From positions 240 through 64,239 of the forward strand of contig DASUAR010000218.1 of NCBI GenBank assembly GCA_035763685.1: a stretch of 64,000 bases of DNA, given 5' to 3'. Both the position numbers and the translations under genes were made by a program. The number at the start of each line of letters is the position of its first letter. Position 1 is the stretch's first letter. Under the pieces are notes generated by a model that saw only the letters and a program-made list of their open reading frames with translations, was not told the DNA's origin and searched no databases. This document shows, piece by piece, positions 1 to 64,000 of the stretch. Source of the stretch: Actinocrinis sp. (GTDB lineage Bacteria > Actinomycetota > Actinomycetes > Streptomycetales > Catenulisporaceae).

Positions 1-1
1 G

Positions 2-556
2 GGCGCGGTCGACGCGATCAAGCTGGCCAAGTCCAAGGGCTTCAAGGTCAACACCAACTCGACCTTCTTCAACAACGACACCCCGCAGGCCGTGATCGAC
101 GTCTTGGACTACCTCAACGACGAGTTGGGCGTGGACCAGATGATGATCTCCCCGGCCTACGCCTACGAGAAGGCCCCGGACCAGGATCACTTCCTCGGTG
201 TCACCCAGACCCGCGAGCTGTTCAAGAAGGCCTTCGCGAACGGCAACCGCAAGCGCTGGCGGCTGAACCACTCCCCGCTGTTCCTGGACTTCCTGGAGGG
301 CAGGAAGGACTTCCAGTGCACCGCGTGGGGCATCCCTTCCTACTCGCTGTTCGGTTGGCAGCGGCCGTGCTACCTGATGAACGACGGGTACGTGAAGACC
401 TATCGGGAGCTGATCGAGACCACCGAGTGGGAGAAGTACGGGCGCGGCAAGGACGAGCGCTGCTCGAACTGCATGGCGCACTGCGGCTACGAGCCGACCG
501 CCGTTTTGGCCACCACCTCCTCGCTCAAGGAGTCGCTGCGCGCGATGCGGAGCTGA
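2..556 (+). CDS. hpnH: Adenosyl-hopene transferase HpnH (radical SAM), C-terminal part; truncated by window start
   Basis: Frame open from the window edge; characteristic segments SPAYAYEKAPDQDHFL, CTAWGIPSYSLFGWQRPCYL and C-terminal CSNCMAHCGYE. Confidence 0.88.
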   Translation, partial: GAVDAIKLAKSKGFKVNTNSTFFNNDTPQAVIDVLDYLNDELGVDQMMISPAYAYEKAPDQDHFLGVTQTRELFKKAFANGNRKRWRLNHSPLFLDFLEGRKDFQCTAWGIPSYSLFGWQRPCYLMNDGYVKTYRELIETTEWEKYGRGKDERCSNCMAHCGYEPTAVLATTSSLKESLRAMRS

Positions 557-686
557 TCTCACCGGGTTTTCCCATCTGCTGAGATCAGAACGTTCAGGGC
601 TCTTTCAGACAGCGCGGTTAGGCTCGAAGAGACCCGGAACCAGCAGGGCGGTCGCCTGACGGCCGCACAAGGCACGGCGAGAGGCG

Positions 687-1760
687 ATGCGAGAACCCGA
701 CCCGCACCGCACGAGACGGTACAGGCAGCGGCGGCGCAGTTACGCCGCCGCCGCCCTGTGCTTGGGTATCCTCACGGCAGGCACTCTCGGTGCCTTCTAT
801 GCCGATCAGCGAGTAGACACGCACGGATCGACGAACACTGCACACACGACGCCCAGGGCGGTGCCCGCGCCACGCCCCGAGTCGAGCAGGGTCGCACAGC
901 TCAATCCGAGTGTTCCCCTGGCCCCGCAAAGCGCGCTGAAGATCGCCGCGCAGGCACCCGGCCAATCGGGCGGCTCCGGCACCGCTGCCTCGGCCTCGTC
1001 GCTGACCGGCGCCGCCGGCCCCAGCCTGGACTTCGGCGAGGCGCTTTCGGCGCAGCCCACGGGCTCGCCGATGTCCCGGTCCAATCCGCTGACCGGAACC
1101 GCGTTCTCCGGGCTGCCGCAGGTCGGCGCGTTGTTCGGTTATGACGGCACCTCCACCACGTCGCATTTCTGCTCAGGCAGCGTGGTCGCGAGCGACAAGG
1201 GCGACCTCGTGATAACCGCCGCGCACTGCGTGTACGACGAGTCGTCCGGTTCGCTCACCACCGACATCGCGTTCGTGCCTGGATACCACGACGGCCAGCA
1301 GCCGTACGGGGTGTGGACCGCTTCGCAGATCGTGGTCGCGCCGCAATGGCTCGACGACCAGGATCCCGACTACGACGTGGCGTTCGTGGTGGTGCATCAG
1401 CCGGGTTCGGCCCAGCGCATTCAGGACGCGGTCGGTGCGGACCAACTCGGCGTGGACGCGGACTTCGCCTCGCTCACCCAGGTCGTCGGCTACCCGAGCG
1501 ATACCGAGCAGCCGATCACCTGCACCGACTTCACGAAACAGTTCAGCCCCACGCAGCTGGAGTTCGACTGTCCCGGCTACCCGGACGGCACCAGCGGCGG
1601 GCCGTTCCTGACCGGGGTCGACCCGCAGGCCGGGGTCGGCAAGGTCGTCGGGGTGATCGGCGGTTATGAGACGGGCGGCGATAGCCCGGACGTGTCCTAT
1701 AGCGTGCATTTCAGCGACGCGATCAACACGCTCTTCCAGCGGGCCGAGGCGGCCGGCTGA
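687..1760 (+). CDS. Secreted or membrane-anchored trypsin-like (S1) serine protease
   Basis: Basic N-terminus plus hydrophobic stretch, Ser/Ala/Pro linker, triad motifs TAAHC, DYDVAF, GTSGGP. Confidence 0.88.
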   Translation: MREPDPHRTRRYRQRRRSYAAAALCLGILTAGTLGAFYADQRVDTHGSTNTAHTTPRAVPAPRPESSRVAQLNPSVPLAPQSALKIAAQAPGQSGGSGTAASASSLTGAAGPSLDFGEALSAQPTGSPMSRSNPLTGTAFSGLPQVGALFGYDGTSTTSHFCSGSVVASDKGDLVITAAHCVYDESSGSLTTDIAFVPGYHDGQQPYGVWTASQIVVAPQWLDDQDPDYDVAFVVVHQPGSAQRIQDAVGADQLGVDADFASLTQVVGYPSDTEQPITCTDFTKQFSPTQLEFDCPGYPDGTSGGPFLTGVDPQAGVGKVVGVIGGYETGGDSPDVSYSVHFSDAINTLFQRAEAAG

Positions 1761-1982
1761 TCCGCCGTCCGGCCAGGTGCCGGTGGCCGCGCGCCGGGTT
1801 CGCGCCCGGACGCTCCTTGCTTTTCTGCCGTTTCCACCCGATAAATGGAAGTCGAGGTGACCGGTTCGCCGGATAGAACACTTCAGCGACCAATCGCGCG
1901 ACCCACTGTCCTGACATGGAGGTGTGCTACCGTACCGATCACCCGACAAGAATCTGGGCACGCGCGAAACGGCGGCACCGCG

Positions 1983-4100
1983 ATGGCCTCTACCGCACGC
2001 GACCGGCCGTGGCCCGCCACATTGACGCTGGGTCCGGACGGACGGATCACCTCCTGGAGCCGGGGTGCCCAGGCGCTGTTCGGTCTTTCAGCTGCCCGGG
2101 CTTGCGGGCGGCGGCTTCGCTCCCTGCTGGTGCGACCCGAGGACCGCGCCACGGTCGACGAGTTGTTCGGCTCGGTCCTGGCCGGGCGCAGCTGGTCCGG
2201 TGCCCTCCCCCTGCTCGACGCCGACGGGCGCGCGCATCCCGTCGAATGCGGCTGGCAGCCGATCCAGGACCGCCGCGGCCGCCCCGGTGCGCTGATCGTG
2301 GTCACCGATCGCGCCGACCTGCCCGAGAACGAACCGGCCACCGGCGATGCGCCGCTGGGTACCGCGCACGCCGCGCTCGAGGCGATCAGCCAGTTCCAGG
2401 AACACGCGGCGACCGTGGCGATGATGCGCCGGGTGCAGCTGCTCACCGACGCGAACACGATGATCGGCTCGACCCTGGACATGGCCGCGACCGCCGCCGA
2501 ACTGATGGACGTCGCGGTTCCGCGCTTCGCCGACTCGGCGAGCGTGACCGTGCTCGAGTCGGTGGCCGCGGACTTCGAGCTGCCGGACCGGCCCGCGGGC
2601 AGCGGTACCGTGCTGCGGCGCCTGGCGGCGGCCCCGTTCGGCCGCGACGGCGCGGAGGTCTTCCCGGTCGGCGGCACGGTCACCTACCAGCCCGGCACGC
2701 CGCTCGCGCAGGCGCTAGCCACCGGCCGGTCGCGCACGTTGCCGAACATAGACGCGGTGATGGCCGAGCGGATCGCCACCGGGCTCGGCGACGAGGCCGC
2801 CGCAGTATTCGCCGGCAAGTCGCTGATGATCGTGCCGCTGGTGGCGCGCGGCGCGGTGCTCGGGCTCGCGATCTTCGCCCGGGACGCCAGCCGGCGTCCC
2901 TTCTCCCCCGGTGAAGGCGTGCTCGGCGAGGAACTGGCCGCGCGGGCTGCCCTGTGCATCGACAACGCGCGGCTTTACTCGCATGAGCGGCAGACCGCGC
3001 TGATGCTCCAGCGGGCGCTGCTGCCGGACGACTCCGGCTACCACGCGGGCATCGACATCGCGCACCGCTACCTGCCCGCGAGTGACCTGACCGGCGTCGG
3101 CGGCGACTGGTACGACGTGATCGGGCTCGGTGGCGGCCGGGTGGCCCTGGTGGTGGGCGACGTGATGGGGCACGGGGTGCGCGCGGCGGCGGTCATGGGC
3201 CAGTTGCGCACCGCGACCCGGACGCTGACCGCGCTGGACCTGCAACCGGCCGAGGTGTTGCACCACCTCGACGAGCTGATGGAGCACCTGGGCGGTTCGC
3301 TGGCCACCACCCACTTCGCCACCTGCATCGTGGCCGTGTACGACCCCACGGCGCAGACGGTGCGGATCGCGCGGGCCGGGCACGTGCCCCCGCTCGCGGT
3401 CTGGCCGGACGGGCGCACCGAACAGCTCGACCTGCCACCCGGCGTGCCGCTTGGCGTCGGAGGGCACACCTTCGAAAGCCGCGACATAGCACTGCCCGAC
3501 GGCAGCCTGCTCATCCTCTGCACCGACGGCCTCGTGGAGAGCCGCGCGCCGGGCCGCGACATCGACGACGGCCTGCGCGACCTGGCCGACGGCGTAAAGG
3601 ACCCCACGATGGCCCTTGAAGCCATCGCGGACGGGCTGATCTCGGGGCTGCGCGGCGACCGCACCCTCGACGACGCGGCGCTGCTGGTGGCCCGCGTACG
3701 CGGGATACCCTCCTCGTCCACGGTGGAGTGGACGGTGGTGCCCGAGCCGCCGGCCGTGGCGCAATCGCGGCGCACGGTGCGCGCCGCACTCGGCGGGTGG
3801 GGACTCGGACAGCTCGGCGACACCGCGGAGTTGCTCACCAGCGAGCTGGTCACCAATGCTCTGCTGTACACCGAGGGGCCGATCAGCGTACGGCTGATGC
3901 GTGACAGAACCCTGTTATGTGAGGTCTATGACGGTTCGGAGACCGTGCCCCGGCTGCGCGCCGCCGCGGACGACGACGACGGTGGCAGAGGTCTGCATCT
4001 GGTGAAGGAACTCTCCAGCCGCTGGGGAACCCGGCGCACCACCACCGGCAAAACGGTCTGGTTCGAGCTGCGACTCGACCCCGCGCTGCCCGACTTCTGA
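1983..4100 (+). CDS. PAS-GAF-SpoIIE (PP2C)-HATPase multidomain phosphatase/regulator
   Basis: PAS (ITSWSRGAQALFG), GAF (IDNARLY), SpoIIE motifs VGGDWYD, GDVMGHG, CTDGL, DDAA; HATPase ELVTNA and GGRGL; start moved to ATG 1983. Confidence 0.92.
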   Translation: MASTARDRPWPATLTLGPDGRITSWSRGAQALFGLSAARACGRRLRSLLVRPEDRATVDELFGSVLAGRSWSGALPLLDADGRAHPVECGWQPIQDRRGRPGALIVVTDRADLPENEPATGDAPLGTAHAALEAISQFQEHAATVAMMRRVQLLTDANTMIGSTLDMAATAAELMDVAVPRFADSASVTVLESVAADFELPDRPAGSGTVLRRLAAAPFGRDGAEVFPVGGTVTYQPGTPLAQALATGRSRTLPNIDAVMAERIATGLGDEAAAVFAGKSLMIVPLVARGAVLGLAIFARDASRRPFSPGEGVLGEELAARAALCIDNARLYSHERQTALMLQRALLPDDSGYHAGIDIAHRYLPASDLTGVGGDWYDVIGLGGGRVALVVGDVMGHGVRAAAVMGQLRTATRTLTALDLQPAEVLHHLDELMEHLGGSLATTHFATCIVAVYDPTAQTVRIARAGHVPPLAVWPDGRTEQLDLPPGVPLGVGGHTFESRDIALPDGSLLILCTDGLVESRAPGRDIDDGLRDLADGVKDPTMALEAIADGLISGLRGDRTLDDAALLVARVRGIPSSSTVEWTVVPEPPAVAQSRRTVRAALGGWGLGQLGDTAELLTSELVTNALLYTEGPISVRLMRDRTLLCEVYDGSETVPRLRAAADDDDGGRGLHLVKELSSRWGTRRTTTGKTVWFELRLDPALPDF

Positions 4101-4123
4101 GGGACACTTCGGTCGCGTGTCCC
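4101..4123 (+). terminator. Short hairpin after the SpoIIE gene stop
   Basis: GGGACAC-N9-GTGTCCC. Confidence 0.4.
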
Positions 4124-4228
4124 AGTGTTGTAACGGGCCTACTACCTTGTACCCCAACACCCCTAGGCTCCCTCTATCACGAATTCGCGTGACACCACAC
4201 CTTGGGAAAGAAGGGTGAGGTTGCACAG

Positions 4229-4363
4229 GTGAGCCTCAAGCCCGGTCGCTTCAGAGTGGCCCTGTTCGCAATGGTGCTGCTCGCGGGATTGTCATGGGCC
4301 GATCATAATGGCTGTTATTATTCGCTCCGCACCCCCACCGGGACGAATAGCAGCATCATCTAA
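4229..4363 (+). CDS. Putative 44-aa small secreted or membrane peptide (absent from ORF track)
   Basis: GGTGAGG 8 nt before GTG; MSLKPGRFRVALFAMVLLAGLSWA-DHNGCYYSLRTPTGTNSSII*; followed by an intrinsic terminator; low GC3 weakens the call. Confidence 0.45.
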   Translation: MSLKPGRFRVALFAMVLLAGLSWADHNGCYYSLRTPTGTNSSII

Positions 4364-4390
4364 GTCAGCCTGGCAGACATCCCCTCAAGG

Positions 4391-4438
4391 CCTGCCGATC
4401 CGTCTCCAGCTACCACAGCTGACGGATCGGCAGGTTTT
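4391..4438 (+). terminator. Intrinsic terminator
   Basis: Perfect 14-bp stem CCTGCCGATCCGTC / GACGGATCGGCAGG followed by TTTT. Confidence 0.7.
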
Positions 4439-4587
4439 GCTCGTCTCAGGCTTGTTCGACCACATTTGAGCATTATCTTGTCCTTGGGTGGGAATCAGAA
4501 CTCTGGTTGCCACCTGCCACAGAGTGCCACGATACGGTTGCGCTTGGTTTCGACGCAAGCTGCGCGATGAGGCTTTTGGGGGCGGGG

Positions 4588-6774
4588 ATGCGCGAGATCG
4601 GCTGTGAGGTCGGCGGCGAAACCGGCTGGATAGGCAGTGGTTCACACAACGAGCTATCCGGGCACGTGACCGGCCCGGTTGTTCAGGCTCGGGTGATCAC
4701 CGGCGGGATACACGTGAACGCGCTCGCCGCCGGGGTGCCGGAGCGCACTCCACGCCAGTTGCCGCCTGACGCCGCGATGTTCACCGGCCGCGCGGAAGAC
4801 CTGGCGGCCCTCAACTATGCCTGGGCGCGCGCCCTGAGCGACAGCGTGGGCGCGCTCTTGGTCGTCTGTGGTACCGCCGGTGTGGGCAAGTCCGTCCTGG
4901 CCGTGCGTTGGCTGCGCCAGCACACTGACACCTTCTCCGATGGGCACCTGTACGCCGATCTCGGCGGGTACTCCCCCGGCGGACCAGTGCCGCCGCAAGA
5001 GGCCGCGGGCGCGTTCCTGCGCGCTCTGGGCGTCGACCCGGCGTCTGTGCCTGACACACTGGCCGAACGCGTAGCGCTGCTGCGCAGCCTGACTGCCGAT
5101 CGGCGGATCGGCGTGCTGTTGGAGAATCCGGTATCCGCAGCGCAGGTACGTGCCCTGGCACTGACCGGTCCCGGGTGCGCCACCGTGGTCACCGCACGGC
5201 AGGCTCTCAGTGGCCTGGCAATGGACGGCGCGCGCGTGCACCGGCTCGAGCCGTGGCGGCCGGAAACCGCGGTGCGGCTGATGGAACGCATGCTCGGGGA
5301 AGACCGGGTCTCCGCCGAACCCGCACAGGCTCTCGAGGTGGCGCGTCTATGCGGCGGGCTGCCGCTCGCCGTGGGCGTGGCCGGCGCGCGGCTGGCCGCC
5401 CGGCCGCGCTGGCCGCTGGCGCGCCTCGCCCGCGCCCTGGCCGCCGATTCCGAACGCCTCCAAGCGCTCTCTCTCGATGAGGAGCACGCAGTACGTCCCG
5501 CGCTCGACGGCTCGTATCGCGCGCTTCCCGAGCTACAGCAGCGCCTCTACCGGCTCTTGGGCTTCAGCCCCCTGCGTTGGTTCGACCTGTCCACCGCCGC
5601 TGCGGCCGCAGGGGCCGAACACGACGAAGGCGTGGAGGAACATCTCGACGCGCTGGTCGACGCGAGCTTGCTCGAAGAGCTGACCGATCGCTACCGGTTC
5701 CACGACCTGGTACGGGTTCATGCGGCTGACTGCGCGCGCCTGGAGGAGCCCGAACCGGAACGAGCCGCGGCGCTCACCCGCATCATCGACTTCTACCTGC
5801 ACACCGCCACTCGCATCGAGACCGCACTCACCCCGAGCCACCGGCTGCTCGAACGCGACTACCGTTTCGCCACGCCCGTCGTGCTCGGCTTCCTCGACGA
5901 AACCGCGAGCCTGGACTGGCTCGACGCGCAGCGACCGAACCTGATGGCGCTCCTGCGCTACGGCGCGGTGCACCGCCGTCACCGTCAGACCTGGCGGCTC
6001 GCCTACGCCATGTGGCCGCTGTTCCTGCGCCGCCGCTATCCCGACGAGCGACTCGAAGCCCAGACCCTCGCCCTGCAAGCCGCCCGCGCCGAAGGACACC
6101 GCATCGCCGAGGGCAACCTGCTCACCTCCCTCGCCGGGACACTTGCGACGGCCGGTCAGCTGCCCGAAGCCGCCGAATACAATCGCCAGGCGCTCACGGT
6201 GTACGACCAGCTCGGCGACCAGCGCGGACTGGCTCAGGCCTGCAACGGCCTCGCGAAGATCCACCTCGAGATGGGCGAGCTACCGCAAGCCGAGCAGCTT
6301 TTCGAACGCGCCCGCCAGATTCGCGCCGCCATCGGCTACCAGCGTGGCGTCTACCTCTCGCACCAAGGTCTAGGCCGCGTCGCCAGCGCTCGTGGCGACA
6401 CCCGCACCGCGGCCTGGCACCTGCGTCGCGCCTATCGCGGCCTGACCCGTCTCGGTGACCACTACGACGCAGCCTGGTCCTTGGCTCTGTGGGCGCAGAG
6501 CGTCGCGCAGCGCGGGCAACCCCGTCGTGCGCTGCGCCTGCTCGATCGGGCGCAAGCCGCGATGCGCCAAGCCAGCTCCCCGCACGGACAAGCCGGCGTG
6601 CACGAGATCACCGGACAAATCCACCTGCAAACCGGCAACCCGATCACGGCACGCGAGCACTACGCGACGGCAGCGCAGCTGTTCTCCGGCATCAACCCGC
6701 GCGCCGAGACCCGCGTGCAAGCGCGCCTCACCGATCTCGGGGACCGGCCGCCCGAAGGCGAATTCCAACCCTAA
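4588..6774 (+). CDS. NLR-like STAND protein: short amyloid-like N-terminal motif, NB-ARC, TPR repeats
   Basis: NELSGHVTGPVVQARVITGGIHV; PRQLP; Walker A GTAGVGKS; Walker B variant VLLEN; GGLPLA; YRFHDL; TPR-like helical repeats; start uncertain (4507, 4567 or 4588). Confidence 0.9.
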   Translation: MREIGCEVGGETGWIGSGSHNELSGHVTGPVVQARVITGGIHVNALAAGVPERTPRQLPPDAAMFTGRAEDLAALNYAWARALSDSVGALLVVCGTAGVGKSVLAVRWLRQHTDTFSDGHLYADLGGYSPGGPVPPQEAAGAFLRALGVDPASVPDTLAERVALLRSLTADRRIGVLLENPVSAAQVRALALTGPGCATVVTARQALSGLAMDGARVHRLEPWRPETAVRLMERMLGEDRVSAEPAQALEVARLCGGLPLAVGVAGARLAARPRWPLARLARALAADSERLQALSLDEEHAVRPALDGSYRALPELQQRLYRLLGFSPLRWFDLSTAAAAAGAEHDEGVEEHLDALVDASLLEELTDRYRFHDLVRVHAADCARLEEPEPERAAALTRIIDFYLHTATRIETALTPSHRLLERDYRFATPVVLGFLDETASLDWLDAQRPNLMALLRYGAVHRRHRQTWRLAYAMWPLFLRRRYPDERLEAQTLALQAARAEGHRIAEGNLLTSLAGTLATAGQLPEAAEYNRQALTVYDQLGDQRGLAQACNGLAKIHLEMGELPQAEQLFERARQIRAAIGYQRGVYLSHQGLGRVASARGDTRTAAWHLRRAYRGLTRLGDHYDAAWSLALWAQSVAQRGQPRRALRLLDRAQAAMRQASSPHGQAGVHEITGQIHLQTGNPITAREHYATAAQLFSGINPRAETRVQARLTDLGDRPPEGEFQP

Positions 6775-6787
6775 TATGCACCACGCC

Positions 6788-7201
6788 TCAGGGCTCGAAA
6801 GCACGCCGAACCTCTCGAAGCCTGAGCCGAATCGTCGGTTCATCGACCAACGCGACGCCCGTCAACGCCCAGGGCTCAATTCCGGCAGCGAGCGACGCGT
6901 GCACCGCCGAGCCGAACAGCGGCAGCGCATTGACGCTGTGCACGATGTCCGCACCGCTGTACAGCACATGGATGTGCTCGCGCCAGCGCGCCGCCACCAG
7001 GAGCCGGTCCCGCTCGGCCATCGCGGCGCACACCGCAGCCCCCGGATACGCTTGTAGCACCCTGACGATGTCCGCCGAGTCCGCGACGAGATCGACGAGG
7101 TAGAGCACGTCGCTGCAGCCTCGCCAGGCGGCGCGCGCATCGCAGTCCGCGCACAAGCAGACAACCTCGTCTGCCCGTGCTTCGACCGGCATCGCGATCA
7201 C
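6788..7201 (-). CDS. Hypothetical 137-aa protein, Cys-rich N-terminus
   Basis: GTG start overlaps the TGA of the upstream gene (GTGA coupling); CLCADC motif; no family recognised. Confidence 0.6.
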   Translation of the reverse strand: MIAMPVEARADEVVCLCADCDARAAWRGCSDVLYLVDLVADSADIVRVLQAYPGAAVCAAMAERDRLLVAARWREHIHVLYSGADIVHSVNALPLFGSAVHASLAAGIEPWALTGVALVDEPTIRLRLREVRRAFEP

Positions 7202-8424
7202 GACGCCACACCTGCTCGCGGTACGCCGCTGAAATCGTCCAACCTGGCGGGCAGGAGCGCAGCAGGAAGGCTGGCGGGAGTGGCGGGCTGGCCCATTTCG
7301 AGCAAGCCGTAGAGCAAGCGCCGGGCATGCCTCGCGAACCCGCCCGGTTCCGAACTGATCAACGCAGCGACCCGCGTCATTGCGTCGGCGTCGAAAGCGT
7401 CGGCCGCATACTCAAGCTGCGCCGGGATGGGGGCGCCGTCACTCAACCGGGGAGCCAGCGCGCCAAGTGCTGCGGCTCCGCTGTGCGGATGCACGTCTTG
7501 CTGCGGGAACGCGCCGAGTAGAACCGGTACACCGGTCGCCGCCCCGTACAACGTGACTGAACCGTGGTCGCCGATGATCCAGTCAGCCGCAAGAAGTAAC
7601 GGCTGCCAGTCCGCCTCCGGTCCCGCAACAACCAGACCACGGGCCGCATAAGGGGCGAGCCAAGCGCGCAGTTGGTATTCGCCGTGCGCCGCCCAGATAT
7701 TCGGGTGGGTCAGCAGCACGACTCGGTAGTCGGGCTCGGGCAGCTCACGTACCAGCCGCTCGAGTAGCGGCGTGGCGCTTCCGAGCAGCGAGTTCGGACG
7801 CCAGGTGGAGGTGACCACCACCAGCCGTTGCCCCGGCCCGAGCCCGAGCGCCGAACGATAGCTCTCCCGCATGCCGCCACCAGCGATCAGCCGGTCGTAG
7901 CACGGATCGCCGACTACCTGCGCGACCGGTAGCGCCTGCGGACAACCCTCCTCCAGCAGTTGCAGCTCCCTGTCGTGCCCCAGCGCCAGCGCGCTGGGAA
8001 CGAGCATCCCCCCGCGAATCAGTTCACTCGGTGAGAACCCGAGCACCGGGCCCACGACCGGAAGCGCTCCACGACGACGCGGGCGCGCCAGGGAATTACG
8101 GCTAGCGCCATGGGAGAACACTGCGACAGGAGCGTCAATGCTCTCGATGTGCCCGAAATTCGCGGTCACCGCCAAGTCAAAGGACTCCCGCACGGCGTCC
8201 TCCCACGGCACCAACGGCGCGCCTCGCGCGGCCAGCATCCGCACGGCGCCCCGGTTGAACACGTTGGGCGGCACCGTGAACACCAATTGCACGCGCAGGT
8301 CGCCCTGCAGCAGCGCGGCGATATCCATCAGTCGTTTGATGCTCGTCATCGTCGGGGCCATCACCAGCACCCGTCGCGTCGCGCGCACGGTCGCCCACCA
8401 GTGGCACGAATCCGCAGCCATCAT
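7198..8424 (-). CDS. GT-B fold protein resembling TagF/TagB CDP-glycerol glycerophosphotransferases
   Basis: GAGGAG RBS; motifs in TagF order: FSHG, VGDPCYDRL, TSTWR, THPN, ADWIIGDHGSV...GVPVLL. Confidence 0.72.
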   Translation of the reverse strand: MMAADSCHWWATVRATRRVLVMAPTMTSIKRLMDIAALLQGDLRVQLVFTVPPNVFNRGAVRMLAARGAPLVPWEDAVRESFDLAVTANFGHIESIDAPVAVFSHGASRNSLARPRRRGALPVVGPVLGFSPSELIRGGMLVPSALALGHDRELQLLEEGCPQALPVAQVVGDPCYDRLIAGGGMRESYRSALGLGPGQRLVVVTSTWRPNSLLGSATPLLERLVRELPEPDYRVVLLTHPNIWAAHGEYQLRAWLAPYAARGLVVAGPEADWQPLLLAADWIIGDHGSVTLYGAATGVPVLLGAFPQQDVHPHSGAAALGALAPRLSDGAPIPAQLEYAADAFDADAMTRVAALISSEPGGFARHARRLLYGLLEMGQPATPASLPAALLPARLDDFSGVPRAGVAS

Positions 8425-8514
8425 CGTCTCCTCATCCGACCTGTGGGCACCGCCGCAGCAGGGCCTAGCTCGCGGCGCCCAAATGCCTGTCGCGATGAAG
8501 ATTCCGCGCGTTCC

Positions 8515-8562
8515 TGCAAGTCGCTTGCACGGGCTTGACGTTGCGCTTACACGGTTTACGAC
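8515..8562 (-). promoter_or_regulatory. Candidate SARP/winged-helix binding array upstream of the TagF-like gene
   Basis: Minus strand GTAAAC, GTAAG, GTCAAG, TGCAAG at about 10-bp spacing, plus palindrome TGCAAG-N3-CTTGCA (8515-8529). Confidence 0.4.
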
Positions 8563-8579
8563 GCCGACGGTCCGGCTTG

Positions 8580-11500
8580 TCAGCCCGGGATGAGATCCGC
8601 GTCCGGGTGGTCGAGTTGCCGGTAGAGTTCCGCGGCGCGGCGCCAGTGCTCCCGCGCCCCGGTTTCGTCATGGTCCGCAGCGCAGATATCGCCGAGGGCG
8701 TGGAGCACCCGCGCCTGTTCAAGCAGCGCAGCCGCGCGTTGCGCGTAAGTGAGCGCAGTCTGGAGAGACTCGACCGCCTCGGCGCGGTTGTTGCGAGCAC
8801 CCTGCAGCTGCCCGGCGACCAAATGCAGACGCGCTTGGCGCAGCGGGTCATTGAGCTGCGCGGCGAGTGCGAAGCCGCGGTCGATGTGCGCCGCCGCTTC
8901 ATCGAGGCGTGCTACGCGAATACGGGCACCGGCCAGGTGCACGAGAGTGTCTACCAGGTTGCGTCCGTCGCCCAGCGCTTGGAAGAGGCGTAAGGCGTCA
9001 TTGAAGGACTCAAGCGCTTCGTCGAGATTGCCCAGTCGATCGTGCACAGCGCCGATGTTGTTGGCCAGGACTGCGAGATTATGCGGGTCCGCGAGGCGTT
9101 GCGCGAGCAACTGAGCCGACCGGAAGCAGCCAAGCGCCTCCTCGAATTGGCCGCTGAGCCGGTGCATTTCGCCGAGGTTGGTCAGCACGTCGCACTCGAG
9201 AGCGTGGTCGCCATCCGCTCGCGCGGTCTGTACCAGGCGCTCGGCCCATTGCAGCGCCTCTTCGGCGTTGCCGAGTTCGAACTTGATGATGCTCAGGTGG
9301 TAGTCGGCGACAACCCGGCCGCGTCGGTCCCCGATCTGTTCGTGGAGTTGTGAGGAGCGGCGGTAGGCGTCGTGGGCGGCGGCCAGCCGCCTGGCGTACC
9401 AGTGAATGCGGCCGATCTCGAGCAGAGCGTCGGCCTGTCCCCGCTTGTCGCCGTGTGCGCTCCAGACGTCCAATGCGGTACTGGCCCAAGACAAGGCCGC
9501 GTCGAGCTGGCCGGTCCGTACCAGAGCCGCGGCCAGGTCGGTGGTGAGCTGCGGGATCACCGCGTCGTCGAGATCTGCCGCGGTTGCGGCTGTAGCGGCG
9601 GTAGCGGCGATTTCTCGCGCCTGTCGCAGCATCTCGGCGGCGGTGCCCCAATTGCCTCGGCGGTCCAGGTGCTGGGCCAGGGCCAGCGGCAGAAGCGCGG
9701 CGTGCTGCCGGTAGCGGTGCTGGTACGCGTACGCGGCGATCGCGATGATGTTGTCGCATTCCCGGTCGAACCAGTGCTGAGCGTCATCGACGTTCTCGAT
9801 GGCCGGTAAGGGCGTCACGGTGGATTTCACCGTCTGGCCGAGCACGCGCCGGTAGGGGCGCAGCGTGTGTTCGGCGCGTACGGCAGCGGCCAGATAGTAA
9901 TCAAGTGCTCTGGCGCATGCCTGCTGCGTGGCGAGCTGATCGCCTTCCAGGTTTATCCGGGCGAGCGCGAATTGCCGGGTCAGGTCGTGCAGGCGGTAGC
10001 GGTGCCGCTCGGTCTCTTCCGAGAGGTGCTGCTCGACCAGCTCGTCGGCGGCGAGACTCGTGGCTGTCAGATCGGCGCTCAGTAGCGCGGCCGCGGCGTG
10101 CACCCCGATTTCCTGGCCGGGATGGGCCGCGAGCCGGCGCAACAACGTACGACTGAGTTCCGGAAGCGCTTGGTAGGACGCGGTGAATGCCGCGTGTATC
10201 GGTCCCGTCAAACTGTCGGTGGCGGTGGCGGTGGGAGCGATGACATCAAGCCGATCGACGAGATCTGCGAGCGTCCATTGCGGGCGGCCGCGCAGGAAAG
10301 CGGCGCTCATGCTGATCGCCAGCGCGAGTCCGGCGCAGCGGCGAACGTAGCGGGCCAGGTCTTCGGTTTGTTCGGCGAATTCCCGGCCCGTGATGCGTTC
10401 GAGCAGCGTCTGCGTGGCTTTGTGAGAGAGCAGCCGAACCGTGTGATGGCGAGCGTCGGTGACCCCGGCGAGCCGATGTCGGGAGGTGAGCAGCACGATG
10501 CTGCCGGACGTGGTCGGCAGCAGCGGAGCGATTTGCTCGGCATTGGCGACGTCGTCGAGCAGGAGTAGCAGCCGTCTGCCGCTCGTGCGGCGACGCCATA
10601 GCGCGGCGAGAGCATCGAGACTGTCGGTGCGACCGAGTTCGGCGGGCGGGACCGCGACGTCCTCAAGAAGTCGAGTCAACGCCTCGCGCGCGCTGAGTGG
10701 AGGCTGATGCAGGTCGTGCGCACGCAGGTTCAGCTGTAGCGCCCCATCCGAGCAGTGCGCACGCAGGCGCCGCGCGGCCCGCACCGCCAATGCGGTTTTG
10801 CCGACACCGGGCATGCCGTCGAGGGCGCATATCGCGACGCTTGGCATGGTTCGCAGGTCGCGTTCGATCGCGGCGAGCAGGTCGGATAATTCCTCATCGC
10901 GCCCGACGAGGTGCGGCGGATCGCGGTCGATCGTGTCGGGCGCGGGAACGGCGGGTGTCGGCTGAAGCGAGGTGCCCAGGGCCAATCCGGGCTCACCACG
11001 CAGGATGCGCTGGTGGAGCGCCTGTAATTCGACGCGCGGATCCACCCCCAATTCGTCGCGCAGCCGGTCGCGCGTGCTGCGGTAGGTGGCCAGCGCCTCG
11101 TCTTGCCGGCCGACGTCGCTGAGGGCGCGCATGAGCAATCCGACGGCGGTTTGATCGATCCGTTGTTCCCCCGACAACCTGATCAGTTCACTGATCAGGT
11201 CATCGCGGTGCCCGCCGAGGCGAAGGTCCAGTTCGATCCGCGTCAACGTGGCGCTACGCCGGCGCTCGGCCAGCGCCTGCCGGGTGGCCTCGACCCAGCC
11301 ACCGCCCAGCCCGCCCAGCGCGTCGCCCCGCCAGAGTTTCTCCGCTTCGCGCAGGAGCGTGCGCGCCGACTCGGGATCGGGCTTACTCGCCGCCGCCCGA
11401 GCGCGAACAATGAGACGTTCGAAGCGACGAAAGTCGACTTGTTCGGTCCCCACGTCGAGCCGGTATCCACCCGGGCCGCTATTGCCGATAAGGCCGACGT

Positions 11501-11735
11501 CATCACCGGCCGCTTTCAGGCGGCCGCGCAGCCGTGACAGGTAAACCTGTAAAGTTTCGCGAGCCTTCTGCGGCGGCCGATCATCCCACACGCGATCGGC
11601 GAGCGTGTGAGCTGACACGGCCCGCCCGGCTTCGAGCAGCAGGACGGCCAGGACCTGCTGCTCCTTGAGCGTTCCAGCAGAATACTGCCGATCTTCATTC
11701 CACAATTCGATCGGCCCGAGCACGCGGAAATACAC
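8580..11735 (-). CDS. AfsR/SARP-family regulator (wHTH-BTAD-NB-ARC-TPR)
   Basis: FRVLGPIEL, LQVYLSRLR, LWRGDAL, LRDELGVDP; Walker A GMPGVGKT; LLLLDD; YRLHDL; TPRs. Confidence 0.94.
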   Translation of the reverse strand: MYFRVLGPIELWNEDRQYSAGTLKEQQVLAVLLLEAGRAVSAHTLADRVWDDRPPQKARETLQVYLSRLRGRLKAAGDDVGLIGNSGPGGYRLDVGTEQVDFRRFERLIVRARAAASKPDPESARTLLREAEKLWRGDALGGLGGGWVEATRQALAERRRSATLTRIELDLRLGGHRDDLISELIRLSGEQRIDQTAVGLLMRALSDVGRQDEALATYRSTRDRLRDELGVDPRVELQALHQRILRGEPGLALGTSLQPTPAVPAPDTIDRDPPHLVGRDEELSDLLAAIERDLRTMPSVAICALDGMPGVGKTALAVRAARRLRAHCSDGALQLNLRAHDLHQPPLSAREALTRLLEDVAVPPAELGRTDSLDALAALWRRRTSGRRLLLLLDDVANAEQIAPLLPTTSGSIVLLTSRHRLAGVTDARHHTVRLLSHKATQTLLERITGREFAEQTEDLARYVRRCAGLALAISMSAAFLRGRPQWTLADLVDRLDVIAPTATATDSLTGPIHAAFTASYQALPELSRTLLRRLAAHPGQEIGVHAAAALLSADLTATSLAADELVEQHLSEETERHRYRLHDLTRQFALARINLEGDQLATQQACARALDYYLAAAVRAEHTLRPYRRVLGQTVKSTVTPLPAIENVDDAQHWFDRECDNIIAIAAYAYQHRYRQHAALLPLALAQHLDRRGNWGTAAEMLRQAREIAATAATAATAADLDDAVIPQLTTDLAAALVRTGQLDAALSWASTALDVWSAHGDKRGQADALLEIGRIHWYARRLAAAHDAYRRSSQLHEQIGDRRGRVVADYHLSIIKFELGNAEEALQWAERLVQTARADGDHALECDVLTNLGEMHRLSGQFEEALGCFRSAQLLAQRLADPHNLAVLANNIGAVHDRLGNLDEALESFNDALRLFQALGDGRNLVDTLVHLAGARIRVARLDEAAAHIDRGFALAAQLNDPLRQARLHLVAGQLQGARNNRAEAVESLQTALTYAQRAAALLEQARVLHALGDICAADHDETGAREHWRRAAELYRQLDHPDADLIPG

Positions 11736-11905
11736 TCAAGCCCCCTCGGTGCGTGCACGACACTCCCCCGGTGTCCATGCTCGCACCCGAACCGAATCAG
11801 GGTCCAGAGTCGGCGGGAGCCCGAAACGAATTTCACGCTCCCCAGTACGCGCCCGCGCCGCCGCATTTGCCGCGGAATTCGCATCGGCAACTTCAAGTGC
11901 ATTTG

Positions 11906-12412
11906 CTATTCGCGCGGAGCGGGGCTCAGTATCACAGCGCGCCGCACCGCGTTTGCCCAGGCCAGCAAGCCAATAGGCCGGGGATGTCCTTGCCCTGACT
12001 CCCACCGGGAGATCGACCAACGATTCACACCAAGCTCAGCAGCCACATCTCCCTGCGAGCGGGCTTGAGCCAGCCGCGCCGCATGCAACGCGAGGGCCAG
12101 CTCCCGCATTTCGTATTCATCCCATGAGTCATGCATTTCAGGCCCAGATGTCTGATACCGCAGCGGTTCCCGGCCCCGCTCGGTGACGCGCAGAACGAGG
12201 TTCAGGGCATGGGCCCATCGGATCAGGTGAAACATCGTGGGGCTGTCCCGTCCCACCTCCCAATCGACGATCGAGCCCGGCGTGACGCCGAGGCGCTCGG
12301 CCAGCAGCCGCTGCGGTAAATTGTCGTGATTCGAACGCGCGATCTTGAGTTCGTGCACGAGTGCGTTCAATTCCGCACGAGTCCGTGCATCGACTCGAAG
12401 AGCCATTGCCAC
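11906..12412 (-). CDS. Tandem XRE-type helix-turn-helix protein
   Basis: Two HTH_3-like units: QRLLAERLGVTPGSIVDWE and QGDVAAELGVNRWSISRWESG. Confidence 0.82.
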   Translation of the reverse strand: MAMALRVDARTRAELNALVHELKIARSNHDNLPQRLLAERLGVTPGSIVDWEVGRDSPTMFHLIRWAHALNLVLRVTERGREPLRYQTSGPEMHDSWDEYEMRELALALHAARLAQARSQGDVAAELGVNRWSISRWESGQGHPRPIGLLAWANAVRRAVILSPAPRE

Positions 12413-12508
12413 ACCTCGTAAAGTCGGGCCATCCCGTCGCGCCCATGCCCATTGGGCAAGTCGCTCAATCCTCTGATGCTGTCGGTGGATCGGCCGGTCG
12501 TTATCTGC

Positions 12509-13861
12509 TCACTGTCCATCCAGCCTTTCCGCGACGCGGCGGGCCACCACCGAGGCCCGGTAGGGGGTGAGGAGCGGGTGCAGCCTGCGCAGCTTGCGCC
12601 GGGCGAGCGTCACCTCCAGCGCCTCGGCCAGGTCCGCGGCCTCGAAGGCGGTCTGCGCCACCAGATCGAGCTGGCCGACCCGCGCCGCCGCGCAGGCCAC
12701 CTCGGCCAGCACGATCGAGCGGGACTTGACCTGCTCGTGGCCGAGGCTGCGCATCGCCCACTCGGCGGCGTCCATGGCGGCCCGCGCGTCGCCGAGCCTG
12801 CCGTGCACGTTCGCCGTCATCGCCGCCAGCAACTTGACGTCGAAGCCGCGGGTCCACGGCAACGTGTCGTCGTCGGGGACCGGCTGTGGCAGATCAGAGC
12901 CCAGCTTCAGTGCGGTTTCGAGCTCTGATAATGCGGCGGCCCGTTCGCCCAGTTGCGCGGCCTCCTCCGCCGCGCGCGCCGACATCCACGCGCGGGCGCG
13001 GCGGTCCGGGCCGGCGTGCGACATCGCGGTGTGCGCCAACTGCCAGGCGGTCGCCGGATCGCCGCGTTCGGCCGAGGAGTACGACAGGTACGTCAGAACG
13101 CAGGCGAGCAGCGGGTTGTCCGCGGCATAACGCGAAGCAGCCAGCGCGCTGTCCCAGTACCGCAGCGAACCGGTGGCGTCGCCGCGGTCGAACGCCAGCC
13201 AGCCGGCCAGGGCCGCCGATCGCCCGCCCGCCGCGGCCAGCCGCTTGCGCAGCGGCTCGCGCCGGGTTCCGGCCAGCAGCGCGGAGATGTCGTCGAGATG
13301 CCGGGCGACCGCGCCGATCAGGGTTCGCGCACAGCGGTGATGTTCGAGGGCGAATAGTCGCGACGTGTTCGTCTCGACGATGGCTATCGCCTCGAAATCG
13401 GCCTGCCCCGGCCGTTCCAGCGCGAAGCGCAGGCGGTCGCCCGGCTCTGCGGCCGGGCCGGCCGGCGGCAGCTCCTCGGGCGCCCGCCGGGGCAGCGGGC
13501 CGACGAGCGTGCCGGCCAGCCGCCCGGTCAGCAGCGGGGCGTCCGGAAGCGGGGGCGGGGAGCCGGAGAAGCCGAGTTGCTCGTACGGCGTGCGGGTCAC
13601 GGCCTGCAAGGCCCGCTTGTAGTTCGGGCGGCACTCAGTGTGTTCGCCCGACTCCCACTTCTGCACCAATCGTTTGTTGCAAGTATTCGGCTCGCCGAGC
13701 ACCCCTCCCGCGTGGCGGACGGCGGAGGCGAACTCGCTCTGGCTCATCCGCATCGCGAGGCGGATCGCTTTGAGCGTATGGTTTGGCACGCGCTGTGCGG
13801 CTGGTACGGTCACGAGGGTGACAGTAGGGCCCTGAGTGACACCGTGTGGTACGAGAGTCAC
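12509..13861 (-). CDS. XRE-HTH plus TPR-like regulator (NsdA-like architecture)
   Basis: MSQSEFA...RLVQKWESG HTH; LAGWLAFD helical C-terminal region. Confidence 0.82.
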   Translation of the reverse strand: MTLVPHGVTQGPTVTLVTVPAAQRVPNHTLKAIRLAMRMSQSEFASAVRHAGGVLGEPNTCNKRLVQKWESGEHTECRPNYKRALQAVTRTPYEQLGFSGSPPPLPDAPLLTGRLAGTLVGPLPRRAPEELPPAGPAAEPGDRLRFALERPGQADFEAIAIVETNTSRLFALEHHRCARTLIGAVARHLDDISALLAGTRREPLRKRLAAAGGRSAALAGWLAFDRGDATGSLRYWDSALAASRYAADNPLLACVLTYLSYSSAERGDPATAWQLAHTAMSHAGPDRRARAWMSARAAEEAAQLGERAAALSELETALKLGSDLPQPVPDDDTLPWTRGFDVKLLAAMTANVHGRLGDARAAMDAAEWAMRSLGHEQVKSRSIVLAEVACAAARVGQLDLVAQTAFEAADLAEALEVTLARRKLRRLHPLLTPYRASVVARRVAERLDGQ

Positions 13862-13954
13862 TCTTTGGTGTTGAAGCTACGCCCCAGCTGTCCCCTTGAT
13901 ACGCCGTAACTACGCTGGGGACGGGGTTATCTCAACCCGCTGGCACCCGGCTGC

Positions 13955-15436
13955 TCACCGCAGCGAGCGCATCCACTCCTCGATCTCGTCGGCGTGGCGC
14001 GGCAGTGCGGCGGAGAGGTTTTCGTTGCCGTCGGCGGTGACGAGGATGTCGTCCTCGATCCGCACGCCGATGCCGCGATACTCCTCGGGCACGGTCTCGT
14101 CGTCGCGCTGGAAGTAGAGCCCTGGTTCGACGGTCTGCACCATGCCGGGCCGCAGCGTGCCGTCGACGTACTCCTCGCAGCGCGCGTCGGCGCAGTCGTG
14201 CACATCGAGGCCGAGCATGTGCCCGGTGCCGTGCAGTGAGTAGCGGCGCTGAAGACCGAGTTCGAGCACCCGCTCAAGCGGTCCTTCCAGCAGGCCCCAT
14301 TCGATCAGCCGCTCGGCCAGCACCCGCTGCGCCGCCTCGTGGAAGTCCCGGTAGTTCGCGCCCGGCTTCACGGCGGCGATACCGGCCTCTTGCGCGTCGT
14401 AGACGGCGTCGTAGATCCGCCGCTGGATCTCGCTGAACTCACCGGAGATCGGCAGCGTGCGCGTGACGTCCGCGCTGTAGAGCGCCTCGGTCTCGGCGCC
14501 GGCGTCCAGCAGCAGCAGCTCGCCGGGACGCACCGCGCCGTTGTTCCGGGTCCAGTGCAGCACCGTCGCGTTCGGCCCGGCGGCGCAGATCGAGTTGTAG
14601 CCGACGTCGTTGCCCTCGACCCGGGCCCGGCGCCAGAACGTGCCCTCGATCCAACGCTCAGACGTCGCGACCGCCGCCGCCAGTTCGCGTACGACGTCGG
14701 TGAAGCCGAGCGTGGTGATCTCACAGGCCCGGCGCAGCTGCTCGACCTCCCAGTCGTCCTTGACCAGGCGCAGGCCGTGCATGAAGACCTTCAGCTCCTC
14801 GTCGAGCCGTTCCGCCGCGTCGGCCTCCTGACGGGATGTCACGCCCGCCTGCGCGAGCGCCGCGTCGAGCAGTGCGTCATGCCCGCTCATGATCCGGGTG
14901 ACCACGTCCGGCCGCGCCGCCACCGCCTCGGCGATGCGCTGCGCCGCCTCGCGGCTGTCCCGGATCTCCAGGCCCAGCTCGGCGGCGGCCTCGGTCAGCG
15001 AGCGACGGCGGCCGACCCACAGCTCGCCCTGGCCGTCCAGCCAGAACTCGCCGTTCTCCCGGTTCGAGCGCGGCAACAGATACAGGACCGCCTCATGCCC
15101 GCCGTCCGGCAAGGGCTCCAGGATGAGGACGCTGTTCTCGGTCTGATCAGCCGTCAGGTAGGCGTAGTCGCTGGCGGCGCGGAAGGTGTAGTCGAGGTCG
15201 TTGGACCGGGTCTTGAGCCGTCCGGCCGGGACGATGATCCGCTCGCCGGGGAAGGCGGCGGACACCGCCTTGCGCCGCTTGGCCGCGTAGCCGGACTGCT
15301 CCGACGGTTCCAGGTCGCGCCGCTCGGTGTCGCTCCAGCCGCGGCGCATCCCGTCCTCAAGCTCTTCGGAGATACCTCGGTAGAGCCCGTTCTTGCGACC
15401 CTTGACCGGCTTGTCGGGCTTGCGTTCCTCGCTCAC
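13955..15436 (-). CDS. pepP: Xaa-Pro aminopeptidase P (M24B)
   Basis: GGAGG plus GTG 15436; LLDAG, DVTRT, HGTGHMLGLDVHD, TVEPGLY, GVRIEDD. Confidence 0.93.
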   Translation of the reverse strand: MSEERKPDKPVKGRKNGLYRGISEELEDGMRRGWSDTERRDLEPSEQSGYAAKRRKAVSAAFPGERIIVPAGRLKTRSNDLDYTFRAASDYAYLTADQTENSVLILEPLPDGGHEAVLYLLPRSNRENGEFWLDGQGELWVGRRRSLTEAAAELGLEIRDSREAAQRIAEAVAARPDVVTRIMSGHDALLDAALAQAGVTSRQEADAAERLDEELKVFMHGLRLVKDDWEVEQLRRACEITTLGFTDVVRELAAAVATSERWIEGTFWRRARVEGNDVGYNSICAAGPNATVLHWTRNNGAVRPGELLLLDAGAETEALYSADVTRTLPISGEFSEIQRRIYDAVYDAQEAGIAAVKPGANYRDFHEAAQRVLAERLIEWGLLEGPLERVLELGLQRRYSLHGTGHMLGLDVHDCADARCEEYVDGTLRPGMVQTVEPGLYFQRDDETVPEEYRGIGVRIEDDILVTADGNENLSAALPRHADEIEEWMRSLR

Positions 15437-15548
15437 TGCCGAGCGCCTCCTAGACCGAGGATGGGTACGTGTACGGACCGGCAGCGTCGTGCGGTCCTTA
15501 TCGCAGCCTAGCGGCAAGTGCCGCGCCGTCCACCCCTCCCGGCCACGG

Positions 15549-15770
15549 TCAGGAGCAGCAGCCTCCGCCGCAGCACCCGCCACCCGCAGCCGGTCCGGCC
15601 GCCGCAGCGCCGGAGGGCTTGGCCAGGCCGCCGACCGCGATCATGGAGAAGAGCTTCACCGTGTCGCCGTGTCCCTCCGGGCATTCGATCGGCGCGGAGG
15701 CTTCGCTCATCGGGCGGGTCTTCTCGAAGGTGGCTCCGCACGAGCGGCAGCGGTATTCGTAGCGCGGCAT
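15549..15770 (-). CDS. FmdB-family zinc-ribbon protein
   Basis: MPRYEYRCRSCG...CPEGH, tail GGGCCGGGCCS; TAACCT 6 nt before ATG suggests leaderless mRNA. Confidence 0.88.
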   Translation of the reverse strand: MPRYEYRCRSCGATFEKTRPMSEASAPIECPEGHGDTVKLFSMIAVGGLAKPSGAAAAGPAAGGGCCGGGCCS

Positions 15771-15779
15771 ATCGTCAGG

Positions 15780-16541
15780 TTAGCGCGTCGCCGTGGCGGT
15801 CAGTTGTTGCTGCACGGTCTGGAACGGCACGCGGGAGACCGCGAACGCGCCGTCGAACTCGCTCTGCAGATCGATGACCAGTGCCAGCGCCGCGCCGACC
15901 ACGACGATCGTGACCACGATGCCGAGGACGCTCAGCGGCTCCGCGCGCGGCCCGAGCAGGAACGGGGTCAGCACGGTGGCGGCGCTGAGCAGCACGAGCG
16001 CGACGGTCAGGATGACGGGGTAGCTGCCGGCGAGCGACTTGCCGATGCGGTCGGCGCGCGCCGCGGAGAGGTCGTCGAGCACGGACAGCTCCTGGTCGCG
16101 CAGCGTGGTCTGCTGGTCGAGCGAGAAAGCGGTCGCCAGGTAGCTGCGCAGCCCGGTGATCGCGAACGCCGAGCCGCCGGCCGCCGCGAGGTCGGCGGGC
16201 GGCCATTCGCGGTCGAGCACGGCGGTGGTGTAATCGGTGACCGCGCTGCGCAGCGCGCCGCGGTCGGCCACGGGCAGACGCTGGCCGACCCAGACCAGCT
16301 GGGTGAGGTCCTGGCCTTCGGTGCGCACATCGCCGTTGATGTCGTCGAGGCGCTGCCAGAGCACGATGACGATGAAGGCGAGCAGGACCGTGTACATGGT
16401 GACCATGAACATGGCGACGTAGTCCGCGGCGGCCTCGGCCCGGCCGTGCTCGCCGCCGTGTGCGCGAATCCGCCTGCGCATGAGCACCGCCGCGACGATG
16501 AGGACCGCGACGGCGCAGGCGGTGAGCAGGATCGTGATCAT
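15780..16541 (-). CDS. DUF4239 / bestrophin-like membrane protein
   Basis: Four hydrophobic segments; YTVLLAFIVIVLW, REWP, ARADR, IDLQSEFDG match the family pattern. Confidence 0.75.
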   Translation of the reverse strand: MITILLTACAVAVLIVAAVLMRRRIRAHGGEHGRAEAAADYVAMFMVTMYTVLLAFIVIVLWQRLDDINGDVRTEGQDLTQLVWVGQRLPVADRGALRSAVTDYTTAVLDREWPPADLAAAGGSAFAITGLRSYLATAFSLDQQTTLRDQELSVLDDLSAARADRIGKSLAGSYPVILTVALVLLSAATVLTPFLLGPRAEPLSVLGIVVTIVVVGAALALVIDLQSEFDGAFAVSRVPFQTVQQQLTATATR

Positions 16542-16551
16542 CCGCGGCGTC

Positions 16552-17100
16552 TCACAGCGCGCCGAACAGGCGGTTGCCCGCCTCGGCCGGGTCGGCGGAG
16601 CGGTAGAACTGCTCGGCGGCCGCGAGCATCCCGGCCCTGTCGATCGCGCCGTCCTCGTCCGCGTCGAGCAGGTCGAAGGCGGCGATGGTGTCGCGCGGGC
16701 CGACGCCGTAGGCGTGTAGCCAAGAGGTGAAGTCAGGCAGCGATATCAACCCATCGGCGTCCGTATCGACGAGGTCGAACAGAACATCCACCAGCCCGGC
16801 GAGGTTGCGCTCGAAGCCGTCGCGCCGCTCGATGATCGACCGCTGGCAGGATTCGAGGAACTGCGGCAGGCTGACCACGCCGGAGCCGTCTCGGTCCATC
16901 CGCGTGCGCAGCCGCTCCCACAGGGTGAGGTACGCACCGTGCACCCGCTCGTAACCCGCGCTTCCGGGCGAGTACCCGAACGCCGCGCACAGCCGCAGGC
17001 AAACCAGCTCGTAATCGTCCTGAGTCAGCCTGCCGTCCCCGTCGGTGTCGAGGAGCGCGAAACGCAGCTGGAGCTTCTTGCGCTGAAGATCGGTCAGCAT
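16552..17100 (-). CDS. Four EF-hand calcium-binding protein (calerythrin-like)
   Basis: DTDGDG, DRDGSG, DTDADG, DADEDG loops; QFYRSADP...GNRLFG tail. Confidence 0.88.
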   Translation of the reverse strand: MLTDLQRKKLQLRFALLDTDGDGRLTQDDYELVCLRLCAAFGYSPGSAGYERVHGAYLTLWERLRTRMDRDGSGVVSLPQFLESCQRSIIERRDGFERNLAGLVDVLFDLVDTDADGLISLPDFTSWLHAYGVGPRDTIAAFDLLDADEDGAIDRAGMLAAAEQFYRSADPAEAGNRLFGAL

Positions 17101-17171
17101 GACTCCATCGAACGACGCCGACCGGCGGGCCGCACGTCAGAGCGGGCGAGCGGGCGATCCGCCGCGACTTA

Positions 17172-17330
17172 GGGCGCGCCGAGAAATTAATGGCGTGTCC
17201 ACACGCTGGTCATCACGCCTGAGCGCACCGGGTTCGAGGCCGAGTACGCCCGGTACCGAAGCCTCAACCCCGGCACACTCAGGCGCGCGCCCAACGCGCG
17301 GCCACGCCGCATTTATTTCTCGGCGCGCCC
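17172..17330. mobile_element. MITE-like element, 159 bp
   Basis: 16-bp perfect TIR GGGCGCGCCGAGAAAT / ATTTCTCGGCGCGCCC flanked by direct TTA at 17169-17171 and 17331-17333. Confidence 0.62.
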
Positions 17331-17482
17331 TTAGCAACGCGTTTCGGTAACGGACTTTCCGGCCTGCGTCACGGATCGCGCGTCGCGGTTCCGCGCGTGC
17401 GGCATTGCCGCTAACCTGACTCGACTTTTCCGCCCGGCGCGGCAGGCGTACGGACGGCGGCTACTGAGGGGAAGCTGAAACG

Positions 17483-17935
17483 ATGAGCACGCTGCACGTT
17501 CACGTGGTCCACCCGCACATCGAGCACCGCAAGGCGCATGGCCCGATCAAGGTCGCCGACCAGCACCCGACCGGCACCGCGGTAACCCGGTTCAACACCC
17601 GGCTGGCGCTGTTCATCACCACCGTCGTCGGCAGCATGTGGTGCGCCTACGCGTTCGCGCTGTTCGACCTGATCAGCCTCCCGGCGGCGATCCACGCCGG
17701 CACGGCCGCGGTCATCTCCTGGATCGCGCAGACCTTCCTGCAGCTGGTGCTGCTCTCGGTCATCATGGTGGGCCAGAACGTGCAGGCGGAAGCCGCGGAC
17801 AAGCGGTCGGAGGCGACGTTCAAGGACGCTGAGGCGCTGCTGCACGGGCAGGAGCAGATCGCCGCGCACCTGGCCGCTCAGGACTCGGTGCTGCGGCAGG
17901 TGGCCGCGAAGTTCGACATCCAGATCGAGTGCTGA
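17483..17935 (+). CDS. Small membrane protein, DUF1003-like
   Basis: GAGGGG RBS; VGSM...two TM segments...VIMVGQN followed by a coiled coil; His-rich N-terminus. Confidence 0.72.
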   Translation: MSTLHVHVVHPHIEHRKAHGPIKVADQHPTGTAVTRFNTRLALFITTVVGSMWCAYAFALFDLISLPAAIHAGTAAVISWIAQTFLQLVLLSVIMVGQNVQAEAADKRSEATFKDAEALLHGQEQIAAHLAAQDSVLRQVAAKFDIQIEC

Positions 17936-17942
17936 TCTCGGT

Positions 17943-18584
17943 TCAGCCGATACCGGTGCAGGCGTGGGCGCTCGGCGCGGTGCCCACCAGCACCGATGAT
18001 CCGCGGGCGAACCACGGGATCGTGAAGTGCACCAGCGGTCCGATGCCGACGGCGTAGATCAGCGTGCCCGCGCCGACGTTGCCGCCGAGCAGCCAACCCA
18101 CGGCCAGGACCGAAAGCTCGATCCCGGAGCGCACGACGCGGATCGACCGGCCGCGCGCGGCCAGGCCGGTGGTCAGTCCGTCGCGGGGTCCCGCGCCGAG
18201 GCCGGCCCCGATGTAGAGCCCGGTGGCGACGCCGTTGAGCACGACGCCCGCGACGAACATCGCCCAGCGCAACCAGAGCGCGTGCGGAGCGGGCGTCGCG
18301 CTGAGCAGCACGTCGACAATGATGCCGATCACGAAGATGTTCGCTACGGTGCCGAGCCCGGGGCGCTGGCGCAGCGGGATCCACAGCATCAGCACCACGC
18401 CGCCGATGATGATCAGCACGGTGCCGACCGGGATTCCGGTGATGCGGGCCAGTCCGGTGTGGAAGACGTCCCAGGGGTCGACTCCGACCGCGGGGGCGAG
18501 CATCAACGCCTCGCTGACGCCGTAAAGGAGCAGGCCGGCCGTTAGTTGAATGAGCCGCGCGCCGGCCTGTTGCCGCGGAATCAC
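17943..18584 (-). CDS. YczE/YyaS-family membrane protein
   Basis: GVDPWDVFHTGL, PGLGT, GLGAGPRDGL, LLGGNVGAGT; start reassigned to GTG 18584. Confidence 0.9.
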   Translation of the reverse strand: MIPRQQAGARLIQLTAGLLLYGVSEALMLAPAVGVDPWDVFHTGLARITGIPVGTVLIIIGGVVLMLWIPLRQRPGLGTVANIFVIGIIVDVLLSATPAPHALWLRWAMFVAGVVLNGVATGLYIGAGLGAGPRDGLTTGLAARGRSIRVVRSGIELSVLAVGWLLGGNVGAGTLIYAVGIGPLVHFTIPWFARGSSVLVGTAPSAHACTGIG

Positions 18585-18739
18585 GCGCGCGTGCCCCGGC
18601 CCGCCCGCCGCCAGAGCCGAGTGATCCGGCTCAGGTCGAACGGGTCGCTGATCCGATCCGCGCGTCCGGCGGCGAACTGGCGCTCCAACTGGTCGGTGAT
18701 CGCGGTGGTCGAGCTCGGCCTCTCGGTGCGGAATGACAT
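18581..18739 (-). CDS. Putative 52-aa small protein coupled to the yczE-like gene (absent from ORF track)
   Basis: GGGAGA RBS, ATG 18739, high GC3; TGA overlaps the GTG of the next gene; MSFRTERPSSTTAITDQLERQFAAGRADRISDPFDLSRITRLWRRAGRGTRA*. Confidence 0.6.
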   Translation of the reverse strand: MSFRTERPSSTTAITDQLERQFAAGRADRISDPFDLSRITRLWRRAGRGTRA

Positions 18740-18838
18740 CGCCGTTCTCCCTGCCAATATTGAATGTCTGGCCCTCTACTGCCATTCTGGTGGGAGATTG
18801 GACACTTCCCCGATAGCCAATTTGCAGAAGGTGGCCTG

Positions 18839-20314
18839 ATGTCCGCGCCAACACCGACGATCGGACCGACCCAGCTCGCGCAGCGGCTCGGGCCGTGGCG
18901 CAGCACGGAAGGCACCGGCCGGGCACGGCCGCTGCAAGCCGCACTCGCTGAGCGGATCACCGGGCTGGTCCTGGACGGCCGCCTCGCACTCGGCACCCGC
19001 CTGCCGGCCGAGCGTTCGCTGAGCGAGGCGCTCGAGGTCAGCAGAACCACGGTCACCGCCGCGTATTCGCTGCTGCGCGAGTCAGGGTTCGCCGTCAGCC
19101 GGCAAGGTTCGGGCAGCTACGTCTCGCTGCCGGACGGAGCGGCCGCACGAACCAGCGGCGGCTGGCAGAACACCGGCCAGGACCGCGACGTCATCGACCT
19201 GATGTGCGCGGCGCCGCTCGCGCCGCTGGCCCTTCTCCAATCAGCGCTGCGGACCGCGGCCGAACAGCTGCCCGCGCACTCGGGAGTCGGCGGCTACGTC
19301 CCTTACGGATTGGACGTGCTGCGCGAGGCCATCGCAGACCACTACACCGCGCGCGGACTGCCCACCTCCCCGGACCAGATCCTGGTGACCAATGGGGCTC
19401 AGGGCGCGATCACATTGGTGGCCCGCCTGCTGTGCCGGGCCGGGGACCGGGTGCTGGTGGAGAGCCCGACCTATCCGAACGCGCTCGACACGTTCCGCAA
19501 TGCGCAGGCTCGGCCGATGCCGGTCCCGCTGGAGGAAAGCGGCTGGGCGCCCGGCAGCTACGAGAACGCGCTGGCGCAGTTGCGGCCCCGACTGGCGTAT
19601 CTGATACCGCACTTCCAGAACCCGACCGGGCACCTGATGGACGCGGACGCTCAGGCCTCGATCGCGCGCGCGGCCAGATTGGCCGGCTCCTGGCTGCTGG
19701 CCGACGAGACCATCACCGAGGTGGCGCTCGACGTACCGGTGCCGCCGCCTTACGCGACCACGATCCGGCCAGTCGACGCCGAAGCGGTGCTGGTCTGCGG
19801 GTCGATGGCCAAATCCTTCTGGGGCGGACTGCGGATCGGCTGGCTGCGCGGGCCGGTGCGGATCGTGCACGAACTCGCCGCGGCGCGCGCCGCGATGGAT
19901 CTGGCCTCGCCGATCCTCGACCAGGTGGCGGCGGTCGCGGTGCTGCGCGGCGAGCAGGACTATCTGGATCAGCACCGGCGCGCCTGGCGCGAACAGCGCG
20001 CGGCCTTGATGCAGGCCGTCAGCGAGACCTTCCCGGCTTGGACCTACCGAGTACCGGAGGGCGGGCTTTGCCTGTGGCTGCGGATGGACCGTGAGGAGGC
20101 GACCGCGCTATCGCAGCGTGCGCAGACCCATGGGGTGCTTCTGCACGCCGGACCGAGATTTGGAGCGGATGCGGGGACCTTCGAACGATACGTGCGCTTG
20201 CCGTACGTGCAGCCGCCCGAGTTGCTGCGCGAGGCGGTCCGACGACTGGAGTTGGCCCGCGCACTGCCCGGCCCGCGACACGCCTCAGATCACAGGGCCG
20301 ACCTCGTCGCCTGA
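18839..20314 (+). CDS. MocR/GntR PLP-dependent regulator (YczR-like)
   Basis: LPAERSL...VSRTTVTAAY wHTH; FQNPTG; GSMAKSFWGGLRIGW; divergent from yczE. Confidence 0.93.
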   Translation: MSAPTPTIGPTQLAQRLGPWRSTEGTGRARPLQAALAERITGLVLDGRLALGTRLPAERSLSEALEVSRTTVTAAYSLLRESGFAVSRQGSGSYVSLPDGAAARTSGGWQNTGQDRDVIDLMCAAPLAPLALLQSALRTAAEQLPAHSGVGGYVPYGLDVLREAIADHYTARGLPTSPDQILVTNGAQGAITLVARLLCRAGDRVLVESPTYPNALDTFRNAQARPMPVPLEESGWAPGSYENALAQLRPRLAYLIPHFQNPTGHLMDADAQASIARAARLAGSWLLADETITEVALDVPVPPPYATTIRPVDAEAVLVCGSMAKSFWGGLRIGWLRGPVRIVHELAAARAAMDLASPILDQVAAVAVLRGEQDYLDQHRRAWREQRAALMQAVSETFPAWTYRVPEGGLCLWLRMDREEATALSQRAQTHGVLLHAGPRFGADAGTFERYVRLPYVQPPELLREAVRRLELARALPGPRHASDHRADLVA

Positions 20315-20343
20315 TCGGTATCCGCGAAACCGGCTCACTGCAT

Positions 20344-20988
20344 TTGTCCCGTTCAACTGGACAATCAGCTTTTCCCTCCCCGCCTACCGCCGCCCGCCGT
20401 CCCGCTTCTTCCCCAATAAACCCCGCGATGACATCTCCGCCACGCGGCTTGAGGGGAGCGGCGAGTCTCGTTTGCGGGTTTGCTCGGCCCCAGACGTCCT
20501 TGCGCGCTGTGAGTCTCGCGATAGCTTTGCCGGCGGCGGATGAGGGTTACGCGGGACACGCGTCGACGGATCTTCAGAAAAGCGGGTTCCAGCGAGGCCG
20601 CCGGTTTTCCTGTCAGGCCGCGTACCCTGCCGCGCGGGTGGTGTTTCCCCCTGGTCTATTTCCTGGGGTTTCGGGGTTGGGTGGCGGGCGTTTCCGGGCT
20701 TTCATCCGTTTGCGCGTGGTGGGGTGAAAAACCTGTCGACGCGTATCCCGCGTTACCCTCGTCCGCCGTCGGCGAAGCTATCGCGAGACTCACAGCGAAC
20801 AAGGGCGTCTGTGGCCGAGAACCGTTGTGAACGAGGATCGCCGCTGTACGAAAGCCGCGTCGCGGAGATGTCATCGCGGGGGTTTATTGGGGAAGAAGCG
20901 GTAGGGCGGGCGGCGGTAGACGGGGGCAGGAAAGGCGGGTTGTCCCGCTGAGCGAGACAGGCGGCGGTTGTCCAGTTGAACGGGACAA
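20344..20988. repeat. Large imperfect inverted repeat (arms about 20344-20575 and 20726-20988)
   Basis: Shared blocks TTGTCCCGTTCAACTGGACAA, CCGCTTCTTCCCCAATAAACCCC, GCGATGACATCTCCGC, CGCTGTGAGTCTCGCGATAGCTT, ACGCGTCGAC in opposite orientation. Confidence 0.92.
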
Positions 20989-21020
20989 CGGCGACCGATT
21001 GGCGTCGCGATGAGTCGCAA

Positions 21021-21069
21021 ATTGGTCCAGACCACAACCTTGACAGAAGCAAGTGGTCTGGACCACAGT
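21021..21069 (+). promoter_or_regulatory. Chitinase promoter with two DasR-responsive (dre) boxes
   Basis: ATTGGTCCAGACCACA (21021-21036) and AGTGGTCTGGACCACA (21052-21067) flank TTGACA (21040-21045); -10-like CACAGT (21064-21069). Confidence 0.85.
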
Positions 21070-21176
21070 GCACAGCAGTTGCTCCTTCCGGTACGGCGAC
21101 CCGGACCCAGCACGGCCCCACCCTTGCTGCTTCCCGAACCTGCCACGGCCTTCCGCCGACCGAGAGGAGCGCCTCC

Positions 21177-22667
21177 GTGCGTCCACCCCGCCTCGTCGCC
21201 CGCTCGCCAAAGCGCCTGGGAGCGGCGGCCCTGGCCCTGACGGCCGGCGGCGTCGCGTTCCTCGCCGTTCCGGCCGGCGCGGCGACCACCAACCTGCTGA
21301 CTAACTCAGGCTTCGATTCCGGCGACCTCCAGGGCTGGAGCTGCGACGCCGGCACTGGATCAGTGGTCTCCTCCCCCGTCCACTCCGGCTCGCACGCGCT
21401 GGCCGGCGGCGCGACCTCGTCCGACAACGCGCAGTGCACGCAGACCGTCTCGGTGCAGCCGAACACGAGCTACACGCTGTCGGGTTACGTCGAGGGCGCG
21501 TATGTGTATCTCGGGATCACTGGCGGCGTGTCCACCTGGACTCCCTCGACGACCTCGTGGCAACAGCTATCGACCAGCTTCACTAGTGGCGCGAGCCAGA
21601 CCAGCGTACAAGTGTTCGTACACGGCTGGTATGCGCAGGGCACGTACTATGCAGACGACCTGGCGCTGAACGGCCCCGGTGGTACCGGATCGCCGTCTCC
21701 GTCTCCGTCCGCGACCGGTATCTCGCCGTCGCCCTCGCCGACCGGTTCAGGGGCGCCGCCCGGCAACGGCCCGTTCACGCACCCGGTGTACTTCATGCCG
21801 GTCGACAACAACCCGGCCTCGATCTCATCGATCATCAGCGGCTCCGGCGAGAACCAGTTCAACCTGGCTTTCGTACTGGACTCCGGTGGTTGCACTCCGG
21901 CCTGGGACGGCAGCTCAACGATGCCGGTCTCCTCGGACACGACGGTTGCCGCGGACATCAACGCGATACGCGCGGCCGGCGGTGACGCCGCGGTGTCCTT
22001 CGGCGGCTACAACGGCACCGAGCTCGGTTCGACCTGCGGCTCCGCCTCCGCGCTCGCCAACGCGTACCAGCAGGTGATCAGCAAGTACCAGCTGGACCGG
22101 GTCGACTTCGACTACGAGAACACCGCGCTGGACTCGAACACCGCGGTCCGCTTCGGCGCGATCAAGATCCTTGAGGCGAACAACCCGGACCTCAAGGTCT
22201 CGCTGACCATCCCGATGACCACCATCGGCTTCCCGGGCAGCGGCACGGACGAGATCCGGCAGGCGATCGCGAATGGCGCCCGGCTCGACGTCATCAACAT
22301 CATGGACTTCGACACCGGCCTGACCTCAGGCACCGAGGTCTCGCAGACCGAGGCGATCGCGAATGACGCGGTGAGCCAGCTGGAAGGCATCTACGGCTGG
22401 AGCGCGGCGCAGGCCTGGGCGCACCTGGGCTTCCAGATCATGAACGGCCACACGGATCAGCCCTCTGAGCTGTTCACCCAGTCCGATTTCAGCGCCCTGC
22501 TCGGCTTCGCGCAGGCCAACCATCCCGCCTGGTTCTCGTTCTGGTCGGCGAACCGGGACTTCCAGTGCCCGGCCGGCGCGGTCGAGCCCTGGGCGCCGGG
22601 AACCTGCTCCAACATCACCCAGAACCCGTACGACTTCACCAAGACCATCGTCAAGTACGCAGGCTGA
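21177..22667 (+). CDS. Secreted GH18 chitinase with N-terminal carbohydrate-binding module
   Basis: GAGAGGAG RBS plus GTG; signal peptide; NLLTNSGFDSG CBM; SP linker; SFGG; DRVDFDYE (DxDxE); FWSANRD. Confidence 0.92.
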   Translation: MRPPRLVARSPKRLGAAALALTAGGVAFLAVPAGAATTNLLTNSGFDSGDLQGWSCDAGTGSVVSSPVHSGSHALAGGATSSDNAQCTQTVSVQPNTSYTLSGYVEGAYVYLGITGGVSTWTPSTTSWQQLSTSFTSGASQTSVQVFVHGWYAQGTYYADDLALNGPGGTGSPSPSPSATGISPSPSPTGSGAPPGNGPFTHPVYFMPVDNNPASISSIISGSGENQFNLAFVLDSGGCTPAWDGSSTMPVSSDTTVAADINAIRAAGGDAAVSFGGYNGTELGSTCGSASALANAYQQVISKYQLDRVDFDYENTALDSNTAVRFGAIKILEANNPDLKVSLTIPMTTIGFPGSGTDEIRQAIANGARLDVINIMDFDTGLTSGTEVSQTEAIANDAVSQLEGIYGWSAAQAWAHLGFQIMNGHTDQPSELFTQSDFSALLGFAQANHPAWFSFWSANRDFQCPAGAVEPWAPGTCSNITQNPYDFTKTIVKYAG

Positions 22668-22678
22668 CCCACCCCTGC

Positions 22679-22751
22679 CCCGCCGCCCGAATCGGTCGGC
22701 CCTGATCGGCTCGCGCCGGAGCCGATCAGGACCCGCCGGTTCGGGCGGCGG
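22679..22751. terminator. Long hairpin between convergent genes
   Basis: CCGCCGCCCGAA...CCTGATCGGCTC / GAGCCGATCAGG...TTCGGGCGGCGG. Confidence 0.7.
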
Positions 22752-22775
22752 CGTTTCGGCGTTTCGTTCGAGGGA

Positions 22776-23618
22776 TCAGGGCTTGCGGGCGACCGCTCCG
22801 GCGATGCACTCCTGCACCTGGTTGAGCGGCTTGAGCCGCGGCCCGTCCGGCCACCAGTCGGCGCAAAGGGTCAGACCCGGGTCGACGAGCTCCAGCCCGT
22901 CGAACAGCTCCAGCAACTCGGCGCGAGTGCGGAAGGTGCCCGAGCCCATCATGCTGTGCAGGAACATCTCCTCCATCTTGCGAGCCACCGGGCTGTACTC
23001 GTTCTCCGGATCGAAGAAGTGGCTGATCGCCACGTACGAACCGGACGGCAGCGCATCGATGAACTCGCGCATGATCTGCGCCGGACGCTCGCGCGGGCCG
23101 TTGTAGTGGTGCAGGGTGCCCATCTGGAGGAACACCAGCGGCCTGGAGAAGTCGATGCGGGCGCGCACCTCCTCGTGGCCCAGCACCTCGGCCGGGTTGA
23201 AGATGTCCGCGGAGACCAGGTGGGTGCGCTCGTTCTCCTCCAGCAGCGCGCGGCCGTGGGCGAGCACCACCGGGTCGTTGTCGATGTAGACGACGGTGGC
23301 GTCCGGGTTGGTCCGCTGCACGACCTGGTGCACGTTCTCCGCGGTCGGCAGGCCGGAGCCGCAGTCCAGGAACTGCTCGATCCCGGTCTGCGAGGCCAGG
23401 AACCGGCAGGCGCGGATGAGGAAGCCCCGGTTCTCGGTGGCCAGGTCGACCGCCTCGGGAGCCGCCTTCTGCACCCCGCGCAGCACCTCGCGGTCAACCT
23501 CGTAGTTGTCCTTGCCGTTGAGGAATGCGTCGTAGACTCGTGCGATGCTTGCCCTGGTGGGATCGACACCGACTGGCACGGAGCGCACACTCGACGGCGT
23601 GGTGGCGTTATCGGTCAT
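22776..23618 (-). CDS. Actinobacterial SAM-dependent methyltransferase (Methyltransf_19 type)
   Basis: ASIARVYDAFLNGKDNYEVDR, QFLDCGSGLPT, YIDNDPVVLAHGRALL. Confidence 0.92.
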   Translation of the reverse strand: MTDNATTPSSVRSVPVGVDPTRASIARVYDAFLNGKDNYEVDREVLRGVQKAAPEAVDLATENRGFLIRACRFLASQTGIEQFLDCGSGLPTAENVHQVVQRTNPDATVVYIDNDPVVLAHGRALLEENERTHLVSADIFNPAEVLGHEEVRARIDFSRPLVFLQMGTLHHYNGPRERPAQIMREFIDALPSGSYVAISHFFDPENEYSPVARKMEEMFLHSMMGSGTFRTRAELLELFDGLELVDPGLTLCADWWPDGPRLKPLNQVQECIAGAVARKP

Positions 23619-23728
23619 TGCGTTCTCCCGGCTCATTTGCACAACCAGAAAGCTGACGGCGCTTAACTTAGCGTAAGGAGGCGTAATAACATCGTAAGTG
23701 TACGCGGGCAGTTCGAGGGAGGGTTCTG

Positions 23729-24607
23729 ATGAGCACGTTCGACGATCGACGGGCGGAGCCTGCGACCGGCCCGACCGTCCGTCGGCTCATCCTGGGCACG
23801 CAGCTGCGCCGGCTGCGCGAGCGGGCCGAGATCACCCGCGCCTCGGCGGCGTACAGCATCCGCGGTTCGGAGTCGAAGCTCAGCCGCATGGAGAGCGGCC
23901 GCGTCGGGTTCAAGGAGCGCGACGTCGCGGATCTGCTGACGCTGTACGGCGTCACCGACGACGAAGAGCGCGCGAAGGTGCTGCAACTGGTCGAACAGTC
24001 GAACGTGCAGGGGTGGTGGCACGCCTACAGCGACCTGATGCCGAAGTGGTTCGAGGACTATGTCGGCCTCGAGGAGTCGGCCTCGCAGATCAAGGCGTAC
24101 GAGAACCAGTTCGTCCCGGGTCTGTTGCAGACCGAGGACTACGCGCTGGCGATCGCGAGCCGCGGCCGTCCGGAGAACGCGGATCGCGACACCGAACGCA
24201 AAGTGCATTTGCGTATGCAGCGGCAGAAGGTGCTGCTGGGCCAGTCCGCGCCGCGGCTGTGGGTGGTCATCGACGAGTCAGTGCTCTACCGCAGGATCGG
24301 TGGCGCGCGGGTGCTGCGGATGCAGCTGGATCACCTGCTGGAGATCACCACGCTGCCGAACATCACGTTGCAGGTGGTGCCGTACCAGACCAGCGGTTAT
24401 GGCGCGGAGGGGCCGTTCACGCTGCTGCGTTTCGGCGAGCAGGAGCTGTCCGACATCGTGTACGTCGAGCACCTCGCGGGCGCGCTCTACCTGGAGAAGG
24501 CCGAGGAGATCGAGATCTACAGCCGCGCGCTCGACCGGCTGGCCGTGGAAGCGGAGACTCCGCAACGCACTCGGCAGACTCTGCTCAAGGCGCGCGAGGA
24601 CATCTAG
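23729..24607 (+). CDS. XRE-HTH / DUF5753 regulator (WhiJ/Scr1-like)
   Basis: GPTVRRLILGTQLRRLRE, VPGLLQTEDYA, VIDESVL, DIVYVEHL. Confidence 0.93.
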   Translation: MSTFDDRRAEPATGPTVRRLILGTQLRRLRERAEITRASAAYSIRGSESKLSRMESGRVGFKERDVADLLTLYGVTDDEERAKVLQLVEQSNVQGWWHAYSDLMPKWFEDYVGLEESASQIKAYENQFVPGLLQTEDYALAIASRGRPENADRDTERKVHLRMQRQKVLLGQSAPRLWVVIDESVLYRRIGGARVLRMQLDHLLEITTLPNITLQVVPYQTSGYGAEGPFTLLRFGEQELSDIVYVEHLAGALYLEKAEEIEIYSRALDRLAVEAETPQRTRQTLLKAREDI

Positions 24608-24907
24608 GGTCTGTTCCAGGCAGCCCCTGCGCCTATGCACATTCGTTCGCGTGCGGCTGTGGTGGACGCAACACTCTGACACGTTTGCGGGCCGTCTGAC
24701 GCCGCACGCGTGGCGCCACGCCGCCGCCTTCGCGACGCCCGAATCGGCGCCCACGACCGGATTCGCGCCAGAATCCGCAACGGTCTGATTCTCAACGTGT
24801 TCGTATGCAACCTCATCCTGCGGTGCTACGTTGCGTGAGTGCCTTCAATGCACATGCAAGTGACTCGTGCAGACGGACCGTGCAAGTCGGTCGGAAAGTG
24901 AGAGGTC

Positions 24908-25153
24908 ATGGCAGGCGAATCCACGAACTTCGACAACGGCGTCTCGGCCGACGTGCTGGTCGGCGCCCCGTGGCGTAAGAGCAGCCACAGCGGCTACAAC
25001 GGCAACTGCGTCGAGGTTGCGCCGCTGGCCGACGGAAGCGTCGCGATGCGAAACTCGCGCGACCCGCACGGGCCGGCGCTGATCTACACCCGGGCCGAGA
25101 TCGCGGCGTTCCTCGCCGGGATCAAGGACGGCGAGTTCGACGACGTGCTCTGA
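24908..25153 (+). CDS. DUF397 protein (BldB/Scr2-like partner)
   Basis: WRKSSHS...NCVEVA...RNSRDP...GIKDGEFD. Confidence 0.94.
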   Translation: MAGESTNFDNGVSADVLVGAPWRKSSHSGYNGNCVEVAPLADGSVAMRNSRDPHGPALIYTRAEIAAFLAGIKDGEFDDVL

Positions 25154-25206
25154 TTCATCGCGCTCCGGTCCGCCGGGCGCCGGCGCCCTGTGAATCGACG
25201 CTTGCG

Positions 25207-25243
25207 ACGCCGCCCGGCCCGTGCGGGGGCCGGGCGGCGTTTG
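25207..25243 (+). terminator. Intrinsic terminator
   Basis: ACGCCGCCCGGCCC / GGGCCGGGCGGCGT followed by TT. Confidence 0.65.
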
Positions 25244-25313
25244 CACGAGCGCTTGCACTTGCGGACGCAACCGGAGCGTGTTCTGGCTGCGCAGGGCAAC
25301 GTTCGTAGTCTGA

Positions 25314-26141
25314 TTACGCCTCGAGCGTGAGCGTGGTCCAGACGCCCACGTGGATCCGATCCCCCGTGGCGACCGGGATCTCGGTCTCGACGGGCACCGG
25401 CTGCTCGGCGCCGTTGAGCCTGGTGCCGTTCGCGGAACCGAGGTCGACCAGCCGCCAGCCGCCGTCCTGGTCGCGCGAGAGCTGCGCGTGCAGGTGCGAG
25501 ACCGCGGGGTCGAGCGGCGGCCCGGTAAGGTCGATTTCCACCGCGATGCCGCGGCTGGCCGAGGCCCGGCCGATCCGGATCACGTCGGCGTCGAGGGCGA
25601 AACGGCGCTCGCCTGGGTACTTCGGGAACGGGAATTCGGACGCGATGATGTCGCCGCGCTCGACCTGCGCCGTGTAGTACTCGCGGTCCGCCGTGACGAC
25701 GACGGCCAGCGCGCGCGGAGCCGAGGGCGCATCAGGGCTCTGGTGCGTGCTCTCAGCGGGCGCCGCGTCCGGGACCGGATCGGTGGCGACCGGTTCAGGC
25801 GCCGGCGGATCTGTAGCCGTGGCCACGGCGCTCGCGGGCGCGTGGCCGTTGAGTTCCGGTCCCGCCTCGGCCGGCGCCGCGCTGGCGGCGGGCACCGAGG
25901 GAAGCAACTCGGCGAGCTCGTAGTCGAACCCGCATTCCTCGCAGAACCGGCCGCCGCGCTGCGCCCCGCAGTTCGGGCAGGAACCGTCCGCGCCGGACCC
26001 GGCCGAGCCCGGGTCCGCGCCGAGCAGAGCGGTACTCTCCAGCACCTGCGCGGGCGTGAGCGGCGACCCGCCCATCACCGCGCCGCAGGTGTCGCAGTAG
26101 TCGCTGGTCTGCGATTCGTGCCCGGCCGGACACCGCGCCAT
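25314..26141 (-). CDS. Double zinc-ribbon plus FHA domain protein
   Basis: CPAGH...CDTC, CPNC...CEEC; FHA motifs IGR, VSHLH, DLGSANGT. Confidence 0.92.
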   Translation of the reverse strand: MARCPAGHESQTSDYCDTCGAVMGGSPLTPAQVLESTALLGADPGSAGSGADGSCPNCGAQRGGRFCEECGFDYELAELLPSVPAASAAPAEAGPELNGHAPASAVATATDPPAPEPVATDPVPDAAPAESTHQSPDAPSAPRALAVVVTADREYYTAQVERGDIIASEFPFPKYPGERRFALDADVIRIGRASASRGIAVEIDLTGPPLDPAVSHLHAQLSRDQDGGWRLVDLGSANGTRLNGAEQPVPVETEIPVATGDRIHVGVWTTLTLEA

Positions 26142-26199
26142 CGGACCTCCCCGGTGCTCCTGATGTTGGCTGCCCTGATGTTGACCGCCCTGTCGTCGG

Positions 26200-27516
26200 T
26201 CAGCCCTGGCTGTTGCCCTTGCCTACCCGCACAGTCTTGCTCGATCGAGTGTCCAGGGCCATTTCGTCGGCGTCGTTCACCCGTGCCTTGAGCCGCACGG
26301 TGCCGGTCGCCGGGTCCTCCACGTCGACCACCTTGGACAGCAGCCTCGTGGTGTCGTCGTTGCCGGAGGCCGCCGCGAGCTGGACCGCCCGGCCGAGCTT
26401 CGCCGTGGCCGTGTCGTAGTCACCGACCTTGCGCGCTTCCAGTCCCGCTTGGATCGCGTCGGCCAGCTCGGCCTGCCCGGTGTAGTGCGCGACCTGCCGG
26501 TTCATCTTCGTGGACAGCGCGGCGTCGTCGGTCCACACCGCGCGCACCAGGCCCTGCCCGAGGACCTGCGCCTGCCCGGAGCCGTCGATCGAGACCAGTG
26601 AGGCACGCGCGGCCAGCATCTCGTCGCCGACCGAGCCGGGCCGCACCGCGACGCAAACGTGGTAGTCGCGCGACTCCGCGCCCCAGGCGCCGGTCGGATA
26701 GTCCCCGGCCAGCGGCCCGGTCTGCAGGCGGCGGCCGCTGAGATCCAGGACGGTGGGCGCGACCTGCTTGACGAACTTGATCGTCGAACCCTGCGGAGAC
26801 CACAGCCGCAGCCGGACGTCGGCCACGGCCTTGCCCATCGCGCCCTCGACCATCGCCCGGAAGTCGTCGGCCAGGTTGATCGGGTCGGCCACGATGTCCA
26901 CGCTGCCGAGCAGTCCGCCGGCGATCCGGCGCAGTTCCGCGACCACCCAGTCGGTGCCGATGCCGCGGCAGTCGCAGGTGAACCGGCCCTCGCAGCGCGC
27001 GATCGCGAGGCCGAGGTCGTCGGGGCTCTCGTGCTCGTCCTTGCCGTCGGTGAGCAGGATCGCGTGCCGGATCGTGTCCTCGTGCCCGGTGAACAGCCGG
27101 TCGGCGAGCGATAGCCACTGGCTGATCGCGGTGCCGCCGCCGGCGGTGAGCCGGTCCACCGCGGCCTTGGCGGCGGCGCGGGTGCTCACGTCCGCGGGCA
27201 CCAGGTACTCGGTTGTCGGGAAGACCATCCGCGCCACGTGCGTCCCGGCGACGACCGCGAAGGGCACGCCCTCGCGGATCGCGTCGATCGCGGCCTTGGT
27301 GGCGTGGCGCGCGGCGGACATCTTCGCGCTCGGATAGTCCATCGAACCCGAGCAGTCCACCATGATCACCTGGGCGGCCCGGGCGCCGCCGGTCGGCCCG
27401 GTTACCGCGCCGGAGGAGGTCACGGTCACGATCGCGTTGACCTCGCCGGAGCCCTCGGGCATGAACTCGTTCTGGTAGACGCTCACGGTGAACTGCGGCA
27501 GGGTCGGCGTGCTCAC
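26200..27516 (-). CDS. von Willebrand factor A domain protein
   Basis: MIDAS DCSGSM, GGGT, LLTDG; GTG start overlaps upstream TGA. Confidence 0.92.
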   Translation of the reverse strand: MSTPTLPQFTVSVYQNEFMPEGSGEVNAIVTVTSSGAVTGPTGGARAAQVIMVDCSGSMDYPSAKMSAARHATKAAIDAIREGVPFAVVAGTHVARMVFPTTEYLVPADVSTRAAAKAAVDRLTAGGGTAISQWLSLADRLFTGHEDTIRHAILLTDGKDEHESPDDLGLAIARCEGRFTCDCRGIGTDWVVAELRRIAGGLLGSVDIVADPINLADDFRAMVEGAMGKAVADVRLRLWSPQGSTIKFVKQVAPTVLDLSGRRLQTGPLAGDYPTGAWGAESRDYHVCVAVRPGSVGDEMLAARASLVSIDGSGQAQVLGQGLVRAVWTDDAALSTKMNRQVAHYTGQAELADAIQAGLEARKVGDYDTATAKLGRAVQLAAASGNDDTTRLLSKVVDVEDPATGTVRLKARVNDADEMALDTRSSKTVRVGKGNSQG

Positions 27517-28598
27517 GGTTCGATCCCCTCGTCGGACGGCACGGTTCCGTTGGAAGACGCGATCTCGGTGCTCTCGGATGACGCGGCGGGCGGGTAGTAG
27601 GCCAGGACCGTGGTGATGTTGTCCTGGCCGCCGCCCTGGAGCGCGACCGCGGTGAGCGACACGCAGGCCGCCGCCAGGCCGCTCCAGCCCTCGGCGGCGA
27701 GGCCGGCCAGGTCGGCTGCGTCCCAGACGTAGTTCCACAGCCCGTCGCTGCATGCCAGCACCAGGCCAGGACCCTCCGGCGCGAAGTCGCGCACGTGCGG
27801 GGGCTCCGGCGGGGCGTCCGGGCCGATCCAGCGCAGGATCGCGTGCGCGTGCGGTGCCTTGTACGCCTCGGCCTCGTTGACGGCTCCCCCGGCGATCAGC
27901 TGTCCGGCCCAGGTGTCGTCGTCGGTCAGCCGGCGTGAGACGCCGCCTGCCGCCGCGAGCCAGTAGACGCGGCTGTCGCCTACCCATCCGACGGTGACCC
28001 GGCCGCGTTCGACGACCGCGGTCGCGATGGTGCAGGAGGGGGCGTCCGAGCGGTCCCGATACTCCTCGGCGAGGGTGGTGACCGCCTGCTGCGCGGTTTG
28101 GATCGCGGCGCTCGTCGAGGCGGGCGCGGGCTCGCCTCGGCGTAGCGCGCGCACAAGGTGATCCAGCGTGGTGTTCGCGGCCAGCTGGGAGGCGCGCTGC
28201 GGATCGACGGAGCTGGAGACCCCGTCGCAGACCACGATGACGCTCGCCGGGTACTCGGTGCCCTCGCCGATGACCGCGAAGGCCATCGAGTCCTCGTTGC
28301 GGCTGTGTCGCAGTCCACGGTCGCTCACCCCGGCGACGACGCCCAGGTCCCGCTCCCAGCGGTCGAACGGGGAGGGCGCGAGCCTGCCGCAGTTGTCGCA
28401 GTAGCCGTCGGTGAACGCGGTGCCGCCGCAGTCGGGGCACGGCAGCACGGCCGATCCAGGCGGGGCGTTGCGGCGCACCAGCAGGTCCGTGCCGCATTCC
28501 TCGCAGTAGCCGTCGCCGGGCAGCACCTGAGCGCCGCACCCGCTGCACGTGCGCGCGTCCGGCGACCCGGGGGGCGCCTGAGTCTGCGGGTCGGTCAT
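27513..28598 (-). CDS. Zinc-ribbon plus PP2C protein phosphatase
   Basis: CxxC pairs; SDRG...NED, VCDGV, VGDSR, CSDGLW, GGQDNIT; ATG overlaps kinase stop. Confidence 0.92.
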   Translation of the reverse strand: MTDPQTQAPPGSPDARTCSGCGAQVLPGDGYCEECGTDLLVRRNAPPGSAVLPCPDCGGTAFTDGYCDNCGRLAPSPFDRWERDLGVVAGVSDRGLRHSRNEDSMAFAVIGEGTEYPASVIVVCDGVSSSVDPQRASQLAANTTLDHLVRALRRGEPAPASTSAAIQTAQQAVTTLAEEYRDRSDAPSCTIATAVVERGRVTVGWVGDSRVYWLAAAGGVSRRLTDDDTWAGQLIAGGAVNEAEAYKAPHAHAILRWIGPDAPPEPPHVRDFAPEGPGLVLACSDGLWNYVWDAADLAGLAAEGWSGLAAACVSLTAVALQGGGQDNITTVLAYYPPAASSESTEIASSNGTVPSDEGIEP

Positions 28599-31117
28599 AG
28601 CAGTGTCCTGGGCCGCAGCGCGTTTGCCTGGTCCACCAGTTCGATCCGGCTCCTTCGGTCGGGGGCCATGCGGGCGCGCGCCCGGTACGAGCGCTCCAGG
28701 GCGAGGCGTACTTGCCGCTCGGTCAGGTCGGCGTCGAATACCCGGCCCTGCACGGCATTGCGCGCGACAGCAGGGGCCAGGGGGTGCGCGACGAGCCAGC
28801 CGAGCGCGCCGAGCAACACCTGGCACACCATCGATTCGTGTGCCTCACCGTCAAGGCCGAGCGCGACGACGCGGGCGCTCAGCTCGTTCAACTCGGCCGG
28901 CGTGACCCAGTCGGCGAAGCCTGGTGAGCCGATTCGGGTGGTGATCGCCTGGATCTCGGCCGCGGTGCGGTGGATCGAGGACTCGGGTACCTGGCCGAGC
29001 ACCTCCACCGCGCCCGCGTAGTCCTTCCGCGCCGCGCGCAGCCGGGCGATCGCGAAGGCGGCGGTCGCGTAGGAGCGGTCCACCGACCAGACCAGCTGGT
29101 AGTAGCGCAGGGCGGTGTCGCGGGAACCGGCCAGCTCGGCGGCGGCGGCCAGGGCCAGCTTCGGCGCCAGCTCCCCGGGCAGCTCGTCATAGCAGGCCTC
29201 GAAGTATGCGCGCGCCCCGGCGCCGTCGTCGAGGGTCAGCGCGAGCAGGCCGCGATACCAGTGCGCCCGCCAGTCGTAAGGGTCCTGCTGCTGCAGCAGA
29301 TCGAGCCAGCCGAGCGCCTCGCGCTGCCGGCCGTCCTCGATCTCGGCGCGCACCAGCCGGTAGTAGACCTCGGTGGACGGATTCGGCAGGTTGTTCAGGG
29401 TATTGATGATCTGCTGCGGGCTGCCGCCGAGGGTGGCCAGCGTGCCCGCGTTCGGGTCGGTCGGGTCGACGGTCGGGATCGGCAGCGCGGTGGCGAACTG
29501 CCTGCCGTCCGGCTGCGCCAGATCGGTGCCCACGGCCAGGCGTTCGCCGGTGAACAGGGTGGACAGGGCCGGGCGCGGCACTCCGTCGCCGAGCGCGAGC
29601 ACCTCGCGCAGCACCCCGGTCAGCTGGACCGCCATCTCGGCCGCGGCGGAGAAGCGGCGCTCGCGCTGGGCGTGCGTGGCGCGGCGCAGCGCACGGTCGA
29701 AGGACTCGTACTTGCCGAGCACCGGCACCGAGTCGCGCGGCGGCAGCGTGGTCGCGAAGGTGGAGGTGAAGCCCTTGAACTCAAAGGCGAGCACGGCCAT
29801 CATCCGGCCCACGGTGAACAGGTCGGACTCGATCGACGGGCCGTGCTCCGCGATCTCCGGGGCCTGATAGCCGACCGTGCCGTAAACCGCTGACTCATCG
29901 TCGTCGAAAGCCCGCACCGCGCCCATGTCGATCAGCTTGAGCTGCTCCTCGGACTGGATCACGTTGTCCGGCTTGAAGTCGCAGTAGAGCAGGCCGATGG
30001 AGTGCAGGTAGCCGAACGCGGGCAGTATCTCCACCGCGTAGGCGAGCACTTGCTCCAGCGGCAGCGGTTTGTTGCCGTTCTCGGCCTTGTAGTCGAGGGC
30101 GATCTGCTTGAGCGACTTGCCGCCGACGTACTCCATCACGATGTAATCGTCGACCTGGTGCCGCACGAAGTTGTAGATCTTGACGACGTTGGGGTGCTCG
30201 ACCTCGGCGAGGAACTGGCGCTCCGCCACCGCTGCGGCCAGCGCGTCGGCGTCCCCGGTGTCCAGCAGGCCCTTGAGGGCGACCCAGCGCCCTGAGACGT
30301 TGTTGTCGGTGGCGAGGTAGATCCAGCCGAGGCCGCCGTGCGCGAGGCAGCCGAGCACCTCGTATTGGCCGCCGATCAGGTCTCCGGCGGCCAGCTTGGG
30401 GTTGAAGTCGTATCCGCCGCCGCACTTGGCGCAGAAGCCGCTGGTGCGTCCCGCACGGCCCTCGCGGGAGCGGCCGACCTTCTCGCCGCACTTGGAGCAG
30501 AACCGCTTGTGCTCGGGCACCTGCGGGTCGGCGAGCACGGCCTCGCTCGGATCGCGGTACTCGACCTGCGGGATCTCGACCAGACCGAGGCCGAGGCCGC
30601 CGCGTCCGGTGGAGCGCGAGCCGTGGCTGGATCCGGTGCGGGAGGAGGCGGTGCGCGCGGAGACCGCGGAGCCGCGGGCCCGGCCGGAGGAGGTCCGACT
30701 GGAGCTGGTGCGGCTGGAGACGGCGGAGCCGCGGGCCGAGCCGGTGCGCGAGGATGCGGTGTTCGGGTGCGCCGTGCTGTCTGGCGCGCTGACGCCGGCC
30801 GAGCCGGTGTGGGCTGCGCCGGCCTGAGCAGCCGCCGCCGGCGCAGAGGTCTTATTGGACGTCGCGGCCATGCCGCAGGTATCGCAGTACCCGTCCTCGA
30901 TCAGTCCGTCGCAGCCGGGACGCCCGCAGAGCACCGGACCGGACCCGGCGGACATTCCCGTGGGCACCGCGCTCGGTCCGTGCGTGCCCACGCTGGCGAC
31001 TGCGGAAGCAGCCGCGGCGGCGGCCACCGGTGATTTCTGCGCCAGCCCGCAGGTATCGCAGTACCCGTCCTCGATCAGTCCGTCGCAGCCGGGACGGCCG
31101 CACTTGACCCCGTTCAC
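28595..31117 (-). CDS. pknG: PknG-like Ser/Thr kinase (zinc ribbons, rubredoxin, kinase, TPR)
   Basis: CSKC...CAKC; AHGGLGWIYLA; ALKGL; YCDFKPDN; LIDMG; GTVGYQAPE; ends ANALRPRT. Confidence 0.9.
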   Translation of the reverse strand: MNGVKCGRPGCDGLIEDGYCDTCGLAQKSPVAAAAAASAVASVGTHGPSAVPTGMSAGSGPVLCGRPGCDGLIEDGYCDTCGMAATSNKTSAPAAAAQAGAAHTGSAGVSAPDSTAHPNTASSRTGSARGSAVSSRTSSSRTSSGRARGSAVSARTASSRTGSSHGSRSTGRGGLGLGLVEIPQVEYRDPSEAVLADPQVPEHKRFCSKCGEKVGRSREGRAGRTSGFCAKCGGGYDFNPKLAAGDLIGGQYEVLGCLAHGGLGWIYLATDNNVSGRWVALKGLLDTGDADALAAAVAERQFLAEVEHPNVVKIYNFVRHQVDDYIVMEYVGGKSLKQIALDYKAENGNKPLPLEQVLAYAVEILPAFGYLHSIGLLYCDFKPDNVIQSEEQLKLIDMGAVRAFDDDESAVYGTVGYQAPEIAEHGPSIESDLFTVGRMMAVLAFEFKGFTSTFATTLPPRDSVPVLGKYESFDRALRRATHAQRERRFSAAAEMAVQLTGVLREVLALGDGVPRPALSTLFTGERLAVGTDLAQPDGRQFATALPIPTVDPTDPNAGTLATLGGSPQQIINTLNNLPNPSTEVYYRLVRAEIEDGRQREALGWLDLLQQQDPYDWRAHWYRGLLALTLDDGAGARAYFEACYDELPGELAPKLALAAAAELAGSRDTALRYYQLVWSVDRSYATAAFAIARLRAARKDYAGAVEVLGQVPESSIHRTAAEIQAITTRIGSPGFADWVTPAELNELSARVVALGLDGEAHESMVCQVLLGALGWLVAHPLAPAVARNAVQGRVFDADLTERQVRLALERSYRARARMAPDRRSRIELVDQANALRPRTLL
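30873..31096. repeat. Identical 50-bp direct repeat (30873-30922 and 31047-31096) inside the kinase gene
   Basis: CCGCAGGTATCGCAGTACCCGTCCTCGATCAGTCCGTCGCAGCCGGGACG twice; the protein carries CGRPGCDGLIEDGYCDTCG twice. Confidence 0.92.
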
Positions 31118-32376
31118 GCTCGCACCCCTCCCCCTCGGCCTGGCTGGTCCAGGGCCAGCACCGCCTTCTGGTACGCCGCCAGCGCCCGCGTTGACGCCGG
31201 CAGGTCGCACGGCTTGCACCACAGCAGATCGCGCGCCTCAAGGTATAGCGCCTCAAGCCGCGGATCCTCCGCAGCACCCGATCTTGCCGCGCGCACCCGG
31301 TACGCCGCCAGTCTTCCGCGCAGTTCCTCGCGGCGTTCCAGCAGCCCGGCCACCGCCTGGTGTACCCGGTTCGCGGCGGTCAGCGCGTTGTCCAGCGCGC
31401 TCTCCAGCGCCGCGGCCTCCTCGGCGAGCCGGCGCCACAAGCCGCGGTCGCGCAGCTCGGCGAGCGCGGCCAGCCGGGCGCGCAGCGCGGGCGCCTGGGT
31501 CGTGTGTGCGGGCAGCGCGCCGACCAGGATCCGCTCCCTGGTCTCGCGCTCGGCGGCGCGCTGGGCGTCCTCGACGTCGGCGATCCGGTCGATCAGCCGG
31601 GACAGCTGCGCGGTCCGCCGCTCGAAGTCGGCGCGCAGATCGGCGGCTCCGGTCGCGGCGGCCGCGACCGACTCGACATCCTGCCGGATCCGCTCGAGCC
31701 GGTTCGCGAAGGCCGAACCGGGCGCCGCGACGCCGATCGGGTCGGCGAAGACGTCGCGGCGCAGCTTCGCGTACTCGTCCCCGATCCCGGCGAGTGCGGT
31801 GGCCAGCGCGCGGTCCTCGACCTCGCGCACCACGGAGGCGACCTGCTTGAGCCGTTCCTGCACCGGGTCGGCCTGCTGGAACAGGCGGTTCCAGGTGGTG
31901 TCGGCCGCGGTGACGAAGTCGGCGGCGAGCTGGAAGTCGGTGTTCATCCGGTGCAGCGTCTCGGCGAGGCTCGCGGTCTCGCTGACCGTGCTCGGGCCGA
32001 GCAGAGTGCGTTCGGAGAGGGCCAGGTGCTTGGTGGACAGCGTGATCGACTTACCGCGCAACAGTTCGGCGATCGCGTTCAGGTCCTCGGGCCGCGGCTT
32101 GGCTCGGCGACCGCGGATCTCGCCGGCTCGGCTGAGCACGTCCTGGAAAGCGGTGTAGTCGTCCCAGAGCCCGGCTATGCGGGCGGCGGCGCGCTGCCAG
32201 CGCTGCGCGGTCAGGCCGGTCAGCGGGGCGCTGTCGAGCAGCTTGTAGCCGGGGTGGTCAGCGAGCGCGAGCAGCGCGTCGGCGACCCGGGCCGCGTCCT
32301 GGCCGAGCCGCGCGAGCTGCGCGTCGACGGCCTCGCGGGTCGGCGGGCCGAATGCGGGGAAGACCATGGCCACCAC
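31114..32376 (-). CDS. Helical coiled-coil protein of the pknG operon
   Basis: Long amphipathic helices; RREELRGRLAAYR...LWCKPCDL tail; stop overlaps kinase start. Confidence 0.8.
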   Translation of the reverse strand: MVAMVFPAFGPPTREAVDAQLARLGQDAARVADALLALADHPGYKLLDSAPLTGLTAQRWQRAAARIAGLWDDYTAFQDVLSRAGEIRGRRAKPRPEDLNAIAELLRGKSITLSTKHLALSERTLLGPSTVSETASLAETLHRMNTDFQLAADFVTAADTTWNRLFQQADPVQERLKQVASVVREVEDRALATALAGIGDEYAKLRRDVFADPIGVAAPGSAFANRLERIRQDVESVAAAATGAADLRADFERRTAQLSRLIDRIADVEDAQRAAERETRERILVGALPAHTTQAPALRARLAALAELRDRGLWRRLAEEAAALESALDNALTAANRVHQAVAGLLERREELRGRLAAYRVRAARSGAAEDPRLEALYLEARDLLWCKPCDLPASTRALAAYQKAVLALDQPGRGGGVRA

Positions 32377-32377
32377 G

Positions 32378-33412
32378 TTAGTCAGCGTATTGGGCGAGCG
32401 GCTGCTGTTGTGGGCCGAGGGCCGGTTGGAGTGAGGTCGAATAGATGTGCTGCCACTGGCCGTTGCCCCGGATCGTCTCCAGGACGCCGTTGATGAAGCG
32501 GATCAGGTCGGTGTTCGTGGAAGCGACGGCGATGCCGTACGGCTCGGGTTCGAGCTGCGGGCCGACCACCACGGTGTTCGGATCCTGTTCGGCGAGCCCG
32601 GCCAGGATGGTGTCGTCGGTGGAGATCGCGTCGACCTGCCCCTGCTGCAACGCGACGAGGCAATCGGTCAGATTGGTGACGCCGTAGCCGATCGGGTGCG
32701 ATTTGTACGTCGTGACCTTCTGCAGCGAGGTCGAGCCGATCTGGGCGCAGACCTTCTTACCGCCGAGGTCGTCGAGGGATGTGTAGCCGCTGTTCTTGAG
32801 CACGAGCAGGCGCTGGTAGGCGTCGTAGTAGACGCTGGAGAACTGGACCTGGCCGGCCCGCTCGCAGGTGATCGTGAAGGTGTCGACGACCATGTCCACT
32901 GCCTTGTTCGGGTCGCTGGTCTGTAGCGCGGTGATGCGTTCGGCGTTGGTGACCGCCCGGAATTGGATGTGGCCCGGGTCCTGGTTGCCGAAGATCGCCT
33001 GCTCGACCTGCTTGGCGATGTCCACGTCGAAGCCGGTCTCCTGGCCGGAAGCGTTGAGGTAGCCGGTGAGGTATTCATCCTGCGCGACGCCGACGATCAG
33101 CTTCCCGCGCTGCCTGATCGAGTTCACTGAGGCGCTGGTGGCGGCCCCGGCGGTCGGACGGTGCGAAAGCGCGGCGGGCTTGCAGGTGGAAGTGCTGGTG
33201 CTCGGCCCCGCGGACGGCGACCCGGTGACGAGCGCGCCAGGCTGAGGCACCGAGACGTTCGGATGCGCACCGACGTCGACCACTCCCGCGCTGCACCCGG
33301 AGACCGCGAGGACGAGAGCCGAAGCGGTCGCGGCGACTAGGAATGCTGCTGTTCGTGGCTTGCTACGCATCGCGCGCTGCCTCTTTCCCCGCGTGGCCTT
33401 CGGCCCGCTCAT
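32378..33412 (-). CDS. glnH: GlnH-like amino-acid-binding lipoprotein (SBP family 3)
   Basis: Lipobox AVSGC; GFDVDIA, TITCER, DAISTDDTILAG, EPYGIA; no ABC permease nearby. Confidence 0.85.
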   Translation of the reverse strand: MSGPKATRGKRQRAMRSKPRTAAFLVAATASALVLAVSGCSAGVVDVGAHPNVSVPQPGALVTGSPSAGPSTSTSTCKPAALSHRPTAGAATSASVNSIRQRGKLIVGVAQDEYLTGYLNASGQETGFDVDIAKQVEQAIFGNQDPGHIQFRAVTNAERITALQTSDPNKAVDMVVDTFTITCERAGQVQFSSVYYDAYQRLLVLKNSGYTSLDDLGGKKVCAQIGSTSLQKVTTYKSHPIGYGVTNLTDCLVALQQGQVDAISTDDTILAGLAEQDPNTVVVGPQLEPEPYGIAVASTNTDLIRFINGVLETIRGNGQWQHIYSTSLQPALGPQQQPLAQYAD

Positions 33413-34752
33413 CGATACTCCGCCAGCCGCCGGTTGATTCCGTACGCGGCCACGAGCGCCGCCAGCACGCCGCCGATCAGTGCGCCCCACACGCCGCCGC
33501 TGAGCGCCGAGGAGGCGCTGTCGGCGTCGGAGGCGTACGAGGCCTGAGCGTTGTTGAAGGTCTTGACCAGCGCGCCGTCCAAGGCCGCGGCCTCGGAGTT
33601 CAACGTGTTCGGGCTCGGCTGCGAGCCGTGCCCGACGATCAGGTCGACGGCACTGGAGTAGTCGCCGCCGTTCACGGCGCTCTGCACGTTCTGCATTTGT
33701 TGCCGAAGCTTGGCGTATAGCGCTGCCGCGTCACCGGTCAAATCTGCCGAATCGACGTTTCCGAGCGCGTTGGCCTGGGCCTGTGCGTCGGTTCCGTTGT
33801 CCTCGCCGCGATCGACCAGGGTGAGCGACTGGTAGGAGTCCGCGAGCGCGAGGCTGTCGCGGTCCCACAGCGTCGTGGCGACCTTGTCGAAGTCCGCCTG
33901 CGCGCGGTTCGCCGCGTTCGCGGCGGAGGAGACGGCGACCAGGGACCAGATGACGACGGCGAGCGCGATCAGCGCGCCCCACAGCATGCCCGCGTTGAAG
34001 CGCCGCCGAGTGCTGCTGGACAGTTCGCGGCCGCTGAAGACCAGGACCGTCGCCGCGAGCAGACCGGCCACGACGATCCAGATCGGGAACCCGGTGACCT
34101 CCGCCTGCCCGGAGCGCTGCGCGGCCGACTCCTCGTCGGCGACGCTCCGCACTTCGGCGAGGATCTGATCGTGCATCAGCTTCGAGGCTTCGCGCAGGTA
34201 CGCTCCGGCAACCGGGTAGCTGAGCCGGTTGTCGGCCTGCGCCGTCGCGATGTACGCCGTGTAGAGCGGCAGTTGCCCGGCGACGTTGCTCAGTTGCTCC
34301 GAGGCCGCGCCGTCGCCGGCCAGTTCCCGCGACGCCGTCGAGAGCGCGGAGACCGCCTGGTTGATGTCGCTGTTGTACAGGTCGGTCAGCCGGGTCGGCT
34401 GGACCGGCCCGACCAGCAGCCCGGTCGCGGCGGTGGCGTCGGCCTCGGCGAGAGCGTGGTAGAGCTCGTTTACGTTCTGCACCAGCTTCTCGGAGGAACC
34501 GGCCGCGTGTGTCTCCGAGGCCTGACGCGTGGCGAGCGTGGCGGCGCAGGTGCCGCCGATGGCGAGGAACGCCACCAGCGCGGCGATCAGCGCGGCCCAT
34601 AGCCGGGCCGGCGTCGTCAGCCGGCTGCGACTCGTGGCCGGGCCGGAGGGGTCAGGGCCGGCCTGCGGCGCGGCGGCGGATTGCAGCCCGCTCTCGCCGA
34701 TGCCCGCAGGCGCGTGCGTGGTCGTCGTTGCCACAGCCGAAACTGCCCCCAT
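33409..34752 (-). CDS. glnX: GlnX-like four-TM signalling protein
   Basis: TTPARL, LAEADATAAT, GQLPLYT, AGAYLREAS, TRRRFN, ends RRLAEYR. Confidence 0.82.
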   Translation of the reverse strand: MGAVSAVATTTTHAPAGIGESGLQSAAAPQAGPDPSGPATSRSRLTTPARLWAALIAALVAFLAIGGTCAATLATRQASETHAAGSSEKLVQNVNELYHALAEADATAATGLLVGPVQPTRLTDLYNSDINQAVSALSTASRELAGDGAASEQLSNVAGQLPLYTAYIATAQADNRLSYPVAGAYLREASKLMHDQILAEVRSVADEESAAQRSGQAEVTGFPIWIVVAGLLAATVLVFSGRELSSSTRRRFNAGMLWGALIALAVVIWSLVAVSSAANAANRAQADFDKVATTLWDRDSLALADSYQSLTLVDRGEDNGTDAQAQANALGNVDSADLTGDAAALYAKLRQQMQNVQSAVNGGDYSSAVDLIVGHGSQPSPNTLNSEAAALDGALVKTFNNAQASYASDADSASSALSGGVWGALIGGVLAALVAAYGINRRLAEYR

Positions 34753-34835
34753 CCGCCGTTTTCCCCGCCTGGTGGTGATCCGCTTCCACCATATTCCCTG
34801 CGAACCGTCTGCGGATGCGGGTTGCGATCCGGGGT

Positions 34836-35519
34836 TCAGGCCTCGGCGAGCAGGGCGGGCAGTTCGGTCAGGTTTGTCAGCCGGAAGTCGGCTTTGGCGA
34901 TCAGATCACTGTGCTCGGCGGCGAGGTGACCCCACGGTCCGCGCCGGATGTGCGCGGTACGCAGGCCTGCCTCCCAAGCCGGGCGCATGTCGTTGTCGAG
35001 CCGGTCGCCTACGTAGCAGATCCGCTCGGCGCTCGCGGTCGGGCGCATGGTGCGGCAGACCTCGATGATCTTGGTGAAGAAGCGCGGGTCCGGCTTGGCC
35101 ACGCCCCAGGTGTCCGAGGTGGTCACCAGGTCCACCGGCAGGCGCAGCGAGTCCAGGATCCGGTGCGAGCGGCGGGTCTGGTTCGCCGCGATGATCACCA
35201 GATATCCGGCCTCGCGCAGCGCGGCCATGGTCGGGCGGGCGTCCGGGTACAGGTCCCGCTCGCCGTATCCCTCGGGGCGCCCGGCCTCGGCCCGCCGCTC
35301 CCGCTCGGCCTCCAGGTCGAAGCCGGGGCGGAAGTAATCGAACACTTCGCGATGGTCGCGGCCGGCCCCGATCACCGCGCCGAACACCGCGCTGAAGGTG
35401 TGCCGCGGCACGCCGAGCCAGTCGGCCCAGGCGTGGTATTCGACGGTCTCGTCAACCAGGGTCTCCCCTACGTCGAAGACCACGGCCTCGATCGAACGCG
35501 TGGGTGCAGGCGTGGGCAC
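34836..35519 (-). CDS. HAD-family hydrolase
   Basis: FDVGETL, KPDP, YVGDRLDND. Confidence 0.9.
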   Translation of the reverse strand: MPTPAPTRSIEAVVFDVGETLVDETVEYHAWADWLGVPRHTFSAVFGAVIGAGRDHREVFDYFRPGFDLEAERERRAEAGRPEGYGERDLYPDARPTMAALREAGYLVIIAANQTRRSHRILDSLRLPVDLVTTSDTWGVAKPDPRFFTKIIEVCRTMRPTASAERICYVGDRLDNDMRPAWEAGLRTAHIRRGPWGHLAAEHSDLIAKADFRLTNLTELPALLAEA

Positions 35520-35720
35520 GGTCGGGACTCCTGACGCTGGATCGCTCGACCGGTTGCACAGCGCGTCGGCACGTGCATCCGATCCCCGTTCGGCCGGAGC
35601 TTAGCGAGCCGATCTCCCGGCAGCCCAGCGTTTTCAGGGTTTCTCCATACTTCCGAGCGAACTGATGTGATTCAGGAGGCGTCAGAGCCGCCGGTGCTGT
35701 GACGGATCACAGCCGCTCTC

Positions 35721-37382
35721 TCACTGGTGCAGCGCCATCTGCACGATCTTCACCACGACCAGCACCGAGGCGAGGGCGAGGTAGAGGCGCAGGATCGACA
35801 TGCCGACCTTGCGGCTCGTCGGCATCGCGGCGCGCCCGATCACGGACAGCGGCGGCATCCGCCAGTTCAGCGCGCCCGCTCGGTCGATCGATTCGGCCGG
35901 GCGGCGGCGTCGGCTCAGCAGCGCATAGCCCGCGAACACCAGGCTCAACACGCCGCAGGCCTCGATGATGTCGAGGATCTGGCCGGAGGTCAGATTCGGG
36001 TCGAGCACGGCCAGGGTCAGGATGATCGAGAGCGTGACCAGGACGGCCAGAACCGATCCGGTGAACAGGTTCGTCTTGCGTCCGTTCACCCAAGGGCCGA
36101 GCACCTGCTTGTCGTTGCACAACACCAACAGGTAGACCGATGCGGAGGGCAGCAGCACTCCGGCCATCGCCTGTACGCCGTTGGTGATCAGTCCGAGCGG
36201 CGAGCCGGGGATCAGCACGATCGTCGCGGCCACGCCGATGAGGCCCACGTAAACCGCGTAGAACCCCTTGGCCTGCTTCACGCCGCGGTGCAGCGAGTGG
36301 TTGATGCCCAGCGTGTCGCCCGCCGCATAAGCGGTGGACAGGGACACCGCGAACGCGCCGATGATCGAGGAGTCCAGCAGCGCGATCGCGAACAGGATTC
36401 CGGCGACGTGCCCGGCCTTGGCGGCGATGGCGTGAGCGAGTCCCTGCGCGTCGCTGAAGTGTCCGGCCAGGCCGGTGTTCGCGACGGCGGCCGCGGAGAA
36501 GCCGATGATCGCGGCCGCGCCGATCACCACGACGACGATGCCGATCCACAGGTCGGCCTTCTCGTACTTGATGAAGCGCGGGGTGATCCGCTTGTCGATG
36601 ACGTAGGACTGCTGGAAGAACAGCTGCCAGGGTGCGACCGTCGTGCCGACCAGGCCGATGATCAGCAGCATCACCGCGGCTTCCTGCCCTCCGCCGCCCG
36701 GCAGTTGCGGCACCAGGAAGCCGTGGGTCACCTGTCCCGCGGTCGGGTGCAGCATCAGCGCGATCGGGATCAACAGCAGGCTGCCGGCGCACAGCGTGAT
36801 CACGACTCGTTCGAACCGGCGGAAGGACCCGGTGGACGCGGCCGCGATGACGACGGCTCCGGCCGCGATCACCGAAGGCGCCTTCGGCAGGCCGAGGTAG
36901 CCGACCGCGAGGGTGATCCCGATGAACTCGGTCACCAGCGTCAGGGCATTGAGGAGGAAGAGGTCGATGACGCTGAACGCGCCCCAGAAACGGCCGAACC
37001 GCTCCATGATCAGCTTGCCGTGCCCGACGCCGGTGACCGCGCCGAGACGCACAACCATCTCCTGGTTGACGTAAAGCACCGGCACCAGCAGGAGCAGCAC
37101 CCACAGCAGGTGGGTGCCGTAGTTCTGGCCGCTCTGGCCATAGGTGGAGAACGCGCCGGCGTCGTTGTCGCCGCACATCACGATCAGGCCGGGGCCGACG
37201 ATCGCCAGCAGCGTCTTGAACTTGGCGGACAGGCCCTGGCGGGCCGCGGTGTCACCGTGCTTGATGGTGCCGAGCGCCCCGCGGATGTCGCCGACGTGGG
37301 CGTCGTCGAGCACTGCGCTCTTCGTCGAAACGGTGTGGTGCGAAACAGCGCTCTTGGCCGGGGCGATGATGAGGTCGGTCAT
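35721..37382 (-). CDS. NRAMP-related divalent metal (Mg/Mn) transporter
   Basis: GAGGAAGG RBS; GPGLIVMCGDNDAGA, QEMVVRLG, GTTVAPWQLFFQQS; about 11-12 hydrophobic segments. Confidence 0.9.
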   Translation of the reverse strand: MTDLIIAPAKSAVSHHTVSTKSAVLDDAHVGDIRGALGTIKHGDTAARQGLSAKFKTLLAIVGPGLIVMCGDNDAGAFSTYGQSGQNYGTHLLWVLLLLVPVLYVNQEMVVRLGAVTGVGHGKLIMERFGRFWGAFSVIDLFLLNALTLVTEFIGITLAVGYLGLPKAPSVIAAGAVVIAAASTGSFRRFERVVITLCAGSLLLIPIALMLHPTAGQVTHGFLVPQLPGGGGQEAAVMLLIIGLVGTTVAPWQLFFQQSYVIDKRITPRFIKYEKADLWIGIVVVVIGAAAIIGFSAAAVANTGLAGHFSDAQGLAHAIAAKAGHVAGILFAIALLDSSIIGAFAVSLSTAYAAGDTLGINHSLHRGVKQAKGFYAVYVGLIGVAATIVLIPGSPLGLITNGVQAMAGVLLPSASVYLLVLCNDKQVLGPWVNGRKTNLFTGSVLAVLVTLSIILTLAVLDPNLTSGQILDIIEACGVLSLVFAGYALLSRRRRPAESIDRAGALNWRMPPLSVIGRAAMPTSRKVGMSILRLYLALASVLVVVKIVQMALHQ

Positions 37383-37579
37383 GGTGCGCGGTCCTTCCTC
37401 ACGCCACGCACACGTCCGCGCCAGGTCGGTTTTCTTGGCACGGGCGAGCACGCACGTGTGGTCAGGCAGCGTGCGTCAGGGCCTGGCTCGACGGACCTTG
37501 GAACGCGCGAACGCGTACCCAGCGTGCGTCAAACAGGGCACGTTCGGTACGAGTGCGAGGCTTGTCGAAGGTCGGCGGC

Positions 37580-37684
37580 TCAGCGCGCCGCGCACGCCGG
37601 AATCGGATGAGGGCGTGTGTGCGCGTAGACGGATCCCGTTCTCACAGGGCCCGTACTATGGCCGGGACTACTGGGTTCCATCAT
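37580..37684 (-). CDS. Candidate Pro-rich leader peptide (34 aa) in the transporter 5' region
   Basis: GAGGGGAGG directly before ATGATG; MMEPSSPGHSTGPVRTGSVYAHTRPHPIPACAAR*; low GC3. Confidence 0.35.
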   Translation of the reverse strand: MMEPSSPGHSTGPVRTGSVYAHTRPHPIPACAAR

Positions 37685-37947
37685 CGCCTCCCCTCGTCCG
37701 TGGCGCCGCAGCGCTCCGCCGGTATATGGGTTCTGCGATGCCTCGCGAGCTGCGCGTCATCGGCACCGAACACCCATACGATGAGCAGGGCAAGAATCCA
37801 CCCCGGACCTGCCCTCAGTCAAGTGCAGATGCATGCCGCAGCCGCATCGTGCCTTTACCGTGCTTTAAGGATAACACCGCCCCCGGGCCGAATCGGACCA
37901 ATCGCCGAACTCGGCGACGGATGTGCGCTATCGCACGTTGGTCTTTC

Positions 37948-38646
37948 TCACGGTTCGAAGCGATAGCCCATGCCAGGCTCGGTAAGCAGTTGTCGTGGAT
38001 GGGACGGCTCCGGTTCAAGCTTCTGGCGTAGCTTTGCCAGATAGAACCGGAGGTAGTTGGTCTCGGATTGATACGCCGGACCCCATACCTGTTGCAGCAG
38101 TTGCTTGCCGGAGACGAGCCTTCCGGGATTTCGGACCAGTACCTCAAGCACCGCCCATTCCGTTTTTGTCAGATGCACCTGTTCGGGCGTCTGTTCGGGT
38201 GCCCCGGAGCGTCGCTGTACCGTCTTCGCGGCCAGATCCACCGTGTAGTGACCGATCGTCACGGCGGGTTCCGCGGCGGTCTCGGTCTCGCTGCGCCGGA
38301 TCAGGGCCCGCAGCCGGGCCATCAGCTCGTCCATGGAGAACGGCTTGGTGACGTAGTCGTCGGCGCCGGCGTCGAGCGCGTCCACCTTGTCGGCGGAGTC
38401 CGCGCGGCCCGACAGCACCAGGATCGGCACCTTGGTCCAGCCGCGCAGGCCGGCGATCACGTCGGTGCCGTCCATGTCGGGCAGGCCGAGGTCGAGCACG
38501 ACCACATCGGGCAGGTGCTTGGCCGCGGCGTCGAGGGCGCCGGCGCCGTCGGCCGCGACGACGACCTCGTAGCGGCGCGCGGTGAGGTTGATGCGCATCG
38601 CGCGCAGCAGCTGGGGCTCATCGTCCACCACGAGCACGCGGATCAC
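37948..38646 (-). CDS. kdpE: KdpE response regulator
   Basis: VVDDE, LDLGLPD, GADDYVTKPF, NYLRFYLAKLRQKLE, TEPGMGYRF. Confidence 0.93.
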   Translation of the reverse strand: MIRVLVVDDEPQLLRAMRINLTARRYEVVVAADGAGALDAAAKHLPDVVVLDLGLPDMDGTDVIAGLRGWTKVPILVLSGRADSADKVDALDAGADDYVTKPFSMDELMARLRALIRRSETETAAEPAVTIGHYTVDLAAKTVQRRSGAPEQTPEQVHLTKTEWAVLEVLVRNPGRLVSGKQLLQQVWGPAYQSETNYLRFYLAKLRQKLEPEPSHPRQLLTEPGMGYRFEP

Positions 38647-41363
38647 GTCAGCAACTCCCTGTCTTCGTCGTGCGGCTCTTCGATCGCCGCTGTGGCGACG
38701 GCCGCGGCGGCGGGCAGCGACACCACCATCGTGACACCGCCGCCGGGCGTGTCCTCAGGCGTCAAGGTGCCGCCCATCGCCTCGACCAGACCCCGGGCCA
38801 GCGCCAGGCCGAGCCCGACGCCCGCGGTGTTGTCGCGGTCGCCGAGCCGCTGGAAGGGCCGGAACACCAGGGCCCGGTCCGCCACCGGGATTCCCGGGCC
38901 GCGGTCGATCACCCGGATCTCGACCCAGCTGCCGAGCGTGGATACCGCGACCGTGACCGGTGAAGCGGTGTGCTTGACCGCGTTGCCGACCAGGTTGGCG
39001 ACGACCCGTTCGAGCAGTGCGCCGTCGGCGAGCGCGGGCGGCACGGTCGGCGGCACCGGGGCGAGGCTCACTCGTTCGGCGGCATCCGGGACCTCGTCGA
39101 GGGCGCCCGGCAGGATGTCGGCGGCGGCCACCGCCTCCAGGCGCAGCTTGATCGCGCCGGCTTGCAGGCGGGACATGTCCAGCAGGTTCTCGACCAAGCG
39201 GGTCAGCCGGTCGAGCGACTGGTCGGCGGCTTCGAGCAGTTCCGCGCGGTCGGCCTCGGGCACCTCGAGCTCCGGGTCGCGCAGTGTGCCGATCGCCGCC
39301 TTCGCCGCCGCGAGCGGGGTGCGCAGGTCATGGGAAACAGCCGCGAGCAGCGCGGTCCGCATCCGGTCCGCGGCGGCCAGGCTCTCCGCCTCGGCGGCGC
39401 TGCGGGCGAGGCGGCGGCGTTCCAATGCGGCGGTGGCCTGCGCGGCGAAGGCGGTCAGCACGCGCTGGTCGTCGGCCGGAAGGGTGCGCCCGCGCAGCAC
39501 GATCACCGCGTCCGGACCCGCCTCGACCACCGTGTCCGCTTGACCGGGACACAGCGCCGGGTCAGCGCCGGTGCTGGCGACCAGCGTCCAGCGGTCCGGG
39601 TCGTCGTTCAGGTCCGGCAGGTGCGGATCACCGGGCCCGAACTGCTGGAACCGCGCTTGCTCCGCGCCCGATCGCGGCGACTCCGAGCGCTGCAACAACG
39701 CCACGGAGGCCATCGCAAAGGTCTCCCGGAAGCGCTCCAGCAAGGCGCTGATGGCCTCGTCACCGCGCAGCACGGACACCGCGAACGCGCCGAGGGTCTC
39801 CGCCTCGGCGGCGGCGCTGGCGGCGCGCCGGGTCTGCTTGATCGCCAGGTCCACCACTGAGGCCACGGTCAGCGCGACCAGCGCGAAGACGATCAGCGCG
39901 AAGACGTTGTTGCCCTCGTCGATCGTGAAGGTGTGGACCGGGGTGATGAAGTAGTAGTTCAGCAGCAGCGAACCCCACAGCGCAGCGATCAGCGCGGAGA
40001 GCAGCCCGCCGAGTCGGGCGATGGCCACCGTGGCGACCAGGAAGATGAGTACCTGGCTGGTCAGGTTCAGTCCGCCGTGCGGGACCTGCGCGAGCACCGC
40101 GGTGATGATCGGCGGCACGAGCAGCGCGGCGGCGGGTCCGCGCCAGCGCGCGTGTCCCCACGCGGCCTCACGCAGCGGGTTTGGCGGCAGCCATGCGGCG
40201 CGCCGCCGGGCCTGTCCGGGGTCCTCGTGCGTGACCAGGTGCACGTCGATGTCGCCAGAGAGCTGGATCGTGGTCTCGCCGATGCCGCGGCCGGTGAGCA
40301 GGCGGTTGACGCGGTTGCGCCGCGAGGTACCGAGAACCAGCTGCGTCGCGTTCGCCGCCCTCGCGAACTCGAGCAGCGCCCGCGGCACGTCGTCGCCGAC
40401 CACCGTGTGATAGGTCCCGCCGAGTGATTCGACCAGGTGGCGTTGCGCGGCGAGCGCGGTCGGGCTGGTGTTCGCCGCGAGCCCGTCCGAGCGGGCGACG
40501 TGCACCGCCAGCAGTTCGGCGCCCGCGCCGCTCCCGGCCTCGCGCAGCCACGCTTTTGATCGAGCGCTGTCCTGATCGAGCACTGTCTTGATAGAACGCT
40601 GCGCGATGCGCGCGGCGCGACGGATCAGCAGATCCCCCGAACCGTCCCCGGGAAGCGCCACGACCACGCGCTCGCGCGCCTCCCACACCGAGTCGATCTG
40701 ATGATCCTCCCGGTAGCGCTGCAAGACCTCGTCGACGCGATCGGCGACCCACAGCAGGGCCAGCTCGCGCAGCGCGGTCAGGTTGCCGAGCCGGAAGTAG
40801 TTGCCGAGCGCCGCGTCGATGCGATCCGCGGGATAGACGTTGCCGTGCGCGAGCCGGCGGCGCAGCGCCTCCGGGGACATGTCCACCAGCTCGATCTGGT
40901 CGGCGGAGCGCACCACCTCGTCCGGCACCGTCTCGTGCTGCGGGACGCCGGTGATCCGCTCGACCACGTCGCTGAGCGATTCGAGGTGCTGCACGTTCAC
41001 CGTGGTGATCACGTCGATCCCGGCGTCGAGCAGCTCCTGGACGTCCTGCCAGCGCTTGCCGTTGCGGCTGCCCGGCGGGTTGCTGTGCGCCAGTTCGTCG
41101 ACGAGCGCGACCCCGGGCCTGCGCGCGAGCACCGCGTCCACGTCGAGCTGCGGGAATTCGCGGTCGCGATAGACGCGGTTGAGCGGCGGGATCACGGGCA
41201 GCCCGTCGGCCAGCGCGATCGTGTGCGGGCGGCCGTAGGTCTCGACCCAGCCGACGACCACGTCCGCGCCGCGTTCGATCCGCCGGTGCGCCTCCTCCAG
41301 CATCTTGTAGGTCTTCCCGACGCCCGGAGCCGCGCCCACATAGACCCGCAACGTGCCGCGCAT
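38643..41363 (-). CDS. kdpD: KdpD sensor histidine kinase
   Basis: GAAPGVGKT, VDELAH, NVQHLESL, Usp-like region, four TM segments, VSHDLRTPL, DRGPG, GLGL. Confidence 0.95.
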   Translation of the reverse strand: MRGTLRVYVGAAPGVGKTYKMLEEAHRRIERGADVVVGWVETYGRPHTIALADGLPVIPPLNRVYRDREFPQLDVDAVLARRPGVALVDELAHSNPPGSRNGKRWQDVQELLDAGIDVITTVNVQHLESLSDVVERITGVPQHETVPDEVVRSADQIELVDMSPEALRRRLAHGNVYPADRIDAALGNYFRLGNLTALRELALLWVADRVDEVLQRYREDHQIDSVWEARERVVVALPGDGSGDLLIRRAARIAQRSIKTVLDQDSARSKAWLREAGSGAGAELLAVHVARSDGLAANTSPTALAAQRHLVESLGGTYHTVVGDDVPRALLEFARAANATQLVLGTSRRNRVNRLLTGRGIGETTIQLSGDIDVHLVTHEDPGQARRRAAWLPPNPLREAAWGHARWRGPAAALLVPPIITAVLAQVPHGGLNLTSQVLIFLVATVAIARLGGLLSALIAALWGSLLLNYYFITPVHTFTIDEGNNVFALIVFALVALTVASVVDLAIKQTRRAASAAAEAETLGAFAVSVLRGDEAISALLERFRETFAMASVALLQRSESPRSGAEQARFQQFGPGDPHLPDLNDDPDRWTLVASTGADPALCPGQADTVVEAGPDAVIVLRGRTLPADDQRVLTAFAAQATAALERRRLARSAAEAESLAAADRMRTALLAAVSHDLRTPLAAAKAAIGTLRDPELEVPEADRAELLEAADQSLDRLTRLVENLLDMSRLQAGAIKLRLEAVAAADILPGALDEVPDAAERVSLAPVPPTVPPALADGALLERVVANLVGNAVKHTASPVTVAVSTLGSWVEIRVIDRGPGIPVADRALVFRPFQRLGDRDNTAGVGLGLALARGLVEAMGGTLTPEDTPGGGVTMVVSLPAAAAVATAAIEEPHDEDRELLT

Positions 41364-41596
41364 ACTGCAATCCTGCCACCAGCGGGCCGCGGGACTCATC
41401 GCGTTGACAGCGACCGCGCGTGTCGACCGCCACATTGATCGGCGCGGTGAGCGCCGGAGTCACTCTTGCCGCGAAACGGTGCAACCTCCTCTTTCCGGTC
41501 ATCGAGTTCTGAGTTAACGTCAGGTACAGCCGCGTGAACCGTTCGGGCGGCCACCGCCGTCCCGGGATTCGCGCTCCTAACCCACGAGGAGCATCA

Positions 41597-42421
41597 ATGC
41601 GTTTGCGCCTGATACCCCGCATCGCAGCCCGCACCGGCTTACCCGCGCGCCGCTCGGCGCGCGCCGGCTTCTGCGCTCTGCTCGTCGCGTCGTTCGCGCT
41701 GTTCGCCGCCCCCGTCTCGGCCGGCGGCGCAGCCGCGGCGCTGTCCGGGCTCGACTTCTCCCCGCACGCCGCCGGTGCGCGCCTGCACCCCGGCGCCGCG
41801 CACGGCCTGAAGTTCGCCACCAGCACCAACTGGGCCGGTTACGCCGCGCACTCCACGAAGTACACCTCGGTCACCGCGACCTGGCGCGAACCGGGCGCGA
41901 GCTGCGGCTCGAGCACCGCCTACGCCAGCTTCTGGACCGGGCTCGACGGATACGCCAGCTCCTCGGTCGAGCAGACCGGCACGCTGGTGTTGTGCTCCGG
42001 CGGCCGCGCGACGCAGTACGCGTGGTACGAGATGTACCCGGCCAGCCCGGTCTACTTCAACAACACGGTGGCGGCCGGCGACACGATCGTCTCCCGGGTC
42101 ACCTCGACCTCGTCCGGCGCGTTCAGCCTCTACCTGGCGGACACCACCCGCGGCTGGAGCCACACGATCACGCAGACCAACTCCGCGCTGGCGCGCTCCT
42201 CGGCGGAGGTCATCGCGGAGGCGCCGTCCTCATCGAGCGGAGTGCTGCCGCTGGCCAACTTCGGCACCGTGACCTTCACCGGCTCCAAGGTGAACGGCGG
42301 CTCGCTCAGCGCGTCGAACCCGACCTCGATCACCATGGTCACCAGCTCGGGCACGACCAAGGCCTCGGTGAGCGGGATCTCCGGCGGGACGTCCTTCTCC
42401 TCGACCTGGCACCACGCCTGA
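41597..42421 (+). CDS. Secreted G1-family glutamic peptidase (eqolisin)
   Basis: GAGGAG RBS; STNWAGY, WTGLDG, VEQTG (catalytic Q), AEVIAEAP (catalytic E), LANFG. Confidence 0.92.
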   Translation: MRLRLIPRIAARTGLPARRSARAGFCALLVASFALFAAPVSAGGAAAALSGLDFSPHAAGARLHPGAAHGLKFATSTNWAGYAAHSTKYTSVTATWREPGASCGSSTAYASFWTGLDGYASSSVEQTGTLVLCSGGRATQYAWYEMYPASPVYFNNTVAAGDTIVSRVTSTSSGAFSLYLADTTRGWSHTITQTNSALARSSAEVIAEAPSSSSGVLPLANFGTVTFTGSKVNGGSLSASNPTSITMVTSSGTTKASVSGISGGTSFSSTWHHA

Positions 42422-42966
42422 CCGCGAAAGTCGGCGTGTGACAGTGCTGGACGTGGCGGTGCTGGACGTGGCAGTGAAGGCTTAGCAGCCACACGCTCGG
42501 GTGCGGCGGCATTCCCCGGCGATGCCGCCGCACGTCGAGCATCGCTGACTCCCGCGACGGCTCGGCAACGGGCCGATACCGATAACAGGACACTCATGCA
42601 GCGAGCCGGTCACAGACCGGCGTCGCGACGATAGCGCACGGCGCCCCTTCGAGGCCGGTCATTTTCGGTTCTCTTCGCTAACCGCAGCAGGCTCAGCTCG
42701 CACAGGGGTGCGGTTCAGAGGTCTGGGTGTCCAGAGATCTGGGCGTTCACGGCCCTGGCGCAGTCTTCTGCTTTCGGCTACCTTACTCGGCGGTCATCTA
42801 GTTTGTTCTGTCGCGCAACCAACAGGCGGCTGCGATCCCGCGCTACCCACTTACGGCGCGGGCGGACAGAGGGAACGCGCACAGCCGAAGGCCCCTGCGA
42901 TCGTGGCGTGATCACGGCGGGTCGATCCCTCCATGTCCACCTTCGACGTTCACAGGAGAACGAACG

Positions 42967-45891
42967 ATGGTCGCGGCACTATTCCGGCGCACCACCCACA
43001 CCACCCGCACCACCCACACCACCCGCAGGACCCTGACGACCCTCGCCGCCGCGCTTTCCCTCGCGGCCGGCCTGACCGTGGCCGGATCCGCCCCGGCGCT
43101 GGCCGCATCGGCGTCCGGCGGCCCGGGCAGCACGCCGTACTGGAACGAGGACGGCGGCGTGCAGGGCTTCGCCACCGCACTCGGCAGCGCATCAAAGGTC
43201 TGGTACACCCTGGCCGACGGCGCGCTGCAGAACGTCTACTATCCGCAGACCGACCAGCCGGACACCTACGGTCTGCAGTTCTACGTGACCGACGGGTCGA
43301 GCTTCGCCGACTCGGAGACCGGCAACGCGAGCCACGCGATCGCGCTGGCCGATCCGACGTCGCTGACTTGGACGCAAACCAACACGGCGAGCAGCGGCAG
43401 GTGGAGCATCAGCAAGACCTACGTCGCCGATCCGGCGCGATCGGTCGTGTTGATCAGCACGACTTTCACCAACAACACCGCGACCGCGCTGCACCTCTAC
43501 GCCGACTACCAGCCGTATCTCGCGAATCAGGGCTTTGCGAATTCGGGCGGCACGGACGCCTCGGGCGACCTGGTCGCGGTCAACGGCTCGGTGGCCAGCG
43601 CGATGGCGGCCTCGACCGGATTCAGCGCGGCGAGCACCGGCTACCTCGGCACGAGCAGCAGCGGCGTCAGCCAGCTGACCGGCGGATACGCGCTGTCCAC
43701 GCAGCACTCGGGAGTGTCGAGCAGCGGGCACATCGACCAGGCCGCGCAAATCCCGGTCAACGCCTCGGGATCGACGACGTTCACTCTCGCCCTGGCCTTC
43801 GACAGCACCGAATCCGCGGCGGTCGGCGATGCCTCCGCGTCGCTGAGCGGCGGCTTCGCCGCGGCCGAGAGTTCCTACGAATCCGGCTGGCATTCGTGGA
43901 TCGCGGGCCTGAGCGCGGTGCCCGCGTCGGTGTCCTCGAACCCTGCTTTGCTGCGCCAGTACCACATCTCGCTGATGGAGATCAAAGCCGACGAGGACAA
44001 GACGTACGCCGGGGCTTTTGTTGCCGCGCCCAGCAATCCTTGGGGCGGGAGCGTGAGCGCGGCGAGCGCCGGCGCGCACGGCTACCACCTCGTGTGGACG
44101 CGTGACGAGTACGAGATGGCGACGGCGCTGATGTCCGCCGGCGACTCCGCGGACGCCAAGGACGCGCTGAGCTACCTGTTCAACTACGAGGTGACCTCCA
44201 GCGGCTGGGTCAAGCAGAACAGCTGGCTCAACGGCAACGCGGTGTGGAGCGGCACCCAGCTGGACCAGGTCTCCTTCCCGATCATCCTGGCGTATCAGCT
44301 CGGCCTGACCGACTCGGCCACGTGGGCGAAGGTCAAGTCCGAGGCCGGATATCTGGTGAGCAACGGCCCGGTCACCGGGGAGGAGCGCTGGGAGGAGATC
44401 GGGGGGTATTCGCCCTCGACGATCGCCGCCGAGATCGCCGGCCTGGTGTGCGCGTCGAGCATCGCCGCCGCGAACGGCGACAGCGCCGACGCGGCGACGT
44501 ATCTGTCCACCGCGAAGTCCTGGGCCGCGAGCGTGGACGGCTGGACCTACACCACCAGCGGCCCGTTCGGGAACGGCGGCTACTTCCTGCGGGTCACCCA
44601 GGACGGCAACCCGAATTCGGGTGCTTCGATCGGGCTGGCCAACGGCGGCGGCAACTGGGACGAGCGGCAGGTCGTCGACGCCGGCTTCCTGGAACTGGTG
44701 CGCCTGGGCGTCAAGTCGGCGTCCGCGGCCGACATCACCAACTCGCTGACCGCGATCGACTCGGTGATCAAGACCACGACCCCGTACGGCCCGGTGTGGA
44801 AGCGCTACGACCACGACGGTTACGGCGAGACGGCAAGCGGCTCCGACTACACCGGATCCGGGGTCGGCAATCCGTGGCCGGTACTGACCGGTGAGCGCGG
44901 CGAATACGACCTCGCGCTCGGCGACAGCACCGGCGCGCAGTCAATGTTGCAGACGATGCAGAGCTCTGCCAACGCCGGCGGCCAGATCTCCGAGCAGGTG
45001 TGGGGCGGCGCCGCCGCGGCGTCCGCGCCTGGAACCGGCTGGAGTCTCGGGCAGGGCGACAACTCCTCGACGCCGCTGATGTGGGCGATGGCGCAATATG
45101 TGCGACTGGCCCAGGACATCTCGCACGGCAGCGATCTGGACACCCCGAGCCTGGTGTGCAGCACTTTCAGCACCTGTCCGGGCAGCCAGCCGCCGCCGAG
45201 CGGATACACCCAGACCGTCGACGTCACGGTGCCGGTCAACACCGCCGCGTCGGGCCTCGGCGTCTACCTGGACGGAAACTTCTCGGTCCTCGGGGACGGC
45301 GGCAGTGACTGGGCCGCCAACGGCGTCGCGATGACAAAGCTCGACGACACCCATTACACCGCGACGATCTCCGCCACCACGGCGGCGAACCTCTCCTACA
45401 AGTTCGTGCTCGGCGCGAACTGGAGCGACGTCGAGAAGGCGGCTTCCTGCGCGGACATCGGCAACCGCTCGCTGACCGTCGACAACGGCACGACGACGAA
45501 CACGGTACTGAACTGGGGCGGGCCGGGCGCCTGCAGCTCGGCCGAGGCGGTCATCGACGTGACCGTTCCCGCGAACACGCCCGGCGCCGCGGTGGTCTAC
45601 ATCGCCGGGAACTTCTCGGCTCTGGGCACCGGCATGTCCGCGTCGAGCGACTGGAACGCCGGACTGTATCCGCTCACGAAGATCGGCACGAGCCAGTGGC
45701 AGATCATCGTGCCGGCGGTGTCCGGCAGCACTCTGCAGTTCAAGTTCGATCTCGGCGGCAGCTGGACGAACGTCGAGGAGGCGGCGTCCTGCGGCAGCGT
45801 GGCCAACCGGAGCTTCTACTTCAACGGCTCCGGCAGCTCGTATACGGCCGATGACTCCGTGCTGAACTGGGCCGGTTTGAACGGCTGCTGA
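42967..45891 (+). CDS. Secreted GH15 glucoamylase/glucodextranase with two CBM20-like domains
   Basis: AGGAG RBS; YHLVWTRD, QLDQ, EERWEE, PWPVLTGERGEY, SEQVW, PLMWAMAQY; duplicated VTVP...VY.GNFS.LG domain. Confidence 0.92.
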   Translation: MVAALFRRTTHTTRTTHTTRRTLTTLAAALSLAAGLTVAGSAPALAASASGGPGSTPYWNEDGGVQGFATALGSASKVWYTLADGALQNVYYPQTDQPDTYGLQFYVTDGSSFADSETGNASHAIALADPTSLTWTQTNTASSGRWSISKTYVADPARSVVLISTTFTNNTATALHLYADYQPYLANQGFANSGGTDASGDLVAVNGSVASAMAASTGFSAASTGYLGTSSSGVSQLTGGYALSTQHSGVSSSGHIDQAAQIPVNASGSTTFTLALAFDSTESAAVGDASASLSGGFAAAESSYESGWHSWIAGLSAVPASVSSNPALLRQYHISLMEIKADEDKTYAGAFVAAPSNPWGGSVSAASAGAHGYHLVWTRDEYEMATALMSAGDSADAKDALSYLFNYEVTSSGWVKQNSWLNGNAVWSGTQLDQVSFPIILAYQLGLTDSATWAKVKSEAGYLVSNGPVTGEERWEEIGGYSPSTIAAEIAGLVCASSIAAANGDSADAATYLSTAKSWAASVDGWTYTTSGPFGNGGYFLRVTQDGNPNSGASIGLANGGGNWDERQVVDAGFLELVRLGVKSASAADITNSLTAIDSVIKTTTPYGPVWKRYDHDGYGETASGSDYTGSGVGNPWPVLTGERGEYDLALGDSTGAQSMLQTMQSSANAGGQISEQVWGGAAAASAPGTGWSLGQGDNSSTPLMWAMAQYVRLAQDISHGSDLDTPSLVCSTFSTCPGSQPPPSGYTQTVDVTVPVNTAASGLGVYLDGNFSVLGDGGSDWAANGVAMTKLDDTHYTATISATTAANLSYKFVLGANWSDVEKAASCADIGNRSLTVDNGTTTNTVLNWGGPGACSSAEAVIDVTVPANTPGAAVVYIAGNFSALGTGMSASSDWNAGLYPLTKIGTSQWQIIVPAVSGSTLQFKFDLGGSWTNVEEAASCGSVANRSFYFNGSGSSYTADDSVLNWAGLNGC

Positions 45892-45908
45892 TCCGCGGGC
45901 GCACGAGA

Positions 45909-45945
45909 CGTGCCGCGCTCCGCATGATGTGCGCAGCGCGGCACG
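45909..45945. terminator. Hairpin between convergent genes
   Basis: CGTGCCGCGCT / AGCGCGGCACG stem. Confidence 0.55.
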
Positions 45946-45990
45946 CCGGTGGACGCCGGGGTTAGAGGGTGCGCGGGCAGGAGTGCCGGA

Positions 45991-47619
45991 TCAGGGCCTG
46001 ACCACTTCCAGCGCGTGCCGGGCCTCCTCCACCGGAGCCAGCACCCGCGGCGGCACGTTCAACACGATCAGCCTGCGCCGCACGCCGTCGACCCGGTCGA
46101 CGCCCGTCGCGTACCAGGACCGGTGCAGCTGCGCGATCGCGCCGCCGAGCAGCCTGGCGGATTCCTCCAGTTCGCCCTGCTGCGCGCGCACGTGCGCCAG
46201 GTCGGCAAGCGTGATCGAACGCTGTTTCGCCCCGGAGGCCGGCAGCGTGCGCAGCGTGCGTTCCAGCGAGGCGGCGGCCTCGCCGGTGCGGCCGGTGGCC
46301 ATCTGGCAGTAGCCCTTGAACCCGGCCAACCGGGAGGCGTCGTAGAAGTCGAGCCATTGCGGTTCCATGCCGGTCGAGCCCGCCGCGCCGATCCCGCCGA
46401 GCGCTCCCTCCGCGCGCGCGATCAGGTCGCCCGACGCGGCCGCCGCGCCGAGCCTCGCCTCGACCTCTGATTCGACCGCGTACATCCACGAGCGCTGCAC
46501 GGCGCCGATCGCGCCCGCCGCCTCGTCGTGGGCGAGCGCCATCAGGTCCCTGGCCCGCCGCGCCCGCCCCGCGAAGGCCGGCACGAAGGCCATGTGCGCG
46601 AGCACCGCGCCGGTCAGCGCCCGATCGGCCGCCTCACGCGCCGCGTTGAGAGCCACCGTGAAGTAGCTGTCCGCGAGCCTGGGCTGCTGCAGATCGAAGA
46701 AGGCCAGCCGGGCGGCCAGCAGCGCGGTCTCGGCGACCGGGTGGGCCAGCCGGGTGCGCAGCGCCGGGGAGTCGGTCGCGCGCAGCAGGCCGACGCCGAG
46801 TTCGGAGTGCGCGGCCACCGGGGCGAACATCGCCGAGGCCGCGACGCTCCAGTAGAGCGTCCGGTGCTGCGCGGTGATCGCCGCGTATCCGGCCACGAGG
46901 GTCGAATCCACGGTGGCGGCGCGGGACGTACCGCCGCCGCGCTGCTGCGCGAGCCGGTCAGCGGCCTCAGGATGCTGCAACCCCGGCTTACTAGCAGCAT
47001 CCTGATATTCAAGGCTGTGATATAGCGCGTCGTCTTGCGGTGAGCCCTGATACGGGGACCGGACCGAAGCCCGCGCCGAGGCGGGCGCCGTGGCGGCCAA
47101 CCCACCGGAACCGAGCGCGACCGCGCCCGTCATGAACTGCCGTCTCTTCACCGGGTCGTGCCTCTCGTGGTCGTCGTGCGGCGACCGCGTGACCCCTGCT
47201 CCCCTGTCCCTGTCCGCCAATCCGTCCGAGCCCGAATCGGGCGGACCGGCCTGCTGCCGTGCCCACTGCGGCTGGAATCCCATCCGCTCGATCGGCACGC
47301 CGAACAATGCTTCAAGCACCGCCTGATACGCCGGCAGCGGCAGCGGCGGATTGTCGCTCTCCCAGCGCCGCACCTGCCGCACCGAAAGCGAGAGCGGACG
47401 GCCGATCTGCCGGGAGCGCGCCTCGAAGGCGGCGGCGAAGTCGGCCTGCGTCCAGAAGCGGCGCAGCCGCAGTTGCCGCAGCGCGCTGTTGCTCGCGGCC
47501 GCCGGACCCGCGCCCGCGCGCGCTGCCGGCGGGGGCGGCACCTGTGGTGTGGGTATCGCGTGTGGCGTGTGGGATGTGCTGCGCGCCTGACCCTGCCGTG
47601 ACGGTGTCGCCTGCGGCAT
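45991..47619 (-). CDS. XRE-HTH plus TPR-like regulator
   Basis: WTQADFA...RQVRRWES; VKRRQFM; LAARLAFFD; WLDFYDASRLAGFKG. Confidence 0.85.
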   Translation of the reverse strand: MPQATPSRQGQARSTSHTPHAIPTPQVPPPPAARAGAGPAAASNSALRQLRLRRFWTQADFAAAFEARSRQIGRPLSLSVRQVRRWESDNPPLPLPAYQAVLEALFGVPIERMGFQPQWARQQAGPPDSGSDGLADRDRGAGVTRSPHDDHERHDPVKRRQFMTGAVALGSGGLAATAPASARASVRSPYQGSPQDDALYHSLEYQDAASKPGLQHPEAADRLAQQRGGGTSRAATVDSTLVAGYAAITAQHRTLYWSVAASAMFAPVAAHSELGVGLLRATDSPALRTRLAHPVAETALLAARLAFFDLQQPRLADSYFTVALNAAREAADRALTGAVLAHMAFVPAFAGRARRARDLMALAHDEAAGAIGAVQRSWMYAVESEVEARLGAAAASGDLIARAEGALGGIGAAGSTGMEPQWLDFYDASRLAGFKGYCQMATGRTGEAAASLERTLRTLPASGAKQRSITLADLAHVRAQQGELEESARLLGGAIAQLHRSWYATGVDRVDGVRRRLIVLNVPPRVLAPVEEARHALEVVRP

Positions 47620-47969
47620 CGCCCGGACTCCTTCCTGCGGCGTTCACGGTGCGCGTGTGGTAGATCAGCGCAGAGTGGCAACCGATCCGCATCGTAAGTT
47701 AGCCCGGATCGGTGAACGCCGGGGGCGTTTCCACCCTTTCGTGGGATGGCGATGTCCGGCGCGAGTCCGCATGGACGGGATTTAAGGGTCATATGCGCAG
47801 ATGTGCGTGGTCGGGTCTTTCGGCGAACGGTTCGAAAAAAGCGGGAACGATACGGGCGGTCCGGTCGTCTCAACGACTGTGGGGGCGACTGACGCGGCGG
47901 CGGTAGGAGCTACGGAACACCAGTGCCACGGCGTCCGTTGGAGCGGATAGGACACACTCGGAGGGGATT

Positions 47970-48443
47970 GTGTTAGTGGACGAGATGGCTGTGTTGGAGA
48001 ACGGGACGACGGGCGGATCGGCGCACGGCGGGAAGGCGGGCGCTCGGTCGGCACACACGGGTCAAGGTCAGGCTGCGGCCAGAAGCGACTCGGCGACGGT
48101 CGCGGTACTGCCCGAGCGCAGGTCCGCGCGTAACGCGGCGCGCATTCCGCCGGTCGCTCAGCTGCGGCTGGGCTGGCAGGAGCGGGCGGCGTGCCAGGGT
48201 TCGGACGCGCGGCTGTTCTTCGGCCCGGAGAAGGAGCGCATCCGCGACCGCGAGGTGCGCGAGGGCGCCGCGAAGCGGGTGTGCGCGAGCTGCCCGGTGC
48301 TGCGGGAGTGCCGCAACCACGCGCTGCAGACACCGGAACTGTTCGGTATCTGGGGCGGGCTGAGCGAAACCGACCGGGAGATCGGATTCGGCCGGTCCTT
48401 CGGCCGGCGGATCCCGCGGCCGCGTTCGGTCGCGGCGGCCTGA
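47970..48443 (+). CDS. WhiB-family (Wbl) Fe-S transcription factor
   Basis: WQERAAC...LFF...CASCPVLREC...FGIWGGLSE; GGAGGGG RBS; start 47970 or 47976. Confidence 0.92.
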   Translation: MLVDEMAVLENGTTGGSAHGGKAGARSAHTGQGQAAARSDSATVAVLPERRSARNAARIPPVAQLRLGWQERAACQGSDARLFFGPEKERIRDREVREGAAKRVCASCPVLRECRNHALQTPELFGIWGGLSETDREIGFGRSFGRRIPRPRSVAAA

Positions 48444-48581
48444 GCGACTGCTGCTCGGGCGATTCTTCCGAAAGCGGGGATGAACGGGAGCGGGGACGAG
48501 AAGACCGGGGCGAGATTTATCCACAGTCTGAACACGGGACGGACCGCGTGAGCGGTGCGAGGTGCGCGCAGCGGGAGGCGG

Positions 48582-50333
48582 TCAGTCCGAAGCGGAGCGC
48601 ACCCACCACACCGCCGTGTCGGCCGGCAGCGTCACGCCGGCCTGACCGGCGGCGCCGACTTCGAGTTCGAACGGGCCGCTGGCGAGTATCGGCGTGCCCG
48701 GGGCGGGCAGCGCCACCGGTTCGCTCCCGGTGTTGACGGTGCAGACGAATCCGGGTTCGCGGGTGAATACCAGCGTGCCGGCCGGGGACGGGCTCCACTC
48801 CAGCGCGCCGTCGCCGAGCGCGGGGTGTTCCCGGCGCAGCCGCAGCGCCTCGCGGTAGAGCCCGAGCATCGAGTCAGGGTCCTGCCACTGTGTCTCGACG
48901 GTCAGCGCGGCCCAGTGCGCCGGGGCCGGCAGCCAGCCGTCCGCGATGCCGAGCGGGGTGAAGTTGAACGGCGGGACCGCACCGTTCCACGGCAGCGGCA
49001 CCCGGCAGCCGTCGCGCCCGGCGCTGCCGTCCGCGGACCGGAAGCGTTGCGGGTCCTGCAGCAGTTCGGCAGGTAGGTCGAAGACCTCTTCCAGACCCAA
49101 CTCCTCACCCTGATACACATACGCCGAGCCCGGCAGCGCCAGCATGAGCAGCGCCGCGGCGCGTGCCCTCCGCTGCCCGGTCTCGCCGCCGCCGTACCGG
49201 GTCACGTGCCGCTGCACGTCGTGGTTGGACAGCACCCACGTCGAGGGGGCACCGACCAGCCTGGCGGTGCCCAAGGACTGGTCGATCACGGTTCGCAGCG
49301 GCTGCGCCTCCCACGGCGTGCCGAGGTAATGGAAGTTGAACGCCTGGTGCAGCTCGTCCGGCCGCACATACGCGGCCAGTCGCTCCAGCGACGGCGCCCA
49401 CGCTTCGGCCACCGCGATCCGCTCGCCGGGATAGGTGTCGAGGATCCGCCGCCACGAGCGGTGGATCTGGTGCACCTCGTCCTGGTCGAAGTAGGGCAGG
49501 ACCGCGCTGCCCAGCATGGTGATCTGCTCGGAGTAGCCCACATCCGGCAGCCCGTGCTGCTTGATCATGCCGTGCGCGACGTCGACCCGGAACCCGTCGA
49601 CCCCGCGGTCCAGCCAGAATTCCAGGACCTGCTCGAACTGTTCGCGCACCCACGGGTTGCGCCAGTTCAGGTCGGGCTGCGCCGGATCGAACAGGTGCAG
49701 GTACCACTCGCCCGCGGTGCCGTCGCGCTCGATGATGCGCGTCCAGGCCGGCCCGCCGAACACCGATTCCCAGTCGTTCGGCGGCAGCTCGCCGTGCTCG
49801 CCCTTGCCGGGCCGGAAGATGTACCGGCCGCGGGCCGCGTCGCCCGGTTCGGCGGCCAGCGCCTCGGTGAACCACTGGTGCCGGTCCGAGGTGTGGTTCG
49901 GCACCACGTCCACGATCACGCGCAGACCGGCCGCGTGCGCCTCGGCGACCAGCGCGTCGAAGTCCCCGAGCGTCCCGAACTGCGGATCGACCGCGCAGTA
50001 GTCGGCCACGTCGTAGCCGCCGTCCGCCATGGGCGAGGGGTAGAACGGCGTGATCCACACCGCGTCGACGCCGAGGGCGCGCAGGTAGGGCAGCCGGGTG
50101 CGGATGCCCAGCAGATCGCCGATGCCGTCGCCGTTTCCGTCGGCGAAGGATCGGATGTAGACCTGGTAGATCACCGCCTCCCGCCACCAGGCCGCACGCT
50201 CGTCCGGCGGCGCGGACAGTTCGGCGCAGGGCTGCGCGGGCGATAGCCCTGCGGGCGGCGCGAGGTCGGTGAGGGCCTGCGTCGGCTGGGCCGGGACCGC
50301 GGCGAGCACGCGGTCAGGTCCGGTCAGGGTCAT
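48582..50333 (-). CDS. GH13 alpha-glucosidase
   Basis: [53 protein letters not shown]. Confidence 0.94.
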
Positions 50334-50522
50334 GGTCTGTACGTCTTCCATCAAGCGTGTTACGTCCGGCCGACGATAACCCACCCTTCCGGCGTCCGGC
50401 TGCGGCGTTTCGCAGTCCGGGCGGTGAGCCCGGTCACACTCGCCGATCACGGCCGCCGGAAAAGTGATATCACTATGATAGATTCCAGACAGGGAAGTTC
50501 GGGCGACGGGAAGGGAACGACG

Positions 50523-51452
50523 ATGTCGACGGCATCAGATACGGGGACGGGTTCGGCCCCCGGCGGCCACACGGTGCGCATGCCGGAAGCGCCGGTCAGC
50601 GAGCGGGAAGCGCGCTCGGTCACCGGCTGGGGGCCGCTGGTGGCCAGCCTGGCGGCGATCGCGCTCGGCGTGTCGCTGCAAGCCGCGATCGGCAAGCCGT
50701 GGTCGGCGATCGTCGGCGTGGTGCTCTACGTCCTCGCGGTCATCAATCTCTTCGGGCTCACCGGCGTGTTCCCCGGCCAGGCGCGAGTGGTCTCGCTCTT
50801 CGGCCGGTACACCGGCACGGTGCGCGCCACCGGATTGCGCTGGGTGAACCCGTTCACGGCTCGCCGCAAGGTTTCGACGCGGGTGCGTAACCACGAGACC
50901 GCGACGCTCAAGGTCAACGACGCGGACGGCAATCCGATCGAGATGGCCGCCGTGGTGGTCTGGCAGGTGCACGACACGGCCAAGGCGGTGTACTCGGTAG
51001 ACGACTTCGCCGCCTTCGTCGCGATCCAGACCGAGACCGCAGTGCGGCACATCGCCACCGGCTACCCGTATGACGCCCGCGAGGAAGGGCGGCTCTCGCT
51101 GCGCGAGCACGCGGACGAGATCACGGCCCGGCTGAGCGCGGAGATCTCCGAGCGGGTGACGCTCGCGGGCATCGCAGTGATCGAATCACGGATCACCCGG
51201 CTGGCCTACGCCCCTGAGATCGCGCAGGTGATGCTGCGCCGCCAGCAGGCCGACGCGGTGGTCGCGGCCCGGCAGCGGCTGGTGCAGGGCGCGGTCGGGA
51301 TGGTGCGCGACGCGCTGCAGAGCATGAGCGAGCAGGACATCGTCGAGCTCGACGAGGAACGCAAGGCCACCATGGTCAGCAACCTGCTGGTCGTGTTGTG
51401 CAGCGAGCACGCGACTCAGCCGGTCGTGAACACCGGCACGCTCTACCAGTGA
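50523..51452 (+). CDS. SPFH/band-7 domain membrane protein
   Basis: Two TM segments; [38 protein letters not shown]. Confidence 0.92.
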
Positions 51453-51461
51453 GCCGCGATC

Positions 51462-51728
51462 TTGAGTGAGCGCAAGCAGATCCTGCTGCGGCTCGACCCG
51501 TTCGTGCACGACGCGATCGTGCGCTGGGCCGCGGATGAGCTACGCAGCACGACTGCGCAGATCGAGTTCCTGCTGCGGCAGAGCCTGAACAACGCGGGAC
51601 GGATGCCGAAGGACGTAGGCGGCTTACCGCGTCGTGGCCGCCCGCGTAAGCAGGCTGATACGACAGAGGATACGAGGACGCAGGGGGGTGGGAGCGATGG
51701 CAGCGGGAATGACGATCACGAGCCCTGA
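51462..51728 (+). CDS. Arc/ribbon-helix-helix DNA-binding protein
   Basis: RKQILLRLDP...WAADELRSTTAQIEFLL; RRGRP tail; usual SPFH neighbour. Confidence 0.82.
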   Translation: MSERKQILLRLDPFVHDAIVRWAADELRSTTAQIEFLLRQSLNNAGRMPKDVGGLPRRGRPRKQADTTEDTRTQGGGSDGSGNDDHEP

Positions 51729-52653
51729 GACGGTCATCGAGGTCGATGGGCTGCGCAAGGTTTACGGCGCGACCGTCGCCGTGGACGAGGTCTCCTTCGC
51801 CGTGCGGCGCGGCGAGATCTTCGGTTTGATCGGGCCGAACGGCGCGGGCAAGACCACCACCGTCGAGTGCGTCGCCGGCCTGCGCACTCCCGACGCCGGC
51901 AAGCTGCGCGTGCTCGGCCTCGACCCGCACGGCGACCACAGCCACCGGCTGCGGGACCGGGTCGGCGTGCAGTTGCAGCAAAGCGCGGTCGCCGCGCGGC
52001 TGAAGGTGAGCGAGGTGCTTTGGCTCTACGCGTCCTTCTACGAGAACCCGGCCGACTCTGACGCGCTGCTGCGCACCCTCGGCCTGATCGAGAAGCGCGA
52101 AACCCCGTACCGGAAGCTGTCCGGCGGACAGAAGCAGCGGCTTTCCATCGCCCTCGCGTTGATCGGCAATCCGCAGATCGCAGTGCTCGACGAGCTGACC
52201 ACCGGCCTCGATCCGCAAGCGCGCCGGGAGACCTGGTCGCTGGTCGAGGCGGTACGCGACCGAGGCGTGACCGTGCTTCTGGTCACGCACTACATGGACG
52301 AGGCCGAGCGGTTGTGCGACCGGCTGGCGCTGATCGACGCCGGAAGGGTCGTCGCGCACGGCACGCCGGCCCAGGTCGCCGAGCGGGCCGGCGGCGGCAA
52401 GCGTGTGCGCTTCCGGCCGTCAGCGCCCTTCGATGACGCGTTGCTGACGGCACTGCCCCAAGTCGGCGCGGTCACCCGGCACGGCGGCCGGGTCTCGGTG
52501 ACCGGCCGCGAGGACCTGGTCAACGCCGTGATCCTGACGCTCGATCGGGCCGGGGTCACCGCGCACGACGTGGAGCTTGAGACGCCAGGGCTCGAAGACG
52601 CGTTCATCGCGCTCACCCGGCACGCGGATTCGCACATTGAGACAGGGGGCTGA
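51697..52653 (+). CDS. ABC exporter ATP-binding protein
   Basis: GPNGAGKT, LSGGQ, LDE, VTHYM. Confidence 0.94.
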   Translation: MAAGMTITSPETVIEVDGLRKVYGATVAVDEVSFAVRRGEIFGLIGPNGAGKTTTVECVAGLRTPDAGKLRVLGLDPHGDHSHRLRDRVGVQLQQSAVAARLKVSEVLWLYASFYENPADSDALLRTLGLIEKRETPYRKLSGGQKQRLSIALALIGNPQIAVLDELTTGLDPQARRETWSLVEAVRDRGVTVLLVTHYMDEAERLCDRLALIDAGRVVAHGTPAQVAERAGGGKRVRFRPSAPFDDALLTALPQVGAVTRHGGRVSVTGREDLVNAVILTLDRAGVTAHDVELETPGLEDAFIALTRHADSHIETGG

Positions 52654-52658
52654 TCGAA

Positions 52659-53477
52659 ATGCGGACTTCTTTGCACGAGCGCCTGCCCGTCGACCGGATC
52701 GCCGAACGTCGCGAGGCGCTGGGCGAAGCGGTGCCGCGTCGGGCGCTGCGGCGGCTGATCGTCACGGAGGCGCGTCTGGCCGTGCGCGAGCCGGCCGGCC
52801 TGGTGTGGGGCATCGGCCTGCCGGTGCTGCTGATGGTGATCTTCGGGAACATCCCGAAGTTCAACGTGCCCACCGCCAATTTCGGCGGCCAGACCCCGCT
52901 GGACGTCTATCTGCCGATCCTGTGCTCCATGGTGCTGGCCATGCTCGCGCTGTTCTCGATTCCCGGCCCGCTGGCCACCTACCGCGAACAGGGCGTGCTG
53001 CGGCGCATGGCGACGACGCCGGTTTCCCCGGCCGCCGTGCTCGCGGCGCAGCTGGTGGTGAATCTGGCGCTGGCGGTGGTGGCGGTCGGCCTGATCCTCG
53101 GGATCGGCACGATCGCCTACGGGCTGAACGCGCCGGGGCAGCCGTTCGGCTTCGCCCTCGCGTTGGTGCTGACCGCGGTGGCGCTGTTCAGCCTGGGGCT
53201 CTGGGTGGCCGCGATCGCGCGGACCGGCAAGGCGGCTCAGGCCATCGCCGGCGCCTGCTTCTTCCCGCTCGAGTTCCTGGCCGGGCTTTGGGTGCCGCGC
53301 CAGGTGATGCCCAGCGGGTTGCGGCACGTGAGCGACTACACTCCCCTGGGCGCCGCGGTCCAGGCCATGCAGGACAGCATGAACGGCACCTTCCCGTCCG
53401 CTCGCGAACTGCTGGTGCTGGTGGCATACGCGGTGGCGTTCGGCTACGGGGCAGTGAGGATGTTCAGTTGGGAATGA
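52659..53477 (+). CDS. ABC-2 type permease
   Basis: Six TM segments; YREQGVLRR; ends FSWE. Confidence 0.92.
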   Translation: MRTSLHERLPVDRIAERREALGEAVPRRALRRLIVTEARLAVREPAGLVWGIGLPVLLMVIFGNIPKFNVPTANFGGQTPLDVYLPILCSMVLAMLALFSIPGPLATYREQGVLRRMATTPVSPAAVLAAQLVVNLALAVVAVGLILGIGTIAYGLNAPGQPFGFALALVLTAVALFSLGLWVAAIARTGKAAQAIAGACFFPLEFLAGLWVPRQVMPSGLRHVSDYTPLGAAVQAMQDSMNGTFPSARELLVLVAYAVAFGYGAVRMFSWE

Positions 53478-54427
53478 CGCACGCAGCGGACCCGCACTTC
53501 GAGCAGGGCATGCTCGACGTCGGCGACGGCAACCTCGTGTACTGGGAATCGTGGGGCGACCCGGCGGCCAAGCCGGTGCTGATCGTGCACGGCGGTCCCG
53601 GCTCCGGATCCAGCCGCGCGCGCCCGCGCGTCGTCGACCCGGACCGTTTCCGGGTCGTGCGATTCGACCAGCGCGGCTGCGGCCGCAGCACCCCGCACGC
53701 CAGCGATCCGGCCACGGATCTGAGCGTCAACACCACCGAGCATCTGCTGCGCGACATGGAAAGGCTGCGCGAACACCTCGGTATCGAACGCTGGCTGCTG
53801 CACGGCGGTTCCTGGGGCTCGACCCTGGTCCTCGCTTACGCCGAGCGGCATCCCGAGCGGGTATCAGAGATCGTCATTCCCGCGGTCACCACCACGCGCC
53901 GCTGCGAGATCGACTGGCTTTACCGGGGCGTCAGCCGGTACTTCCCCGACGCCTGGGAGCGGTTCCGTGACGGGGTGCCGGAATCCGACCGGGACGGTGA
54001 CCTGCTCGCCGCGTATGGCCGGCTGATGGAGAACCCTGACCCCGACGTGCGCGCTAAGGCCGCCGCCGACTGGCTCGCCTGGGAGGACGCCGTGATCTCG
54101 ATGGAGGTCAACGGCAATCCCGGCGCGTTTGGTGCGCGTCCTGACGAGGCGAAGCTCGCGTTCGTCCGGATCTGCGCGCACTACTTCTCCAACGGCGCCT
54201 GGCTGGAGGAGGGCGAACTGCTGCGCAACGCCCACCGGCTCAAGGGCATCCCGGGCGTGCTCGTTCACGGCCGGCTGGACATGGGCGGGCCGCCCGTGAC
54301 CGCATGGGAGCTGGCGAAGGCTTGGCCTGACGCGGAGCTGATCATCATCGACGACTCCGGGCACACCGGCAGCGACGCGTTTCGTGAAGCCCTGATACGG
54401 GCGTTCGACCGCTTCGCAGAGAGCTGA
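53474..54427 (+). CDS. pip: Prolyl aminopeptidase (S33)
   Basis: ATGA overlap with the permease; HGGPG, DQRGCGRS, GGSWG, GRLD, SGH. Confidence 0.93.
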   Translation: MTHAADPHFEQGMLDVGDGNLVYWESWGDPAAKPVLIVHGGPGSGSSRARPRVVDPDRFRVVRFDQRGCGRSTPHASDPATDLSVNTTEHLLRDMERLREHLGIERWLLHGGSWGSTLVLAYAERHPERVSEIVIPAVTTTRRCEIDWLYRGVSRYFPDAWERFRDGVPESDRDGDLLAAYGRLMENPDPDVRAKAAADWLAWEDAVISMEVNGNPGAFGARPDEAKLAFVRICAHYFSNGAWLEEGELLRNAHRLKGIPGVLVHGRLDMGGPPVTAWELAKAWPDAELIIIDDSGHTGSDAFREALIRAFDRFAES

Positions 54428-54456
54428 GCTCGACGCCCGTGCTGGCCGTGCGGCGA

Positions 54457-55467
54457 CTACCGCAACGCCGCGCGGCCCGCCTGGCGCAGGAGCAGCTCCG
54501 AGAGATCAGAGGCCTGACCCGGCGCGCCGGTGGCCGGATCGAACACCGCCGGCTCGCCCTCGGGGATCCAGGGCAGCCGAGCCGCCGTCGCCACCGCGCG
54601 GGCCAGTTCGACGAGCTGCGGTCGATCCAGGGTGGCCGCGTCGAGCGGCGGGCAGCCGCCTTGATCCGCGAGCGCCCGGTCGTGTCCGAGATCGACCAGC
54701 GCACCGACCCGCGGCGCGATCAGCTCGTGCCAGCCCTCTGCGATCGAGCCGCCGCCCCGCTTGCGGGCGCCGCGGCGATCCGTGACCGCGACGATGATCC
54801 GATCAACCGGCAGCCGCACCTCGGCCATGCAGGTCAGCGCGTCGATGGTGCGCCGCAGCGATGCTTCGCCGCTGTCGGTCACCCAGACGGCGGCCGTGTT
54901 GAGGAAGGGCGTGGCGAACCAGGACCCGATCACGCACATCGGGCCACCGACCGCCTGCGCCGCTAGACGCGCCCCTTCCAGGGCGTCCCCGTCGACGACC
55001 GCGGCACGCAGCGCGGGCAGCACCGGCAGCCACCAGCGCGGACCCGGATCGCCGCCAAGGTAGGAGGCTGACGCGGGCCCGGTGTCGGTGAGGACCCACA
55101 ACGGGCTGGGCGCGGCGACGGCCAGGTGGGAGAGCGATGCGTCAGTGAGCTGAGAGAGTCCGGCTTCCGCGCCGCCGGCCGTGCCCCGGAAGCCGGCGAG
55201 CGTGCCAGTGCCCGAAGACGCTTGCGTCGTCACCCAAGCGGGCCAGGGCGTGTTGCCCCGCGCCGCGCAGTCCAAGACGGCGGTACCGCGCCTGTCTCCG
55301 GGTGCTGCGACCGTGTGCCGGTGCAGTGTCGCCGCGAGCAGTGCGGTGACCGTCGTACGCCCCACTCCCCCGCAGCCGGAGAGCACAGGGACGACGAGCC
55401 GCCGGTCCGGAGCCAGCACGAGCGCGCCGCCTGCCGGCGCATCCGCCGCGGCACCAGGGTTAGGCAC
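54457..55467 (-). CDS. MinD/ParA-like P-loop protein
   Basis: Deviant Walker A GCGGVGRTT, AVLD; start overlaps the end of the LysM-BTAD gene. Confidence 0.65.
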   Translation of the reverse strand: MPNPGAAADAPAGGALVLAPDRRLVVPVLSGCGGVGRTTVTALLAATLHRHTVAAPGDRRGTAVLDCAARGNTPWPAWVTTQASSGTGTLAGFRGTAGGAEAGLSQLTDASLSHLAVAAPSPLWVLTDTGPASASYLGGDPGPRWWLPVLPALRAAVVDGDALEGARLAAQAVGGPMCVIGSWFATPFLNTAAVWVTDSGEASLRRTIDALTCMAEVRLPVDRIIVAVTDRRGARKRGGGSIAEGWHELIAPRVGALVDLGHDRALADQGGCPPLDAATLDRPQLVELARAVATAARLPWIPEGEPAVFDPATGAPGQASDLSELLLRQAGRAALR

Positions 55468-58400
55468 GCAGTCCCTCCAGCCCTTCCAGGAGCTCGGACA
55501 CGATCGCGTTCGTGCTCGGATGCAGTTCGGTCTCGCCGTAGCGGTACCAGGCACGCACCTTCAAGTCGGCGATCACGGTGTGCAGCCGCTCCTGGTCGCC
55601 CTGCGCCGCGATGCCGCGGATCTTGATCTGCACCAGCCGCTCGTCGTCCGGCGCGCCGAGCAGGCCCTGCTCGGCGGCCCACTGCGCCCCGAGCGCGTCG
55701 CCGCGGGCCAGCCTCCGGGTGGCCAGCCGGTGCGCCGCGTCGGCGATGACCGCGGGCACCTCAGTCTCCTGCGTTCCGAAGCCGAGCCAGGAGTACCTTC
55801 CCGGCGGCCGGTCGGCCAGCAGTTCGCCGCGCACCAGGTACAGGGCGCGGGCCAGTGCCTCGTCGGCCTCCGGCAGGTCGCCGAGCCGGCTCGCCTCGGC
55901 ATATGCGGCCTGGAACTCGTCCCAGTCCGAGCGTACGTCCTCGGTCAGCCGCACCAGGCCGTCCGCCGCGACCGTGAGCCGCGGTCCGAGCCGGTTCTCG
56001 CCGAGCCAGTCGCGCATGTCGCGCAGCATCCGGTCGCGGGCGGCCGGGGTGATGCCGCGAGGCCACAGCGCGCGGGCGAAGACCGGCGCGGGCAGCCCGG
56101 CCCGGTGGAAGAGCAGCAGCACCAGCGCCTCGGTGAACAGCGGTCCGCGCGCCGCGTCGGCGGGGCCGACCCCGGTCAGCTCGACCGAACCGAGGATGCG
56201 CGCGCGCACGCCGGCCGGCCGGTCCAGCAATTCCAAGCCGCCGGCCATCGGGGCGTCGGCGGGGCGGTAGGCGGGTGCGTAGCGCGGTGCGGCGGCGGCG
56301 CGGAACAGCGCGCCGAGTGCGGCGGCGAGCGCGTCCGGCAGCCGGGCGGCCGTCACGTCGCCGGGAACGCCCGGTATCCGCATCCTGCCGACCGGGTCGA
56401 CGCTGAAGACGGTGAAGTCCGGCCAGGGGTGGTCGGTGCCGACCAGAGCGATGGTGCTGCCGTCCACGCCCGCGGTCAGCACGCGCAGGCGCGCGGTGTC
56501 CTCTGGCCCGACGCGTTCGGCGATCAGCAGCCGCACGAGGTGCGGGCTGGTCGCCGCGGCCTGTTCTTCGAGCGCCGCGAGGGCGGAGGGAAGATCGGGG
56601 TGAACGCGCAGCCGCTCGGGCGCGAGCAGGGCCAGTTCGGCGGGCAGCCCGACCGTTTCGATCCGGATCTGGTCCGCCCACGGCGCGCAGGCCAGGGTCG
56701 CGGCCGCCGCGGCCAGCACCGCGCGGCGCTGCCTGGGTGGGCCGGTGACCGCGGTGCACCGCCCGGCCGAGGTCTCCAGGTCGACGAATATCTGCTCGTC
56801 CTCGAGCGCGCCGACCGCGAGCAGGAGCGGGTACGGCATCGCGGGCCGCTGAGCGGTGTCGGGTTCGCGCGTGCACGATTCCGTGCTCTCCGCTGTTTGA
56901 GGATCCCGCGGGTAACGCCATTGCCTGCCGTCGGCCAGAGCGACCCACGGCGGCGGGGCCGGAGCGTCCGGATCGCAGAGCACGAGGTGTAGGGCAGCCA
57001 TGTCGGCGTGGACATAGCGCAGCGATGGCGGGATCCGGCCTGCCACCTCGCAGCCGCCGCGCAGTTCCCGCAGGGCCTGGTCGACCACGTCGATGGTGTC
57101 GCACGCGGCGGCGGCGCGAATCGTGCGCTCCACCTCGGCCACCGCCGGATCCGGCGGCGCGACGATGGACGCGCCGGGGTGGTCACGGCGGCGCCGGCGG
57201 GCGGCCGCGGTCAGCCCGGTCAGCAGCGCGGCGGCGAGGATCGGCGAGCCGATCAGCGCGACGTAGGGCAGCACGTCGGAGATTGAGTGCAGTACGGAAC
57301 TCTCGCCGGAGTGCGGTCCTGACGGTTCCTCATGCGACACGGCGGGACGCGAGGCGACCGGGTGCGGGATGAGATTCACCGGCGAGGGTTCGGCGCCCAC
57401 CGAGCCGAACGATGCGCCGACGCCGGCGGCGTTGCCCTTGTTCGCCGCGCTGCTGCTCTGCATCCCCGGCATCGCATAAGTCTTCGGCGCGATGCCGTCG
57501 GCAGCCGCGTTCTGAGCCGCGCTCGACGGCGAAGGCTTCACGGATTGCGGCGACGGGGCCGGCGGCACGGCAGTGCTCTGACCGGCTGCACTGGACGCCG
57601 CGGCGAGCGGCGGCAACTGGTCGCTCAGTCCCGGGCCGTCGGCGTCGGCAGGCAGTACCAGGACCCAGCCGGGTCGGATCAGACTGGCGTGTTGCAGCTT
57701 CGTGCCGTCCGGCTGAAGCCGGCCCTCGTTCAGCGCGAAGACCTCGCGGTAGCGGCGGCCGTCGCCCAGGTACCGCTGGGCGATGTCCCAGAGCGAGTCA
57801 TGGTGTCGCCCGCCCGGCGGCTCCACTACGTAGTACTTGAGCGCCGTCACGCTGGCCGCCTCCGCGGACGACGCCGTACTAAACGACGCAGCGTTAGCTG
57901 ACGCCGCATTAGCTGGCGCGATATTAGCGGTATTGGACGACGTGACGTTAGACGAAGCCGCCCTAACCGATGCCGCGTTAGACAACAACGGTTTGGACGG
58001 CGCGGCTTTGTTGGGCGCGGTATCAGTGAGTATCGCGGTGTTGTCGCCGAAGGCGCCATCGTCTGCGTATGTCGCGCCGCTGGCCGGCCCCGCGGACGTA
58101 CTACGCGCGTAGTCGGCTGCTGGCCTCGGCGCTGCCGGCTGTGTCGCCTGCGGTGGCACGTGCGTACGCACGCCGAGGTCGACGCCTCCAGGCGCGGCCC
58201 CGATAGCCACCGGACGCGCGGAAGCGGCGGTCGCCGTCACCCCGGCCACCGACGCGCTCAGGGCTATCGCGACCAGCACGCGGGCCGCGCCTCTGGTGAT
58301 CGTGGCGCCTGGAAGGTGGATCGCCGTCTCGGTGCCGGTCAGCGCGGACCAGATCTCGACGATTACAGAGGCGGTGAACTCCGCCCATAGCAACCACACA

Positions 58401-58606
58401 CCGAGGTACGCGCATCGCAGCAGTGCGTGGAAGGTCCACGGATCGTGCGGCAGCCCATGCTGCAAGCGCACGCCGGTCAGCGGCCAACCGATCAGGTAGG
58501 CCAGCCCCAGCGGAGCACCGAGGACAAGACAGGCGAGTAGCAGCCAAGCCGCGAACGCGACGACGGCAGAGCGTTCGGACCGTCCCGATCGGTCCGGCAC
58601 ACGCAT
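55460..58606 (-). CDS. Membrane protein with LysM and C-terminal BTAD-like domains
   Basis: GGGGAGAAG RBS; N-terminal TM segments; LysM DSLWDIAQRYLGDGRRYREVFALN...IRPGWVLVLP; internal TM; RILGSVEL, SDWDEF, ALYLVRG. Confidence 0.88.
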   Translation of the reverse strand: MRVPDRSGRSERSAVVAFAAWLLLACLVLGAPLGLAYLIGWPLTGVRLQHGLPHDPWTFHALLRCAYLGVWLLWAEFTASVIVEIWSALTGTETAIHLPGATITRGAARVLVAIALSASVAGVTATAASARPVAIGAAPGGVDLGVRTHVPPQATQPAAPRPAADYARSTSAGPASGATYADDGAFGDNTAILTDTAPNKAAPSKPLLSNAASVRAASSNVTSSNTANIAPANAASANAASFSTASSAEAASVTALKYYVVEPPGGRHHDSLWDIAQRYLGDGRRYREVFALNEGRLQPDGTKLQHASLIRPGWVLVLPADADGPGLSDQLPPLAAASSAAGQSTAVPPAPSPQSVKPSPSSAAQNAAADGIAPKTYAMPGMQSSSAANKGNAAGVGASFGSVGAEPSPVNLIPHPVASRPAVSHEEPSGPHSGESSVLHSISDVLPYVALIGSPILAAALLTGLTAAARRRRRDHPGASIVAPPDPAVAEVERTIRAAAACDTIDVVDQALRELRGGCEVAGRIPPSLRYVHADMAALHLVLCDPDAPAPPPWVALADGRQWRYPRDPQTAESTESCTREPDTAQRPAMPYPLLLAVGALEDEQIFVDLETSAGRCTAVTGPPRQRRAVLAAAAATLACAPWADQIRIETVGLPAELALLAPERLRVHPDLPSALAALEEQAAATSPHLVRLLIAERVGPEDTARLRVLTAGVDGSTIALVGTDHPWPDFTVFSVDPVGRMRIPGVPGDVTAARLPDALAAALGALFRAAAAPRYAPAYRPADAPMAGGLELLDRPAGVRARILGSVELTGVGPADAARGPLFTEALVLLLFHRAGLPAPVFARALWPRGITPAARDRMLRDMRDWLGENRLGPRLTVAADGLVRLTEDVRSDWDEFQAAYAEASRLGDLPEADEALARALYLVRGELLADRPPGRYSWLGFGTQETEVPAVIADAAHRLATRRLARGDALGAQWAAEQGLLGAPDDERLVQIKIRGIAAQGDQERLHTVIADLKVRAWYRYGETELHPSTNAIVSELLEGLEGLRA
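57860..57990. repeat. Degenerate 15-bp periodic, lower-GC repeat in the LysM protein linker
   Basis: Encodes SNAAS-VRAAS-SNVTS-SNTAN-IAP-ANAAS-ANAAS-FSTAS. Confidence 0.6.
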
Positions 58607-58834
58607 CTTCCTCCCCCTGCAATACAGGGGCGCCAGTGGCGACGGGGTCGCCCCGCGCCGCGTGCTCCCCCTTTGAACACGGCCTTTCCAATACCTCTGA
58701 CGATGAATCTATCGGCATCGCAGAGCACCGATCCGCAAAGTACCAGCGCTACGCTGGGCAGACAAGACGTCAGCCGAGCGTGACGCGCGGCAGGTCGCCT
58801 GCGCCATGCTCTACAGCTGTGCGACACTGCGCAC

Positions 58835-60094
58835 GTGGCGCCACAAACTCGGGACCGCGCACCGCGGGGACAGGGCACGGACGTCACCGACAGCCGCCCC
58901 GGGAACGGCGGCGCGGCGGTGGCGGCGCAAGCCGCGGCAGGGCAGCCCGGGATACGACCTAATCCGGCCGCGGCGAAACGGCCCGCGGCGCAACAGGCTG
59001 GAGCGAGACAGGCTGTGGCGAAGCAGGCCGCGACGCAGAGGTCAGCACTCGGATCCGCCGCGCTACCCGGCGCGGCGGAGAACGCCGGGCCGAGCACACT
59101 CACCCTGTTGATCCGGCAGCGACGCACCCGATCACACCTGCGGCACCTGCCCAAATGGACCGCGCGCCGGCCCGAGCCGTTCGGTATCGGCGGCCTGCAC
59201 TGGCTTCCCTCGCCCACCGGCTCGCGCGATCCGGCGCTGTTCCTGCACGGCGGCCGCAGCACCATCCTGGCCGTCGCCGAGATCTCCCCCGGCGTGCTGC
59301 GCGGACCCGACGCCGGCGATCTCGGCGCGCGGCTCGGCGAGGTGCTGGTGGCTGGCGCCGCCGGCCCGGTCCCGCTGACACGGCTTCAGGTGCTCTGCCA
59401 GGTGCCGGGTCCGGCCGGTCGCACTCGGGCGTACGCCGTCGCCGGTTTGGCGTACACGCCGGAGTTGGTGAATCAGGCGGCCCGGTTCGCGCAGGGCGAG
59501 CGCGGTCTGACCACGATCGCCGCTCAAGCGATGGCCGAGACGTTCGGTCGGCTCGGCTCGACCGGGACCGCGGGCGCGCGGCTCGGGCCGCTGGTCCCGC
59601 TGGACCGCGCCGCGGTGGTCTCGCTGCTCGGCGCGCTCGCGCTGCCCGGCCGCGGCATGCTCGGACCGCGCCATGGCGAGAACCCGTGGCAGCCGACCGA
59701 GATCGACGCCACCGCCCCGCGCAGCGTGGCGATTACCGGCCCGGTCGGACCGGCTCGGCAGCCGGCGACGTGGTGGCACGCGACCGGATGGGTGAAGCGG
59801 TGGCCGCGCGCTGTGGGCGGGGTGGACGCGGCCTCCTGCGCGGCGTTCCTGCCGCCGGGCGTGAGCGGCGCGGCCTCGATCGTGGTCGGCATGGCCGGGC
59901 CGGCTGGTGACCGCGGCCCGGCGATCACCGGCTACGTGACCGTTTCGGGGCACGACGCGGCCGAGGTGGAGCTGGCCCGGGTCGCCACCCACGCGGCCGC
60001 CGAGGAGCGCGAGGGTTTCGTCGAGTTCTGCGACCGGCGGCACCATCTGGCCTTCGCGTACACCCTGCCGCTGGCCCTCGGCCTGCGCGGCTGA
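58835..60094 (+). CDS. EccE-like type VII secretion component without clear N-terminal TM helices
   Basis: RLQVLCQ, WHATGWVKRWP, ITGYVTVSG and TLPL tail resemble the EccE cytosolic domains; start uncertain. Confidence 0.62.
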   Translation: MAPQTRDRAPRGQGTDVTDSRPGNGGAAVAAQAAAGQPGIRPNPAAAKRPAAQQAGARQAVAKQAATQRSALGSAALPGAAENAGPSTLTLLIRQRRTRSHLRHLPKWTARRPEPFGIGGLHWLPSPTGSRDPALFLHGGRSTILAVAEISPGVLRGPDAGDLGARLGEVLVAGAAGPVPLTRLQVLCQVPGPAGRTRAYAVAGLAYTPELVNQAARFAQGERGLTTIAAQAMAETFGRLGSTGTAGARLGPLVPLDRAAVVSLLGALALPGRGMLGPRHGENPWQPTEIDATAPRSVAITGPVGPARQPATWWHATGWVKRWPRAVGGVDAASCAAFLPPGVSGAASIVVGMAGPAGDRGPAITGYVTVSGHDAAEVELARVATHAAAEEREGFVEFCDRRHHLAFAYTLPLALGLRG

Positions 60095-60102
60095 ATATTG
60101 CC

Positions 60103-60162
60103 GCAACCAGAGGTTGCGCATCCCGGCCGCACCGCCTAGAGTCGCATGCAACCAAAGGTTGC
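60103..60162 (+). promoter_or_regulatory. Promoter with two ArsR-type operator palindromes
   Basis: GCAACC-N3-GGTTGC at 60103-60117 and 60148-60162; TTGCGC (60114)-N17-TAGAGT (60137). Confidence 0.8.
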
Positions 60163-60181
60163 GAGACAGAGGCGGCAGGCC

Positions 60182-60655
60182 ATGGAGCTGGAGTACGGCA
60201 GCATCGACCGGGAGATCCACATCGACGCCACGCCCGAGGTGGTCTACGAGGTCATCAGCACCCCCGCGCACCTTGAGCAGTGGTGGCCGGACGAGGCACA
60301 GTTCACCGCGGCGCCCGGCGCCACCGGTGTCATCTCCTTCGGCGATGACTCGGCGCCGGACGTCCACGTCGCGGCGGTCACGGTCGTCGAGACCGACCCG
60401 CCCCGGCGGTTCTCCTTCCGTTGGACCTACGACGAGGGCGAGGCCGCGACGCCGGCCAACTCGCTGCTGGTGACCTTCGACCTGATCCCCTCGGGCACGG
60501 CGGGCACGCTGCTGCGCTTCTCCGAGTCGGGATACCGGGAGAAGGGCTGGGAAGCCGCGGTGCTCGAAGAGACCTACCTTGACCACTCCAGCGGCTGGGA
60601 CTACTTCCTGCCCCGCCTCGTCACCTACGTCGCCCGGCTGGTGTCGACGCGGTGA
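60182..60655 (+). CDS. SRPBCC/AHSA1-like protein
   Basis: IDREIHIDATPEVVY, PPRRFSFRW, GWDYFL. Confidence 0.9.
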   Translation: MELEYGSIDREIHIDATPEVVYEVISTPAHLEQWWPDEAQFTAAPGATGVISFGDDSAPDVHVAAVTVVETDPPRRFSFRWTYDEGEAATPANSLLVTFDLIPSGTAGTLLRFSESGYREKGWEAAVLEETYLDHSSGWDYFLPRLVTYVARLVSTR

Positions 60656-61011
60656 GCACTCAAGCGGGCGCGGTAAGCACCGCCATAGACGACGAACTGT
60701 GGTCGGCCGTGGGCGACCCAACCCGGCGCCGGATGCTCGACCTGCTGCTGTCCGGCGGCGGCGGCAGCGCGACGACGCTGAGCGAACAGCTGCCGGTCAC
60801 CCGGCAGGCGGTCGCCAAGCATCTCGCGGTACTCGACCGGGTCGGCCTGGTCCACGGCGCGCCTTTCGGACGCGAACGCCGCTACGAGGTCGATGAGGCC
60901 CAGCTCGCCCGAGCGGTCGCCCAGCTGGCGTCGGTCGGCGCCGCCTGGGACGCCCGGCTGCGCCGGATCAAGCAGATCGCCGAGGCGATCCAGCGCACCA
61001 AGGATTCCTGA
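60652..61011 (+). CDS. ArsR/SmtB-family regulator (SdpR-like)
   Basis: GDPTRRRML, VTRQAVAKHLAVL, WDARL. Confidence 0.92.
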   Translation: MSTQAGAVSTAIDDELWSAVGDPTRRRMLDLLLSGGGGSATTLSEQLPVTRQAVAKHLAVLDRVGLVHGAPFGRERRYEVDEAQLARAVAQLASVGAAWDARLRRIKQIAEAIQRTKDS

Positions 61012-61103
61012 CCACAAACGCACGAACGCGCGCCGCCACGCCGGTGGCGGCGGCGATGAGTCCTGCCCGAATCCGGGCACCGAAACGAGAAAGAGGCACC
61101 GAA

Positions 61104-61544
61104 ATGGTGGACATCCTGCACAGGATCGGCGTCACCTCCTCCCCCGACGAGGTCTACGCGGCCTTGACCACGGTCGACGGGCTGGCGGGCTGGTGGACGC
61201 AGGACACGGTCGGCGACGGCGCGGTCGGCGGCGTGCTCAAGTTCCGCTTCGTGCCCGGCGGCTTCGACATGAGGGTCCTGGAGACCCGGCCCGCCGAGCT
61301 CGTGCTCTGGGAGGTCGTCGAAGGGCCCGCGGAGTGGGTCGGCACGCGGGTGCGCTTCGAGCTCAAGCAGGAGGACGGCTTCACCATCGTGCTCTTCCGG
61401 CACGAGGGCTGGGCGGAGCCGGTGGAGTTCATGTACCACTGCAGCACCAAGTGGGCGACCTTCCTGATGAGCCTGAAGCGGATGATCGAGACCGGCAAGG
61501 GCGAGCCCGCGCCGAACGACGTCCAGATCAGCAACTGGCACTGA
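61104..61544 (+). CDS. SRPBCC/AHSA1-like protein
   Basis: AAAGAGG RBS; DILHRIG, GLAGWW, WATFLMSLK. Confidence 0.9.
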   Translation: MVDILHRIGVTSSPDEVYAALTTVDGLAGWWTQDTVGDGAVGGVLKFRFVPGGFDMRVLETRPAELVLWEVVEGPAEWVGTRVRFELKQEDGFTIVLFRHEGWAEPVEFMYHCSTKWATFLMSLKRMIETGKGEPAPNDVQISNWH

Positions 61545-61581
61545 GGCCTCAGCCCGGACCGCGCGGCAGCCCGGCAGCAGC

Positions 61582-62508
61582 TCAAGCGCGCCGCTTCGGC
61601 ACCGGAACACGCATGAGATCCTCGGCGACGCGCAGCTCGCCGCTGTAGTGCTCGCGTGCCTCCCGGTAGAACGCCACCGGATCCCGGTAGCGCCGGGAGA
61701 AGTGGGTGAGCACCAGCGAGCGCACCCCGCACTCAGTCGCCACCTGCGCCGCCTGAGCGGCCGTCAGGTGCCCGTAGTCGGCGGCGAGCTTCGCGTCGGC
61801 AGCCAGAAAGGTCGACTCGATGATCAGCATGTCGACGCCTTGGGCGAGTTCGTAGACGCCGTCGCACAGGCGCGTGTCCATCACGAACGCCACCGACTGC
61901 CCCGGACGCAGCACACTGACCTCCTCAAGCGTGATCGTGCGCCCCTCGTGCTCCAATGCACCTCGCAGTTGCAGCTCGCCGACCGCCGGCCCGCTGAGCC
62001 CCGCCGCGGCGAGACGATCGGGCACGAGGCGGCGCACGTCCGGCTCGGTCAGCCGGTAGCCGTACGCGTCGATGCCGTGGTCGAGGCGTGCGGCGGTCAG
62101 CCGGCCGAAGCGCTCGTCGGCAAGAACGGCGCGCTCCCCCTGCACCGGCTCCTCGGCAGGCTCCTCGCGCAGCACCTTCTCCGCGTAGTCGGGGTAAAGC
62201 CAGCGCAGCCGCGCGAAGGACTCACGGCCGGACGCGGGGTAGTGGCAGTGCACCAGGTGTTCCACGCCGTCGAGCGCTATCCGGGAGAGCACGCCGGGCA
62301 GGCCGAAGCAGTGGTCGCCGTGAAAGTGGGTGACGCAGATGCGGGTGATGTCGTGGACGGAAACGCCCGCGAGCGTCATCTGCCGCTGCGTTCCCTCGCC
62401 GGGATCGAACAGGAAGCCCTGGTCGTCCCAGCGCAGGAAGTAGCCGTTGTGGTTGCGGGCACGCGTCGGGACCTGGCTCGCCGTGCCCAAGACCACCAGT
62501 TCGCGCAT
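61582..62508 (-). CDS. rnz: Ribonuclease Z
   Basis: [37 protein letters not shown]; TAGTCT 6 nt before ATG suggests leaderless mRNA. Confidence 0.92.
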
Positions 62509-62573
62509 ATTCGAAGACTAACGGCGGTAAACCTGACGGTGCATCGGATTACTCTGTGTGTGGCGTGGAAACG

Positions 62574-63998
62574 TCAGAACAACGAGCTGAGCGCGGTTCC
62601 GTCCGGCGAGCCGAGGCCGGTGCACGCGTCCCAGCCGGGGCCGGCCCGGTACGCGCCGTTGCTGCCCTCGGTCACATCCCGGAAGCCCTGTTGTGCGACG
62701 CCCGGCGCGATGTTGGCGTAGAGCGTCGGTTGCAGCAGGCCGAGCGGCTTGCCGTTGCGTTGCGCGAGCCGGCACACCAGCGCGGCCCACAGCGGCGCTA
62801 CCGCGCTGGTCCCGCCGACGACCCCGGACTGGCCGTCGACATAAATCTGATAGCCGGTCTGCGGGTCGGCATTGCCGGCCACGTCAGGCACTCCGCGGCC
62901 AGAGGCCGGGACTCCCGCGTTCGCCTGCCAACTCGGCGTGGTGAAGGAGGTCGAGACGCCGCCGCCGGTCGCGCCGCCGCCGCTGCCGTCGTTCCACACG
63001 GTCTCGGCGCTGATCGTGCCCGAACCGTCGAGGACCAGCCGGGTGCCGCCGCAGCCGAGCACGTGCGGGCTGGCGGCCGGGAAATCGCAGTGCGGCGCGC
63101 CGTCCGACTCGTTGTCGCTCGAGCCGTTGTCGCCGGAGGCGGCCAGCACGGTGACTCCGAGCGCGATCGCGTCCGCGCAGGCCTGGTCGAGCGCGTCACG
63201 GGCCTGCGCGGTCCAGGAGTCCTCCGGCCCGCCCCAGCTGATCGAGATCGCCGCCGGGGTCGGGGTGGCGTGCGCGGCGGCGGTCACCGCGTCGACGAAG
63301 CCCTGGTCGGTGTTCGGCGCGAAGTAGACGACCTGGGCCGCGCCCGGGGCCAGGGCCCCGGCGACCTCGACGTCGAGCAATACCTCGCCGTCCGCGCTGT
63401 TCGGGTCGCCGGTCGGGCTGTTCGAGCCGCCGTCCACCGGCACCGCGGTGACCGAGGGCGTGCTCAACCCGAGTCCGCCGAAGTAGGTGTCCAGGTCGCT
63501 TTGCGCGTAGCCGCCGCCGAGCTCGATGATCGCGAGGGTCTGGCCGGAGCCGTCGTACTGGGCCGGGAAGTCGTACGCCGCGCCGACCTGAACCGCCGAG
63601 TACGAGGTGGCCGGCGCCGCCGCGCGCGCGAACCGGAAATATGCGCGGGCCTGCGGGCGGTTGTCGATGCCGAGGACCGCGGTCACCACTCCGGAGAGCG
63701 CGTTCGGCAGGTTCAGCTGCCCGGTTCGGTAGCGGTGCACTACTCCATCCGGGGAGAGCGGAAACGGGCTGCGCACGAGCGAGACGGAGGTGCCGAATGC
63801 GTCGGCGAACGCTGACACGGCGCCCTGCGCCACGATCCGGCGCGCGCCGGGATCCGCGTCGATCACGTCGATCCCGTGCCTGGCCAGGGTTTCCCGGACA
63901 TGCTCGACGTCGTCGAGGTCCGCGCCGTACTGGGTGCGCAGATCCTCCCGGGTCAGCCGGCGCAGGCCGGCCGAGACCTCGGCGGGCAGATTTTGCCG
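62574..63998 (-). CDS. S53 sedolisin/kumamolisin-like acid serine peptidase; 5' end lies beyond the window
   Basis: EVLLDVE, SISWG, ASGDNG, RGVPDVA, GGTSAVAP, GWDACTGLG. Confidence 0.94.
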   Translation of the reverse strand, partial: RQNLPAEVSAGLRRLTREDLRTQYGADLDDVEHVRETLARHGIDVIDADPGARRIVAQGAVSAFADAFGTSVSLVRSPFPLSPDGVVHRYRTGQLNLPNALSGVVTAVLGIDNRPQARAYFRFARAAAPATSYSAVQVGAAYDFPAQYDGSGQTLAIIELGGGYAQSDLDTYFGGLGLSTPSVTAVPVDGGSNSPTGDPNSADGEVLLDVEVAGALAPGAAQVVYFAPNTDQGFVDAVTAAAHATPTPAAISISWGGPEDSWTAQARDALDQACADAIALGVTVLAASGDNGSSDNESDGAPHCDFPAASPHVLGCGGTRLVLDGSGTISAETVWNDGSGGGATGGGVSTSFTTPSWQANAGVPASGRGVPDVAGNADPQTGYQIYVDGQSGVVGGTSAVAPLWAALVCRLAQRNGKPLGLLQPTLYANIAPGVAQQGFRDVTEGSNGAYRAGPGWDACTGLGSPDGTALSSLF

Positions 63999-64000
63999 AC

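Follow-up and report, generated by a model that had tools for sequence, protein, structure and literature searches.

Two NLR-type genes in the genome of Actinocrinis sp., both encoding NB-ARC-TPR proteins, lie around a gene for a GT-B-fold protein (GT), which raises the question of whether these genes belong together and what they do. The locus was studied within a contiguous stretch of 64,000 nucleotides, hereinafter the window. A first-pass annotation, made from the sequence alone, described the block as a candidate undescribed signalling or defence module. That observation is confirmed, and the locus is richer than noted. Its interpretation is partly supported, while the BASS2 motif of one NLR, the PfkB origin of a small ORF (X) and a repeat switch in relatives are new points.

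An accessory island and its conserved genes

The five ORFs of the block have the positions and strands originally assigned (Table 1). Their codon usage is indeed atypical, with GC3 of 0.68–0.82 compared with 0.84–0.95 in seven flanking genes; a genome-wide GC3 background was dropped as crude and contaminated by wrong-frame ORFs. Neither biosynthetic nor teichoic-acid genes were seen among the ORFs of positions 1–20,000 (Pfam on 9 ORFs, others by eye), as had been stated for the block. The block is an accessory island, because its flanking genes are only 180–580 bp apart in four genomes (G794, G788, G810, G805) and a fifth (G797) carries the same content at the same site. The inverted repeat upstream of the plain NLR may be a terminator-like or regulatory element. 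Rfam and ARAGORN searches gave no matches.

Table 1. Positions of the island, its genes and its sequence elements in the window
Feature	Position	Strand	Basis or remark
SpoIIE-type phosphatase gene, island flank	1845..4100		
Accessory island, 8.4 kb	4101..12508	.	between SpoIIE-type phosphatase gene and NsdA-like gene
Inverted repeat, 19 bp, upstream of plain NLR	4386..4439	.	also present in closest locus (L001)
BASS2-NB-ARC-TPR protein (plain NLR)	4507..6774	+	Pfam and motif alignment
BASS2-type amyloid signalling motif, N-terminus of plain NLR	4645..4716	+	pattern of set C02
X, C-terminal half of PfkB-family kinase, 137 aa	6788..7201	-	hhalign probability 97.6; 4-nt overlap with GT
GT, GT-B-fold protein	7198..8424	-	structure match; five TagF-type motifs in order; no repeat tract
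Hexamer direct repeat, 11-bp spacing, SARP-box-like	8513..8529	-	about 90 nt upstream of GT
AfsR-like SARP (wHTH-BTAD)-NB-ARC-TPR protein	8580..11735	-	Pfam; no BASS motif
Double XRE-HTH protein	11906..12412	-	Pfam; within island, outside conserved module
NsdA-like gene, island flank	12509..13861		

Linkage was counted in the 80 GTDB loci closest to GT and in a second sample of 58 loci found by HMM in genome samples. The neighbourhood survey proposed in the first-pass annotation bears out its expectation: STAND-TPR genes are tightly linked to GT homologues in 78 of the 80 closest loci and in 51 of the 58 others. Specifically, an NB-ARC-TPR gene accompanies GT in those 78 loci, a SARP-NB-ARC-TPR gene in 76 and X in 76, and the genes occur in three orders. 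The SARP-NLR is present in 6/58 HMM-sampled loci and is an add-on of one clade. The double-XRE gene, originally counted as part of the module, is local; it was found only here and at the closest locus (1/80) and was rejected as core, as was the NsdA-like gene, which is a conserved flank of the island. Some GT homologues lack a nearby NLR (L003, L091, L127).

The GT family comprises 552 GTDB stretches and 1,216 representatives at E≤1e-10. Its distribution is patchy (47 of 121 genomes of the order), and homologues were found on 7 plasmid records and in none of 50,697 phage records. GT loci are mostly not residents of defence islands, because PADLOC models match 12 of 127 flanking genes at 35 loci, mostly through generic domains, and a single match, JetA at L047, is convincing. 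The flanking genes are housekeeping genes. On the block itself PADLOC 2.0 gave generic TPR and HTH matches and none for GT or X; no model matched a described system, and a literature search found no module with this gene set. The cyclophane-RiPP TPR protein HaaT of NCBIfam (245 and 305 bits; cut-off 1125) was dropped as a candidate, radical-SAM and precursor genes not being recurrent among neighbours of the 80 loci. In a search of sequencing runs, at least half of the query words were found in 4 DNA records; RNA runs contained only small shares, which give no evidence of expression.

The GT-B-fold protein and its PfkB-derived partner

The label TagF-like, given to GT by the first-pass annotation, holds for the fold and not for the sequence score, which lies below the Pfam cut-off (16.9 versus 22.1 bits). 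The top structural match of GT is TagF (Z 21.9, RMSD 3.6 Å, 326 residues aligned), tied with a hydrolysing UDP-GlcNAc 2-epimerase (Z 21.2). GT contains the TagF-like set of HG, GxPRxD, PTWR, H(Y/P) and DYSS motifs, all five in order, as H105-G106, G172-D173..D177, S206-T207-W208, H240-P241 and D286-x-G288-S289. In an hhalign comparison, its C-terminal motifs aligned with a TagF-type protein confirmed by Pfam (probability 80). PF04464 is matched at E≤0.1 by 12 of the 50 GT alignment members, and its cut-off is passed by one of 24 distant GT-family proteins. Likeness to the UDP-GlcNAc 2-epimerases (PF02350) at the sequence-profile level was not found, with an hhalign probability of 5.6 against one epimerase and a match at E 0.05 for a single member out of 50. 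Searching the PDB by sequence with GT gave no match.

Residues H105, G106, D173, D177, H240, D286 and S289 are at least 90% conserved among 130 sequences with 27% mean column identity. Judged by the likeness of its motifs to those of TagF, GT would use a nucleotide donor, whose polyol- or sugar-phosphate it would transfer. Teichoic-acid or capsule genes are absent from the recurrent neighbours of the 80 loci and from the first 20 kb of the window, and no cytidylyltransferase gene lies near five loci tested in five genomes. The homologue P0148 carries a fused GT4 domain.

X is a pseudokinase remnant, translationally coupled to GT. It contains neither the GAGD catalytic motif nor a full ribokinase domain. 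The cysteines to which the first-pass annotation drew attention are not conserved in the X family, and a reading of X as a Cys-rich metal-binding protein was rejected on that ground. In most distant relatives X appears to be fused to GT. Specifically, a C-terminal tail of at least 90 aa occurs in 96 of 150 distant representatives; 59 of these 96 match the X profile and 36 match that of PfkB. A profile of the tail matches full PfkB genes at about 1e-20. In 11/80 loci GT adjoins a full PfkB kinase gene with GAGD. The closest solved relatives of these kinases are AcbK/Mak1, acarbose kinases (E 1e-7), which also give the top, though weak, fold match of X (E 0.11).

The amyloid motif, Bell proteins and the control of GT

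The plain NLR probably starts at ATG 4588, where the closest locus has an aligned start codon. Its N-terminal motif has the pattern of published set C02 (supplement 1 of PMC8086366; by eye and regex), which is equated with BASS2 by set size. A BASS2 regex matches 78/78 linked NLRs and 1/78 SARP-NLR controls. The motif lacks the G-phi-Q-phi-G signature of BASS3/RHIM, a label rejected on comparison with the published sets, and a Pfam search on it gave no match. It is rich in Ser and Thr. Walker A, the sensor arginine and the HD motif of the NLR are intact, and Walker B has E where 75/77 loci have D. The protein has no DNA-binding domain, and its TPRs are the most variable part (35% versus 52% median identity).

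The first-pass annotation regarded the genes as a self-contained circuit. This is probably wrong, because the known partners of the amyloid motif are Bell proteins and the island encodes none; nor is there a Bell gene with a matching motif in the window (distance considered, about 5 kb). Bell-BASS2 genes are present in cis in 18 of the 80 closest loci, the other 62 having no detectable cis Bell gene, and in 13 of the 58 sampled loci. Two loci (L132, L133) have the compact order Bell > NLR >< GT-X. In NLRs without BASS2, a Bell-like N-terminus is mostly fused in its place (11 clear cases, judged by eye). Several such all-in-one Bell-NLRs no longer have the Walker A lysine, and BASS2 and Bell are both missing from three linked NLRs (L165, L181, L185). 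A Bell-BASS2 C-terminus, with near-identical orphans in two relatives, is located at the end of contig C312 of the 73.5%-complete genome G000; this trans candidate is partial, being cut by the contig end beside a transposase-like ORF. In genus g2, a Bell match was found in 6/6 GT-positive genomes (E≤1e-37; four of them in the query) and in 0/16 GT-negative genomes (E≤1e-30). In relatives, the output of the plain NLR is thus tied to Bell in cis, in trans or by fusion.

The SARP-NLR has the architecture of AfsR, although it scores 381.7 bits against the AfsR equivalog NF053617 (cut-off 1430). Its nucleotide-binding motifs are intact, and its gene contains 5 TTA codons. SARPs bind direct repeats with 11-bp spacing. 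Such a repeat precedes GT in 67/82 SARP-linked loci and 3/55 others, compared with about 1 in shuffles; the pattern was derived from the same loci in which it was counted, and these related loci are not independent. This SARP-box-like repeat indirectly supports the earlier proposal, in which the TagF-like operon is induced by the SARP-NLR.

Many SARP-less relatives carry a tract of 5–8-nt repeats within GT that shifts the reading frame. The tract is present in 29 of 63 loci outside the 80 closest, 14 in frame and 15 out of frame, and in none of 502 control windows. The tract sits at a single fixed site, and nine or more unit sequences occur there. Two Streptomyces anthocyanicus alleles, L189 out of frame and L190 in frame, differ by eight units (a 56-nt gap) plus one base. 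Tract length sets the GT frame, as shown between alleles of different assemblies. At least ten loci retain a full-length match to the NLR although their GT is out of frame; in four of these, Bell lies in cis. The tract is absent from the block of the window, from its GT allele and from the clade of that allele. No description of repeat-driven phase variation in Streptomyces was found in the literature searched.

A possible cell-death switch and its relation to known systems

We propose, with a probability of about 0.5, that the island is an armable cell-death switch, in which the product of GT trips the BASS2-NLR and the NLR activates Bell by amyloid templating. GT is here likely turned on by a dedicated activator and likely arms a cell-suicide defence. 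The SARP-NLR would bind the 11-bp repeat and switch on GT-X; in SARP-less relatives, the slipping tract would set GT on or off in its place. GT and X may act as one unit, as their fusion suggests, with X a vestigial docking or ligand domain. In the weakest step, the GT product or a modified target would be read by the TPRs of the NLR under infection or damage. By analogy with published Bell/BASS pairs, the NLR would oligomerise, its BASS2 motif would template a Bell-BASS2 protein encoded elsewhere in the genome, and Bell would permeabilise the membrane of that hyphal compartment. In the Bab/Agp antiphage system, it is Bell that kills (10.1101/2024.11.07.622273).

More tentatively, and on balance doubtful, the locus may represent a widespread undescribed actinomycete immune pathway, in which a new polyol- or sugar-phosphate mark made by the TagF-fold enzyme licenses an amyloid NLR to kill through Bell. 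Arming would be transcriptional, through the second NLR, or stochastic, through phase variation by strand slippage at a fixed site where units were re-invented many times, and the mycelium would bet-hedge between suicide-competent and disarmed hyphae.

Four other readings were weighed. GT-X could be a bait resembling cell-wall polymer enzymes; the NLR would bind this protein directly and fire on tampering by an invader protein, and catalysis would be dispensable. The degenerate kinase half, the variability of the TPRs and a one-to-one GT–NLR linkage that survives rearrangements and paralogues would fit such a guard; however, conservation of the catalytic-type residues exceeds what a decoy needs, and we consider this unlikely. 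Rather improbable is kin discrimination, in which GT writes a chemical mark and NLR-Bell kills compartments on contact or fusion with the other ON/OFF type, like fungal het loci. The two allele types, ON and OFF, are about equally common (1:1), the patchy distribution, plasmid records and poor association with defence islands are compatible with it, and Bell/NLR pairs are typical of filamentous bacteria in what 10.1101/2020.01.06.895854 describes of them, but the clade of the window has no tract and likely an inducible promoter. A non-lethal metabolic cassette, in which two STAND regulators, in the manner of MalT and maltodextrins, control modification or detoxification of a small sugar-like molecule, would accord with the housekeeping flanks and with the GAGD-bearing kinases related to AcbK/Mak1; yet the kinase is usually reduced to its non-catalytic half, and it is left unexplained why an NLR without DNA-binding domain has an invariant amyloid motif or is fused to Bell, which makes this reading quite improbable too. 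Finally, GT might act as an antidote and silence the NLR, for instance through modification of Ser/Thr residues of BASS2, so that loss of GT triggers death; this agrees with the toxin–antitoxin-like linkage and the Ser/Thr-rich motif but is very improbable, because the out-of-frame loci that keep the NLR, some with Bell, indicate that cells live without GT.

If the cell-death switch is correct, a large orphan GT-B family would acquire a role, repeat-driven phase variation would be indicated in Streptomyces, and an AfsR-type regulator would govern an immune-like rather than a biosynthetic operon. In the 2020 description of Bell/BASS/NLR pairs from filamentous bacteria, the sections on these pairs name no known trigger (10.1101/2020.01.06.895854). 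A near-obligate enzyme partner and natural ON/OFF alleles make actinomycete NLR activation and killing testable with three or four genes.

The closest known systems are these Bell/NLR pairs with BASS1-10 (Dyrka et al., 10.1101/2020.01.06.895854). Shared features are the N-terminal BASS2 on an NB-ARC-TPR protein, the Bell-BASS2 neighbours or all-in-one Bell-NLRs in relatives, and the occurrence in filamentous Actinomycetota. In contrast, the constant neighbour here is GT-X rather than Bell, and further differences are the SARP-type second NLR, the PfkB remnant and the repeat switch. The terms glycosyl, SARP, BTAD and AfsR do not occur in the main text of that paper, and in its sections on experimental tests BASS1 and BASS3, not BASS2, are among the motifs covered. 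Bab/Agp of E. coli (10.1101/2024.11.07.622273) also joins a sensor to a Bell-type death domain by an amyloid motif, but, in the portion describing it, uses BASS11, a non-NLR sensor and no enzyme partner, with function shown there and proposed here. GT shares the GT-B fold and the five motifs, in the same order and with similar spacing, with TagF/TarL and TagF-like capsule polymerases (PF04464), but has about 14% identity and a score below the Pfam cut-off, has Tyr293 where the TagF-type protein has Asp, lies apart from teichoic-acid genes, and is fused or coupled to a PfkB remnant. AfsR-type SARPs (NF053617) have the same wHTH-BTAD-NB-ARC-TPR architecture and an 11-bp-spaced repeat upstream of a likely target, which here is the two-gene GT-X operon rather than a biosynthetic cluster or afsS. 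The GT4 conflict systems of multicellular bacteria likewise tie a glycosyltransferase to STAND NTPases (Kaur et al.), but, in the sections of PMC8195603 on them, the enzyme is of another family and usually STAND-fused, with no amyloid, PfkB or SARP.

Host-adapted bacteria have phase-variable glycosyltransferases, in which the unit number of a perfect simple-sequence repeat in the coding region sets the frame. The relatives described here differ in being soil actinomycetes, in having 5–8-nt units, with nine or more sequences at a single fixed site, and in the link of the gene to an NLR instead of surface glycan synthesis; the allele of the window differs in having no tract.

Genomic site of the block

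ORF and domain analysis recovered all five genes of the block at the positions that the first-pass annotation had assigned to them. GC3 is 0.68–0.82 for the block genes vs 0.84–0.95 for seven flanking genes. The flanking SpoIIE-type and NsdA-like genes are separated by a gap of 180–580 bp in four relatives (G794, G788, G810, and G805), and a fifth, G797, has the same content as the window at the identical site, indicating that 4101..12508 is an accessory island. A further genome, G804, is counted in denominators only (order and family genome counts, island-site comparison). Among named relatives, an Actinocrinis MAG is nearest, and its homologue of the TagF-fold gene is 89% identical; the assembly of the window genome is 73.5% complete.

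The SpoIIE-type gene has its 3’ end (window 4020–4100) duplicated in another relative (G800:C101:8292–8374), and the site beside this gene is occupied by other DNA in other relatives. This site is likely an integration hot spot. Across the family, the neighbourhood of the NsdA-like gene with the SpoIIE-type and aminopeptidase P genes is conserved.

A TagF-like gene with a kinase remnant and NLR partners

The AlphaFold model of the TagF-fold protein (hereinafter GT) adopts a GT-B fold (pLDDT 91.8), and its top structural matches, TagF (Z 21.9) and hydrolysing UDP-GlcNAc 2-epimerase (Z 21.2), are tied by fold alone. The tie tips towards TagF because hhalign returns a probability of 80 against a Pfam-confirmed TagF-type protein (TW and D-x-x-S motifs aligned) vs 5.6 against an epimerase, all five TagF-type motifs occur in GT in order, and its ESM Atlas neighbours bear PF04464; judged by sequence, GT is thus probably nearer TagF. 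We take the histidine of its HG motif (H105-G106) to be catalytic, after TagF work and the titles of H444N structures. Two distant homologues carry N-terminal fusions, P0148 to a GT4 glycosyltransferase and P0124 to a D-2-hydroxyacid dehydrogenase, which are possible substrate clues.

At E ≤ 1e-10, the family comprises 546 of 7,996 scored proteins and 1,216 representatives at 50% identity; GTDB holds at least 552 stretches. Its distribution is patchy, with 47/121 positive genomes in the order, 18/401 in the class and 6/401 in the phylum, the last two counts taking in weak matches to distant TagF-type genes. Homologues occur on seven plasmid records and on none of the phage records searched.

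The 137-aa ORF coupled to GT (X) aligns with the C-terminal half of linked PfkB proteins, whose GAGD motif it does not have. The full-length PfkB neighbours of GT match Pfam PfkB, with acarbose kinases as nearest PDB relatives; the model of X (pLDDT 83) retrieves PfkB-family structures weakly (best E 0.11). A C-terminal tail of at least 90 aa is present in 96 of 150 distant GT representatives, and the X profile matches 59 of these tails. From this fusion, we infer that GT and X are one functional unit.

Among the best 80 of at least 552 GTDB loci, which are the closest to the window and related to one another, 78 have a plain NB-ARC-TPR gene, 76 a SARP-NLR, 76 X, 18 a Bell (death-domain) gene, and 11 a full PfkB gene, in three gene orders. 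The two loci without a plain NLR are a contig end and a true orphan. In 58 loci drawn from genome samples, some chosen for a split GT match, NLR was found in 51 by HMM and in one more by eye, X in 51, SARP in six, Bell in 13, and PfkB in two. Because NLR and X are frequent in both sets and SARP is present in only 6/58 loci of the second, the core is GT-X plus NLR; SARP-NLR belongs for the most part to the window’s own clade. In the GT tree (FastTree, 97 rows, only the region downstream of the variable loop), SARP-linked forms cluster with tract-bearing fused forms (local support 0.93). These counts give the linkage in the direction from GT to NLR; many motif-bearing NLRs of the window’s family lie on contigs without a GT match.

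At L127:9198–11524, a basal GT is divergent from an intact PfkB gene, with an integrase-like ORF adjoining and NLR absent; this is possibly the ancestral enzyme pair. The window genome has ~14 further NB-ARC-TPR loci, many SARP-fused, and by profile only the window’s has BASS2.

An N-terminal amyloid-signalling motif (regex) is present in 78/78 linked NLRs of the first set vs 1/78 control SARP-NLRs. Its pattern is that of set C02 in supplement 1 of PMC8086366. Sets C01, C02, and C03 there are indexed up to 210, 317, and 145, in keeping with the BASS1–3 table sizes (210, 329, and 145, respectively), which identifies C02 as BASS2. The strict BASS2 regex matches 19/51 NLRs of the second, genome-sample set; by eye, most of the others show either a motif that has diverged or a Bell-like N-terminus fused to the NLR, whereas in three both are absent. 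Bell proteins, according to 10.1101/2020.01.06.895854, have 120–140 aa, an acidic residue 2–3, and a C-terminal motif; we named the small helical partners after that description rather than by a profile, and a Pfam search returned no family name for them. The window contains no Bell gene in cis.

Orphan Bell-BASS2 genes, with NLR not nearby, occur at L130, L131, L135, L136, L138–L142, and L145. At L134:5822–5911, a BASS2 motif opens a short non-NLR ORF, with a Bell-BASS2 gene adjoining. In the GT-linked NLRs of L147, L153, L158, L161, L162, L164, L167, L168, and L170, mostly all-in-one Bell-NB-ARC-TPR proteins, threonine takes the place of the lysine in Walker A.

Two candidate modes of control

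Exact 6-mer repeats occur upstream of GT at 11-nt spacing in 19/80 and at 22-nt spacing in 27/80 cases, vs 3/81 and 7/81 inside the gene. A derived 11-bp-spaced pattern matches 67/82 SARP-linked loci, a count that is circular because the pattern comes from those loci, vs 3/55 others, a contrast that is not circular but follows phylogeny; shuffles predict ~1.

Features of the window and its genome (G000)
Feature	Position	Strand	Remark
NsdA-family TPR-like regulator	window 12509..13861	-	NF053720 above cut-off
Direct repeat upstream of GT	window 8513..8529		match to derived pattern
Bell-BASS2 C-terminus	G000:C312:22826-22963	-	at contig end; transposase-like ORF adjoins
Second Bell, BASS1-type motif	G000:C165:12067-12513	-	long ORF follows

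Other homologues contain a perfect 5–8-nt repeat tract, which starts 22–35 nt past the HG codon except in one case, where the distance is 52 nt. Outside the top 80, the tract is present in 29/63 loci (14 in frame, 15 out); in the other 34, GT is broken in one and the frame unreadable in one. The tract is absent from all 78 scoreable top-80 loci and from 502 control windows. In the order genome sample, 52 of 72 GT loci (hand count) were read and one was left out of the count; the tract is present in 20, split evenly between in-frame and out-of-frame (10 each). Assembly error is a possible source of some frameshifts in draft genomes, and frames were compared between assemblies. In-frame repeats occupy the site in 18/269 GT proteins. 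Across 1,900 nt, a single base and eight repeat units distinguish two plasmid alleles of S. anthocyanicus; the allele with 17.6 copies is out of frame and the one with 9.6 copies is in frame. SARP genes accompany only two tract-bearing loci in the tree. Third-position AT is higher in the codons right before the tract (0.52 vs 0.12).

In L146–L157, L160–L171, and L186–L190, the tract has one fixed site and its units differ by lineage. The codons just upstream are AT-rich and −10-like, and several assemblies break at the tract site. On the L189 and L190 plasmids, the NLR next to GT-X is only a remnant, and a 7-kb gene annotated as toxin glutamine-deamidase-domain protein is near the locus.

A proposed armed death switch and its alternatives

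The composition, linkage, fusion, motifs, and frame-changing alleles described here are those of a real, conserved, and apparently undescribed module. We put the probability that it is an armed death switch at about 0.5. In this switch, SARP-NLR would control GT-X, GT would act as an enzyme upstream of the NLR, and death would probably proceed by way of Bell. Because viable OFF alleles of GT lie beside full-length NLRs, we argue that GT arms the switch rather than restrains it.

A guard/decoy system, with GT-X as bait, is unlikely; kin discrimination is still less probable, and a metabolic cassette ranks just behind. The antidote model, where GT keeps the NLR quiet, is highly improbable given the viable OFF alleles with full-length NLRs alongside. 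A plain antiphage role is counted against by PADLOC, whose models match 12/127 flanking genes (35 loci), convincingly in one.

We did not find the gene set or the repeat tract described in the literature accessible without subscription. Table S2 of 10.1101/2020.01.06.895854 may list some Bell/NLR pairs at these loci.

As an armed death switch, the module would add an enzyme gate, under transcriptional or repeat control, to Bell/BASS/NLR amyloid signalling. The tract is a candidate for phase variation in actinomycetes and merits its own study. For comparison, the direct repeat upstream of GT is like a SARP box and the tract like the contingency loci of pathogens; the metabolic-cassette reading is modelled on MalT, and kin discrimination on fungal het loci.
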